A DNA stretch of 64,000 nucleotides, taken from contig CM060733.1 of NCBI GenBank assembly GCA_030704615.1, positions 39,308,001 through 39,372,000 of the forward strand, in the 5' to 3' direction. The notes below the pieces were generated by a model. It had not been told where the DNA came from. It ran no database searches and saw only the letters and a list, made by a program, of their open reading frames with translations. Source of the stretch: Takakia lepidozioides (taxonomy: Eukaryota; Plantae; Bryophyta). The position numbers were made by a program, and so were the translations under genes. Below, piece by piece: positions 1 to 64,000 of the stretch. Position 1 is the stretch's first letter; every line of letters starts with the position of its first letter.

Positions 1-457
1 CCAGTTGAAGCTATGGTTAAAGTGCTTTCTTGGAATCTGCGAAATGTTAAACCAACTTCAGGTAAATCCACTATTGGAGGAGCCTTCCCAGCTGTTAGTG
101 GTCCCATTTGGTTCTCCTCTCATCCCCTGCCTGGCCGTCCCCACATTGCTGAGCCCAAAGTGGATGCAGGGTCATGGCCATTAGCCCTTGGGAGAAAAAC
201 ACTGATGAGTAAATGCACTTCTCTCTCTCTCTTCTCTCTCTCTCTTCACAAGGCTACGGCAAACGTCTTATGAGTACAATCTCTTCTTCCCCCTAGCCCT
301 GGTTACATTTATGCTTGTGACCAGCTAGAGGAAAGCTCAATGTCACAAATGAGCCTTTTGTGTACCGGCAAAGGTTTGCAATCATGACTACATCCTGTGT
401 GTTCTGTGTACCTCTTTCTGCCTTCCGCGTCCCTCAGCAATGTGCTGTTCTTTGCAG

Positions 458-592
458 GGGCAAGGTGGTGTGACCATAAAGAAGACCAATATTGCCCTGT
501 TGTTTGGCATCTATGATGACTCAGTCACCCCAGGCGAGTGCAACGTTGTGGTGGAGAGGCTTGGGGACTATCTAATTGACCAGGGCTTTTAA
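458..592 (+). CDS. PRF: Profilin, last exon (upstream exons lie outside the window)
   Basis: After the acceptor tttgcag the frame reads [44 protein letters not shown], the typical C-terminal exon of plant profilin. Confidence 0.93.
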
Positions 593-1584
593 GGAGGCAC
601 TTGTGGCTTTTGCCTGCCCATTGCTTCCTATCATGGTGTGAGTGTGGATCAGTTTGTACTCAGCTATGGGCCGGTTTTGGGTATCTTACTAAGGTACTCA
701 GTATATTGCATTAGGTGCAATAGGGTGGGATTTTCCGTTGATTTGAAAATGTCCACAGTAAATCCCTGGGGAAGGGGAGCTGGGTAGCTGTGTTGGGCAT
801 GCTTTGTAGTAGAGATCAACTCACTTGCTGATTGGCCTGCTTCGTTATGGATGTTCTTGATACCGATAAATGTGAAAGGATATTAGACTTGTTCACTAGC
901 TCTTCTGGGTTGAGTTGTTTTAAGTGCTACTACGGTTCCAATCGCGGAATAACTAAGTCGGGGTCCTGATTTGTTATGGTCTGAAAGATAGGTTGATGTC
1001 CTGCTATCTTGAAAAGTACATGAGAGGTCCTACCACCCTAGCTACTAAGTTGTGTAATGGCTCTTTGCAATTAGTGGTATATATTCTAGTGTGGACTCAA
1101 GGTCTAGTAGTGTAGAGCAGGAATAGGGGGCCATAGTGTCATGTTCAGCCCCGGCATCATCGTAATTTTTAAAGCTGCCTGGAAAAAATGAATTTTGAAA
1201 ATTGTTATTTTGCACGTCCTCATTCTTAAACTTGATGGAGGAGTACAATCTGATGGTACTTTTTCCGGTGCCGCGGGTTTAGAGCTGACTCCATTAATTC
1301 ATTTTATGGCTATTGCTCCTATCAAGGGTGGGTTCTATGTACGGTTTTTTTTTTTCACAGAACAGGGGACGGTGGCCCTGGAATTTATTAATTGGAAATG
1401 GAAGAACAAGGAGGAAAAAATAACCTCCAGGGGGCCGTGAAGGCGCAAAACGGAAGGGGAACAACCAAGGGCCTAAGAGGTTGGGGGGAAGAGGAGGATC
1501 GATCAGCGAAGGCCAGTCCCGGCCACCAGACAAGGAGATAGATCTTAAATGGAAAACATTGCTATGAAGAGAACCAGAACCATT

Positions 1585-2090
1585 CTATTCTGCACCATTG
1601 TAACTAAGCCGTGTTTTGATCCGGGGGATCCTCAGCTTGCGGTGCCTCCAGTTGACCTTGTGGTTTTCTGTATCAATCGGGGACTTGCCAGCAATGGGGG
1701 AGGGCATAATGCCAGATGACTGACGATTCAGAGGTGCGGGTGCAGAGAACGTTATCCTTGCTCCAGGAGAGATTGAATTCCGAGTAGAGTTGTTGTTGCC
1801 GGCTCTCTCCACATCTGTTGCAAGCAAAGACCCCATGCCTTCTGCCCCTCAGTCATCAGGTCCGAATAAATTCTATGTAGAATGAACCTGTTGCTGGGGC
1901 GCCATCCCTCATACATATGCACACCTGGACTTCCAAAGAGTCCATAAGGTGTGTGCTCTGAGACCACACTGGGCAGCTACTCCACAAATGGGCGGAAGAC
2001 CAATTTAGAAGAAATAAGAGCGAAGAGGAGGATCCCACTACTGCCCAAGTAGAGTAAAAAGAGCAAACCATCCTGGCTGGAAACAAACAG
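1585..2090 (-). mobile_element. Possible decayed LINE ORF1 (DUF4283-like) remnant
   Basis: Broken minus-strand frames 'HTPYGLFGSPGVHMYEGWRPS' and 'GKSPIDTENHKVNWRHRKLRIPRIKTRL' loosely resemble the GPW..W.P and G....D...R..ARV segments of plant LINE ORF1. Weak, by-eye resemblance only. Confidence 0.25.
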
Positions 2091-2973
2091 TCAACAAGAC
2101 AGTGCTCAATTGACTCGGGGGTGTGCCTAGCACATACTCAGCAATCCGGGGCTTCGACAGCCAAGAAGGCAGCCGATTTTCCAAAGAAAGGCTGCTATTT
2201 TGGCCGTTTTTTCTAAGTCAAAATTTCAACAAGTAGATTTAAAATATTTACATAGAGATCAAATAGACGGACGTAATTTATTTTTTCATACACTTAATAT
2301 CTACTAGGGTCCAGTGTTATCTAAGTCCAAGTGCAATCCCCTATGTATTCAAGTGCGTCAAGGCCCTATGTCGAGGACAAGGCGACGAGGCCCAAGTGTG
2401 AAGAATTGAAATTGATATGCTAAAATGAAGTTGGATGTTGGTTGAGTTACAAAGAATGTGTGGTACATGAATGAACTAATGTTTAAGGAATATTGTAGAT
2501 ATGAACAAAAGCTATTTTTCACAAATTTTAAGTGACCAAAAGTACTTGAAATTTTACATCTCCCACATCGTAGGTCCAAAAATTATGGTCGGTGTGCATC
2601 CCTCCTCATTGAGGGCTTTCGGTGGTACCAACCATCATGGCTGGGCCTGTGGTTTGGGTGATCTCAAAGCTACAAAACAAAACAAAAAACTTACATCGCT
2701 TCATATATTGATAGGGTAGCCAGTGTTGTTATGAGTGAAGAATTGAAAATAACACTTCATTTTGTACCTCGCTTCTATGGAATTTTGGGGTAGATCTTAC
2801 TTCTTTTGAGGCACATACCTAACTTAGTTCTTGGACTACATAGTCCATGAACATTCATAGTCTGGATGATTGTGTCTGTACAGTCATTTTAAATCACTTT
2901 TCTTTTCCATGAATTCTAGCGACGACCGCATGTCGGAAGCTAGTTTAGCGTAGAGCAGGAATAGGGTGCCATA

Positions 2974-5900
2974 GTGCCACGTTTTCGTCGCCAGGTCATC
3001 GTCGCCACGTTTCGTCGTCAAATTCTTTGGAATCTGTCCGAGCTGCCCGCCCGGAAAACGCCAATAGAATTTCGCGCCAAGTGTTTCCAAACTGCCCAAA
3101 CTGCCCCGCGTCTTGATTTCCTGAACCGCAGGAGGGGTTTCACAGGCCGATCGCGATTCGCAGATGGAGATGTTCAAATTTTATGAGTACGCAGCAGGAG
3201 CTCTCGCAGCAGATGGTGGGACAACCGCAATCGCAAGGTGTGGCTTTTCTTAATGTACGATGTGAAGAAGTTTGTCCGTCCTGCAAATGGGGGCTCTTAG
3301 TACCCTGATTTGGTATTGTTCCTGATGTTGGGAGAATCAGCTTGGTCTAAGCAGGCCATGTTTTCAATCTCTGCTTGCTCAGCTGCACCGTGGTGGTTCT
3401 CACATACAATCGGACATTACCTAACTACAGACACAAACAGGACACACAGAGGTCCTTTTGGGTTGATGGTCGGCCAAATCCTCCATGGGTCATGACACAA
3501 GGTCAAGGACAATGTGGTGAGGGCACCTTCTTCTACTACCTATTTCAGCCTGTTTTTCCCTCTCATCATACCTGACCCTGACAAGCTTTGGAATGAACAC
3601 TTTTCCGACCCCAGTCAATGGTGGGACAATGGAGACAAAAAGGTGAATGCATGTTGGACTACAGAGAGAAGCAGATGCAATTCAGAATTGGGTTGGTCAG
3701 TGTCAGCTGCTAGCAGGTCTCCATGGGTCATGAAACAAGGTCAAGGACAATATGGTGAGGGCACCTTCTTCTTCGACCTATTTCAGCCTGTTTTTCCCTC
3801 TCTCATATTCGACCCTGAGATGTGGGTCCAGATTCATCCAAGAGGGCCAAATTTCAAGCTCCAGATCACCTATGATTCCATGTGGAAGGATAGCTACAAG
3901 AAACCTGCATGGGTAGATGGTCAACTGGAAGCCGCAGCAGCAGCGGTACAATTGACAAATTCAGGCACTGCTAATGAAGGCACCTTCTTCAAAACATTTC
4001 ACCCTGTTTTTCCCTCTTATCACAATCAGCCCTAAATTTTCATGTTGAATTATGCAAGTTAGCTGGTTGAGTGAACCGTTGATAGTTTGAAGTGACTTTG
4101 ACATGATACTGCCAATGTGACAACAGGGAAGTATCCAGAAACAGGTAACAGAGACGAGGAGAGACGAGGAGAGGCTGTGGAATGAATACTTTTCTGACCC
4201 CAGTCAATGGTGGGACAATGGAGGCAAAAGGTGAATGCCTGTTGGATTACAGAGAGTAGCAGATGCAATTGAGGATAGGAACTAGAGTGATAAGTTGAGT
4301 TGGGTGTTTCCTAGAATAAATCTAGGCTGTCATTGTCAGCTGATAGCAGCAAGGCAAGGATGTATGTATGATTTGTGCAGATGTGGGTGGACAGGTTCAT
4401 CCAAGAGGGCCACTTCAAGCTCCAAATGACCTATGATTCCATGTGGATCAATAGCTACAATAAACCTACATGGGTAGATGGTCAACTAAAGGCAGCAGCT
4501 GCAGCGGCACAGTTGATAGAATCAGGCACCTCAACCATGACCACAGCTTCTGAAAGAGGATCAAGAGAGGGAGTCCACAATGCCTCTTCTGGAACTTCTG
4601 GGCATGTGAAGATACTTTGTGCGGTAGGCAACCTGACAGAGGCTCTACAGACTTCAAACCAAGGAGGCATTTCAGCAGATTCAGATACGGATGTCTGTCT
4701 CTTGCTTAAGTGCATGAAGATGGAAGGTCTGGAAGCTGGAAAGCAGATGCACACTCACATTATCCAAATTGGATTCACAACAAATGTTTTTCTACTCAAC
4801 ACCCTTGTCCAGCCTGCAAATCTTAGTTCAATCTCTGTCTGCTCAGCTGCACCGTGGTGGTTCTTACATACCAATCCGAAGTTACCTGACTACAGACACA
4901 AGCAGCACACACAAGAGGTCCTTTTGGGTTGATGGTCGGCCAAATCCTCCATGGGTCATGACACAAGGTCAAGGACAATGTGGTGAGGGCACATTCTTCG
5001 ACCTATTTCAACCTGTTTTGCCCTCTCATCAGACTCAGCCCTGAGATGCATATTGAATTCTGTAAGTTAGCTGGTTGGGTACCATGATTTGGTATTCTTC
5101 ATGATGTTTACAAGGTTTTTGGGAGAGTAAGCTTGGTCTTAGCAGGCCGTGCCCTCCAATGTCACTTTCATTCTACTCTCAAGGCATGTGCCAACATAGG
5201 TGCCCTCAAAAAGGGAAAACAAGTCCAAACTGGCATTTGGAAAGCTGGAATTGCACCAAATGTCATTCTAGAGACTGCCCTTGCTGCCATGTAGGCCAAG
5301 TGCGGGAGCATGAAGGAGGCCCGTCAATTTTTCGACAATATGGCTGGACGAGATGTGGTTTCATTGTGCGATGATTGCTGTAGGATATGCTCAGCAAGGG
5401 TGTGGTCACCTTGGAGACCTATGAGCAAATGATATGGGAAGGGTGGGTACCGGACAAAGTCACATTCACTTCCGTTCTCAATGCATGTGGCAGCCTGGCA
5501 GACCTGGAAAAGGGCAAAAAGATCCATGCTGGTATTATCAAAACCAGAATTGAGCCAAATATCGTCCTGGAAACTGCTCTTGCTAACATGTATGCCAAAT
5601 GGGGAACATGACGGATGCGCATCTAGTGTTTGACAATATGGCTCGACAAAATGTGGTCTCTTGAAGTGCGATGATCGCAGGATATGCTCAGCTTGGATGT
5701 GGTAAAAAGGCTTTGGAGATCTATGAGCAAATGATACAGAAAGGGGTTATGCCCAACCAGGTAACGTTTGTGTGCGTTCTCAATGCATGTGCTAGCCTGG
5801 TGGACCTGGAAAAGGGCACAGAGATCCATGCTGACATCATCAAATATGGAATTAAGCCCAATATCATTCTGCAGAATACCCTTGTTGACATGTATGCCAA

Positions 5901-7769
5901 GTGGGGGAACTTAACAGATGCATGTCAAGTGTTTGAAAATATGGCGAACGAGATGTGGTCTCATGGAGTGCAATGATTTCAGGATATGCCCAGCATGGAT
6001 GTGGTATGGAGGCTTTGGAGACATATGAGCGAATGATATGGGAAGGGGTGACATCCAATCTGGCATTACTTGACTACAGACACAAGCAGCACACACAAGA
6101 GGTCCTTCTGGGTTGATGGTCGGTCAAATCCTCCATGGGTCATGACACAAGGTCAAGGACAATGTGGTGAGGATCCACCTTCTTGTTCGACCTATTTCAA
6201 CCTGTTTCGCCCTCTAATCAGACTCGGCCTTGAGATGCATATTGAATTCTGTAAGTTAGCTCGTTGGGTGGATATGTGGTGGTTTGGAGTGACTTTGACA
6301 AGTTACTGCCGATGTGGCAGCTGGAAAGTATCCAAAAACAGATAACAGAGATGAGGAGAAGCTTTGGAATGAACGCAGGTTCCAGAAACAGGTAACAAAG
6401 ACGAGGAGAAGCTGTGGAATGAATACTTTTCTGACCCCAGTCAATGGTGGGACAATCGAGGCAAAAAAGTGAATGTCTGTTACAGAGAGTAGGAGATGAA
6501 ATTGAGCATAGGAACTGGTGTGATAAGTTGAGTTGGGTGTTTCCTCGAAAAAATCTTGGCTGTCAGTGTCAGCTGCTAGCAACAACGCAAGGATGTATGC
6601 ATGATTTGTGCATGGATAGCTGAAGGAGCAGGGGAAAGAGTATGGGTCCAGATTCACTGCTAATGAAGGCACCTTCTTCAACACATTTCACCCTGTTTTT
6701 CCCTCTTATCAGAATCGACCCTAAATTTCCATGTTGAATTCTGCAAGTTAGCTGGTTGAGTGAATCTAGTTTGGAGTGACTTTGACATGATACTGCCAAT
6801 GCGACAACATGAAAGTATCCAAAAACAGGTAACAGAGACGAGGAGAAGTTGTGGAATTAATACTTTTCTGACCCCGGTCAATGGTGGGAAAGGTGAATGC
6901 CTGTCAGATTACCAGATGTCATTCTGAACACTGCCCTGGTGGACATGTATGTCTTGAGCAGTAGCACCCAGGTGATATCCTTGTCTGATATCAGGATATC
7001 TCAGCAGGGGTGTAGTAGGGAGGCTTTCAAGAGCTATGAGCAGATGATACGAGAAGGGGTGTTGCCTGATAAGGTTACCTTTATTTGTGTTCTGAAGGCG
7101 GCTGCCACCCTGGCAGCCCTGGAAAAGGGCATAGAGGTCCACGCGGACATCATTAAAGCTGGAATACTGACAGACAACATTCTCGAGAATACCCTCGTTA
7201 ACATGTATGCCAAGTGTGGGAGCTTGAAACATTCACGCCAAGTGTTCGACAACATGGTTGAACGGGATGTGGTTTCATGGAGTGCGATTATTGCAGGATA
7301 TGCTCAGCATGGGTGTGGCGGAGACGTTCTGCAACTGTTTGAAGAAATGCAACAAGAAGGCATGAAGCCAAGCAGTATCACCTTTACATATGTTCTCTCT
7401 ACATGTAGTCATGTGGGCCTGGTGGATGATGGTTGCCATTACTTTGATTCCATGAGTCGGGATCATGGGCTCACTCCCAAAGTGGAGCATTTTGGCTGCG
7501 TGGTAGACCTCCTTGGCCGTGCAGGCCACCTGAATGAGGCAGAGGACTTAATTAAAAGAATGCCAAATGAACCAGATGCTGCAGTGTGGGGGGCCTTGCT
7601 TGGTGCCTGCAGAATTTTTGGTAATGTGGATGTAGCAGAACGTGCAGCATACAATAAACCTGCATGGGTAGATGGTCAACTGGAAGCCGCAGCAGCAGCG
7701 GCACAATTGATAAAATCAGGCACTGCTACTCAAGGTGATGTCATGCCTGACTCGTTTGATTCATGTTGA
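2974..7769 (+). pseudogene. Rearranged pseudogene: transit peptide + OSB-type PDF motifs + PLS-class PPR array + E domain (no DYW)
   Basis: Arg-rich transit-like N-terminus (2974-3186) followed by QIL*..RWWDNRNRK|gt. PDF-like motifs: LWNEYFSDPSQWWDNRGKK, HPRGPNFKLQITYDSMWKDSYKKPAWV, WWFLHTNPKLPDYRHKQ..FWVDGRPNPPWV. PPR repeats (VTFVCVLNACASLVDLEKG, NTLVDMYAKCG, DVVSWSAIIAGYAQHG) contain frameshifts and stops. E domain: EHFGCVVDLLGRAGHLNEAE..PDAAVWGALLGACRIFGNVDVAERAA. Confidence 0.85.
6897..7769 (+). CDS. Longest intact fragment of the PPR locus: PLS repeats + E1/E2, fused at ~7650 to a duplicated PDF-motif tail
   Basis: 290-aa ORF with L/S/P2-L2-S2-type repeats and an E domain, then YNKPAWVDGQLEAAAAAAQLIKSG copied from the 3895/4455 segments. 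Confidence 0.6.
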   Translation: MPVRLPDVILNTALVDMYVLSSSTQVISLSDIRISQQGCSREAFKSYEQMIREGVLPDKVTFICVLKAAATLAALEKGIEVHADIIKAGILTDNILENTLVNMYAKCGSLKHSRQVFDNMVERDVVSWSAIIAGYAQHGCGGDVLQLFEEMQQEGMKPSSITFTYVLSTCSHVGLVDDGCHYFDSMSRDHGLTPKVEHFGCVVDLLGRAGHLNEAEDLIKRMPNEPDAAVWGALLGACRIFGNVDVAERAAYNKPAWVDGQLEAAAAAAQLIKSGTATQGDVMPDSFDSC

Positions 7770-8219
7770 CAAAGTTCAGAAGGTTCTAAGCTGCCCTAGT
7801 GGTATAGTTGCATCCCTCTAAATACTGCCCTTCATTCTGTACCAATTGTCACATGTGAGGGGTCAAACACAGACTGAAAATCTTAGAGAGTTCTTCATAT
7901 GAACTGCTTGCACACTTAAATATGGCTATGGCACAGGGCGACTGCTACTGATAGGTGGATCCAACAAGGCTGTTTTGCTTCTCATCTTCTGAGCATTTGT
8001 TGTTGTGTCACCTTCTTCAACACATTTCACCCTGTTTTTCCCTCTTATCAGAATCGGCCCTAAAGTTTCATGTCAAGTCACAGCTGCTAGTGGTTGAATT
8101 ATTCTGATACAGCACTGAAGGTGGCCTGCTCAAAGTTTGTGGCCTGTTGTTTAAAGCAATGTTTGTGGAACTTTGGTAGTTGTAGCTGGGTATAGATGAT
8201 GTTGTGATCAAAAGTCTTG

Positions 8220-8790
8220 CTGCTCAGCTGCCCACCAGTGGTTTTCACCGGATTTGAAGAAGTGTACAAAGGAGGTCCTCTGGATTGAGAGCTGGTCGAC
8301 CTCTTCTTGGATAAGATACAAGGTCAAACACAATCTGCTGATGGTTCTTTACCGCATGGAGCTCAGGACAGAGAACACCACAGGTATTTGAGGGTTCCAA
8401 CTCAAAAGAGATAAAACTCTAACAGTTTATTGTCAAGTAGATGGCTTTAAGTAGATGTACAACTGTTGATAAGTAGCTAGAAGCCTGTCCCCATGAAGAG
8501 ATATTTCAGAACTTAGAGGACCAAAAGAGGGAGTCAACAGGGACCCTTCTAGCACTCGTGGGTATTTGAGGATACTATGTAAAGTAGGCCGACTGGAAGA
8601 GGCAGTGCACCTTTTGAACAAACCAGGCATGCGACCAGACTCCAATACATATGTATGTCCCTTGCAGGAGTGCATGAAAAAAAAAGACATGGCTCAAGGA
8701 AAGCAGCTGCACATCCACAGTCAAAAGTGGATTCAGGCCAAATGTCCTTCTACTGCACACCCTTGTTAACATGTATGCTAAATGTGGTTG
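8220..8790 (+). pseudogene. Second, diverged PDF-motif/PPR N-terminal fragment
   Basis: SAAHQWFSPDLKKCTKEVLWIESW (8224-8300) and LRILCKVGRLEEAVHLL..PDSNTYVCPLQEC...TLVNMYAKCG (8566-8790), paralogous to 4560-4810; frameshifted. Confidence 0.7.
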
Positions 8791-9047
8791 AGAGGGGTTC
8801 TATTTCTGCATGCCTGTGCCTGTGGGAGGTCACAAAGGTAGCCATGTTGGACTATAATTGCTGGGCAGCTCCTTTTGTTCCTCACAAAACATAGAGTCGA
8901 TGGCCACAAGGCTACAACACTAACCAAATAATACCATATGAGTACATTGTAATCATATTTGAACTTTCGCATGGATGCAAATGTTTTCTTTTGACATCTG
9001 GCGCAATACCAGATTTCATGATCTCAGAATGGACCTGCTTGCCCTAG

Positions 9048-9137
9048 TTCTCCAAGGCTGCCAGGCTGGCACAAGCTTTAAGAATACAAACAAAGGTGAC
9101 CTCATTGGGTTTTGTCCCTTCCTGTATCATCTCATCA
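9048..9137 (-). pseudogene. Inverted PPR fragment
   Basis: Minus strand reads DEMIQEGTKPNEVTFVCILKACASLAALE. Confidence 0.75.
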
Positions 9138-9299
9138 ATGTCCCTCCTGCAGAGTTCCATCTGCTCCTTGCCATTACCACAGATTCAGCTCAAAGCTGAA
9201 ATGTGCTTTGCCATCTGCAAAGAAGCCTCAAAAGATTATATTAAAGCAATTGCAGCAGAAACTAGAACCCAACCCATCTATCATTAGAGTGAAAATTCA

Positions 9300-12200
9300 G
9301 AGCTGAAAGCTGTCCACCAAGGCTTTCATCAAATTCATTCGTTACTAAGGTTTTTTATTTTTTTTTCAATCTTTCTAAATGTTATTAATCATCTAGGTGT
9401 ATGGAGTATCATCTACACTTCTAATCTTGTGGCTGGTCATGTGGATATAAAAGTCGTCCATTGAGTCACTAAGAAGGCACATATTCATGTTGGATTTGAT
9501 ACATTGGCTAGCGGCCTTGAGAAGCAAAAAACATCAACTATATTCAGAGTGTTGTCACCATGAACATGACATTGATCAACCACCTTTTACAAAATGGAAA
9601 GAATAATTCATAAGTTTTACTATTGCCAAAAGTTATGATGTATGTTGGAAAGATATGTGAGCAAGGCTTGTTGAAAAGCTCTCATAGCATTGCTGATGTG
9701 CACATAGATCTTCACATGAACTATATAATCGAACTAGTGGTGGGTCTTCTAGACTATTTACAATACTACAAAATTCGTGTATTATCACTTCCAAAGTTTT
9801 CATGCGGATAAGCTGGTGAAACTTCTTTCAAAATCTAAAGAATTTCACATTTGTTATTTTACCGATAATGATCACCAAAGTATTATTTTGAGAGAGAGAA
9901 CAAATTGGGCAATCTGCTTTTGTTTAGTCTTAAGAACGAAATTTATGGACAATATATTTTACCTTTCAAGAGACCAATTGATTTCCACATGAATCTTCAT
10001 TTAATATTTGACATTAGCTAAGTTTTCTTGGTTCTACGACCGAATAGCAGGCATAATATTGCATCTGGACCGAGAGGAGGATGAATATCTTTGGGAAGGT
10101 TTACATTTTTATAGGGGCAACAATAACTTTTGTACCTTGCTGCCACCCATCTAGCTCCTCCACAGAACTGCAGAATTTGATTAGTGACACATGTGGCTAA
10201 GTTCTTCTTTCAATCCTAATTATCATTGCCCCTAGATAGAAAGGCACACCCCTTCCCTAGAAGGTGGCCAATTTTGTGATATTGACCGAAAAACCAGTAA
10301 GGTTGTGCAAGAAGAAAGCATTTGCATGAAACAAATTATTATGAATAATTCATCAATTGAACATAACCCATAATTACTATACACTAACCATTGTAAGGTA
10401 GACCATGGCGAAACTGCTATCCATGAAGCTCCACATGACGCCAAGTTTGAAAAGGGTGACGCGGATGAGGACGAGTACAAGGACCTTCGAAAGTGGCATT
10501 TATGATAGCATTCCTAAGTTAATCATGTACAGTTCAGTTTCCGATGCATGGAGCTATTAGGGAATCCCCATTGTGCACTGCTGCACACAGTGCATTGTCA
10601 TACTCCAACAATGTTGAATACCTCACCTCGTCCCAAGAAGCCTTGCATCCTACAGTAGTGCACCAAATCTACAAAGATGTAGCCTGAAGATGGAGACTAA
10701 AATTTGGAATAAGAGTTCGAATAATTTGAAATCATTTTTGTCACTCTTGCAAAATGGTAATATAAGGGGTGTGCATTGTGCTCTGAAGGTCATTATGCGC
10801 CTCAACTCCTTGTTGTGAATAAAATAATGAAATGATCATTTAGAGAATTGTGGTTGGTTAGCCCCATCGATAAATGCATGTCAAACGGTTGTTATCAGTT
10901 GAAACTAATTTAGTATTTTTAGTAATCAGGAGCTCCAAATCATTACAGAACAAGATACCTTTGACTTGAGCCTTGAAGTCAAAGTGTACAACACTTAAAA
11001 AATCTTTCAAGCAAATCAATTGCAAGTCGTTTTTTTAGCAACACAACTGCATGAACCATAGGTTCAATACTATCATTGTGACTCACGATCCCAAAGCTTT
11101 AAAAGTCTACCTAGAACTCAATTTAAGAATCAGGGAATTGCTACGTATGCTGAAGGACACAGTAATCCAACTGCTTATTAGGTCAAAAATCATCCGATAT
11201 TTGCATAATGCTTTCTTGTGACATGATGTTTTTCATGGTGTTATATATGCAGATATGCATATATGCACAAGGTGTTACTAGTGTTCTTCACCACCTCAAT
11301 TTGTACCATGCTTTCTTGAGATCTGCAGCTGTATTTGTGTGCTGCTCAAGGCAAATGTGGGGAGGGCAAGCTGTACGTCAGCGGACCCACGTAAGGGTCG
11401 GTGGTGGCCTCCACCATAACTGGATGTTGCCTGGATCATGCCCCCCTCCCCCTCCCTCGCACTAGTAAATACCTTTCCCTCATCTGCGCTACATTTTCTG
11501 TCTTTTCTTAGGTCATTTTTTGGTTGTTTGTTATTTTTTAAAATTTCAGGATTGGAGAACTTGGAACATCATCTGGGTTCCATCAATGTCAATCTCAATT
11601 TGCATCGAAACATGGACCCAAATGGAGTGGCATTCATAAGGATGAAGATGGAGCTGATTTTCGTGCAATTCAAGATGTTTAGATATGTAGTTATGCACAA
11701 GGTGTTCCTGGTGTTCTTCACCACCTCAATTTTTTATTTACTCACAGTCAATGTCATCCTTCGCCTACAAAGCTTGTGCCAAAAATTCATATAGATGTTA
11801 CAAGTAGTAAACAACTTGACAGACACAGTGAATATGCTTCATATAATGAAAGATCGTGTAGCTTACAACATGCATACATGCACAAAATCAAACAATGGGA
11901 TGTGAGAATCTAAAAAAGAAAACCAATCTACAAATGCGTAGAAGGTCATAATCCTAAAGCGCATGTAGAAGTTACTAACCCATGACATACCCAATATGCA
12001 CAACTGCAATATTTGTGCTAAATCTGACCTTATCAACATGTGTTGACACCTCTTGCTTAGTGCTACATACAAATCATGATTTTGGCCGTCCTATTGATTT
12101 CATGATATATCCTAAATTTGAAGGAGAATCCTTCTTGTAGGTCAAATCACAGATATAGAAAAAATCAACGCCAATCTATGTACCTAAGGTAATGTAATGT

Positions 12201-13870
12201 AGTAAATGACTCGTTATATCTCTATCATTTGTACTCTATTTTTTTTAAAGAAAAGTAGATACCAGAATATCATGTTTTTCCTATCTAACTTAGAAGAGAA
12301 CATTGGAAAATAAGTTTGAACGAGATGACTAATGAGGGTTTGCCCTCGTTTCTTTTATCTGCTCTCACATCCATTGTTTGTTCACACTTGATATCCTCAT
12401 CTCTTTTTTCTTTCATCTCCATCATTCTTCAAAACCTCAACACAATTCTCAGGTCCTTCACATCAATCGGTCAAAACATCTTAATCCTAGGCAAATGACG
12501 ACTTAAGTTTGTCATTCACATGGCAAAACATTAATTCTCTTCAAAATGATCATACTTTCAACTTGGTTGGCAATAAAGATATTCATGAAGAATTCACTCA
12601 TCTTTGTGAGCTCACCAAAGTTTTGGAAGACTTGCCAACTAGCATAAAGGCCTTTGGACCGAATGAAATGTCAATGAAATTTTGCAATTGCTTTTGGTCC
12701 ACCAACATTCAGTGGTTACTAGTTTTATTGATATGACCGATATTATGTAATGTCATCTCAAAATTATATCTCAAGATGCCATTTTGATTTTTTAAGACAC
12801 GATAAAAGCTCTCATATCTAATTATTGTCATATTTATAAAATCATTATTAAGTCTCTTACGTACTATTCGACTACAACATGATCTTCTTCCTTCATAATT
12901 TGACTCCAAGTTTGGTATACTTGGCATTGGTTGTCTCTTCCTTTACATTTGACCAATCTTAAAAAGTTCATTTGTCAACATTAATGCATCTATTTTGAAA
13001 ATATTTTGTTAAGCTTGATAAGGATTTTCGGTGAACCAGGAAAGAATAGTGGTCATAATATCTAAGCACCAAGTCTTTTCACTTCCCATGGTGGGAAGAC
13101 ATATCACTTATTGGCTCATCACATTGGATGGCATTTACGAGTTTCCATTATCTATAATTATTCTAAATACTCATTTTTGTTGGGAACATAGTGTGTTCTA
13201 TCATTGTTCAACATAGTGTGATCTATATGATTTATCACAATGATTTGGTCACTTGACTTTTCCATATTCAAGCATGTGAATACTCTAGTTAGTGATTGCC
13301 AAAAGCCCAATCTATGACTTTTTTGACCAAGTGGTTCCCTCATTCTCAAACGGGGGCCATGTTGCTTAATCTGCATGATCTCTTTCTCAACATACTAGAA
13401 GGCTCCAGCTGAAGGCTAGTGTAGAAAAAAGTCGCTTCTCTTCACCAACACAACTTGTCATCCTTCTTTATCTCCAAGTGCTAGTATTCATTTAGAAGCC
13501 CTCTCTCAAATGATTCCAAGTTCAATACACTAAATGACAACTCTTTCTGATCAACACTCCAACATCTGGAAGTCAACTATCTGCTCTGCACAGTATCAAT
13601 TACATTCACATCTATCTCATAAATCCCCCACCACAAAATTTGAGATCCTCAGGCACTAGTCATTGTTTGGTAATCTAAAATTTAAGAGTGACACAGATTG
13701 GGGTGACACAGAAGGGAGTGTCACTCCAATCAGTTTAAGTCCCACTTGGTGTCGTGAAATTTGACTGTTCAAAGGATGGGGTGACACTAAGTTAGTGTCC
13801 ATCCAGAGTTGAATCCTACACCTCGTAAACGTTGTAGCCGTCACCTTTGCAACAAACTACTCATCCTAGG
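9300..13870. other. AT-rich, ORF-poor decayed region, probably old TE remnants; family not identifiable
   Basis: Only short stop-riddled frames. A 40-bp direct repeat (11263/11693) and clustered GTGACAC/GTGTCAC motifs at 13690-13800. Confidence 0.3.
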
Positions 13871-14111
13871 ACAAATCATTTGATTTGAATTCTAAACTAT
13901 ATAATAGTGAGTCCGGGAAAGAGGGGCGGGGAGGATTGAACCGCAGATCGTCTGCGTGGCACGATCCAACTGGTGGTAGTAATAGTGATAGTGTAGTAAA
14001 GTACAAAAGTACGCGGTATTACTAGTGAGTAGTAATGAGGGGAGGCTGCATTGAGGACTTACTAGTGAGCAGTGAAAAAGTAAAAAGGAAAAAAAGTAAG
14101 TAGCTCAGTAC

Positions 14112-14138
14112 AGAGCCGTTGGTGCACACACAACGGCA
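14112..14138. promoter_or_regulatory. Pair of inverted MSA (mitosis-specific activator, AACGG core) elements upstream of cyclin B
   Basis: gagCCGTTGgt (14116-14121; reverse complement cCAACGGct) and aCAACGGca (14131-14136). MSA/MYB3R sites are the established regulators of plant CYCB promoters. Confidence 0.65.
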
Positions 14139-15910
14139 CTCTGACTTGCGAGACATGTTGAGTCTCGACGAGGCCGCTCGAGATTGTCTCGCTCGCACTG
14201 TGCTCTTGCTGGGGACTTGTAGTCTGTGCGTCAATTGCAGTTAAGTTCTAGACTTGTCTTCCCTATCCTTCTTGCATTTGAGTGACTGCTCTGCTCCATC
14301 ACTTGAGAATCTCGTGTCATTTGCTTGTGTAAGGCGATTCTAGGATTCAGTTCTTTTTACAGTAGCGAGGGGGGTGTTGCGTTGGTTTTGAATCTGTTCT
14401 GTAAGTTTTTCTCGGGAAATTGTAGTGCTGGTGTAGTTTTCGTACTCTTTGCGTTTGAAGGTGAGTTGATATGCTCCTCATTCTCCTCGATTTTTGAAGT
14501 AGTTTTCGCAATCGGGCATTCCCCTTTTTTGGTTGGGGTGCATTTTTGGCAGTATTTCCCTGCCCCTATCTGTCAGTCTCCATTCTTCTCCGTTTTTTTT
14601 TTTCCTCCCCTCTAAGTCTGGGCTTCTCGTACTGCTACTCTGTATGTGTCCTTCTTTCTCGGGATGTTCATATTCGGCCACCGTATTCAGACCACACCTC
14701 CTTCCCTCCAGCCCTGCCGCTTGATGTGCTAAGGAGGTCGAACAGCTCTTGACAACAGGCGTTCGAAGGGAGTTACACACTAGAGAGCTGCGAGGAGCCA
14801 ATAATTCTAAAGGAGAGCGACAATGCATGCCACCCGGGTAAGCCAAACTACAGCCACCTTCTTAATTAAAGGGATGCCAATGTGAACTGAGATCGCAACA
14901 TCTCCTGATTGCCGAGTGCACGCCCTTAACCTGGCTGGCAGGAGAAGTGGCTCATGTGTTTGTAATCTTGTGAAGTTCTGGAGCCCCTCAATCTCATTCT
15001 GGCTTGGACAGTAGCCAGTTTCAAGAATGCGGGACACACTTTCCCATTTCGGTGGGGTGGTGCCCAGAGCCTTTCCCAAAGATTATTCTTCAGTTCGGCC
15101 AGTCTAATGCACAACCAGGTTGGTGACTGTGTACATTGGTACTCCACTTTTGCGGCTGGATTGATTGAGCAGAGAATCTCCAACATGGATGCGATTTGCT
15201 AATTTCGAGAAAAGGACATTGCTTCTGAAGGTTCTTGCGAAAGCTGCATGCCAAAATCTGTCTCAGATGCCATACTCGCTCCTGAACTCGGATAATGTGC
15301 ATTGATTGGCAATAGCAGCTTAGGTTTGTGACGAGCTCTCAGTTGACTTGCCCTATGTGGAAGCACACCTGTTCCCAAGTTATTTACAGTGGGCTGATGC
15401 GTGAAGCTTTTTGGCAGTTGTGGGATGGGAATTGACCTCTTCCGTTAATTTAAGCAACAATAAATTTCTTGACAGGGGCATGTAAGTAAAATGACCTTTG
15501 TGTTTGGATGTGCAGCAACAAAGGGGTTGCCATGATGAGAATAATCGAGTTGACCAAGGTGCCAAGCCCAATTTATCCTCAAAAGGTCTGCCCCAGCCTG
15601 AGCTTTGCAATCCTCATCTACATAGCTTCACTTGCACATCTCTGTGTCTGTGGGCATTGTAATTTTTCTTTCTGTATGTCTGTCTCTCTCCATGGTCGCT
15701 GATATGTAGTCACGGAATTATTAGCCGCAAGGCTGTGGCAAGCAGTCTAATCAGCATTTTTCTCTCTCCAGAGCCACCTATTTGGCACCCATGGAGACAT
15801 TCTGAAAGAGGGATTATGTGCCATGCCAGTTTTTTAGTCACTGTTTTCGATACACCAGAAGCATTCTTTGCAAACTCTCCTCTTCAGAAGTTTAAGGGAT
15901 GAAGAGATGA

Positions 15911-18900
15911 ATGAATCCAGGTGCATTGGTGGGGGCTCCAACCATGGCAGCAGGGAGGTCTACCACATCTCGGAGAGCCCTGGGCGACATTGGCAACCTG
16001 GCCGGGGCCATGACTGCGCGTTGCCGTGTTAGCAAGGAGAATTTGCCCGAGTGAGTCTGTGTTATTTTCTCTCTCTATATATCCCTCGGATATGAGAGCA
16101 TAGCTGCCATTTTCTCTGCATGATATATATGGAAGGGCAGTGGGCTGCTAAACCGTTGTTAGGTTATACATACTGTGGCGTCAACTTCAGATTTAACTGG
16201 CCACTCATTGTGACCCTGTGTTTGGGACCAGCTGGAGTGAAGATCAAGCTCGCAAAATCGCATGTTGCCAACTGATATTATTTACTTGTCTGCCACTAGA
16301 AAATCAACCCTCCCAAGTCTGTGGATTGGGGTCGAGCAACTTCAGATAGTGCCTCATTTAACTGCGATGAATTTGAACATAAGTTTGATACACTGCTGTG
16401 TACGTCATGGGTTTTGGAGTATAGGGTCCACAAGAACCTGGCAGTTGGCAAGCAGGTGCCTGGGGTTGATCGTCCCATCACCCGGTAAGACAATTTCTGA
16501 GGCATTTCTTTTGAGTTCCATGGCAGACAGACTTGACTGTATTTCCTGCATCTATCCGTGATCATGTAGAGTATCAATAGCACCAAGAGAGCATCTCTAT
16601 AAAACGCTATATCCTTGCATCAGATTGTAATCAATGCATGCATCACATGTGACAGAGACAACAGAAGTAGGAATGTTCTCTTTGAACATGTTTGACCTTT
16701 GGATGTGTGATTGCGCTGCAATCCATTACATCTGATCTGTACAGGAGATGTGGAGCCAATCTCACAAGCAGAAATGTGGCAACCAAGCACATCAGTCTGG
16801 TATGCATATATGTTCTTTGGCCAGTTGCTTAGCTTCTGTGATGATTTCTGCCTTGAAGTTTCTCTTAGAATTGGAAGTTTGCAACACTGCAACAGGTTCT
16901 TCAATGACACAGACCCCCCTCTCTCTTTCACTCTGTGTCTGTTGTTCGCATTTGGTGCTGTGCGGAAGTGGAATTGAAAAGTGCCGGTCTGTTCTTTGTA
17001 GTGTTGGTATTCCTTCGATGCCTCCAGTTGTCACCCAAATTTTACATGTGCTTTATTAGCTCAGTCTTACAAACAGAGTATTGGTGGCTGTCAGAGAGCT
17101 ATGCCATCCCTACTCTGCAAAAAGGGGGCTTTTGGTCAAGTTCTTGTGTAGTGGTAAAGCAAGTCACTTAAAGAATAGGTTCTCCCTCCCTACCTAAACA
17201 AGTTCAATTTAGTCCTTAATTGTGAAGTTGTGATGAATGCAGCCACCACCACCACCACCACCCAGCAATAAAGTAGGGGTAGACCTTCAGGTTAAAGCCA
17301 CTGAGGCAGTTACCACATGGGGCAGCAAACAACGGCGAACCTCAGGATCCAGTAAGGTGCGGGACGGCCCAAGCACTGCAGCAATGCAGGCTGAGGTCCT
17401 TGTGCAGGCAGCGCAGCACCCGGCAGCACCTGTTCCGCTTCCCAAAATTCAGACGAATTCCGCTACATACCAGAGTGGATTGAATAAGGCAGAACTACAA
17501 ATTGTAAAATCCTCAACCCCTGGCGTGCTGAAGCACAATCGCCATGGTCGCGTAGTGGCTGTGAATGAGAGAGAGGGAACTTTTACATCCCAATTGACAG
17601 CCCAATTGACAGCCCATAGCCAGGTATGTCCTGAAACTCTCACCCATCAACCCCTCAGAAATTGTGTACCAACACATTGAGCTTGTGACAGATTTGGTTC
17701 CTTTGAATATCAGATTTCTTCTGTTGTACAGAACGGCAAGAATTTTTGCCTCGTACAAGCTGTACTAGAACAGACCTTTGCCATGCTGTAGGTGGTGGCT
17801 TCAAATCCTCATAGATTTTTTGGGTGCATAGTGTGTACCTAGCTGTGGGTTGGAATATTCAGGGCAATCTCAAATATCTGGTGGAGGAGTTGGGGGATTA
17901 GTACTCTCTTCAATTTTATGGAGTCAGTGAATAAGGGCCATCTTCTATTCTACTCACTCAATCACAAAGTACCCAATGTGGGCAGGTGACAAGGGAGGGA
18001 TTAGATTCTGTCAACATTGATCAAACTGACATCAACAACCAGCTGGCTGTAGTGGACTATGTGGAGGATATATACAGCTTTTACCGCAACGCTGAGGTCA
18101 GTCTTTCTTGCTCTCAGTGTGTTGCTGTGACTGTAGTCTGATCTGGAATAGACATGATTTGCTGTTGTTCAACTGGTGCTGGTCTCCATGGCTCGGTAGT
18201 GGAGACATGGTGAGAATAAACCAAGGTTGCAAACGACATTTTGAAATAAAATGGTGGATATTCGAGTTTTAATTTTGTGATGTGTGGCACCCTTTTGTCA
18301 TGTTGCTGGATGAGTTCCAGCTAATTCTGACTGAGAAATGGTTCCGCTTTTGTTGTTACGTGTTAAATGCATTGTGCCAGGATGAATTTGAATTCAGTTT
18401 GAATCGTGTTCTGAGAGCAGATGCGAAGCTGTGTGCTGCCCGACTACATGATGAAGCAGGAGGATGTCAATCACAAAATGCGTGCTATTCTGATGGACTG
18501 GCTAATTGAAGTATGCTCATCCTTCTCCGTCTCATTATTTCCTGAAACCAGCCATAACTATTCTAATGGAATCTTTCTCTTCCTCTTTGTTAGGGTGCCA
18601 TATGTACACTGGGGGGTATCACCAGAACTGCATCCTCAAGAATTTGTCATGCCCAGTGAACATCTGTGGTTTTACTTTCTGTATTTGTGTGTTGACTCAC
18701 GTCTCACCTTTTCCACTGTGTACACTAGTTCTTCTGAGGGGACAGAAATGCTAATGCGTCTCTGAAGCTCTTCAAACTAGAAGAGTAGATGTACTGAAGA
18801 GTATTCTGGCTAGCATTGATACTGTACACAGCACATCCAAGGGCTCAAAGAAGCGACGAAATTATGTGATTATTCCACAAAGAAAACCACATCAAGGTTC

Positions 18901-20929
18901 ACACAACTTTATAACATCCACAAATGTGGAAAATGTTAGGGGACTGACCCTATAGCACCGAAGATAGCACTAAAAAAACCAGGCTAAATTGCTGCTGAAG
19001 TCAGCCAGTTGTTTAGGTCCCGCCACACTCCTCATAGGTCCCATGACTTGAACAATTGGCGACTGAAATGTCAAAGTCGATGAATATCATGTGTGGCAGG
19101 TTCATTTGAAGTTCAAACTCATGCCCGAGACACTATTTCTGACGACAAATCTAATTGATCGGTATCTTTGCTGCCAACAAGTATCAAGAAGACTTCTGCA
19201 GCTGGTTGGCGTGACTGCTATGCTTGTTGCTGCAAAGTATGAAGAGATTTGGGCCCCGGAGGTACCATTACCTCAGAGTGCCCTCAGATTGCATTGCTGA
19301 ACTTTCAAATCATTAGTTCAATCCAAGTAGGGGAAGATGCAGAATTATCCTGAAGAGGGGGGCCTTCGACAGGCTGTCTATATTCCTTTATGTGTAGCAC
19401 CTGATATAGTAGCACTTTTTGAATGAACACATGCTGTTAAGCGGGGGAAAGTGAATGAGGTCAATGCCAGACAATTAACTAACACAATTGTTAGATACTT
19501 TTTCTTAGCACCAAGGTAAATTCAGCGTTTCATACATCCGACAACTGTATCTCAGAAGGAGCTAGTATTGCAGAACAATGATTCCCTCCAGGGTGCTTTG
19601 ATTGTCAACATTCAGTGGCAACAGTTGATGATATTCCTGCAAATTTTACAACACAAGGTAACCGATGCTTGTATAATGGTGCTGCCTCTTCTTGTGGCAT
19701 CTGCAGGTTCAGGATTTTGTCTTCATCTCCGATGGTGCATATACAAAGGATCAAATACTATCCATGGTAGGGAATCCTAACTTTGGTGGAAGAGGTAGAA
19801 TATATATTCATGTCACATCCTAGTTAAACTTCTAATAGACTGGATTTAACTCTGGGTTATGTGATTTGAACGCATGTCATCCTAGCCTGAAATTACAGTC
19901 AACCAATGGTAGGGCATAGAAAGCCAGCATCCTGTAGCCTTGGATTCGTCTTTTGCATGGTCACTGAGATACTGTGCATGCGGTTTCCCTTTGCAGGAGA
20001 AGGCAATTCTAAACACAATTCAGTTCAATTTAGCAGTGCCGACCCCGTACGTTTTCATGGTGCGCTTCCTTAAGGCTGCAGCTGCAGACCAACAGGTACA
20101 GATCTCAAGATAGGTCTTGAAACTTTTTATCTCTAGGATTTAGAATGTACCCATACAATATATGCATGATGTCAAGCAGGATAGCATGGTAAATGAGTTC
20201 TGAAACTGGGAAATAACAACTAAATTCGTAATATTGCAATCAAACGTTGTTCTATAATGATGTGATGCCCACACCCACAGGCAGCTGTGAGATCTCTCTC
20301 TCATATGACTTGATTTAACTAGAGTAATCCACTTCCTCTAGCAAACTGCTTAGGCAACATATTGTGGCAAAAGTTGTCCCCATGTTTGAGATGGTCGGGT
20401 TTTATGCTGCAGATGGAGATGGTGGCTTGGTATATGATAGAGCTGTGCATTCAAGAATATGCCATGCTACAGTTCCCACCTTCCCTGCTTTCTGCTGCAT
20501 CGATATACTCGTCATTCTATGCTCTGCAGCGTTCCCCTCGGTGGACTGTGTCCCTCCAACACCATTCTGGCTACAGCGAGTTTGAACTGAAGTAAAGCCC
20601 CTATAAACTAGACACTCTTCTTCCTTTGTCTTTCTCTGTCTTAAACTGTGCTCATTTTGTTAACAGGGTTGATGCTGAGGGTTTGTGATACCTTAAATTG
20701 CACAGTACAAGCATTGGAGAGCCATATCTACCTATGGTCCCAAGTCCCACCCAAGACTAATATAAGTTGTTTTTACTTTTGCAGAGAGTGTGCGTGTATG
20801 ATTGTGGGCTTCCATGCCAAGGCATCGGAAAATAGCCTGAAGGTGGTGCACAAGAAGTACTCCAGTTCCAAGTTCCTTGCAGTTGCGAAGCTCAGCCCTG
20901 CCACATTTCCACCACCTTTTTGCTCTTGA
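15911..20929 (+). CDS. CYCB: B-type (mitotic) cyclin, about 12 coding exons
   Basis: D-box RRALGDIGN (~15971-15997); RPITR|RCGANL; [17 protein letters not shown]; cyclin box [11 protein letters not shown]|[37 protein letters not shown]; [14 protein letters not shown]; last exon ..[17 protein letters not shown] at 20929. GT-AG junctions are mostly phase-consistent. The start codon is uncertain and an upstream exon may exist. Confidence 0.93.
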
Positions 20930-21325
20930 GCCATAGCTAATATCTTTTGTCATCCAAGACACTAGTTGTGAAACATCATGTGCTGATACATGCTAATACT
21001 TTGTCTCTCACAAAGGACCAGCTCTAAGTTCCTGTCAGCTGTGAACCTCAGCTCTACCTGTTTCCCACCTATGTTTTGCTCTGGAACAATGGGTAATACG
21101 TGCTTAGACATACCTACATGCCAATACTTTGTCTCTCACAAAGGACCAGCTCTGAGTTCGTTTCAGTTGTGAAGCTCAGTTCTACCCTGTTTCCCACCTT
21201 TGTTTTGCTCTCGAACAATGGGTAGTACAATGGGTGTTCTAAAGACCAGCTTTGAGTTGCTTTCAGTCGTGAAGCTCAGCTCTACCGTGTTTCCCACTTA
21301 TGGTTTGCTCTCGAAGAATGGGTCA
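20855..21325 (+). repeat. Terminal ~75 nt of the cyclin B CDS plus three degenerate tandem copies in the 3' region
   Basis: ccagttccaagttccttgcagttgcgaagctcagccctgccacatttccaccacctttttgctct recurs at ~21018, ~21146 and ~21246. Confidence 0.8.
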
Positions 21326-22528
21326 GCTATATGCTGATCTCTCTCTCTCTCTCTACTTCTTCTTCTACTGCCCTCTATACTACGAGATCCGTGGGAGATT
21401 CCACTGTTTATTCAGTGGAACCCAAACTCTCACTGATGTCTTCCATTATGAGGATAAAAAATGCTTGGCACCTGCACGAGGCCTTCACCCTTCGACATTC
21501 GCTAGAACATTAATTGTAGTTTCTGGACTTGTTCCTCTCTCATGTTTCCATTTTGTCCCATAAGCTCTATGAGCTTTCCGCGGACGTTATAAAGTACCAT
21601 TTCATTTCATTTCATTTCTCTCTCTCAAGGAGTTGACTCTCAATGCTGTTGGTCTGTGTCTTGGGTGTGTCGTTTTGTCAGCAACCAAATGCACAAACGG
21701 TTGTATAATTTTGACTTCAAATTTCTACTAGCTTCATACTGCAGGCTTGTCATCTCTCCAGATGTTCCTTGTCATCAGAGTAATTCGAAGTTCTAATATG
21801 GAAGAAATGGGCTATGTCTTTCTGGAGGATCCCAGTGGTGGGATCCCCCTTGATATCTGTGTGATGTGCGTGCACACGTACTGAAATGGTAGGATTTGTC
21901 ATCCTTAGCTCGTGTGGAGCTAATACATAACCCAGACAAGGGAGGAATTCGGCTGACAGTGTGGGCACCGCCAAGTACCACCCTCAAGGGTGAAGTGAGA
22001 GAATCCCGAATGGGCGTCGTTAATCAGCCAAGGGCGGGATCATCTTTCCTGCACTTCTTACTCTCATTCTGCGCTCTGGTGTATGAAGGTGTTTTTCAAT
22101 GTGGACTTGATATGTGCTTGTATGGTCCTGGGTTTGTTGGAGTAGGACATTAGTGTCGATGTTGCTCTTTTTGCTTCCAGGCTAGCTTGTGTAATGGCGG
22201 TCTACACCTATACCGATGGACCATCAAACAATTGCACCAGGTGAACGAAATGGCAAGTCTGAAGTTGGCGACAACGATCTCCAACCCACTAAATTCAGTC
22301 AAGCTTAAACTTCGCTCACTGTCGCATTAAAACGCTACGCTGATTCTTCATTCCAATACTCAGGACATTGGTCGCCCTATGCTTCAGGTCGGATCGACGA
22401 AGGAGTGCTTCCAGGCAAGCTGTGGATGTTCGCTGGAATCGACTGAGAGAAACCAAGCCCACTCAGAAAGCTATGGCGACGAGTGCAAGCATCGCTGAAA
22501 ATGGAAGAGGAGAGACGACACCTCACCT

Positions 22529-22737
22529 GACACGTGTCCGTTCCGATGACCGCCTGCCACCAGTCGCCCTTCGCCATGTTTTCTGTTAAAAAGTTTATTT
22601 AATTAATGTATTTAGAAAAAGAAAAACCATTTTGTACTTTTCTGGTTAGTTGGTGCATTATCCACAGTGGATGCCATGCATGCACCATACTGCCACGCGT
22701 CAGAGTTGGTGTCATCGCCGGCGTTCTGCCACGTGTA
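22529..22737 (+). promoter_or_regulatory. ABA/desiccation-type promoter module (ABRE/G-box, CE3-like, RY)
   Basis: GACACGTGTC (22529), CATGCATG RY (22675), GCCACGCGTC (22692) and GCCACGTGTA (22728) lie directly upstream of a LEA-like gene. Confidence 0.7.
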
Positions 22738-23015
22738 GGGAGATCTTTGCGTTGCCACTTGTTCAAATACTGTGGTCAGCTGCTCTGATAAGCGCTCCCC
22801 TGTCTCTCATCTCTCTCCGTCGCTCGCCTCGCAGATCTTGAGCTTCGTCTCCACAGATCACTCCGCAGCAGGATTGTAGCGAGGACCCAGTTTGCATTTC
22901 TAGTGTGCAGCACTTGATCTTGCGGGTCCCAGTTTGTTTTCCAGTCCATCGCCAGTGTCTACCGAGTCCTTCAGAGGTTCGTGGTGAGGTAGAAGAGTGT
23001 TGTTGTGAGGCAGCG

Positions 23016-24012
23016 ATGGCGGCCAGCATGACTGCATTGAATGTGGTGGATGCATCTGCTGCTGCGGTGGGTGTGGTGTCCTGCTCCGCTGCGGTTAGGC
23101 CCGTTCCCACTTCCTGCAGGATGGGATTCGCTTCTCGCATTGGAGGGCAACGTCTTGTTGTAGCACGGAGCCGTTCAGTCTCTGTGAGGCGTGCGCTACA
23201 TGCTCGCGCAGAGGACGACCAGGTAAAGGCATTAGCGTCGCTAGCACTTTGTCCGCCGAACTTTAGCTTCCTTACAACATGGAAATGAAGCCAATGCTGA
23301 AGCTTCGTTGTCAAAATTTGCTCCCTTGTAAACAGTGCCCGCTTGATTATTGCAGTCTGAACTTTAACGAGGGGTTTATGGGTGAGTGGTGCAGCAAAAT
23401 GTGGTGGATAATCTGAAGGATTTCGCGGAGGATACCGCGAACAAATTCCAAGATCTAGCCGCTGAGGCTAAGAAGACAGTAACAGGTGTATCGAACGACG
23501 GCCAGAGAGAAGCAGGGAAGGCGTCAGCTGATCTGAAGAATCGAGCTGATTCTGCTGCCCGCACCAGCAAGAGAAATCTGGAGGATGGTACCGACCAGGC
23601 AGAGAATCTTGGCTCGACTATCCGACAGCAGGCTGAGAATCTGAAAGTGAGTTTAAGCATTCCCCTTGAGTATCTGCAATAAAACGATTTGGAAAAAGAC
23701 AAAAGTGATCATCTTGCTGAAGTTGAAAGGAAAGTTTGTGCATTTGCAACTTCTTGGCTGCTTCTGTCTGTGATATAACATCTTGGAAATTGTGCGGCTG
23801 GTTATGTACAGGAAGCTGTCCTTGGCTCCACATCCGATGCCAAGAAGAGTGCTGAGAGTAACGTTGGTAAGGCCAAGAACTCCACCGACTCTGCTAGCAA
23901 GGATTTCCGTTCCACCATATCAGACGCTGCGCAAACCATTCAGGAGAAGGCAAGTGAAGCTGCCAGCAACGTCCAAGACGCTGTTTCAAGAGGCACAGGA
24001 GGCAAACAGTAA
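23016..24012 (+). CDS. Plastid-targeted LEA (group 3/LEA_4-like) hydrophilic protein; exons 23016-23222, 23395-23646, 23812-24012
   Basis: Ser/Ala/Arg-rich transit peptide MAASMTAL...VRRALHARA, then A/K/D/E-rich amphipathic repeats (KDFAEDTANKFQDLAAEAKK..QTIQEKASEAASNVQDAV). Both GT-AG introns are phase 0. Confidence 0.8.
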
Positions 24013-24558
24013 AGAAGAGGGTAGAAATATTGTAGATTTTTCCATTCTGCAAGCTGCAAAATGCCATGAAGTTGAAACATTGATGTGTTGACGGTAAAAT
24101 TTCTAGAAAATTGTAAAATGACGAAAGTACATTAATCGAGTGTATATACCACTGGCAATGAAAACAACTTCATGCAAACATGTGGCTGACTACAGTTACT
24201 CCTTCCAAACCTATGTACTCAGTTTACTCAAGTAGATGGGTAAAGCTGCATGAACATGTTTAGTAATCAAGGAATGATTTTTTGTTTCACCCCCCACAAC
24301 ACTCTTATTGCACTGTATTTGATACATACTCAGCAATACATGTCATGCTGTATAGTTAACACACCAATGCACTTTCCATACAGGTTACCAATTTCAATTG
24401 CAGCACAGAGAAAAATAATCCAACAACTGACAAGAAATGAAATATCCTATATCCTTATCTGACCTATATCACTTGTGCGTAAAAGACTGTAAATTGAGCA
24501 CATTCAACACTGTAATTGCTTAATTTACAAATCACTGCTCCTGGAAGAATCTTTAATC

Positions 24559-27500
24559 CTAAGACTGTTCATCGCACTTGGGTGTGCCATGTGCTGACCA
24601 GCAAGAGCTAGCATCCTTGGGAATTCCCCAAGAGCATCTGTCTTCAATTGTAAGTGCGTTGACACCTCTCACCAACCGGAACCACCCCCGCTCCCCCCAG
24701 TATGTTCCCTGCATTTATCACCAGAAATGGCACAGATAAATTTCTTTGGGTGTGCAAGGCAAGGATGGACAGGAGCTACATCTGGTGTATACTGGAAACT
24801 AGTGCACATCACCTTGTTATGTTCATTCTTTTGTAACCTTTAGAGGGCACAAGCCCCATTGCATATGATGATGGTTTGTTAGTCTCTGGATACTGGGCCT
24901 AATAGGTAGCATCCTCCCCATCCCAAAGTGCAATGTGGGTTGAAAAGTTAGAGAGAGAAAACCAGCTTGGCTCACCCAGGAGTTCCGAATGATCCAATAC
25001 TTGATACCATTCTCTTCACCCCAGCCTGCCACACTCACAATGTGGTCCCTTGTTGCAGGGTCCCTGCCTCACACACAACAGTGCAGCAGCTCAAGTACTG
25101 TAATAGTAGCATATCTCTATTCATATATGCTTAGTATGAATATATTACACAGAATCATGTCCTGTTGCTAGCTTTCTGGACCGCAACAAGTCTGAAGCAC
25201 CGAAACAGATGGGATAACCGCTGCGATATGCCATGGAAAAATGGTTAAGCGATCAAATTCTCCACTCTGTAGCCTAATCATAGTCTCTCTACAGTACATG
25301 AAAGGGAAACACAAAGTTAATGTAGATTGTGACAGTGCTACTGGATCAACATGAGTGTTGGGGGACTGCACTTACGTGTTGTTGAGAATGCCCCCAGTGT
25401 AGAAATGCAATAAGGTAGAATCAATGCCACAAGAAATTGGCCCTCTCTCATATATCTCTGCCATCTGCAAAGCACAAATACAGCCATCCAATGTATAGGT
25501 GTGGCCAAAAAGTAGTTGTGGTTGATTAGAATTCTCTGCCACATCTGCCAGTCTCAGAGAATGTATGCTGAAAAACAACCCACATTGAAGAGCAGAGGAG
25601 GTTTTGAAGTGGGTGAAGCGGTGGGAACAGAGCAGCAGTGAGAGTCCGAGTGTAGGCGCAAAGCATAAGTGCTAGATCAGACAGAAATTACAACTGAAGC
25701 ATCATAACTCTCAACATGCCAACATACCAAGTTTTCTTTTGTGCGGAACACTAACCATGTTGAGCTCCCCATTGATCCGTCCATACTCAGAGACCCAATG
25801 GCGTGGGTATTCAGTAATAGGACTGCAAGTTTCAAGGTTGCCGGCAGGCGGGACGCAGTTGCGACATATGTTGATGGGAATGCATGCCTCATCTGTTGCC
25901 TTGTACAGCTGTGGGAATTTCAACACATAAACATCAGTCCTAAGTGCAAGTTGGCTCAGACCGCCCAAGCCAACAAAACCAATTGGGAACAGACATCTGA
26001 TTGTCAGACATGCAGCATAAATCACTCGTGACCATCTTCACTGTTCCGAAGATGACTTTTAGGTTCAATTCTACATCTTCCTCATTGTGGGTTAGAATCA
26101 AAGAAAGTTTACAAGAGGAGAGCCAGTGCCCACCTGGCAAGTCTCTTCAGGCAGGCCATGGTCATGCATGTACTTGTAGACTCCCACAGGATCACCCCCT
26201 TGGCAGCTGCCAGCGACTTCAACAGCGCAATTCAATATCCTGTAGGAAAGACATCCACACAGTTTAGGTTTGTATGGCTGTCCGGAGGCCGATTTGCAAA
26301 AGAGGGAGAGGAAGTGATGTGACTGATATACGAAATTAACTGATAGAGAAGAAAGTACGTACACTTGCACAGAGTATTGAATATCAGGCCATTGAGCCTT
26401 GCGAAAGATTTTGTGTCGATCTGCCAATGAGCTCAATGCTCCATGTGCCCAACATGACCCTGCCATCCACAGCACTAAAGATTTTCAACAAAATTGCCTT
26501 GGTGTATGTCATGTTTCTTCTCTGATCAGCATGTAGACCACAGAACTTTGTGAAGTGTTAAGTTTCGTTACAAAGTGTTATACCACAACATGAAACAAGT
26601 ATGCCAGGAAATAATGTCGGACACCACAAGCAAGTCAACTAACCAAGACCAGCTGATGAAGAATGTGTATAAGGGTGTATGTTTAAGGAGAACCCCTCCT
26701 CACAAAGATAAAATTCAGACAAATACAAACATCACAGACTGTTTGCTATCATAAACTCAGTCCCTAAAACTGAGAACAACATAACAACTGCTGCCAATTC
26801 TTAAACCTACCTCTATATGAGGATTTTTCATTTCTTTAGATTGAAAGACTCCATTTTGCTACATGCTGCTCCGTCCCATGTCCTTGGTTGTGCCTTAGCT
26901 ACAGTGTAGGCAATCAGTCAAAAGTTACAGTGAGTACCGCAATAGACGGGTATATGCTGGTTGAGATCCTTGGTCACATAACTTGTCCCTGCCCTTCCCA
27001 CAAACAGACAGTAGAGGACGCCTCCTATGAAGTCAGACTTCCCTGTATTTGTCATATGAGCAGCTCTCTCACAGAGAAAACGTTGTCAACTAAGGAAATC
27101 ATGATCACTATATGAAGTTGTCCAAGAAATGGTTTGGAATGTACCGTTGACATTACGCCAATCCCAAGCTTTGGGAAGAAGGGTGAGGTCTAAGTACTCA
27201 TGTGGCTGTTTTCCCACCACCTTCGTTATCACTGTCAAATCTCCAACATATATCCCACGTAAATGGTTAAAGGCCACTCACTTTCACCATCAAATAATAG
27301 TTGCACAGAAAACGTTGTACAACACACACAGCCACTTACTGCACAGTCCAAGAGGGAATTTCTTGTATCATGTTCTGCTGTGACAAATGTCAACATGCAA
27401 GGTCTAGAACTGTTTATGCATTGCAAAACTAGGCAGTTGCTCTTTCCTTTTCTCCTTATAACTCTATCTGCAGCATGCAGTGACCAACTTAATTCCTCTC

Positions 27501-28058
27501 TGCTTTGTGCACAGTTAGAATTCTAAGTGTGTCTTTCTGTTCTTTGTAGGTAGTTCACTTTTCACGCATCTTTCCGACTACCTCCACAGAAGAAAGCATA
27601 CTCGCAGAGCGCCCGCTGATTACTATCTCATATTAAATATGCCAAGTAAGAGGCACAACTAAAGTAGCAAATACAGAACGTGAGTGAGTCCTTCTCAAAT
27701 TTGTGGAATCCTCGGACTTTCGTATTGAGGGAGGAAATTCATGTCTGGTGGGAGAAAGAAAGAGAAAAGACAGTCAGACAGGAGAATGAGGCACTTAGGC
27801 TCCAGTTCCTGCAATTGCATCCAATTGCAGGGCAAATTGGCGATGATGCATACCGTTCATGTCCTTGTATTCACCGGGCCACGTTCGCAAGGGTCGGGAA
27901 GGGACGCCCATGATCGACCATGCAGACCCCAATGCTGGTCCCAGTTCCAGAATTGGGTGGACATCGATCGAAGATATCCAGACCGACTTCCAAATACAAA
28001 GCAAACCTGTTGCTAGTACCAGCACCACTGCTACTACAATCTTCTCTGTGTTTCCCAT
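24559..28058 (-). CDS. CTSZ: Papain-family (C1A) cysteine protease, cathepsin X/Z type, multi-exon
   Basis: Signal/anchor [20 protein letters not shown]; [12 protein letters not shown]; [12 protein letters not shown]|[14 protein letters not shown]; GSCQGGDP; [15 protein letters not shown]; [17 protein letters not shown]|[15 protein letters not shown]. Stop at 24559-24561. Confidence 0.9.
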
Positions 28059-29045
28059 CTAATGATATGTTTTCAAACGGTAAATGCAGACCAATACAAA
28101 ATCGTGCGCTGCTAAGTTATATGCACGTTGCAACCAGCCTGCGCTTGGCCTCTTACATTGAGGACGCAGTCCGTCTTTAAAGCCTTCTCCAGTCCTTGCT
28201 GTCCCTTATGCTCTTTAGGCCTTCTGTGCACGTTTTGAATTTCCTCCCCGTCCCTCTTTTCTTCCTGTCTTCTTTTCTCTATCTTCCTCTCTTGGTATGC
28301 TAGACGAACAAAAGAATTTCACAAACTTAGGGTAGTCAGAAGATTATACAGGAATCAAGAAGGTAATCTATTCCCAAAGATAAATTTCGCAGATACTTGC
28401 AGAATTCGCGACTAAAAATCTATTCCAGCATCGACAGATTACGAAGTCTCAAGCAGATCGCTGTAGTGATACTCTGTTTTAGCCAGTTTCATGCAAACGT
28501 TAACGTGCTGGCAAAGGTTGGCAGACCCAAGATCAGTCCCCTTCCTCTTCCCTCTCTCGTTATGTCCCCTGAAAGCACAGACACACGTATCAGGGTCCTT
28601 CCAGCTGCCGGAGTCTCTGAGAAATTGCACAAGAAAAACGCAGATAGTTGGGAGAAGAGTGCGGCACACGGATCGTTCTTCCCACAAATTGTGCGAGACA
28701 ACAAAACGTCCAAAGTCCAAACAGAATCTGCTTCCCGCATCCTTGACGTCACTCCGGTCGTCCCACGCAACAGCCAACACTCTCTCCACTTCGCCACCAG
28801 ATCTGCGGTTCGAACTCACAAATCTGCACGAGCTCCACTTCGCTGAACTCCCGAAGCCTTCATCACCAATTGCGTCAATCATCTTCTTCACTCTCTCTTC
28901 TTACCTCTTCTCACAGTAAGAACTGGTTTGCGAGGCCAGATAAAACATAAAGATAAAGATTCTTTAACGTCCAGTGAATTTACAGAGCCTACTGCTCAAC
29001 ACACAGGCCATCGAGGGCCCAATGGACGGTCTGAAGGCACATGTT

Positions 29046-29114
29046 GAAGATTGACCCCAAGATCACCCAGGTTATGCACAGGCAAGGCACAAATACCCAA
29101 CCACTGGGCTACCT
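29046..29114 (-). mobile_element. Possible tRNA-derived SINE head
   Basis: Minus strand carries an A-box-like TAGCCCAGTGG and, about 45 nt later, a degenerate B-box-like GGGTCAATCT. Confidence 0.3.
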
Positions 29115-29921
29115 GCTCAAGTGCAGGGCCAGAGATCGAGAGATATTCGCTTCTTCGCTCGGTATACTTGGAACAGATTTGCAGAGTCTGCTGAAGCACA
29201 GTTTTTGAGGAGCGTGTCTTCTTCCTCTTCAGACTGTGTCGAGGTTCAGCAGTGGCAGTGACCTCAGCTCCACCAACCTTGATAAATTTGCAAACTAGCG
29301 ATGCACAGAAACCTGGTAATACTTACAATGTAACTTGATCAATGCTCTTGCACAGGAATGGCTACCAGACATACTGAAAGCACTTGCCAACAAATGAAAT
29401 CTTACTAAGAAATTGTGTGATGCAAACATGAAGGACTATGACTGCGGTTACACTGATTATGACATAACTAGGTCCAATCAATGCTGCATAGCTGAATCCC
29501 ACATCCTGTTACATGCGAGTACTGAGGTTTGCTTGGAGATTTTGTTACGCTGGAAAATTGTCCTTATGCCGTCATACATGCAGTGACCACTCTCCCCACC
29601 CCTTAGGCCTGAAGGATCATTGAATTTTTATTCGAATCAGTATCCCAAACACTGGCTCACTGTCATCCAATCTGATGAGGAAACTCCCACAACATAGGGG
29701 ATAAGAGAGATCTGCCCAGCAAGGGAATTGCTGCAGCTTACATTTAGCCTCAACTTGTTGGGTGGAAGCTAACAAGCTAACTGCAATCACCTTGCAAGGG
29801 GATACTAAATGTGCCTAATCCAAAAGTGGCCAACTTTTGTGTGCCTAGACTATGAAACCTATCCGGCTAATTACCAACCAGGTGCTTCAATACACAAGTA
29901 ATCTACAGCTCAAGGAGAAGC

Positions 29922-31615
29922 TCAAGGGCTCCTTTCGGTTGTCTGCAAAACCTTCCTTATGATCGACTGGAGCGCTGCTGCACTGGTGGCACAGTTGGCA
30001 TCAGTGAAACATGAGCGCCCCTCCTCTGCCGCTCTTCCAAGCATAGGGTCCACAGGCACCCTCCCTAAAAACGGAACTCTCATTTGCTTACACATTTTTT
30101 CAGCACCCCCTGCCCCACCGTAAAACACTTCAGTACAAACAAATGCTGATAGCAAGTGTGGGGCATGAATCCGCAACTGCTCCAACAACTCTTCTGAAAC
30201 ATCCTTCTCTTCCCCATCAGCACTGATGGTCTTGAATTCCACATGCTCTAGTTGTTGGTGTAGCTCACTCATGTTCTCCACCACACCTAGTACACGGATC
30301 CCTACCTTCTTGCAAAAGTTTATCTCCTTCCTGACATCAATCAGGGACACTTCTTGTGGGGTGGTAACAATTATGGCACCGTCGACATTAGTGGCCTTCA
30401 AGTACTGCATTATGGAGATGTGCTCGTCGGAGGTGCCTGGGGGGGCATCGACCACTAAGTAATCTAAGTCACCCCAATCAACATCTTTCAAGAACTGTTT
30501 GATCAACCCATTCTTGCGGGGTCCACGCCAGATTACTGCCTCATCAGGGTCCGACAGCATAAACCCAATGGACATCACCCCCAAGTTATCTTCAACATAC
30601 ACTGGTGACCAGCCCAAGTTGCTCTGATGAATCTCTTGTCCTTCAAGCCCTAGCATTTTTGGGATACTCGGCCCACAAATGTCAATGTCCAGAAGCCCAA
30701 CTTGCTTGTCCTGACTGGCCAACGCAAATGACAGCTGTGCCGCAAATGTGCTCTTGCCAACACCCCCTTTTCCAGACAACACCAGCACCTTGTGCTTCAC
30801 ACTACTCATCCGCTCACCGATCACCAGAAGCTCTAATAGTCTCAAACCAAGCCCCCCAAAAAACATCAAAGCCGTAAGTCCCAATTCCCAGAACTGGTGA
30901 CCAATGATGATCGCTGCCTCTATAAGATTCTTCTATTCGAAGGACAATTCGACGGATAAGATTCTTCTATTTGACATTTCCCGCATGAAGTGAACAACCC
31001 CACTAAAACAATTCATGTGTACATGGGCCTCCCAGAACTGAAAATAAATGCTTTCACAGGTTTGTGCAAAGAAACGCAGAAATCAAACCCCAGTTGTCTC
31101 GCCCCACGGTGGAAAGGTTTCCAATGCTAACCTTACAAGAAAGGGGTTGCAATCAATTAGATCTTCTGTAAAAAAGCAAATTCACTACATGCTGACAAAC
31201 AAGCCTCACCGAAATCCTACGCAGAATTAGGAACCTTGTACAGAATCTAATCCACAGACGCATACCTGGGTCAGGGCCCTTGGGGGCAGTAGCACAGGCC
31301 TCTTGATTTGGGCAACCCGCACACGCCTCTGCCTTCCCTGCTGCCTCCGCCTCTGTGCCCGGACAATCTGTACACAAGCACCAAAATTCGGCAAAAAAAT
31401 TACGCAACTACAATTCCTCCCATTTCTTAAGTTATCATACGGAAAGACTGAACAAGAATGATTCTGAATTGCGAGGCTCTCAGATCTGCGAGAGTGGTAT
31501 CTTCAGAAAAGCGACACAATCAAAACAGGGCGCACTCACGTTCATTGGCGTCCTCCGGAACCTCCCCAGCCGGTTTTCCATTAGCAACAGCGTCCTCCAT
31601 CTCCATCTCCACCAT
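29922..31615 (-). CDS. NBP35: Cytosolic Fe-S cluster assembly factor NBP35 (Mrp/NBP35 P-loop NTPase); exons ~31540-31615, ~31267-31368, ~29922-30833
   Basis: N-terminal ferredoxin-like [26 protein letters not shown], deviant Walker [52 protein letters not shown]. Confidence 0.96.
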
Positions 31616-31985
31616 GATCGATCCCTACCTAGCTGCTGCGTCTCAGAATCTGCCCTGCTCGTCTCACCGCTCTTGCCCAACCGAGTCACCCCGCGCTACA
31701 AACAACAAACAGCAAACAAAGCCGAAAATTTCACGGAGATGATGAAGTAGGTGGATGAAGGAAGGGCTTGCATGGATGACATGCATTTGTTTTTCAACTC
31801 CTTGGAAAAATCTAGAGAGGAAGGAAGCATCGCGGGTTGCTCACCCATGAACTGGGCAGCCTTCTTCTTCAAGCTTCCAGAGCAAGCAGATGCCCACCGA
31901 CATAACCCATCCCAATCCTCAGGATCTCAGCTACGAAGCCACAGCTATCTTGCAGAACAGGTAGACGCATCTATGTCGTTGAGGT

Positions 31986-32089
31986 ACACCTGGAGATCCA
32001 CATCAACTGGAGGCACAAGAAGATGAAAGCCCTTCACCTCCGAGTCGCGGTTCTTCTTGTGCCTCCAGTTGATGTGGATCTCCAGGTGT
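31986..32089. repeat. Perfect 38-bp inverted repeat with a 28-nt loop (hairpin)
   Basis: acacctggagatccacatcaactggaggcacaagaaga (31986-32023) is the exact reverse complement of 32052-32089. Confidence 0.95.
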
Positions 32090-32251
32090 TAGGGGAGGTC
32101 CCAGCAGCTGCGTAGCTCGGTAAGTGCTCGGTCCAGATTGGGCCAAAGCTCGAAACCTGCTGCAAAGTCAAAATCCGAGAGAAGTTTTCCTTCCTTCTTC
32201 AGATTCTTTCTTTTCTTGTGCAATCCGTAGGCTCTGGAGAAAGGCAAAGTT

Positions 32252-32253
<2 letters not shown>

Positions 32254-32287
<34 letters not shown>
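32254..32287. repeat. (CT)n microsatellite
   Basis: Direct dinucleotide run. Confidence 0.9.
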
Positions 32288-32291
<4 letters not shown>

Positions 32292-35019
32292 AAAACAACA
32301 AACGTCGTGTTCGGTATGCTGACCACTCAAAAATGGTGAAGTGGCTCTTAGTTACTCCAAACAAGACGTTGTCCTGGAATCATGTTGTAATTTGTTCTGT
32401 GCCAACAGGAACTGGTTTCACACACATGGAATGGCATGGTTATAGTAGTGTCAAGTCTCTCTTTTAGCTAGTCTTGTTCAGCATGCTGGAAGCCATCATA
32501 ACGTGTACATCTGATACAGCCCTAATAGATGTAGACATCCAACCAACCAATTGCAAGTGAAGTCTAAGAATGCTCCTAAACAGGCATGGTCAAAGCCTGG
32601 ATCTGATGATGCAATTAAATCATTTAATGCGTCATGCTTCCACTTCTTAACTCTATAGAGGAGACATGCCCAGGCCTCCCCTGCACCAGCATAATCAGTC
32701 TATTGTGCATAGATTCAGCCTTCCTTGTAAACCAAGACATGCCAATTATGTTCATGCACACGAGATTGAATCTCCAGTTAAAACTGATGCAAGACATGAC
32801 TTCTGGACTCTGACTTCCAGACTCTCTTGGATTGGTGGTAAGTTACCCTGTACTGAAAAAGTAATTGTTCAGATAAACCTGAGCCCCAACACATTCTGTG
32901 GGGGACTTCCTAAGATGAACAACAAAAAGCATCCAGAACTATACCAGTTCCTGGCATTGGGAGCTGTTCAGCCAATTGGTCAGTGGTTACTGCTTTTGGC
33001 GGCAGTTCCTTCCTGTCCGTAATTGAGCATTGCTCAACACACTAATCAGGGAGGCCTCCATCTTCACCCTCATTACTGAGTAGTAGATGAAGATGGAGCC
33101 CCTTGCAGGACTGAGCTCCAGCTCCGTAACATAATAAAAGCTTGCAGCTTTGATTGATAGATCATGGTAGCCCATATCATGAATGTTGATGGTCGAGTAC
33201 CAGATTCATCCTCCCCAGCCATCTCGGAGATGCTCAACACGCATTTGTCGCCATGTGCTCCTCATGATCTCTCTTGAATTCTCTCTCCAATGCCAGCAGC
33301 TGTTATGCAGATCTGGCCGGAGGCCACACAGGATGTTCTCATTATCTTTCACTAAAATATCCTAATTAGTTGCTTTGAGATGATCTGGCATGACATCACC
33401 TCTGTGCACACTCTACAGTGGCTGCAGGCCCACTACCGGGTGGACTGCTCTATGAGCTGAGTTCTTACTAATTTCCTCTGAGCCATTAAGAGCCTTGCTA
33501 GGTGCATATGCATATCAATGCTTGAATATAATACTAATTAGTGCTGTTAGTATGAAAGGTAGAACTTCCGTTGTAATCTGGCTGTGCCCTGCATCAACAT
33601 CACTACAGTCTATATCCACCAAGCCTCTCACAGTCGCACACGTAGCAGCCTCCACCTCCATTTCATCACTGGGAGCAGTGGGTAATACCAATACTGTTGT
33701 GGCCCTCAAGGTTGCCATCCCAGCTACTTTGCTTTGATCCCTCTTCTCTCTGAATCTATTCTTTCTTGTTCCATTTGTAGCTCTTAAACATTTCTGCTTT
33801 TCAGTGATATTACAATCATATCCTCTATGCAATTCACAGACACCAAAATTGAGTTTTCCACACGTTGCCGGAGGACCTTACCAACAGAGCATCAAAACTG
33901 CACATCAGAGCATGATCTTCCCTGGAGCATTTCATATTTCTCCTGCTCGAGGGGGAAGGGAGGAGAGCAACATTGGGGGGGAGGACCACATGTGTAGAAA
34001 GCTCCAGCAGTGGGGATGTTTTTCTCCAATGTTTGTAAAGAAACTGCTGGCAGATAATGAGATCATACAGCCCATAGGATCTGGCCACAAAGCAATGATG
34101 GTTAGTATGTACACACAGTCAATGAATAAAAAAAAGAAATAAGGAACTCTATGATGTCCACAAGAGCTTACAGACAAAATTACATAACAGACACAAAGCA
34201 CTGCAAATCAGGCCCAACAAATGAGAGAGAAATGCGTGACATTTTTGGAAGAAGTTTGGGAGCTTGCCTCTTGTGTCTTTCTTGTGTAGCAGCCTCTTCT
34301 GTAGAGATGACAGCTTGTGCAGCCTTCTCACTCTGCACACGCTATTCTTGTCAAACTCACTGTGACTCAGCCTCCTTACACAGGAAGTCATTAATCATCT
34401 TAGCTGCAAATATACTACAAAGGTCCCCAACCCTGGTTACTACAACTTGTGGTGTATGGGTTGGAAGGCAGTGGAGTTAACAGACGAGCAGACAGGCAGC
34501 GTAGAAAACCAGAGAGGAATTATATTGATGAGACTCGCTAGAGGCATTTAACATAAAAAAGACAGAACAGGTTCCTTAACATATTTTAATGGGATGCTAG
34601 ATTTTGATTCGACCCATGGGCAATGAGGTATCATTTCTCAAGCACGTGTGGGTGAATGTATCTGAGTGTCAGGGCTTGAACATCACAAGGGCTTTGGAAA
34701 GACTCCCTTACATAGGACTGCCCGGATCTATATGACAGTTTTAATGTCATAGGAGGTGAGTCTCCTTTGGACCTCTCAAAGATTCTTTGTAACTCAATCA
34801 AGTGACAGATGTGGATAATATACCTCTTCCAATTTGCAGCAAAAGCCGCTTGCATTGAACAGTTGCGTGTTGCAATGGCACCCAGAGTGGCAGACTACAT
34901 GTGTGGTTTGCGGCTGCTGCTGTAAGGCATAACGAGACTGACTTCATGTTAAAGATCAACCATGTGCACACTTGATTTGGAGTTGGGGAAACGTAGCACC
35001 AGTGCAACACATAACAGTT

Positions 35020-37536
35020 CTAGCAGCAATTTCTGAGAGTGTTCTTGGTGTCTGTTTTTGAGCCCATCCCATTTTTTGCTGCCAAAACCTTGTCAACCAC
35101 CTCTGACATGTCTTCCCACACAATGGGCTTGCTAAGATAGCCGTCCAGGCCTGTCTCTTCCATTGGCCCACTCTCGGGAGCCAGTGCATCTGCTGAAAGT
35201 GCATAAATGGGAACCCTGCACAATGGAGGCGGCAACGCACGTATTGCCCTTGTTGCACTCAGACCGTCAAGGACAGGCATCTGTAGATCCATCAATACCA
35301 GATCATAGGTTTTCCTTTGGACAGCTGCAATGGCCAGCTTGCCATTCCCGACCAATTCCACATCATGCCCATAGTGCCTGAAAATCTTCTGTATAAGGAG
35401 CTGATTGACTTTGTTATCTTCTGCCACTAAAACACTCACAAACTTAACCTCCTCTTTGATGGTGGACATTCCTGGATGGGGTAAGGGTGGCTTCACAGAA
35501 GAAGGTGAAAGGTCCAGGAGAAGCTTGCTTGTGTCTTCCGCAGACAGAAGCGGCAAGACAAATGTGACCTCAGTTCCATGGCCAATTTCACTCTCCACTC
35601 GTATCCTCCCGCCCATCAAACCTAGCAATGCTTTGCAGATAGCCAGTCCCAGGCCCGTTCCAGCTGCATCCCTTCGGGGTGCCCCAGCATGTGCTGCAGC
35701 AAACAAACAATCAAGCTGCCCCTTGGCAATGCCTACACCTGTGTCTACAACTTTAATCTCCAACCATAATGTCTTATCCTTTGTTGCAGAACCAGCCCCC
35801 TCTGTTTCTCCAGATTTGATGCTCGCTTTTCCTGTAGCCAAGGTTCTTTCAGCAGTACCCACATCGAGAATTGGAGAGCTGGAGCGTAGAAGCCCACTAG
35901 CACTTCTCCTTATTTTTGATGTAGCTTGAAAAAGTAGCAAACTGGTGGTTGAATCCATTGGTGGAGGTGGCACATATTTCCAAGACACTACAATGTTTCC
36001 TGCTTCTGTGAATTTGATGGCATTGCTCACAAGATTCACTAGGATCTGGCGGAGGCGGACAGGATCTCCTCGCACGGCAACAGTGGCACCTGGTATGCCC
36101 TTTATGGTCATTTTCAAGCCCTTTTCTGCCAGTTTTTTCTCATGCAAAGTAGAAACTTGATCGAAAAGGTCGGTAAGTGAAAAGTCAATTTCTTCAAGAA
36201 AGAGGCGGCCAGCTTCCATCTTGCAGAAGTCTAGGATGTTATTGATTACTTGCATGAGGCCCTCTGCTGACTCCTGCATTATTTTGACCAGCTCTTGTTG
36301 CTGTGGCAAAAGCTTTGTCAAATTCAAAAGATCAAGCATCCCCAGCACTCCAGTCATGGGGGTTCGCAGCTCATGGCTCATCATAGCCAGGAACTGTGAC
36401 TTGGCCCTATTTGCTGCTTCAATGGCATCATTGGCATCGCGCTCTGCGGTGACGTCTTCATACAGCCATAACCGCCCATGGGCAGATCCAGTACTCACTG
36501 GATATGACCGGACATGAAGCACCCGGCGAGGCATTTTCAGCTCCCATTCTTCCTCAATCTCGTAGTCCTCCTGCCCTGCTAGTGCCTTAAACCATTGCTG
36601 AGGATCTGTCCGGGTGCCACTACATTCAGCCAATTTCCGCATAGCCCCAGCTATCCTGGAGGGCTCTACTTCCCCCTGTGAAGGAAGCTCCAAGAGCCGT
36701 GCAGCTGCAGGGTTGATAACAACCTGTGCCATTTCATCATCCACAAACACCACAGCTTGCGGCATCATCTTAAGAATTGCATCAAAACGCTTCCCCAAGC
36801 GCTCAAATTTGCGACCTCCAATTCTATTTGATAAGAGCATTGGTAAAGATTCCACTGCATCCGAGAATATAGCTTCGGTTGTGACTGGAATTTGAGAGAC
36901 TTCAAGCCACAATGCAAAGAAGATACCTTCATATCCTTCCATCGCAAAACGATGACCAATGAATGCTTGTGGCTGGCCTTCCAGTGTCTCTCTGAACTCG
37001 CGTGGCAAGGTTAACCCCTCAGTACTGATTACCTTTCCTGAGAGAGCAGCAAATAGCTCTGGTCTGAACTCAATTAGCTCAGCAAACCTTAGGCTTTTTG
37101 GAACAACTAGAAGAGTCTCTACAAGCCTCTCGTGGTTCTTCCGTATGACCCCCACCACCACAGCATCGGCTTTTGCAGAGGTGGCCACAATTTGCAACAC
37201 CGCATATGGCAAATGGACAAACACAGCTCCAGGAGACTGGGGAGGGGAGTCCCAGTGGAGCTCCCTCTTAATGGGCCGAGGTGTTTCTGGTTTAGGGCTC
37301 TCCTCCTGGGGGGCCCCTTCAACAAGCAAACTCAAGAAATGATGGCCTGCAAGCCCAAAACTTTCAGGGTCACCCTCGCTGCTTGTGTTGGATGAGTCCG
37401 ACTCTCTTTCTCCATCCATCAACACGTCTCCGCCCCATGCAAATACCGGATGTACTGTTGCCCAAGGCTCTGTCAGTCCGGCACCGACACCTATTTCTCC
37501 TGCAAGCAATCCATGGCCATAAGCAAGCAGGGACAT
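35020..37536 (-). CDS. Soluble hybrid histidine kinase (N-terminal sensor/PAS - HisKA - HATPase - receiver), single coding exon
   Basis: PAS-like FDAILKMMPQAVVFVD..INPAAARLL..EDVTAER; H-box KSQFLAMMSHELRTPM; N-box RLRQILVNLVSNAIKFT; G1 DTGVGI; G2 GTGLGLAIC; receiver AEDNKVN..LMDLQMPVLDG..YLSKP. First ATG is at 37536, behind an acceptor-like ccag. Confidence 0.93.
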   Translation of the reverse strand: MSLLAYGHGLLAGEIGVGAGLTEPWATVHPVFAWGGDVLMDGERESDSSNTSSEGDPESFGLAGHHFLSLLVEGAPQEESPKPETPRPIKRELHWDSPPQSPGAVFVHLPYAVLQIVATSAKADAVVVGVIRKNHERLVETLLVVPKSLRFAELIEFRPELFAALSGKVISTEGLTLPREFRETLEGQPQAFIGHRFAMEGYEGIFFALWLEVSQIPVTTEAIFSDAVESLPMLLSNRIGGRKFERLGKRFDAILKMMPQAVVFVDDEMAQVVINPAAARLLELPSQGEVEPSRIAGAMRKLAECSGTRTDPQQWFKALAGQEDYEIEEEWELKMPRRVLHVRSYPVSTGSAHGRLWLYEDVTAERDANDAIEAANRAKSQFLAMMSHELRTPMTGVLGMLDLLNLTKLLPQQQELVKIMQESAEGLMQVINNILDFCKMEAGRLFLEEIDFSLTDLFDQVSTLHEKKLAEKGLKMTIKGIPGATVAVRGDPVRLRQILVNLVSNAIKFTEAGNIVVSWKYVPPPPMDSTTSLLLFQATSKIRRSASGLLRSSSPILDVGTAERTLATGKASIKSGETEGAGSATKDKTLWLEIKVVDTGVGIAKGQLDCLFAAAHAGAPRRDAAGTGLGLAICKALLGLMGGRIRVESEIGHGTEVTFVLPLLSAEDTSKLLLDLSPSSVKPPLPHPGMSTIKEEVKFVSVLVAEDNKVNQLLIQKIFRHYGHDVELVGNGKLAIAAVQRKTYDLVLMDLQMPVLDGLSATRAIRALPPPLCRVPIYALSADALAPESGPMEETGLDGYLSKPIVWEDMSEVVDKVLAAKNGMGSKTDTKNTLRNCC

Positions 37537-38399
37537 TTCAAAGGTAGGTGGCACCTGGATTGTCTGTGGCCCTGCCCGTGTCGCTCTCTATGATCTCTCT
37601 CTCACAACAAGTCGGTTGAAAGCTGGTGACGTCCTTTCCAGAAAAACCTCGTGTCCAAGCTCCCTCTACAGGTCAGATCAAACTGATGCCTTTGAATTGA
37701 TCAAGACGCAAAGCAGGCTCAGAAACTCCGAACGATCTGAGGTCCGTAAAAGACCAGATAGAAGTAAGAGAAAGAAACCATGACTTGCCGTGCTATCTTC
37801 AGCGCCTACGTTCCCATATGCACGACCTCATGAGCTAGAGATTCTGCAGCCGAATCTCTTGTGTGTTCTCAAACAGTACTCCTCAGCTTCATTAATCTCA
37901 GAGTCACGGACATCAATGGCAGGCCAATCTTCCAAGGGATCCAATACCGGAGATCCTCGCTGCTCAAGTCACACTGCTTGCGGTCCCAAAATCTAGTGGA
38001 CGATCCCATCTCAATCTACAGTATCTTACAATCTCCATCACTTCGGACCTGTCGACCTCCACACCTCGAAATCACATGCAGCTGTATTGGTCCGGTCTCA
38101 GAATGCGTCATTTTTTTTCCCCGGAATCCAAGTGTCTATACATTCTGTGTAGCCATTACTTGAATATTCTTTGGCCTAACGGATTGCAGCATGTCGTCCT
38201 ACTCTTCTAGACTGCTATTACGTTGACGTCCCTCCGGACATGCCCAATTTCAACCCCTTGCAGAGCTTCACAAAAAGAAAATGTGGAAGATGCAACCCCG
38301 AAAGTGCCAAGAGCTTTAATTTGTCACATATAAAAGGTCCTCAAATCTACTTACGAGACCGTCCACCTGAGATAATCTTCGCCATCTTCAGGAAAGTCA

Positions 38400-39083
38400 C
38401 AGCTGCTGCAGATTGGAGTACCACGTCCATAATATCGGAGTGTCACGGATACAACTTCTGCTTCGAAACCAGGTCCTTCCTTATGACACCTAAACAACCA
38501 GAAATCAGCTTCTGCAGATTGGATTACCATGTCCATAAAATCGGAATGTCACGGATGCAGCTTCTGCTTCGAAACCAGGTCCTTCCTTATGACACCTAAA
38601 CAAACGAAATCAGCTGCTGCAGATTGGAGTACCATATCCACAAAATCGGAATGTCACGGATACAACCTCCGCTTCGAAACCAGGCCCTTCCTTATGACAC
38701 CTACACAAACGAAATCAGCTGCTGCAGATTGGAGTACGTACCATGTCCACAAAATCGGAATGTCACGGATACAAGTTCTGCTTCGTAACCAGGTCCTTCC
38801 TTATGACACCTAACCAAACGAAATCAGCTGCTGCAGATTGGAGTACCATGTCCATAAAATCGGAAGGTCACGGATACAACTTCTGCTTCGAAACCAGGTC
38901 CTTTCTTATGACACCTAAACAAACGAAATCAGCTGCTGCAGAGGAGTACCATGTCCATAAAATCGGAATGTCACGGATACACCCCCCCAGGCCGAGGTTC
39001 AAGGCAGCGAGCTTCATGACGGAAAACTGCCACGTATGGTTTTGAGGGCAGCACCTTCTGCTTCGAAACCAGGTCCTTCCTTG
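38400..39083 (+). repeat. Tandem array of about 5.5 copies of a 105-bp unit plus a detached partial copy
   Basis: The unit agctgctgcagattggagtaccatgtccataaaatcggaatgtcacggatacaacttctgcttcgaaaccaggtccttccttatgacacctaaacaaacgaaatc starts at ~38401, 38507, 38612, 38717, 38826 and 38931. Confidence 0.95.
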
Positions 39084-39411
39084 AACAACCGAAATCGAGG
39101 GACACCAAAGGTCCCGAGAAGGCAAGTCCTGGATTTGAGCCACAATTGTCTCTGCTATAAAGCAAAGAAAACGCAGACAATCCAGACATGCATGTCTCTG
39201 ACAGCGGCGGACTGATGCTGCACACGATCTCTGCAATCTGTCCAACGCGCACACCTCACCGCTTCGTCTTCACTGGACCCACACTACTTAGCGGCCAACC
39301 GACCTTGTTAGTGACTCTGTTTGCACTAATCCTTCTTTGTTTTTTTTTTTTTTTTATCACCAACAGGGATGAGAGGCCCTGGAAATTTAGTGACTCCGTT
39401 TCTACTAATCC

Positions 39412-39926
39412 GCCTCAGAATTTTGTGTGGCCTCGTCGTAATGAGGCCGCAGGGTGCAGAGGGGACAGGGACCTGACAGCGGCCCCGCTACATTAAAACG
39501 ATCCCTTTTCCCCTGTTTCTCTTATATATCGAAAAAACGTCAAATTTTTGGCATGGCGGAGGGTGTGGTCATCGCCGGTAGGTCGATGGCGATGTGGCGA
39601 TGCAGGTCTTAGGTTCCATTCCTTGAACGCAGTTCCGGCGATTGGCGCTCATTCCTTGAACGTAGTTCCGGTGATTGGTGCTTACTGTAACTACCTCCTC
39701 GGAGGTGGTATGCAACTACTCTCATGCAGGTAGTTCAGCTTGGTTTTGCAACTACCTTCATGTAGAAAATCCTAAAACTACCTGCATGGAGGTAGTTATA
39801 AAATTCATATGCCAAAAAAATTCGAAGTCCTTGACGCATGAAGGTAGTTTGCTCCTATATTAATGAGACGGCCTGACGGTCGTCTGACCAGCCTCATAAC
39901 GACGAGGCCACACAAAATTCTGAGCC
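39412..39926. mobile_element. Non-autonomous Mutator-like MITE (515 bp)
   Basis: 36-bp TIRs (gcctcagaattttgtgtggcctcgtcgtaatgaggc and its reverse complement at 39891-39926, 2 mismatches), flanked by a perfect 9-bp TSD tactaatcc (39403-39411 and 39927-39935). Confidence 0.88.
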
Positions 39927-40553
39927 TACTAATCCTGTGTGGATGCCATCGTATTAGTGACTCCGTTTAACTCAACTGATCATATTAGTAACAGAGTTAG
40001 TTAGTGCTGGTGTTGAATGTTGTTCCCACAACGGGAGCGTTTCAGGGAACATGATCACGAATGAATGGATTTTTATTAATTTTAGGATAATATAGAAATT
40101 GATTAATGGAACTGTTGGCTATCGTCGGTAGCAGTGACCAGTTGTAGCCAGTAAAGTTCCCTAGTTTTACCTTATATTACTTTGATCGCGGTAGTTTGTG
40201 GTGGTGGAACTGAGCAGCCGGAGTAGTTTTACTTGGCACCGGTCTCTCTTCTCTTTCCCTCTCTTGTTCCTCGATTCTGTGTTGAATAGTTTGTATGGGA
40301 AGGATTTTTCTGTGCAATGTGCATTATTCTAAGCATCAACAGATGTATCAAGTGGACTCTGAATTATCCGGTACAATCTCTCGGTCTCTTTTCTGAACAT
40401 TTTTCTGAAAGATTCTGTCACTAGGTGCAGATTCTGTGCATGATGGGCTGTGCAACAGCATTGTTGCTGTGAAGAGGGCACCGAGACGTGCTGAATCCTT
40501 CGGTCTCATTTCTTTTCTCTTTATAGATACATTTTCGGTGGTCGTGATTAGCG

Positions 40554-43500
40554 ATGGCAGATGAGGAGGTGAAGACATTGTTCCTGTCAGGACTGCCGGA
40601 TGACATCAAGGAGAGGGAGATCTACAACTTGTTTCGAATGTTTGCTGGCTATGAATCTTGCCAACTTAAGTACTCCGGACGTGGCTACCAGGTATCCGTC
40701 TATTGTCTTCAATTAGATTAGTTGTAAGAGGAGGAAGGAAATGCAAGGAAGGGAACATGGTTGGGAAGCAGAGTTCAGTTGTTTGTTGTACAATGGACGT
40801 TTGATTTTTTTGTCTTGATGGCAGGAATGGCACTGTGAGGGACAGAATGAGGGGCCGAAACTGTCGGGTCGACTCGTCAATGTGTGAGGGAGAATTGGGG
40901 GAAGGATGAAGAAGGGTTTGTTGGACGCCGAAATGAGGGCCAAAACCGCGTCTTTCCCTCGTTTTAGCCCCCAGGTGAGTGAGAAGGTAGTGGGAAGAGT
41001 GGGAGAATCGGCTCACTCAGGTTTCTGGTTGGTTGTGGGAGGGTGACTTCATGGGCTCCCCAACATGGGAGGTTTTCTACAGAGGTCTCTTGGGAGGCTG
41101 TGGGGGTGAAGGGCAGGGTTTCAGAAACATTCGAAGATTGAAGTACGTGCCCATCCCAAAATCCTTCAGATTACTGGAGGAAGCGTCTTAATGCAGCCGC
41201 GAAATGGACTTTTGATACATTAGGGCATAAAAGAGTGACAAGAGCTTCAGGAAGACCATTCTGCCTGTAGCAAAAAGTGCAAGATCACCCATGAACATTC
41301 AACTGCCCTTTATTCAGAACAAGTGGACCGTCTCCTAGAGCGGTTTAGCAGTCACCCAGGGGGGGTCTGGGCTTCTTCTTCGTTGTGTATCAGGACTACT
41401 TTGTAGCCATGGTGATTGATTGCCCCAAGAGGCCCACAGTATGTGATTTTATCCGAACCGATATGCTATGAACTTTGGTCCAGAATCTTCTTGGTAAACT
41501 ACCACCCGGCTGCCGTAACTTCTTTGAACAATCAGGATCCAAAATATCAGTCTGTTTATGATGGGTGAAATGGTATAGTGTTGCATAGAAGGAACCGGGA
41601 ATTGGTTCGGCAGTGATTACAGAACATCGTGCTTCCTCAGGAGAAGTGCATCAAGAAGAACAAGGAAATTGTTCAGGTGAAAAGTAAAAACACCTGCGAT
41701 ACGCACAGATCATAATTACAAGTCTTTCCATGGTATAGTGCAGTTCCCCCCCTTTTGATAGTCTGAGTTTAGATGGGACTACAATGTCCAGTGAGAGTCT
41801 TAGTGTCCTCAGTGAAGTTAAGAACCACTGATTTTATAATCGTCAATTATGATCCATCCATGTTCTTCAGTATGAAATCTTGGCTGGAATGAAGATGTGG
41901 GTTGAACGTATTCCTGATGATGAGTTTCTTGCATGTGTCAGGGCAGATTGTAGCATTTGCTGTGTTCACAGACCAGGCATCTGCTCTGAAGGCAAAGGAG
42001 GCTCTCAATGTACAAGCCCCTTGGACCCTATACACGATTGTGTCATTAGCAATGGATACTGTGGATAAATACTCTTTTTATAGTGGGAAGGATCCCACCA
42101 GATGTACATTGCAACTGTGTGATTGTATGAAGTGTGTTGTGAGATATGGATTCAGGGTACTGACCTCTCCAACCACTCCGCTTTAAGGGTTTCAGGAGGC
42201 TGCCTCATTGTTTTGCACCTGTTCTTGAAAATGAGCCAAGGCAGCATTCCTGGGCGTGCTGTTACACCCCATTCTGATTTTTTTGGATTTGCCTATTGTA
42301 TATAGAAAAATCAAAGCCATGATGTTACCTGTGTCTCCATATGAGGCAAGGGTGACTGTGGCCTGATCCTGCATTGAGAATATAACGTGTTGAGAAAATC
42401 GTGAGTTAGAGTTGGATTTGCCTATTGTGTAGAGAAAAATCAAAGCTATGATGTTACTACCTGTGTCTCCATATGAGGCAAGGGTGGCTGTGGCCTGATC
42501 CTGCATTGAAAATTCTCTCACTTCTATATGGGCTAACTCCCCAACAACCTAGGGGATGTAGTGACAATACCAGCTTAGTGAGAATATAAAGTGTTTGTCA
42601 GTTAGTTAGAGCAGTTAAAACTTAGTGGAGGCGAAAGATTTTGGGTTTTGTATACATAGTCAGCTCAGAGCTGGTCCTTTTTCATGTATAGCTGGAAATT
42701 CTAAAGTTCAAAGGGAAGGCTACTTTTCTAGGGGAAGCACATGAGTTGAACGCTCAACCTTATTTTCCTCCAGAAATGAACTATGAACAGGGGAGTTGTG
42801 AGCAGAAGTACATTTGATTGCCACATAACCCATCCGTGTTAGAGGGGGCTCACCTTCTGAGAGAACAGACTTTTATGTGCCATTGTTGCTTTTAGGCCAT
42901 GGCTTGCAAAAGTTGCCAAGCTACTCATGTGCCCTTCTTCATTTTAGGTGGTCATGAAGTCAATGAGCTGCACATGCCTTATCTATTGATACACGGTTGC
43001 ATGATTTGCAGGGGATTAAGTTTGATCCACAGACAGGCGCAACTCTTCACATTGAGCTTGCCCGTGCCAATTCCAGAACCAAGCGATCTCGTTCAGGTTT
43101 AGCTCCTACTGCGCTTGTAAGGCCTGGCCAAATAGAGTAACCATGGTAAACTGCACGATGTGGTGTGCAGCAGTCCTACTCGGAATCAAGATGAGTTGTT
43201 CATTTGGACAGGAATTTACTTGTTTTTTATGAAGAATTGAGTAGTAGAAAGGGAGGTTCTTTTTAGAAAGGGGGTGAGATGAACTTGCTCAGAAGTGTCA
43301 TCTTACGCCTGGTGAATGTGAGTCAGGCAGGAATCAAATCCTCTGGTTATTTGACAATTATACCTTGAAAGTGTAACTGCCTTCTCACAATCGCATCCCG
43401 TTTACACAATTATCCTTTAGGCTAGCTGTTCTCATAAACATAAATTCGTCATGAAGCTCTCAAAAGAAAAAGAATGGGAGTGGTCGGGGTGGTGGCCTAA

Positions 43501-46500
43501 TGTCCTTTTGCCAGCACAGTTCAGTTATGGTAATAGTGCTGTAGATGAGAGGTTTGTTTATGTAACGTCTAGAGAAAATTGAAGTTCGGGATCTGTTTCT
43601 GGGAATGCATGCAGACGATGCTGGGCTAGGGGCTCTGGAGAAGAAGTACAGGGGACCTATCGGTGTGCCAGGGGTGTATCCCGATGCAGGTCTGGCCTCT
43701 TTTGCTCTATGATAGTTTATCTTCATGTGCAGGGCCTAGCTCTTGATGGTATGTCACAGTGTGATCACATAAAGAAGTGTCGAAAATGCAAGAATGGTTT
43801 GAACTTTGAACTTACAGTCGTCTGTGTGCTGCGAGTACGAATGAATGTGTATAGCCCTTACAAAAGGCCAGGCTTGGTTCTCAATGTGGGTTTGATTTGT
43901 CACTTTTAAGTTTTCGGGGCCCGCCCATATGGTAGAGGCTATGAATTCAGTTGTCAAGCCACGTATTGTCCTTAACATATTCTTGAGAAAATAGCTGGCT
44001 GAGGTAGTTGTGTCGTTTTAGCCCCAAATTAAATGAAACTCATAGCTCTGTGTACACTGCCAACCACACTCTTAAAGATAGAGAGCAGAATAGACCATGA
44101 AGATATGTCTGCTAATGCCCTATGGGACACCTGCAGTACCGAAACACTGTATCAGAAAACCACAAACGTCTACTGGATACAGAGTGCCTCAGACAGGTAA
44201 GCAGAATGTTACTGGAGCCTTGTAGCTGCTCATCCTGGAAGATACCATGCATACTGCTTAATGGCTCTCACTGACAATGACAACCCGTTTTCTTAAAGTT
44301 TCATTGTACCTGGTTGGGAGTGATATGGTTGCATGGTGATTCTTACTAAAAATGTCACCAGTCAATAACACCACCGCAGCCAATCATACCGCACTGTATT
44401 CCAGAGTTGGTAGTCACGGTTATGAATTGATGACAAACTCTGTTAACACATCATGTGGTTGTGCAACTCGTTGCTCTGGGCTCTGACATTGGAAGGGAAG
44501 AGTGTCTGGGTGGGTGGAATCCAACATGTAAGTGCTAACTTGCTTTGATAATGTCCAGTTATAAGTTTTCGAGCCAAAGGATAGTTGTTATACCTGGATT
44601 ATACTTGTTGGTTGTGTATCTTAACATATATCAGTTCGCCTTAGATGATACTTCCCTGTCAAGGTGCAAACATTACATAGCATAACTATTTCTCTATGGA
44701 TTTTAGTGTCATAAATTACGACATACAACATACTTATCACACACACACAAGTTGGACAAAACTCAAAATTAGAGCTTGAAAAGGTCTTTCGGTACATAGC
44801 GGCATTACCTTGGATGGATAGATATTTGCACGCACAGTCATGCATGATTACGCATACAGGTTTGTAAAGGTGGGCCTGTTATGCATGTGAAATGGGTTTG
44901 TCCCAATGCTTGAAGTGCTCATTGTATATTTTAGTCGTTTTATTCACATACGTACGTACAAGGCAGATATGCCCACGCTTATTGACATAGGGATGGAGTA
45001 GTGTGCATTGTTGCTACCTGTGTGTTCCCATTTTGTTTGATCTCAGTCTGGTATAGCTCTGAGCTGGCGCACCATCACTGGACTGTCAGGACAGAGAGCT
45101 CACATGGCACGTTGGGTGGCGCACTGTTTTTGGGGTCACACACAGGGGTCGGCGGCACTTTGCACATGCCTGGGATGGTGCATCCCTCCGTATACAACGA
45201 CATGACTGGATACACCCCTGCACCGAGGTCATTCTATTGACACACATACACACATACCTTCACTTCCTTGTAGGGGCCTGTGACAGTGACTAGCAATATC
45301 GTAGTGTGACCTGTGGACCGACCACAGTTGGTTATTGATGCCAATGGTTGGTCAGGCTCTCTTTCTAGTAATAATCCTCCTGTGATGGGGCCTTTTGTTG
45401 CCTTTTGGTGTGGTAGCATCCTGGACACGAGCAATTTTCCCTCGGGAGAAATAAAGTGAGCTGATCAATTGTTGGTTCTACTGGGTTGGTCGATGAGTGG
45501 AATGCATTACTGTAGATGGGCTAGTGGATTGTGTGCATGAACTGGGCTGAGTTTGTAGCTGTGTACTCTACGAATTAACCAGTTCAAGTAACTGGGAACC
45601 TTATGAATTGTTCCGATAAATTGGGATTTTTTGCATAGGAATGTGTGTGAAATGTTACTCACATGATCACACTCCAGCCCTCAAAGACTGTATGAACTGC
45701 ACAATGGGTCCACTTTGAGTCGGATTACGGGTGGATGGCCTCCCACTTGGATTGCCCTTGGGAACTCTGTGATCATGATGAATTGGACCATGTAAGTATG
45801 CTATGATCATCAATGATAATAATTGGAATGATGAGCTGTGTTAAAAAGTTGTAGGCTGGATAGCTGTCAACGGCAAATTGGTTGGTAGTTCAGTGATGAG
45901 CAACTGTTGGGATAACCTGGGTGCTGGTAACCTGGTAAAGAAAGACCCCAAGTGCATGAACAGGGTGATTTGTTGAGGCTATCCAAGTCACTGCTGTTCT
46001 TCTTTTGAAGAATATATAGTGGTGACCAAACTTATTTATCAGCAAGAATCAATATTGATCACAGCTTGTCTCCAGGCTGCTAAAGGGATGAGGGTCCTGG
46101 AGTTTCAAAGTGCTTGAAGATTCCACTTTTTGGGAAAGCCGCACCAACCTTTGGCTCAAGATTTGACTTAATAGAGAACACAACCTCAGGGACTAGGGTC
46201 TACACTCCAGTATGAGGCTTACTCCTAGGTTGGTAACATTTGAAGAACTGTTCTAAATGTTGAGTCTTGTGGGTTGCTTATGGCCGCTTTTGCAGTGGTA
46301 GCATGATGGCGCCGCCTTCATATTCTGGACAAGATGGAATACCTGGCCTAATGATGGTTAGTTGGTCTATTCTCTCCTCTTTTGTCTTCATTGAAGTTCC
46401 TCTCTTGCTTCCTCCCACTACACCCTCCTTTGGCACATCAATGAATGATGAGCTGTGTAAAGCATACGAAGACAATGCTGTGGTGCTCTCACTCAGTGGT

Positions 46501-49500
46501 TGGAAAGTGCAGAGAATGGTACCCATCGCACCTTGCTACCGTAAATCCTCCGAGTGGTTTGACGGAGCTGAAGAAGGGTAAGAGAGGGAATGTATGAGAA
46601 CAGAGTGGAGCCTTCCCCCATTAACTGTGCAGAGCCAAAGAAGGAAATAAAGAAATTTTTAATGTCATGAGAGTGGATAAGCCAGAAACCAAATTGAAGT
46701 CAGGCCTGAATCCAAGCACCATGTGGAAGTAAGCTACCAAGCAAGAGTGAGACAGAGAACATATTGATTCAATTTACCCTGTGAACATTGGCTATGACAC
46801 ACCCTTAAGAGCATGGCGCCACGAGATATTGCAGGGTTTCAGCCCACCAGGGAATTTTAGACCCACCCATCATTTGCCCATAGGTGGCAAAAAGTCAGTC
46901 ACTGGTAATTGCAAGTCACATACGTGTTGGTAGTCACAGGATGAGGTTGATAGCATTGAGCTTTCAAAAGTTGTGACACATGGCTGTAGTGGCACTGCCA
47001 GTGACAGTGTTGGCAGAAAGGAGAGACTGAAACTTCGATACTGTTCAGAGAGAGAGAGGTATGCCTTTGCCTACCTGGATGAGAGGCAAGTTCCATGGAA
47101 CAGTCCTACATCAGCATAAGATGTCATGTGGTTTTGTGCCTTCACTCCAAAATGTTGGCGTTCTGGTCGAGGTGCAGTGCCCTCACACTTTTCAACCCAA
47201 AACTCTTTTCAGGGCAAACCACCTCCGCCAGTGCCTGGAAGCAATCCGCCATGCTCTACTCTCTTTGTGGCGAATCTGGGGCCTACATGTACCGAAGATG
47301 AACTTACAATATTGCTGTCTAGGCGAGTCCCCCTTCCCTTAACAACAGTTTCTTCTTGCTCTCCCCTTTATGAACAACTTGGCAGCTAAGCCTGATCCGA
47401 CTATATCTGCTCTTCCCTTTCCATTCTGTTCACTCAATTGGGCATGGGATTCAATGCAGCAGCAACGAAACTTGAATTATGAGAATATCTCTCCACCTCA
47501 GTCAAGGCTATGGCTCTCTGAATATTCTCTCTGTGGCTAGCTTTTTCTGTGACATCATTTTGTGTTTTGTCCCTTGACCTCCTTGAGGATGTCAATATTG
47601 GTACAAAACCTATTCCCTGCCTCTCTTTGGTTCTTTGCACTGTCCTCCTCCGTCCTGCATTGTACCAACTGAAAATGGACACAACAGCTGTCTTGCTTTC
47701 TCTCTGCAAGGACCCCTCCATAGACTGGCAGCATGACAGTGGCCAGATTGGGTGCCGCAGTAGCAGTTCTGGAATCTGTGTTGGGTTTTCTAGCATTATT
47801 ATGTCTGTACCAGTTCGGACATTAAACACACAATTGCCTCGTACAAAGTTGTCGTTGGAAGTGTACAGCAACTTTGTGTTGAGGGTGGGCATTGTCCCCG
47901 GGGACTAGCCTATGTCATAGCAATGTTCGCAGGGAATGGTTAATGCTCTCTCTGCACCAAGTCTGTTTGGAATTTTCTTTTTGCTCCAAAGAGCTTCCAG
48001 TGAATGTATTGATATATATATTTTTAATCTTCTGGGTGCTTGTAAGGTCCTTTCCACAGAATGTGTCTCAGTGGGAAAGCCAAGCCTTGAGGTCTCATGG
48101 ATACCACATTGTTGTGCTGCCCTGTGCATGTCCTTGCAGGTTTCCTGGTTACCAAAAAATGAAGTACCAGATAAAGGGTGGACTACCAGTGGCCTTTGTC
48201 GAGTTCCAGGTCCATGTGATGTACATGTCAATTCGCAGCCTAGTGTGGGTGCTGCTAAGAAGGGAGGGCATAATGCAGCTATTTTATCCCAAGGACATTG
48301 TTGAAATGGGGGACCATAGTTTGATTGTCAACTAAAAGATCAAGTCTTCCCCCTCTCTTTCCAACATGATTGGGAATGGGCACAAGGGTACTGCAGGCCA
48401 TAGTCCATCTCTTGGTTTCTCCTCTAAACTGCCGGGTCATTTAGCGACTATCTCATGTTAGTGACATGATACATGCGGGTCTGGGTGCAGGATATAATGT
48501 GCTCCACTCGAGCACTGTCAGATCTCCAGAATTATGTGCTTCCATCATCTGATAGGGAAGGAATGCGCCTTGAGTATCCTCTCTCATGTAGATTGTGTTT
48601 TGTATATTTACTTTGCTAACCTAAATGGTGAGGATGACGAGGAACATGGAACTAAAAGAGGTAGAAGGGCTGCCAGACATTTTGTCTGAGGTGCAAGAAG
48701 GTACTGATCAGCTTTTGCTGACAGATGTTGACTATGAAGTATCTGTGACGGCATAGTTTGAACACTATATCAACCTTATCAGAGCCATGTCTTGGTTCTA
48801 CCCACCAGGGATAGAAACCCAGCTGAAAATCATCGTAGAGACCCAGCTTAGCCACCCTAATAGGGTTACAAGGGAATGGTTTTGATATAAGGTCTAGTCT
48901 CAATGTCACGCTTGAAACAGAATGTTAATTCCACTGTGAAGAGAGGGATAAACTGCTTGATTCACATCAGAGAGTGTTCTTCATCTTTCCCAGGGAAATA
49001 TTGCCTGGGGTATGCTTGAGGACATATTTCCGTGGGATATGAATCAACCGGCACTTGCCATAGGTCACCGGTTGATTGCAGCACTAATGATATAGCACTA
49101 GTGTGGGGCATATGATCACCTGACGAAAAAACAGGGGAAAGGAGGGAGGAAAAAAATTATTACATCCTCAGAAGGCATCATCAAACCAAAAGAAGTTCCC
49201 AGAGGAGAATCTCAGTACCAGAATAAGACTTCCAAGTGATTATGAACTCAGCAAGCTGTCCGAATGAGACAGAATCTTAGCATGAGGTCGTCTGGTGCCT
49301 ATGGAATGGAAGATTTGGGGTGAGATGGTGCACTGAGCCCATGAATCTTCCCAAGACAGTCTAGAGAATAATATCTGCTGAGCAGTCTCTAGATATGTCA
49401 TGTCTGAAGAGGGTTCTTCGCCAGTATGCCAATGAACGCTCTGCCGCTAATCTGAGAAGGTGTACTAAAAATGTGGTACTCATCCCACTTTTGGAGAGAA

Positions 49501-50256
49501 ACCAGCAAACAACACAGAGTGGAAGAGGGAGGTACTTATAAGACTTTGTTTGCCGTAGGCTTGTAGCCATAGACCCCGCGCCCAGTTTGGGTGGAAGAAA
49601 AGGGACCAGAAACTACCTTTTTGAGGGGCTCACTCCGGTAGTATGACTTACCTTGATACAAACAATTAGTTTGGGCTTTCCAGATATCCTCTAGTAAGCC
49701 CTTCACACAAGCATCAATCTGCAGTGTGTGAGTAGACCAAAAGGTTAGGCCAGGGATTTAGGCTCAGCCTCAAGAGAGGAAGAGAGAAAGGACTTTGCAG
49801 GAGGCCCAAAGGGATACAAGTACAAGAACATAGTAGAGCCAGGGAAACCTGAGAACACCTAAGAGCTCAAGCTGTGCAGAGAGGTGTAGTACCTCAGGCA
49901 CATAAGCTGCTAAATGAGCGAGGGATGTATTCGCAGACCAACCTATAAGGTGCCCAGGGCGAAGTCCCCATAGTAGAGCCTTTCTGAGATGATTGGAGTA
50001 CCTCATGCAGATAAGCTGCTAAAAGGGAGGGAGAGGGAGGGAGGGAGGGATCAAACTCAGTCAGAAATTGCTGAAGCACTTGCAGGCAGTGGATGCTGAC
50101 CTGGTACTGCATATATTGATGATCAAACGTGAACAGCCTACTCCAAAGAAGATTGTGAAATCTAGCACTGTTTTGAATGATTGCATCTTGACTCGCAACA
50201 GATATGCGAAAGCAAAGATGGGTCAGCCAAGACGAGATCGATCTGGGCATCTGTAG
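40554..50256 (+). CDS. Two-RRM RNA-binding protein of the NSR/RBPMS/couch-potato family, about 10 exons
   Basis: [28 protein letters not shown]..|[14 protein letters not shown]..|[22 protein letters not shown]; RRM2 [21 protein letters not shown]..|[16 protein letters not shown]|[13 protein letters not shown]|YAKAKMG..* (50254-50256). Confidence 0.9.
42284..42509 (+). repeat. Intronic direct duplication (~95 bp x2)
   Basis: ttggatttgcctattgt...gtggcctgatcctgcattga at 42284 and 42412. Confidence 0.85.
49561..49768 (+). repeat. Dispersed ~200-bp repeat; a second copy (50660-50782 + 58874-58978) is split by the retroelement
   Basis: gccatagacccc..cccagtttgggtggaa...aaacaattagtttgggctttccaga...ttaggctcagc aligns across both flanks of the retroelement. 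Confidence 0.8.
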
Positions 50257-50782
50257 TATAAAGCTTGTGTAAGGCAAATCAAGAAATTGAGGGCCTCAAC
50301 ATACTTGTTTCACAAGGGATCTTGTCATATCATCTCAAAAGGAAGACCTCCATCAGAGTACAGTCAAGAGAGTACAGTTCCACTTGGAAACTGTGTTTAA
50401 AGGGTTATCACTTTCTACTTGAGCCCAGTTTTCTATGCTGAACAGGTTTCCTGTAAATTGGTCTCAAGTCTTCGGTCTTGTCATGATTTCTGCTTGCCGT
50501 TGAGTTACCTTTTGGAAGGCTGTTCTAAGTCAGCTTGGACGTCTTCAATTGAGTTCTGTACTGCCTTCCTGTGCGTATTCCATGAGGGCTTTCTTTGTGT
50601 CTGCTCTTAACAAGAGACAAGCTGACAAGTACAGAGAATGTACAGTAGCCTTGTAGCCTTGTGGCCATAGACCCCACTCCCAGTTTGGGTGGAACAAGAG
50701 GGAACAGACAACAGACACTGCCTTTGTGAGGGCCTCACTCCAGTAAAGGGACTTAACCTTTGATATAAACAGTTGGTTCAGG

Positions 50783-50970
50783 TGTCGTGCGCATACATAT
50801 CGCTACACAACTACATCGCTGTCCAAAACCACACAACACATGTGCACACCACACACTAGTATATCACTAGTCCACCACTAGTCCAGCCACTAGTCCAACC
50901 ATTAGGCTACAACTAGTCAGTTACTAGGCTGTCACTATGCTGCCCACTATGGCAGTCACTAGTCCACACA
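50783..50970 (-). repeat. Putative 3' LTR (188 bp) following the polypurine tract; internal CACTAGT(CC) repeats
   Basis: On the minus strand: PPT, then TG...CA ending at the TSD. No second copy found in the window. Confidence 0.5.
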
Positions 50971-51230
50971 ATCGCCCCCCTAGCTGGTGCTTAGGTCCCT
51001 CTAAGTCCAGGTAGCCACAAGATGTGATAGTGACCATAGCCTCACTAAGTCCTCCACCACTATCCCTACTACACTCAAACTCGATAGATCAAGAGGTCGG
51101 GTGCAAGAATTGCCCCATCGTTAGTCGCCGTCTTGCAACCTGTGAACTTGAGCTTGGGATCTCATGTATTGACTCCTATGAGCTTGGCCTCCCATGTCTT
51201 GTTAGCTGATTCCAGTCATGTCCACTGTCA

Positions 51231-52640
51231 CTATCCCAAGCAGTATGGACACAACCAATCTCCGTCAGGAACTTTCTCAAGAGGTGGTGTCAAGCATCCC
51301 ATATGCCAACCCCTTGAGCATCGATCACACACCAGCATGGTGGCTGCCCATTTGGCAGACCCACAGAGCATGCACCTCAAACCTGCAGGTACCACTGCCA
51401 AGTTTGGGTCAACTCTGCCATCGACATTGGGAAGGTGATATGGCGCACAATTACGCACATGATCCTTCCAAGTCATGCCATCCCGACCCTCCAAGATCAG
51501 GACCCCTGAGGGCAATACCTCTCGAACCCTCAGAATAACACGCCCTGCAATAACATCCAGAGTCGTAGGAGCAGTCTGCTGCAAATAAACATAGTCACCA
51601 GGGCTAAACCTCCCATGACGATATCATCCACCACGTATAGTGGCATATCTCAACGTATCACGGTGTTGTGCAATGGCAAGGTTCTCAAAAGCCATGGGCA
51701 TGACTTTCTTGAACAACTCTGCACGCTGATCACATGCACCTACCCACACGTCCGGATCGTCAAGGTTAAGGACTTGAGCAGTGTCCCTACGAATGGCTGC
51801 AGGCAAATCCGGCTTTCGGCCAAAGAGAAGGAAATATGGTGAGAAGAAGGCAAGTGATGCTTGTTTGCTGAACCTGTAGCCCATGGCTAACCAAAGAACT
51901 TGAAGATCTCAATCTCCTAGGTGTCCATTCTGCAAGCCATACTTGCACAAACCCCTCTTCACCGTCTGAACAACTCTCTCTGCTAAGCCATCGGCCTCAG
52001 GATGATCCCGAGAAGTGGTGCGGTGGTCTATCAAGGCTTTATCACACAAAGCCTGAAACTCCCCCAAAAACTCTCTCCCTTGGTCCGTGAGTACCTCAGC
52101 TGGAGCACCAAATCGGCTAAGCACACGATCCAAGAATGCATACGCAGCCCCCTCACTAGCCTTGTCAGGAAATGGAACCAACTCAATCCACTTGGAGAAG
52201 TGCTCCACCATCACCAACACATATCTGTGGTGGCGCATAGTCAGTGGCAACGGTCCTGCGAAGTCAAGACTCCACCTGTAGCCCAATCCCATGATTGGTA
52301 AAGGATGCAACTGTGGTGTAGGGGCGTTGAATGAAGCACGCACCCTGTCACACACCATGCACCTAGCCACGAACTGTTGCACCTCTGTATGCATACCACG
52401 CCACCAATACTGCCCCTGCAGTAAACTGTGAGTGCGTCGCACTCCAAAATGCCCCAACTCCTCATGGGCATGCCGCACTAACTGTGCACGCTGTGTGGGG
52501 TGAGGCACAATCCTCACCCGACCATCCTCCCACACTCGAAGTAGGTGTATCCCCTCCCACTTGAACCTCTTGGCTCGTTGCAGGATCCGATCCCTCTCCC
52601 TGGCAGTCACAATGGCTGTCGTGTCTCCCGTGCGAAGGTC
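51231..52640 (-). pseudogene. Retroelement integrase (HHCC zinc finger + rve core) with C-terminal PHD finger; two in-frame stops
   Basis: HEELGHFG..CMVC; WSLDFAGPL..VLTDQGREF..HPEADGLAERVVQT. PHD: CMLCGSAKWAATMLVCDRCSRGWHMGCLTPPLEKVPDGDWLCPYC. ORFs 51909-52610, 51624-51884 and 51231-51584 share one frame. Confidence 0.92.
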
Positions 52641-53194
52641 TGCTTGTCCGCCTCCTTGATTGGCAACTGGTGATATCCGGATTGTAAATCCAAAGTGCTA
52701 AAGGCCTTAGCATGCCCGATGGCATCAAAGATCTCCTCTGGTGTTGGCATGGCATACTTATCGGACTTGGTCTGACGATTTACAGGCCGGTAATCACCGC
52801 ACATACGTCTCTCCGTCCAATTGCCATAGACATCCTTCTTGGCTGGCATCACTGTGGCTGAAGCATACTCTCCACTAGAGAGCTCCACCAAACCTGCCTC
52901 CCAGAGATCTTGAGTCCTCATCTGAATCAAAGACCTCTCCATGTCACTGTATCTATAGGGTCTCCGAAAGATTGGCGTGTCAGTGGCCAACTCAATAAGG
53001 ATCTCTTGACCCTTCAGTGCTCCCAAGTCCTTCAAACTGAAGGCAAAGCAATTCTTGTAAGCCCTCAGGAACCGCCGTATACGTCGTCTCTCTCCTCCGG
53101 TGACAATGGGTCCAATGTCAGGCTCCCAATTGTCCTCCGTAACTGCAACCTTAAGTCCAGTGGGCTTAGAGGTAGAGGACGCGTCCCGTGGTTG
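52641..53194 (-). pseudogene. N-terminal part of gypsy reverse transcriptase, truncated before the YxDD motif
   Basis: PIFRRPYRYS..YASATVMPAKKD..RRMCGDYRPVN..DKYAMP..FSTLDLQSGYHQLPI, then an abrupt junction to pre-integrase sequence. Confidence 0.9.
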
Positions 53195-54445
53195 CTATGC
53201 TGCAACCTCTTGAGCAGTACTCCCTGCCTGCTCAGTCAATGACAAGACCTCATCCTGCCCCATCATCTCATCATTGAGGACCTCCTCAACCCGAGAAAAA
53301 TCCCCAACCTCATCTATCACAGCCGCCTTGGCTGCCAACTCTCTCTGAACCTCGAGCACCTCCCATGTGTGCCATGGATGCCTGCACCCCATGGTCCTCA
53401 CATGCTCGCCCCCACTCACTGCCTGTACCGTCTCGGTAGGCAGAAAGACCATCGAGGGAAGTGTACTCCGCACTCTGCGTTGCTCAGCCAGAGCCAAGCT
53501 GATAATCCAGGTCAAGCAATTGAGATCCATTGCTTGCCCCAACACTTGACGACGTGATGCCTCAGAAAGAAACGACACCGCCGTGGTATCAGTGGTAAAA
53601 CCCATTGTCCGCTCACGCTCGTTAGCATTAGGCTCCACTAACTGCTGCAACTGAGCATCCCACAGGAGGCCAGGTCCACTATCCCGGAAAGCATGCGATC
53701 CTGGGAAGCTGAGCAGTGTAGGTAATGCTGCTCGTGGTTGACCCACCTTGTTGACCACTGCCAAAGGCGAACGGTCATCGTGTCTCACACGCTGAGACTG
53801 CCTCCTTGTGTCCAGAATGTTATCCACTGTGAGATGTGCTGGCCGCTGCACCCCTTCAAATGCACGCTTGAGCAGTGCGGGTGGCATCAAGTTAGTCCAC
53901 CACAGCCGTGGACGATGAGCCCGTGACCCCATTGTAGCTGCATCTAGCAACACTGCTGATCCAAGCCACGACCGGACTTGATGCACACTGGCCATCACCC
54001 TGGCCCGAGAATCGCCCATCAGTGGCACATTCTCCAAGGTGTATGCTGGAGATACAGCTTGATGAAGCTGCAAGTGGCGCAAAACCCGCACCATCTCCCA
54101 AAACAGACCCGACCTCGAGTCTCGCAATCCATTGCCATGCCCGGCTGATGAATGCCCTTGGCAGGGCCAACCTGCCACTACCAGATCAATGGAGCCAACC
54201 CGCTCCAAATCCTGCGCCCCCAGCAACGAAATGTCTGCTGGCAAGGCCTGCTGATATCCACGAATTGCAGACACCGACAACAACTCAGGGTACCGCTGCA
54301 CCAACTAAGCAACATGGCGAAGTGAAATGCGTCGTGCAGTCTCATCCCTCTCCACATATAGGTAACGCTGAACTCGTACACCTGCTTGTAACACAGCAGC
54401 CAATCCGGTGCTGATCCCGCCAAACAAGTCCAGAAGACAAATGCC
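53195..54445 (-). pseudogene. C5 cytosine DNA methyltransferase domain (DNMT3-like motif order) within the retroelement pol frame
   Basis: Motif I LDLFGGISTG and motif II YLYVERD (54445-54340); one TAG at 54305-54307; motif IV VAGWPCQGHS; motif VI LENV; motif VIII AHRPRLWWTN; motifs IX-X ERERTMGF..RRQVLGQAMD. Confidence 0.9.
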
Positions 54446-54446
54446 T

Positions 54447-55700
54447 CATGGCAGCGAGCCTCTGCTCTAGCTGCTGAAGCCGGGTGGCCATGCCTTGGTC
54501 AACACCCTGACCTCCGCGTCCTTGGCCACGTTGAGCTTGCCCTTGGCCTGCACCTCGTGGCTGGCCACCTCATCCTCTCTGGGCTGCTCCACCTCGCCCC
54601 CGGCCACCATTGTTCCCTTGGAACTGGCCTGGGCGCAACTCAGGATGCAAACCATAACACTGGGCCTCTCCATGCCCGTGCTTGCCACAATGCCCACACT
54701 GCAACTGTGCAGGCTGTGCATGTGCCGACCCTTTGCCTCCCTCTGGGCAATCCTTCTTGACATGGGGTCCTCCACATGTCCAGCACACCACATCCGCCCG
54801 TTGTTGGCCAGCAAATGAAGGGAGAGACCCCTGCATCTGAGGTCCTCTCTGCCCTTCCCTGAGCTTCACCTGAGCCCCCTTGTTGCCTTGAGCACGTTGA
54901 GGTAGTGGTTGGCTAGGAGCACCACTACCCCGTGGTGTCTCCTTAGCAAATCCCACCGTGACCACTCGTTCCTCCACCATGTTGAGCTCTATCCGCTCTG
55001 CCAGCAAAAATACATTTGCTAAGGTGGGTTGGGCCGCTTGTAGGAGAGTTGCATCCCGCACCCTTCTCCTCAGCTCCTTGTCCAATATCCCATACCAGAA
55101 TTGGACTGCCTGAGCTTCCGTAACCCCTTGGGTTACATTTATCAAGCGCCTCATGCGAGTGAAAGCCTCCCTCAAGCTCTCGGTTGGCTTCCGTTGGAAC
55201 TCTTGCAAGCTCCGCAACTTCTCTATCCTCACCCCTTGGTAGTTCCCTCTCAACTCTTCGAAGAACTCCACAACAGGGTTGAAGGCAGGCACGGGTGCTA
55301 GTGCTGGTGCGGTAGTGGCTTGGGTGGACGTCGTAGCTACTGTACCACCAGTCCCACTAGTTCCATTGCTACTTGCTGAAGCTGCCGGTGCAGCGGCAGG
55401 TGTAGCCACTGCCCTCGTGGCTCTAGTGCCCCTAGTGATGGAGACATAGTCGGGTGACCAGTACATCCTCCATTCCTCGATCTCAACCTCATGCCCCCGC
55501 CTGAACTCATGGTAATCATCCATAGGCGGCCCCTCAAGGTGCTGAAACAGCCCTTTCCATGCCATGAACGGCGTAAATAGTTGTGGATTGCGCATTTGCT
55601 GCAAATCACACCAACTATCAAACTCTTGGATAAACACTCCTATGGTTGGCTGGTCATCACCTCCAACCTCACCACAGGAGAAACAATGATGGTCTGGCTG
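54447..55700 (-). pseudogene. Retroelement Gag with two zinc knuckles and an RGG-rich tail
   Basis: Retrotrans_gag-like FFEELRGNY..LRSLQEFQRKPTESLREAFTRM; CWTCGGPHVKKDC; CGHCGKHGHGEAQC. After a TGA at 54570 the frame continues to LEQRLAAM. Confidence 0.85.
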
Positions 55701-56254
55701 GTCATCACCCCAGCCTCACCATCGACAGCATGCTCTAGGACTGGCCGGTGATCAAATCCGGACCAATCACCTATAAAAACAAGCGCCCACACAAAACTAG
55801 CATGGCGCACAGTCAAGCATGCAGGTATGGAGGGGATCCAAACACAAGAAATCAGAACGACAACTCCCCCACACCAAAAACAACTCCACGGTGTTGCTCC
55901 TGCAAGGACACCCCAGCCCAAACCCGGACTGACTCTTGCCTCCACCTACGGAAAGGTCTTGGCCTAATGAGAGGGTGGAAACTACGATGAAGAGAAGCTA
56001 AAGCAATGCCTAACCCCAGCATGCCCTCATCCCAACACTATTCCTCTCCTCTCTTCCCTCACTTGCATGACCATGGGAATATCATGAAGATACTCCTCAA
56101 ACCGCCCTCCACGAGCTTCAAAATTCGGCCTTCCAGACCACATGCCAGTCCTTAGGCAGTCCACCAGTGCCTCCACGAGTCAGCACAGGCCGTCCACAGG
56201 TCAACACGGGCCACCACAGACCAGCACAGGCCCACACAGCTCACTGGTCATAGC

Positions 56255-57020
56255 CGTCACAGTCCCACAGGCCACTGGGCACAGCCTGCCACAGCCCCGC
56301 ACAGCCCGTCACAGCCCCACAGGCCACTGGGCACAGCCTGTCACAGCCCCTCACAGCCCCAAAGGCCACGGGCACAGCCTGTCACAGCCCCACAGGCCTC
56401 AGGCACGGCCTGTCACAGCCCCTCACAGCCCCTCACAGCCCCTCATAGCCCCAAAGGCCTCAGGCACGGCCTGTCACATCCCCTCACAACTCGTCACAGC
56501 CTCAAAGGCCTCAGGCACGGCCTGTCACAGCCCCTCACAGCCCATCACAACCCCAAAGGCCATGGGCACAGCCTGTCACAACCCCTCACAGCCCCTCACA
56601 GCCCCAAAGGCCTCAGGCACGGCCTGTCACAGCCCCTCACAGCCCATCACAGCCCCAAAGGCCATGGGCACAGCCTGTCACAGCCCCTCACAGCCCGTCA
56701 CAGCCCCACAGGCCACTGGGCACAACCTGTCACAGCCCCGCACAGCCCGTCACAGCCCCACAGGTCTCAGGCACGGCCTGACACAGCCCCAAAGGCCTCA
56801 GGTGGCCCGTGGATGATATTGGAGATTATGTCGACACGTGACGACACTCTCAGCATGGACACGTGTCGTCACAGCCCCTCACAGCCCGTCACAGCCCCAA
56901 AGGCCTCAAGCACGGCCTGTCACAGCCCGTCACAGCCCCACGGGCCTCAGGCACGGCCTGTCACAGCCCCTCACAGCCCGTCACAGCCCCAAAGGCCTCA
57001 GGCACGGCCTGTCACAGCCC
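56255..57020. repeat. GC-rich minisatellite (tcacagcccc-based ~10-nt subunits in ~50-nt units) in the retroelement leader
   Basis: Repeats of gcacggcctgtcacagcccctcacagcccgtcacagccccaaaggcctcag, interrupted at ~56802-56868. Confidence 0.92.
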
Positions 57021-57489
57021 CATCCATGGCCGCTCTGGCAGTTTAGCCATTTCTCCAAGGGGTTTAGCCACGCCAAGCTAGGGTTTGTGTCTCTTGGACT
57101 CTAGGCTTCTTTCCACCGAGCTATGGCGGCTATGAGGAAATCAGCAAGGTATTCTTGCTCTTTCGGCTCCCACACACCACCATAGTAGCCCTAAGCCATG
57201 AGGTGGTTGCCACAAACCAAGCCTTCTTTCTCACTTAGCCTCCCCAAACACGCCACTAAACTCAATGGCAAACAACCAAGCCCTGCTGGTTCCCAGCCCT
57301 TGTGAGCACTCATTCAAGCACTCTCCTTAGCCATAGCGTCTGTCTTAGAGCCTATTCCAGCCCCCTACACCTGCTGCTTCAAGAGTTGCGCTCCCTTCAA
57401 GCTTGAAGTTGAAACCCCAACTCACATAGGCCCTACAAGTGCTTTTCTTTCACTCCAAGTGGAAACCAGCCCTAGACCTTCCGTTCTAG

Positions 57490-57900
57490 CTCTCTAAAGC
57501 TTGAAAACAAGAGCCTCAATGGGCTGAAGGCATGCTCCACACATGCCCCACTCTCACCATAAGAGAATCAGCTCCTTTGCTTCATTTCTTGCACCCACAA
57601 ACCTGAAAATACAAGCTTCAACAGGCTGAAAGCATGCTCCACATGCCCTATAGGGAAACCAGCCCCTTCCTTCCTTTCTTGCACTCCCACACCTGAAAGT
57701 GCAAGCCTTCACCAGGCTGATAGCATGCTCCACACATGCATTGCCCTCACATAAGGGAAGTCAGCCCTTCCCTCTTCCTTGCTTGCTCTCCAAGCTTGAA
57801 GATGGAAGCTTCAATGAGCTAAATACATGCTCTACACATGCAACCTCTTCACACAAGAGATATCAGCCCCCTATCTTGGCTCCTTGGTTCCTTGATGCTC
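57490..57900. repeat. About four degenerate ~100-bp tandem units in the retroelement leader
   Basis: Recurrent (c/t)tgaaa..aagc(c/t)tca..ggctga..gcatgctccacacatgc..cagcccc blocks. Confidence 0.7.
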
Positions 57901-60410
57901 TCTAAGACAAGACTAAGCACTCCACAGCCTTTGCCAAGCTCTTGAAACCCTAAGGCTTATATTTCCAGCCACAAGACACTTCTCTTGTGGTGCAAGAGCT
58001 CTTCTTCCAAGCTCTGAAACCCTAGGTGCATATTCCATGGCCTTGCCGCACCTCTTAGCTCATGTTCCAGCCCTGCTCTTGCCATGACAAGAGCCCTCTC
58101 AATGCTGAAGCTCGAGATTGAAATCCAATCTCACCATACTCCACAAAGTGCACTGATTTGCCCCAAGCCAAATCAGCCCTTTCGCTTGGTCTTGCAATCC
58201 TTCACACAATGAAAGCTCGCATTCCCAAGTCCAGTTCTCAGCTTTGCCACCAAAGCCACTATAACCTGCTCTTGACTGGTCTTCTTCCCAATCGTGCTTG
58301 CTCATGCATGTACACAATCTGAAACCATCAAGGTGCTCTGGAATTACCTGCAGTATGGTGCTTTCATCTCTGAAGCTGAAGATTGAATGCCAAGGTCTAC
58401 CACCTCGTAACCCACATCGCCTCCGCTTCTAACAACCAAGAGCTCCACGGTGCTCCTTGCATAACAACTTGGTTTCTCTCATTCTCAAGCAAAAACCACA
58501 AGTGCTACAACTAACTCGTATCTGGCACTCACAGATACAGGCTCATCTTTCTCGAGTGATAAAGAAGAAGAATACAAGCACGAGCTCACAAATCTGAAGC
58601 ATAAACTCATGCATATATAACCTCATCACTCAAATACAAGTCAAGCCAAGTGCACCCCACGCCATGGGGAATCCACACTACGGCGCCATAGCTAGGCGCG
58701 ATGAGGCTCAACTCGAGAAAGATGAGCCTTCCGCGCTTGCCGTGAAAATAACCACTCTAGGGCCTAAATCTGCCTTGACCCCTGGATTGACACTTGGGCC
58801 AATCCCAAATGTCAATATGTAAAAGCTAGCTATTTCCTAACTAGTTTCACACTAGTGGTAAAATAACTTGACACAGGCTTTCCAGACTTCCCTTGGAAAG
58901 CCCTCACACAGCCAACAATCTGGCGTGTGTAAGCTGCCCAACATTAGGCCCCAACAGGGCCAGGTCTTTAGGCTCAGCTAAATTTTGAAACTTGGTGAAA
59001 AGAGGTCGAGGGACTACTCTTAAAGGTCCTAGAGAGGGTTGCTCTTTGATGAAAAGACCCACACAATGTTATCTCACCTTCATTTCTTTCTGATTTTAGG
59101 GCCCAAAACAATCACAAGTTTTGACAGAAGTGCAAAAAGTTAATCGCTTACAGTTCCTTTCACCCATTTCAACAGCTTCAATCCAAGCAAGATTCTTCTA
59201 GATCAGGATCCAGAGCTTCTTCTTGTCTGACTTCCAGTTCAATTTCACAAAGATAATACTTGTAGAAAGGAGATTAGTCTTGGAAGTGATATCCATTGGG
59301 GGACATAGGCATATGCCACAACATTAACAAACTCTGGTAACAACTTGTTACTGCTTTTCAAGTGAAAATTAACAAACCATCCATGGCTTCCAGGCTGTCC
59401 TTTAAGGGTACAGACAAACAGAATATATAGCTTATAAGCTACAACTCATCCTCAAAGCAATCACTTCCTCCACCAGCTGCATTACTTCGGTGTATGAGAA
59501 ACTGAGTGAACATGTGACTTTCCTCTACTTACACAAGTTTGTCCAGTACATACAGCAACATGTTCGTGTGATCAATCATCAGATACTGTACTGAAATGTC
59601 ACCACAGTTGATCTCATCAGGACTCTAATGACAAGCTACTGTGAATTATGTAGAAAATCCCTCCTTCAGCCCTGCTAGTACTTTCCACGAAACTCCACAG
59701 AAGGCACCACATGAAAGATCCATGGATGCTTTTTCACTTTCTCTTTCTCTAACTAGCTCTGTCACTGATATATTCAAGCATTTCCACGAATCCCAAACCA
59801 GACTGGGACAAATCACAGACAGTACAAATGCAGTACAAACTCTGGATGTTTCCAAAACCGGTTATGTGTGTGTGTAAGTATATCCCAGAACGTTGGACAG
59901 TAAACAATCGTCCAAAGGGGCTTTATCAAGGCTTGCGGTACTTACTACTTACCAGGCTTCTTCTTCCCACAAATATCGTCTCACATTCACCGAAGTCTTA
60001 ATCGTGCGGTCCGGAAGTCGCCAGCCTGACTAGATGGATACTCCTTTAAGCAAATGGACTAACTTTTCACTGCAACGGTGCAGATGGAACGTTGAGAAAA
60101 TCTTGCGGCCACTATGGATTCACGAGGTTTCGTCTTTTCGTCCATTCATCCCTGGAGGTGCAGAGAGCAGAGAGATATAGAGAGAAGAGAGAGAGAGACA
60201 AGGGTGCAGTGCAGTGCAGTCGGCTATGGTGGCTGGGGCTGCTCAACTCTGCTGGCTTTGATCGATGTTAGGTACACAACTGTGCCTTGAGGTTGGAGCA
60301 ACAGGAACTTGAAGATTCTAACTGATCGTCCCCTTCAATCTACAGATCTTCCTTCAATCTAGATTACTGGGAGCAAACAATATATCTGTGCTCTGGGGTG
60401 GACACTGGCG

Positions 60411-61367
60411 ATGGCGGGAAGGGGAGCAGGTCCAGTGGGTCGCGCTTTCTCTCGGTTTTCTGGAATTCTACGAGAGAGGGTTGCCGACAGCTCTCAGTTG
60501 AGTGCAGGGGTTTCAGTGCTGGCTGCTAGGCAGCGGGATCGCAAGGGAAGCGTGGGAAGGGATGGGATGAGAGCGCTGGCTTTGCTTGGGGCAGGAGCCT
60601 CCGGGCTTCTAGGGCTGGCTGGGTTGGCCTACGCAGACGAAGCTGAACATGGGTTGCCGCCACCACATTATCCATGGTCGCATGAAGGCCCTTTCAGCTC
60701 CTATGACCATAATTCTATCAGAAGGGGTCATCAGGTTTACCAGCAGGTCTGTGCAGCTTGCCACAGCATGTCCCTAGTGGCCTTTCGAGATCTCATTGGT
60801 GTTGCTTACACGGAAGATGAGGTGAAAGCGATGGCAGCCGAAGTGGAGGTAGAAGACGGACCAAACGACGAAGGGGAGATGTATACGCGCCCTGGCAAGC
60901 CCAGTGACCCTTTTCAGAGTCCGTATCCAAACGAGGCCGCAGCACGTTTTGCTAATGGTGGTGCCTATCCTCCTGATCTGAGCCTAATGACTAAGGCCCG
61001 GCATGACGGGCAGAATTACGTGTTTGCTTTGCTGACTGGGTACCGCGAACCTCCTGCCGGCGTCTCAGTGAGAGAAGGATTGCACTACAATCCCTACTTT
61101 CCAGGGGGTGCAATTGCCATGCCGAAGATGCTCACCGATGGCGGAGTCGAGTATGAGGATCAAACTCCTCCCACAGAGTCTCAGATGGCAAAGGATGTCA
61201 CCACCTTCCTTGCATGGGCTGCGGAACCTGAGATGGACGAGCGCAAGCTCATCGGCGCAAAGTGGATCTTCGTGCTGACGCTGGTGTTGTTTCAGGCCGG
61301 CTACTACAAGCGATGGAAATGGTCGCCCATCAAGTCTCGAAAGCTGGTCTTAGATGTTGTCAACTAA
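60411..61367 (+). CDS. CYC1: Mitochondrial cytochrome c1 (complex III), intronless CDS
   Basis: Presequence; ADEAEHGL..YPWSH; heme motif QVCAACHS; PPDLSL; YNPYFPGGAIAMP; C-terminal TM helix and KWSPIKSRKLVLDVVN*. Confidence 0.97.
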   Translation: MAGRGAGPVGRAFSRFSGILRERVADSSQLSAGVSVLAARQRDRKGSVGRDGMRALALLGAGASGLLGLAGLAYADEAEHGLPPPHYPWSHEGPFSSYDHNSIRRGHQVYQQVCAACHSMSLVAFRDLIGVAYTEDEVKAMAAEVEVEDGPNDEGEMYTRPGKPSDPFQSPYPNEAAARFANGGAYPPDLSLMTKARHDGQNYVFALLTGYREPPAGVSVREGLHYNPYFPGGAIAMPKMLTDGGVEYEDQTPPTESQMAKDVTTFLAWAAEPEMDERKLIGAKWIFVLTLVLFQAGYYKRWKWSPIKSRKLVLDVVN

Positions 61368-62059
61368 GAATAGGCCCTCTCTGGCAGGTATGGATGGTAT
61401 AGTAGAAGGTTGGGCGGACAGCCATTTTTTGGTTACATGAGCCTTGGGTTCACAATTCAGTACCTAGTACTAGTTTCCTATTCTCCTTTTCTCAAGTATG
61501 GTAGAGGCATTTCCTAGCTAGCTGCACCCTAGTTTCTCCTGCAAATGTGAGGGACTCTAGCTTCTGCAGAGACTAGGCTGCTATGGGAGGGACCATGATA
61601 AGTTTGTTTATGTCAGAACTCTATCATGTCATGACGAGCAATTACACAGACAATAAAATGCCTAATCCAATTCTTTGCACCACTTCCGGTTTACTGAACT
61701 CAAGTAGCAAAATTTCAGTTACAGGGGTTTGGAGTGCTCATTGATGTGCCGATATTGCCCATACTTGAAGAGCATGAGAGTGGTTCCAGCACTGCTCCTT
61801 TTGCTCTATCGGTTGCAGGAGTTGCATGATAAATGTGAATTTGCTTGTGTGCAAGTACAATGAATCTTGTGTAGCTTGTATTGGTGGCACTGCTAGAAAC
61901 TATGAGTTTAATCTGGCGCTTCTCCACCATTCGCTTCGGATCATGGAGTGCCCGACTCTACACTTGTCGCACCTAAGCTAGGGTTATATTCCCCCATGCC
62001 AATCTGTTTCTCTCAAACCCTTGCTCCGCATTCGCATCCGCCATCGCCATCGCCATCTC

Positions 62060-63290
62060 CTCCTCGGATCGGCCATCTCTGGTGCGCTTCTACCTCTCCT
62101 GTTCTGGTAATGTACACTTGTTTTTCGGTTTTGGTGTTTGATCTTCTGGTGTTGGATTTTGGGGTGGAGAGCTGGATATGGAGTTTAGAGCTTGCGGAAT
62201 TGTTATCATCAGAGGAGGTTTGGTTAGCTGCTTGGAGAGCCATTTGGAATAAGCGCTTGTTGTTAGTTCTTCTACATTTGTTTCCGGTTTTGGTGTTTGG
62301 TCTTGTGTTGCTGGATTCTCGAGTGGAGAGCTGGATGTGGATTTTAGAGCTTGCGGAATTGTTATCAGGAGAGAGGAGTGGTTTGGTTAGCTGCTTGGAA
62401 AGCCATTTGGAATAAGCGCTTGTTGTTAGCTTTTCTACATTTGTTTCCGATTTTGGTGTTTGTCTTGTGTTGCTGGATTCTGGAGTGGAGAGCTGGATGT
62501 GGATGTTAGATCTTGTGGAATTGTTATCGGAGAGGAGTAGGTTAGTTAGCTGCTTGAAGAGCCTTTTAGAATCAACGTTTTGGTGTTAGTTCTTGTACAT
62601 TTGTTTTTGTCGTTGGTGTTTGATCTTCTGTTGTTGGATTTTGGAGCAGAGAGCTGGATATGGATGTTAGAGCTTGCGAAATTGATATCGGGAGAGGAGT
62701 AGGTTTGTTCGCTGCTTGAGGAGTCATTTAGAGTCCTCCTTTTGGTGTTAGTTCTTTGACATTTGCTTCCGTCTTTGGTGTCTGGTTGGGAGAACTTGCA
62801 TAATTTAAGTCGGGAGAGGAGTAGGTCTGCTTGAAGAGTCATCGCCTTCACCTGCACAGATCAGCCATCTCTGGTGCGGTTCTTTCTCTCTTTGTTCTGG
62901 TAATGTACACTTGTTTTCTGATCGTGGTGTTTGATCTTCTATTGTTGGATTTTGGAGAGGATAGCTGGATATGGATGGGTAGAGCTTGCACAATTGATAT
63001 GGGAAGAGTACGGAGTAGGTTTGTTAGCTGCTTCAGGAGTCATTTAGAGTCCACGTTTCGGTGTGAGTTCTTCGACATTTGCTGCTGTCTTTGGTGTCTG
63101 GTCCTGGATTCTTGGATTTGAAAACCGGATTTGGATTTGAGAACGTGCGCAATTTTATGTCGGGAGAGGAGAAGGTTTGTCATCTGCTTGAAGAGCTGTT
63201 TGGAGTCGACTTTTGTTGTGAAGTTGGTTCTTCGCCGATTTTTCCGTCTTTAGTGTTTGGTCTTGAGTTGTTGGAAAATACTTAAGTTGT
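62060..63290. repeat. Degenerate ~160-bp satellite-like tandem array
   Basis: Units ttttggtgtttgatcttctg..ggattttgga..gagagctggatatgg..agagcttgcg..ttagctgcttg start at ~62129, 62288, 62451, 62611, 62773 and again from ~62920. The leader block at 62067 is repeated at 62860. Confidence 0.85.
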
Positions 63291-63296
63291 TGGATT

Positions 63297-63890
63297 TACC
63301 TGGATTACTTGTTGGTTGTGCATCTAAACGTTTATCAGTTCGCCTTAGATAATACTTCCCTGTCAAGGTGCAAACATTACATAGCATGTAACTATTTCTC
63401 TATGGATTTTAGTGTCATAAATTACGACATACAACATCCTATTTATCACACACACACAAAGTTGGACAAAACTCAAAATTAGAGATTGAAAAGCTCCTTT
63501 GGTACATAGCGGCATTACCTTGGATGGATAGACATTTGCATGCACAGGCATGCAGGGACGCATACAGGTTTGTAAAGGTGGGCCTGTTATGCATGTGAAA
63601 TGGGTTTGTCCCAATACTTGCAGTGCTCACTGTATATTTTTGTTGTTTTGTTTTGTTTTGTTGGGTCAGCCAAGACCAGATCGATCTGGGCATCTTTAGT
63701 ATAAAGCTTGTGTAAGGCAAATCAAGAAAATGAGGGCCTCAACATACTTGTTTCACAAGGGACCTTGTCATATCATCTCAAAAGGAAGACCTCCATCAAG
63801 TTAGCATGCAAAGAGTCGCAGCAAGAGAGTACAGTTCCACTTGGAAGCTGTATTTGAAGGGTTATCACTTTCTACTTGAGCCCAGTTTTC
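63297..63890 (+). pseudogene. Chimeric duplicate of two non-adjacent pieces of the RRM gene (intron 44591-44935 + last exon/3'UTR 50220-50433)
   Basis: Near-identical alignment by eye of 63297-63640 to 44591-44935 and of 63663-63890 to 50220-50433, joined by a (gtttt)n linker. Confidence 0.9.
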
Positions 63891-64000
63891 ATCTTTTACT
63901 TTTTATGTTTTGTTTTACAGATCTGCAAAGTCATGCACTTCCGATCAGAGGGACATGAGATGAGATTAATGCCGTTGAACCTTAGTGGTTATATGGCAGA

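Follow-up and report, generated by a model that had tools for sequence, protein, structure and literature searches.

A decayed Gypsy retrotransposon of a land plant with a DNMT3-type methyltransferase domain ahead of a conserved, probably leaky stop codon

A cytosine DNA methyltransferase (DNMT) domain inside a retrotransposon raises the question of which protein of the element carries the enzyme, how that protein is made and which DNA it may modify. We analysed such a locus in a stretch of 64,000 nucleotides, hereafter the window. The first-pass annotation of this DNA had described the domain as an integral part of the Pol polyprotein, placed between gag and the reverse transcriptase (RT) of a gypsy-type element, and had taken the single TAG seen between domain and RT for a mere interruption. 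The role of retrotransposon-borne DNMTs has been open since 2018, and their known hosts are hard to work with. In the following, L-numbers denote loci from a metagenome collection and P-numbers denote homologous proteins.

The element in the window and its methyltransferase domain

The element occupies positions 50783-58873 of the minus strand (8,091 bp), begins with TGTCA and ends with CGACA, and is flanked by a 4-bp target-site duplication, CCTG (5' copy at 58874-58877, 3' copy at 50779-50782, both on the minus strand). Within 49000-60500, CCTG followed by TGTCA and GCACGACA followed by CCTG were each found once, and the ends agree with those of relatives. They are confirmed by a host repeat at 49555-49751, paralogous to the target site and without the element, since the two flanks match consecutive parts of this uninterrupted repeat (75.6% to 58876-58950 and 78.6% to 50653-50778). 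The direct repeat 49555-49610/50653-50708, considered as a B1/B2 pair of the element, and the segment 58700-60050, considered as its repeat A1, were both rejected by alignment and correspond to host target-site repeats. Another dispersed host repeat is found at 50219-50433 and 63662-63890, and a degenerate array with a period of about 160 bp at 62098-63214.

A long 5' non-coding region with tandem arrays of 10-, 31-, 41- and 51-bp periods (56169-57021) precedes gag, which has zinc knuckles (54570-55715, on the minus strand, as are all coding parts given below). This gag is 57% identical to that of the Marchantia protein P0003, its match to PF03732 (E 0.003) being below the cut-off; a premature TGA is located at 54570-54572, and the frame continues to about 54448. 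At 54445-54470 the frame changes across a deletion junction where about 1.44 kb, including the protease (PR), is gone: 25 nt separate the gag-end motif from the start of the DNMT, versus 1,467 nt in L059 and L063, and a protease is present at this position in relatives (PF13650, E 2e-4 in L074). An RT does follow the domain in the same frame, as had been described, but the adjacency of gag is due to this deletion. The DNMT domain (53477-54445) is followed by an open, G-rich linker of about 93 codons that ends ORF1 (53198-53476), by the conserved in-frame stop with a predicted readthrough signal, TAG CAA CCA (UAG-CAR-YYA; 53189-53197, the TAG itself at 53195-53197), and by the start of ORF2 (52640-53194), which comprises a short spacer and the N-terminal half of the RT (PF00078, E 8.7e-5; 74% identical to the RT of Marchantia P0005). 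The RT homology begins near 53128, not at 53035, where the RT ORF had initially been placed.

A second deletion junction (52595-52648) has lost about 1.17 kb, that is, the remaining C-terminal half of the RT and the RNase H (RH), with 53 nt in the window versus 1,225-1,228 nt in L059, L066 and L078. Beyond it lie the zinc finger and DDE core of the integrase (IN; 51624-52597; PF17921, E 7e-17; PF00665, E 1e-13), with premature stops at 51909-51911 and 51624-51626, the C-terminal region of the integrase with a PHD finger (51231-51623; PF00628, E 8.6e-11; natural stop at 51231-51233), and a polypurine tract (50985-50975), after which one 3' terminal repeat, B, closes the element (both within 50783-50985). 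No downstream A2-B2 was found after repeat B in the window copy. The TAG at 53195-53197 is the sole stop between DNMT and RT, as had been stated, but a second TAG at 54305-54307 lies inside the domain; besides TAG 53195-53197, four premature stops were counted (one in gag, one in the DNMT and two in the integrase). Doubly deleted and with these four premature stops, the window copy is dead. ARAGORN revealed no tRNA within the window.

All the C5-methyltransferase motifs, namely I (LDLFGG), II (YVERD), IV (GWPCQ), VI (ENV), VIII (RPRLWW) and IX/X (ERTMGF..LGQAMD), were found in one minus-strand frame (54445-53477), with motif I first and motif X last. The complete and unpermuted motif set that the first-pass annotation had reported is thereby borne out, and it distinguishes the element domain from plant DRM, in which the order is circularly permuted. 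The profile PF00145 matched the window domain with an E of 1.7e-12 (47.8 bits versus a cut-off of 22). When solved structures were searched with the single window sequence, DNMT3A ranked first (E 6e-11), and a profile of 29 relatives gave DNMT3A at E 1e-23, DRM2/DRM at 2e-13 to 8e-12 and HhaI at 1e-6. The structure model of an intact relative, P0173 (pLDDT 85), retrieved only DNMT3A/B/C among the 34 matches listed, with a best E of 4e-20, which also supports the DNMT3-like character first proposed. The ESM Atlas returned generic C5-methylase clusters only, the first being a 57-member Streptophyta cluster. Both the SAM-binding and the catalytic motifs are kept across the family. Judged by its unpermuted motifs, key residues and structural matches, the window domain is a genuine DNMT3-type methyltransferase domain. 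It has fold and motif order in common with the mammalian host enzymes DNMT3A/B, but it is about 22% identical to DNMT3A and is intronless and mobile. A host DNMT3 of plants (PpDNMT3b, PMC6453930) was set beside it by its published description rather than by direct sequence comparison.

The conserved stop codon and the expression of the enzyme

The TAG at 53195-53197 proved to be a conserved feature and not a simple interruption of Pol. At the matching codon, the 18 copies of the closest subfamily, representing no fewer than 16 separate loci (identity is about 99% within each of two pairs), all have a stop (14 TAG and 4 TAA) and none has a sense codon. At the other 765 codons of the same alignment, stops were found in at most 5 of the 18 copies, and at CAG codons in 30 of 236 cells. 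In L074 (2,407 codons), which may represent many copies merged during assembly, TAG CAG TTA contains the sole internal stop between the first Met (1006) and the end of the PHD finger (8227), and divides the frame into a Gag-PR-DNMT part of 1,359 residues and an RT-RH-IN-PHD part of 1,047 residues. The distance from the stop to the RT match is 69 nt in the window as in L074, their linkers being unrelated, and in three subfamilies whose linkers differ in length (330, 264 and 396 nt) and are unrelated in sequence, the reading frame from DNMT to RT is preserved. The evidence for the stop at DNA level covers the window, the 18 close copies, L074 and L076, since L123 is too decayed to be read.

The context of this codon corresponds to UAG-CAR-YYA, the type I readthrough signal of TMV (PMC3542737), a motif that is functional in planta (PMC2754532). 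It was found in full, and in frame with the downstream ORF, in the window, L074 and L076, which represent two of the three subfamilies; the Sphagnum-type subfamily has CAA CCC in 17 of 18 copies and otherwise CAA CCT, matching five of the six bases with a base other than A at +6. At other premature stops CARYYA was found in 0 of 111 and 0 of 448 cases in two alignments, and its in-frame background is 0.2-0.7%. A stimulatory RNA structure 3' of the stop was considered and rejected, one of five folds being significant. Proteins from unspliced contigs, from Marchantia and from Calypogeia end 94-202 residues past motif X (94-100 in Marchantia and Calypogeia). Rows labelled as stop-bearing formed one clade in the DNMT tree (98/98) and in the RT tree (SH-aLRT 99), these labels having been assigned not blind, after the RT tree had been seen, and for P0001, P0173, P0327 and P0355 without junction data.

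In the second, distant subfamily (26 copies), in which no internal stop is fixed, DNMT and RT share a single ORF, and Klebsormidium-type proteins continue from the DNMT into the RT; therefore, the stop is dispensable for DNMT retention. The window lineage, with its fixed in-frame stop, does not have the uninterrupted DNMT-RT ORF of the KnitGypsy-Dnmt3 kind, and therefore its DNMT terminates ORF1 (Gag-protease-DNMT3) and is not simply a Pol domain. From the codon and its context, we consider it likely that the RT-RNase H-integrase-PHD part is made by readthrough of the UAG.

On balance, the reading that we favour is that of a dead copy of a land-plant Gypsy-DNMT3 element in which a leaky UAG would follow Gag-protease-DNMT3 and the enzyme would be produced at Gag-like amounts, probably methylating new cDNA. 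Translation would mostly terminate at the UAG, yielding Gag-PR-DNMT, a minority of ribosomes would read through and add RT, RNase H and integrase, and the protease would release the DNMT within the particle at Gag-like abundance. A conserved leaky stop predicts a stoichiometry of much enzyme and little RT, and this one would make a nuclear transcript of bryophytes a candidate for readthrough of the TMV type. Lying beside the enzyme in the particle, new cDNA would be its likeliest substrate, and cDNA methylation by retroelement Dnmt domains was proposed by the authors of the 2018 study (PMC5890265). If an insertion arrives already methylated, the host may tolerate it, or it may initially be kept silent. 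Chromatin targeting is a function of PHD fingers, and the one of this element may serve it. Whether the domain is catalytically active with cDNA as its substrate is, in our estimate, an even call.

Another possibility, which we rate as rather unlikely, is that readthrough occurs but that the DNMT3 directs its methylation at host DNA or the target site, or that it is a nucleic-acid-binding structural component of the particle. Gag-level amounts would suit such a component; in 85 of 141 further clusters the domain is located elsewhere, between RNase H and integrase; and the KnitGypsy-Dnmt3 domain of Klebsormidium gave no methylation in yeast, a result called inconclusive, human DNMT3B having failed there too (PMC5890265). 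The retention of SAM-binding and catalytic motifs throughout the family speaks against a role other than on cDNA, as does the de novo CG methylation by the related SymbioDIRS-Dnmt3 domains (PMC5890265).

Regarding the synthesis of the RT, we consider it quite unlikely that a genuine stop is circumvented by splicing, in the manner of Ogre, or by reinitiation, with the DNMT still at the end of ORF1. Some Ogre transcripts lose an intron located between gag-pro and RT (PMC6317226), and in the present family the TAG could double as a splice acceptor. Public gene models do cross the junction by splicing, but they disagree on the splice points: the six NCBI models that extend beyond the DNMT each skip the junction at another point. 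In addition, the linker is G-rich and not U-rich, its frame is kept in three subfamilies and its dN/dS is 0.54, and CAR-YY, which would be needless for splicing, is retained 3' of the stop. Reinitiation could use an ATG at codon 3 past the stop in the Sphagnum type and at codon 5 in L076, but in the window and in L074 no in-frame ATG precedes codon 85 and codon 117, respectively, which lie inside the RT. Very improbable is the origin of the TAG by ordinary decay (methylation-driven CAG or TGG to TAG) in a single gag-pol frame: the four other premature stops of the window copy and the hot-spot codons of the distant subfamily, with stops in up to 10 of 21 copies, would agree with it, but the stop is present in 18 of 18 copies with zero sense codons, is alone in the intact L074 and has a similar position and context in three subfamilies. 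We retain readthrough as the preferred explanation.

Distribution, inheritance and termini of the family

Named relatives, with up to 72% identity, belong to Marchantia, Riccia, Calypogeia and Sphagnum. Among 52 longer homologues, 21 had an organism label: 16 from Marchantia polymorpha (some possibly one locus under different annotations), 2 from Calypogeia, 2 from Sphagnum and 1 from Klebsormidium. The 120 near-length matches listed of 191 added M. paleacea and Riccia and included no vascular plant names. The closest relative among the matches listed, P0182, is 89% identical to the window DNMT plus linker, which suggests that further copies of the window's exact family exist. In the metagenome collection (26 of 64 parts scanned) we found 321 relatives and kept 80 loci, many of which have the order gag-PR-DNMT-RT-RH-IN-PHD, intact in L074. 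Identity of their DNMT to a Marchantia query was about 63-75% in a close group, which clusters with a named Sphagnum protein in the tree, about 50% in L074/L076 and 33-43% in a distant group. The distant subfamily (L085-L133) is AT-richer; its gag and pol share one open frame, and CAG and TGG codons have decayed heavily to TAG, a pattern consistent with host methylation of dead copies. A viral contig collection provided 58 loci with short matches only (24-57% identity, E 7e-12 or weaker), which were not used further.

A profile search yielded 510 clusters at E up to 1e-30. The best 150 of these included 141 new clusters, with the DNMT after RT/RNase H or before the integrase in 85, on the protease side in 10 and alone in 46. 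Five names were obtained from 30 representatives: Closterium (n=4) on the protease side and Scenedesmus (n=1) on the RNase H side. With the RNase H side as outgroup, the two placements separated at 100/100. The sister group with DNMT3 between RNase H and integrase includes L134:7859-12406, P0043, P0048, P0342 and others, with intact motifs in P0043 and P0048; its member from the chlorophyte Scenedesmus lies outside the streptophytes, in which Gypsy-DNMT3 was described.

Purifying selection on the DNMT was detected between L074 and L076 (dN 0.034, dS 0.261, dN/dS about 0.13; for the RT, dN 0.013 and dS 0.272) and between the window and L062 (dN 0.20, dS above 2, dN/dS below 0.1), after dropping the out-of-frame integrase rows and the linker rows versus other subfamilies, which had too few codons. 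In addition, the main groups of the DNMT and RT trees agree. Because of this agreement and of the purifying selection, one old capture, inherited with the element via streptophyte algae into bryophytes, fits the data; horizontal spread among bryophytes is a possible alternative. The domain is thus an integral part of the family, under selection, and no one-off capture, as the first-pass annotation held, but the stop places it at the end of the Gag-protease ORF and not within Pol. Likewise, the lineage that it supposed to have persisted in, or been transferred to, this land plant does have a land-plant host, but it occurs widely in both liverworts and mosses and has relatives in the algae Closterium and Klebsormidium. 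Least probable of all is a one-off capture of a host DNMT3 fragment, with the methyltransferase lacking in other members, or an algal contaminant contig: all the family searches were queried with the DNMT, leaving DNMT-free sisters outside their scope, and the trees contain no host DNMT3 gene, but hundreds of relatives lie within retroelement polyproteins, the family-wide domain order and dN/dS contradict a single capture, the target-site duplication sits in a host repeat, and the flanks carry an editing-factor-like PPR gene and a cytochrome c1 from outside the vascular plants.

With respect to the host, the intronless cytochrome c1 gene (60363-61367, plus strand) was set with bryophytes and algae at 96/89 in a midpoint-rooted tree, in an open fork with Sphagnum and other mosses; this one gene points to a land plant outside the vascular plants. 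The PPR gene at 6897-7766 is presumably of the editing-factor type by its motifs, and the flanking genes are land-plant-like, as had been noticed at first. It lies in a plus-strand region (3400-8100) of repeated, partly decayed PPR pieces mixed with a repeated WWDN-type motif, which we take to be the PDF motif of organellar single-strand DNA-binding proteins, and with many direct repeats of 60-95%. Several host genes in the window have no introns, among them an NBP35/NUBPL-type ATPase (29925-30932, minus strand). The window also encodes an intronless 855-codon PAS-HisKA-HATPase-receiver hybrid histidine kinase (35023-37587, minus strand); of its Atlas clusters for which taxa are recorded, the nearest are bacterial, although this does not prove a transfer.

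Annotated copies with intact Gag-PR-DNMT frames, e.g., Mp4g09160 and Mp8g17980, are present in Marchantia polymorpha. Since this liverwort is a genetic model with available methylomes, the question of the role of these enzymes becomes testable. A Marchantia methylome paper counted five host methyltransferases and appears to mention none from transposons (PMC5784723).

Regarding the termini, the canonical pair of identical LTRs was not found in the window element, its 5' and 3' ends having no similarity. Paired LTRs are likewise absent from its relatives. Among 30 classified relatives, a few of which are one locus counted twice, the polypurine tract is followed by B-A-B in 12, by B-A in 2 and by B alone in 16, A being also the 5' end. 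B-A-B may correspond to a DIRS-like split-repeat layout, and the window copy ends in B alone. LTR finders will therefore miss elements with such split ends, which may explain the lack of reports. The inner junction, CGACA-NN-TGTCA, joins the two termini in head-to-tail orientation, 2 nt apart (e.g., in the split repeats of L078:10238-10805 and L089:14154-14798). A 4-bp duplication was found in 6 of the 13 loci with both ends located, L106 being a seventh. The duplications (CCTG, TACA, AAGG, CATA, GGTC, CCAA, ACAA and ATCC) do not fit NCGN, the target preference of the Phygy clade of plant Gypsy elements (PMC6317226). A shared target preference, considered from a 9-nt match past the end of L061, was rejected, as no further similarity was found. 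Together, the split repeats and the 4-bp duplications suggest integration from circular cDNA by the DDE integrase. Circles of one-repeat or two-repeat cDNA cut at CGACA-NN-TGTCA would yield both end forms, for which the circle junctions of IS3-type elements offer an analogy; alternatively, the short form could arise by recombination between B1 and B2.

A wider reading that joins these parts can be offered as tentative. It would comprise an ancient green-plant DNMT3 lineage in chlorophytes, streptophyte algae, liverworts and mosses, with the DNMT3 kept for hundreds of millions of years, a viral-type leaky amber acquired on the main land-plant branch, a Gag-level enzyme methylating its own cDNA, and integration via a circle cut at CGACA-NN-TGTCA that would give rise to both A...B and A...B-A-B.

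Comparison with known systems

The window element is a member of the KnitGypsy-Dnmt3 kind, which was reported from Klebsormidium nitens (de Mendoza et al. 2018, PMC5890265). The Klebsormidium element likewise has an intronless, unpermuted Dnmt3 domain in a Gypsy polyprotein, upstream of the RT, and shares the purifying selection; a DIRS-like repeat layout was noted there, to which the split ends of the present family may correspond. In our family, the Gypsy order gag-PR-RT-RH-IN with a DDE integrase is intact in L074 (PR and RH are deleted from the window copy), and the DNMT is intronless, within the polyprotein coding region and homologous to the Klebsormidium domain: the window DNMT is 45% identical to P0039 (E 3e-59), and RT-IN, compared via L074, is 47% identical over 923 residues. 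The protease-side DNMTs formed one clade (100/100 versus the RNase H-side outgroup). On the other hand, the frame passes from DNMT into RT without a break in the gene model P0039 and in unspliced relatives, whereas the bryophyte lineage is split by a fixed UAG with readthrough context, and the host of KnitGypsy-Dnmt3 is an alga, whereas the elements studied here are in land plants. Stop, target duplications and land-plant copies appear to be unmentioned in the text of that paper (PMC5890265).

The kind has been known since 2018; for land-plant Gypsy-DNMT3 copies or the conserved stop we found no report in a literature search with subscription journals and repeat databases outside its scope; this agrees with the initial impression that such domains are not a standard feature of embryophyte LTR elements. 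Two later papers, one of which cites the 2018 study, use the term streptophytes for Gypsy-DNMT3 elements, and their tree figures or preprint supplements may include bryophyte copies; one supplementary file of PMC12344493 contained no matches (see also PMC11982613).

SymbioDIRS-Dnmt3, SymbioLINE-Dnmt (PMC5890265) and EpiLTRs (bioRxiv 10.64898/2026.05.21.726589) are likewise retroelements with a cytosine methyltransferase, but they belong to other retroelement classes or DNMT clades and are independent captures according to those papers. With the type I readthrough of TMV replicase and benyvirus coat protein the element shares UAG followed by CAR-YYA (PMC3542737). Among retroelements, SIRE1 is listed with an in-frame stop (PMC2194720) and RIRE2 is a readthrough candidate (PMC2754532); in this type the stop lies between gag and pol or pol and env, whereas here it lies past the protease and an added enzyme, directly before the RT. 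Finally, Ogre and other two-ORF plant Gypsy elements also have Gag-protease apart from RT-RH-IN, but in Ogre a spliced intron of about 274 bp lies between the frames (PMC6317226), compared with a single in-frame codon in the element described here. What is new with respect to these systems is a Gypsy-DNMT3 lineage in land plants in which the enzyme has become part of the Gag-protease frame through a conserved stop codon that is probably leaky.
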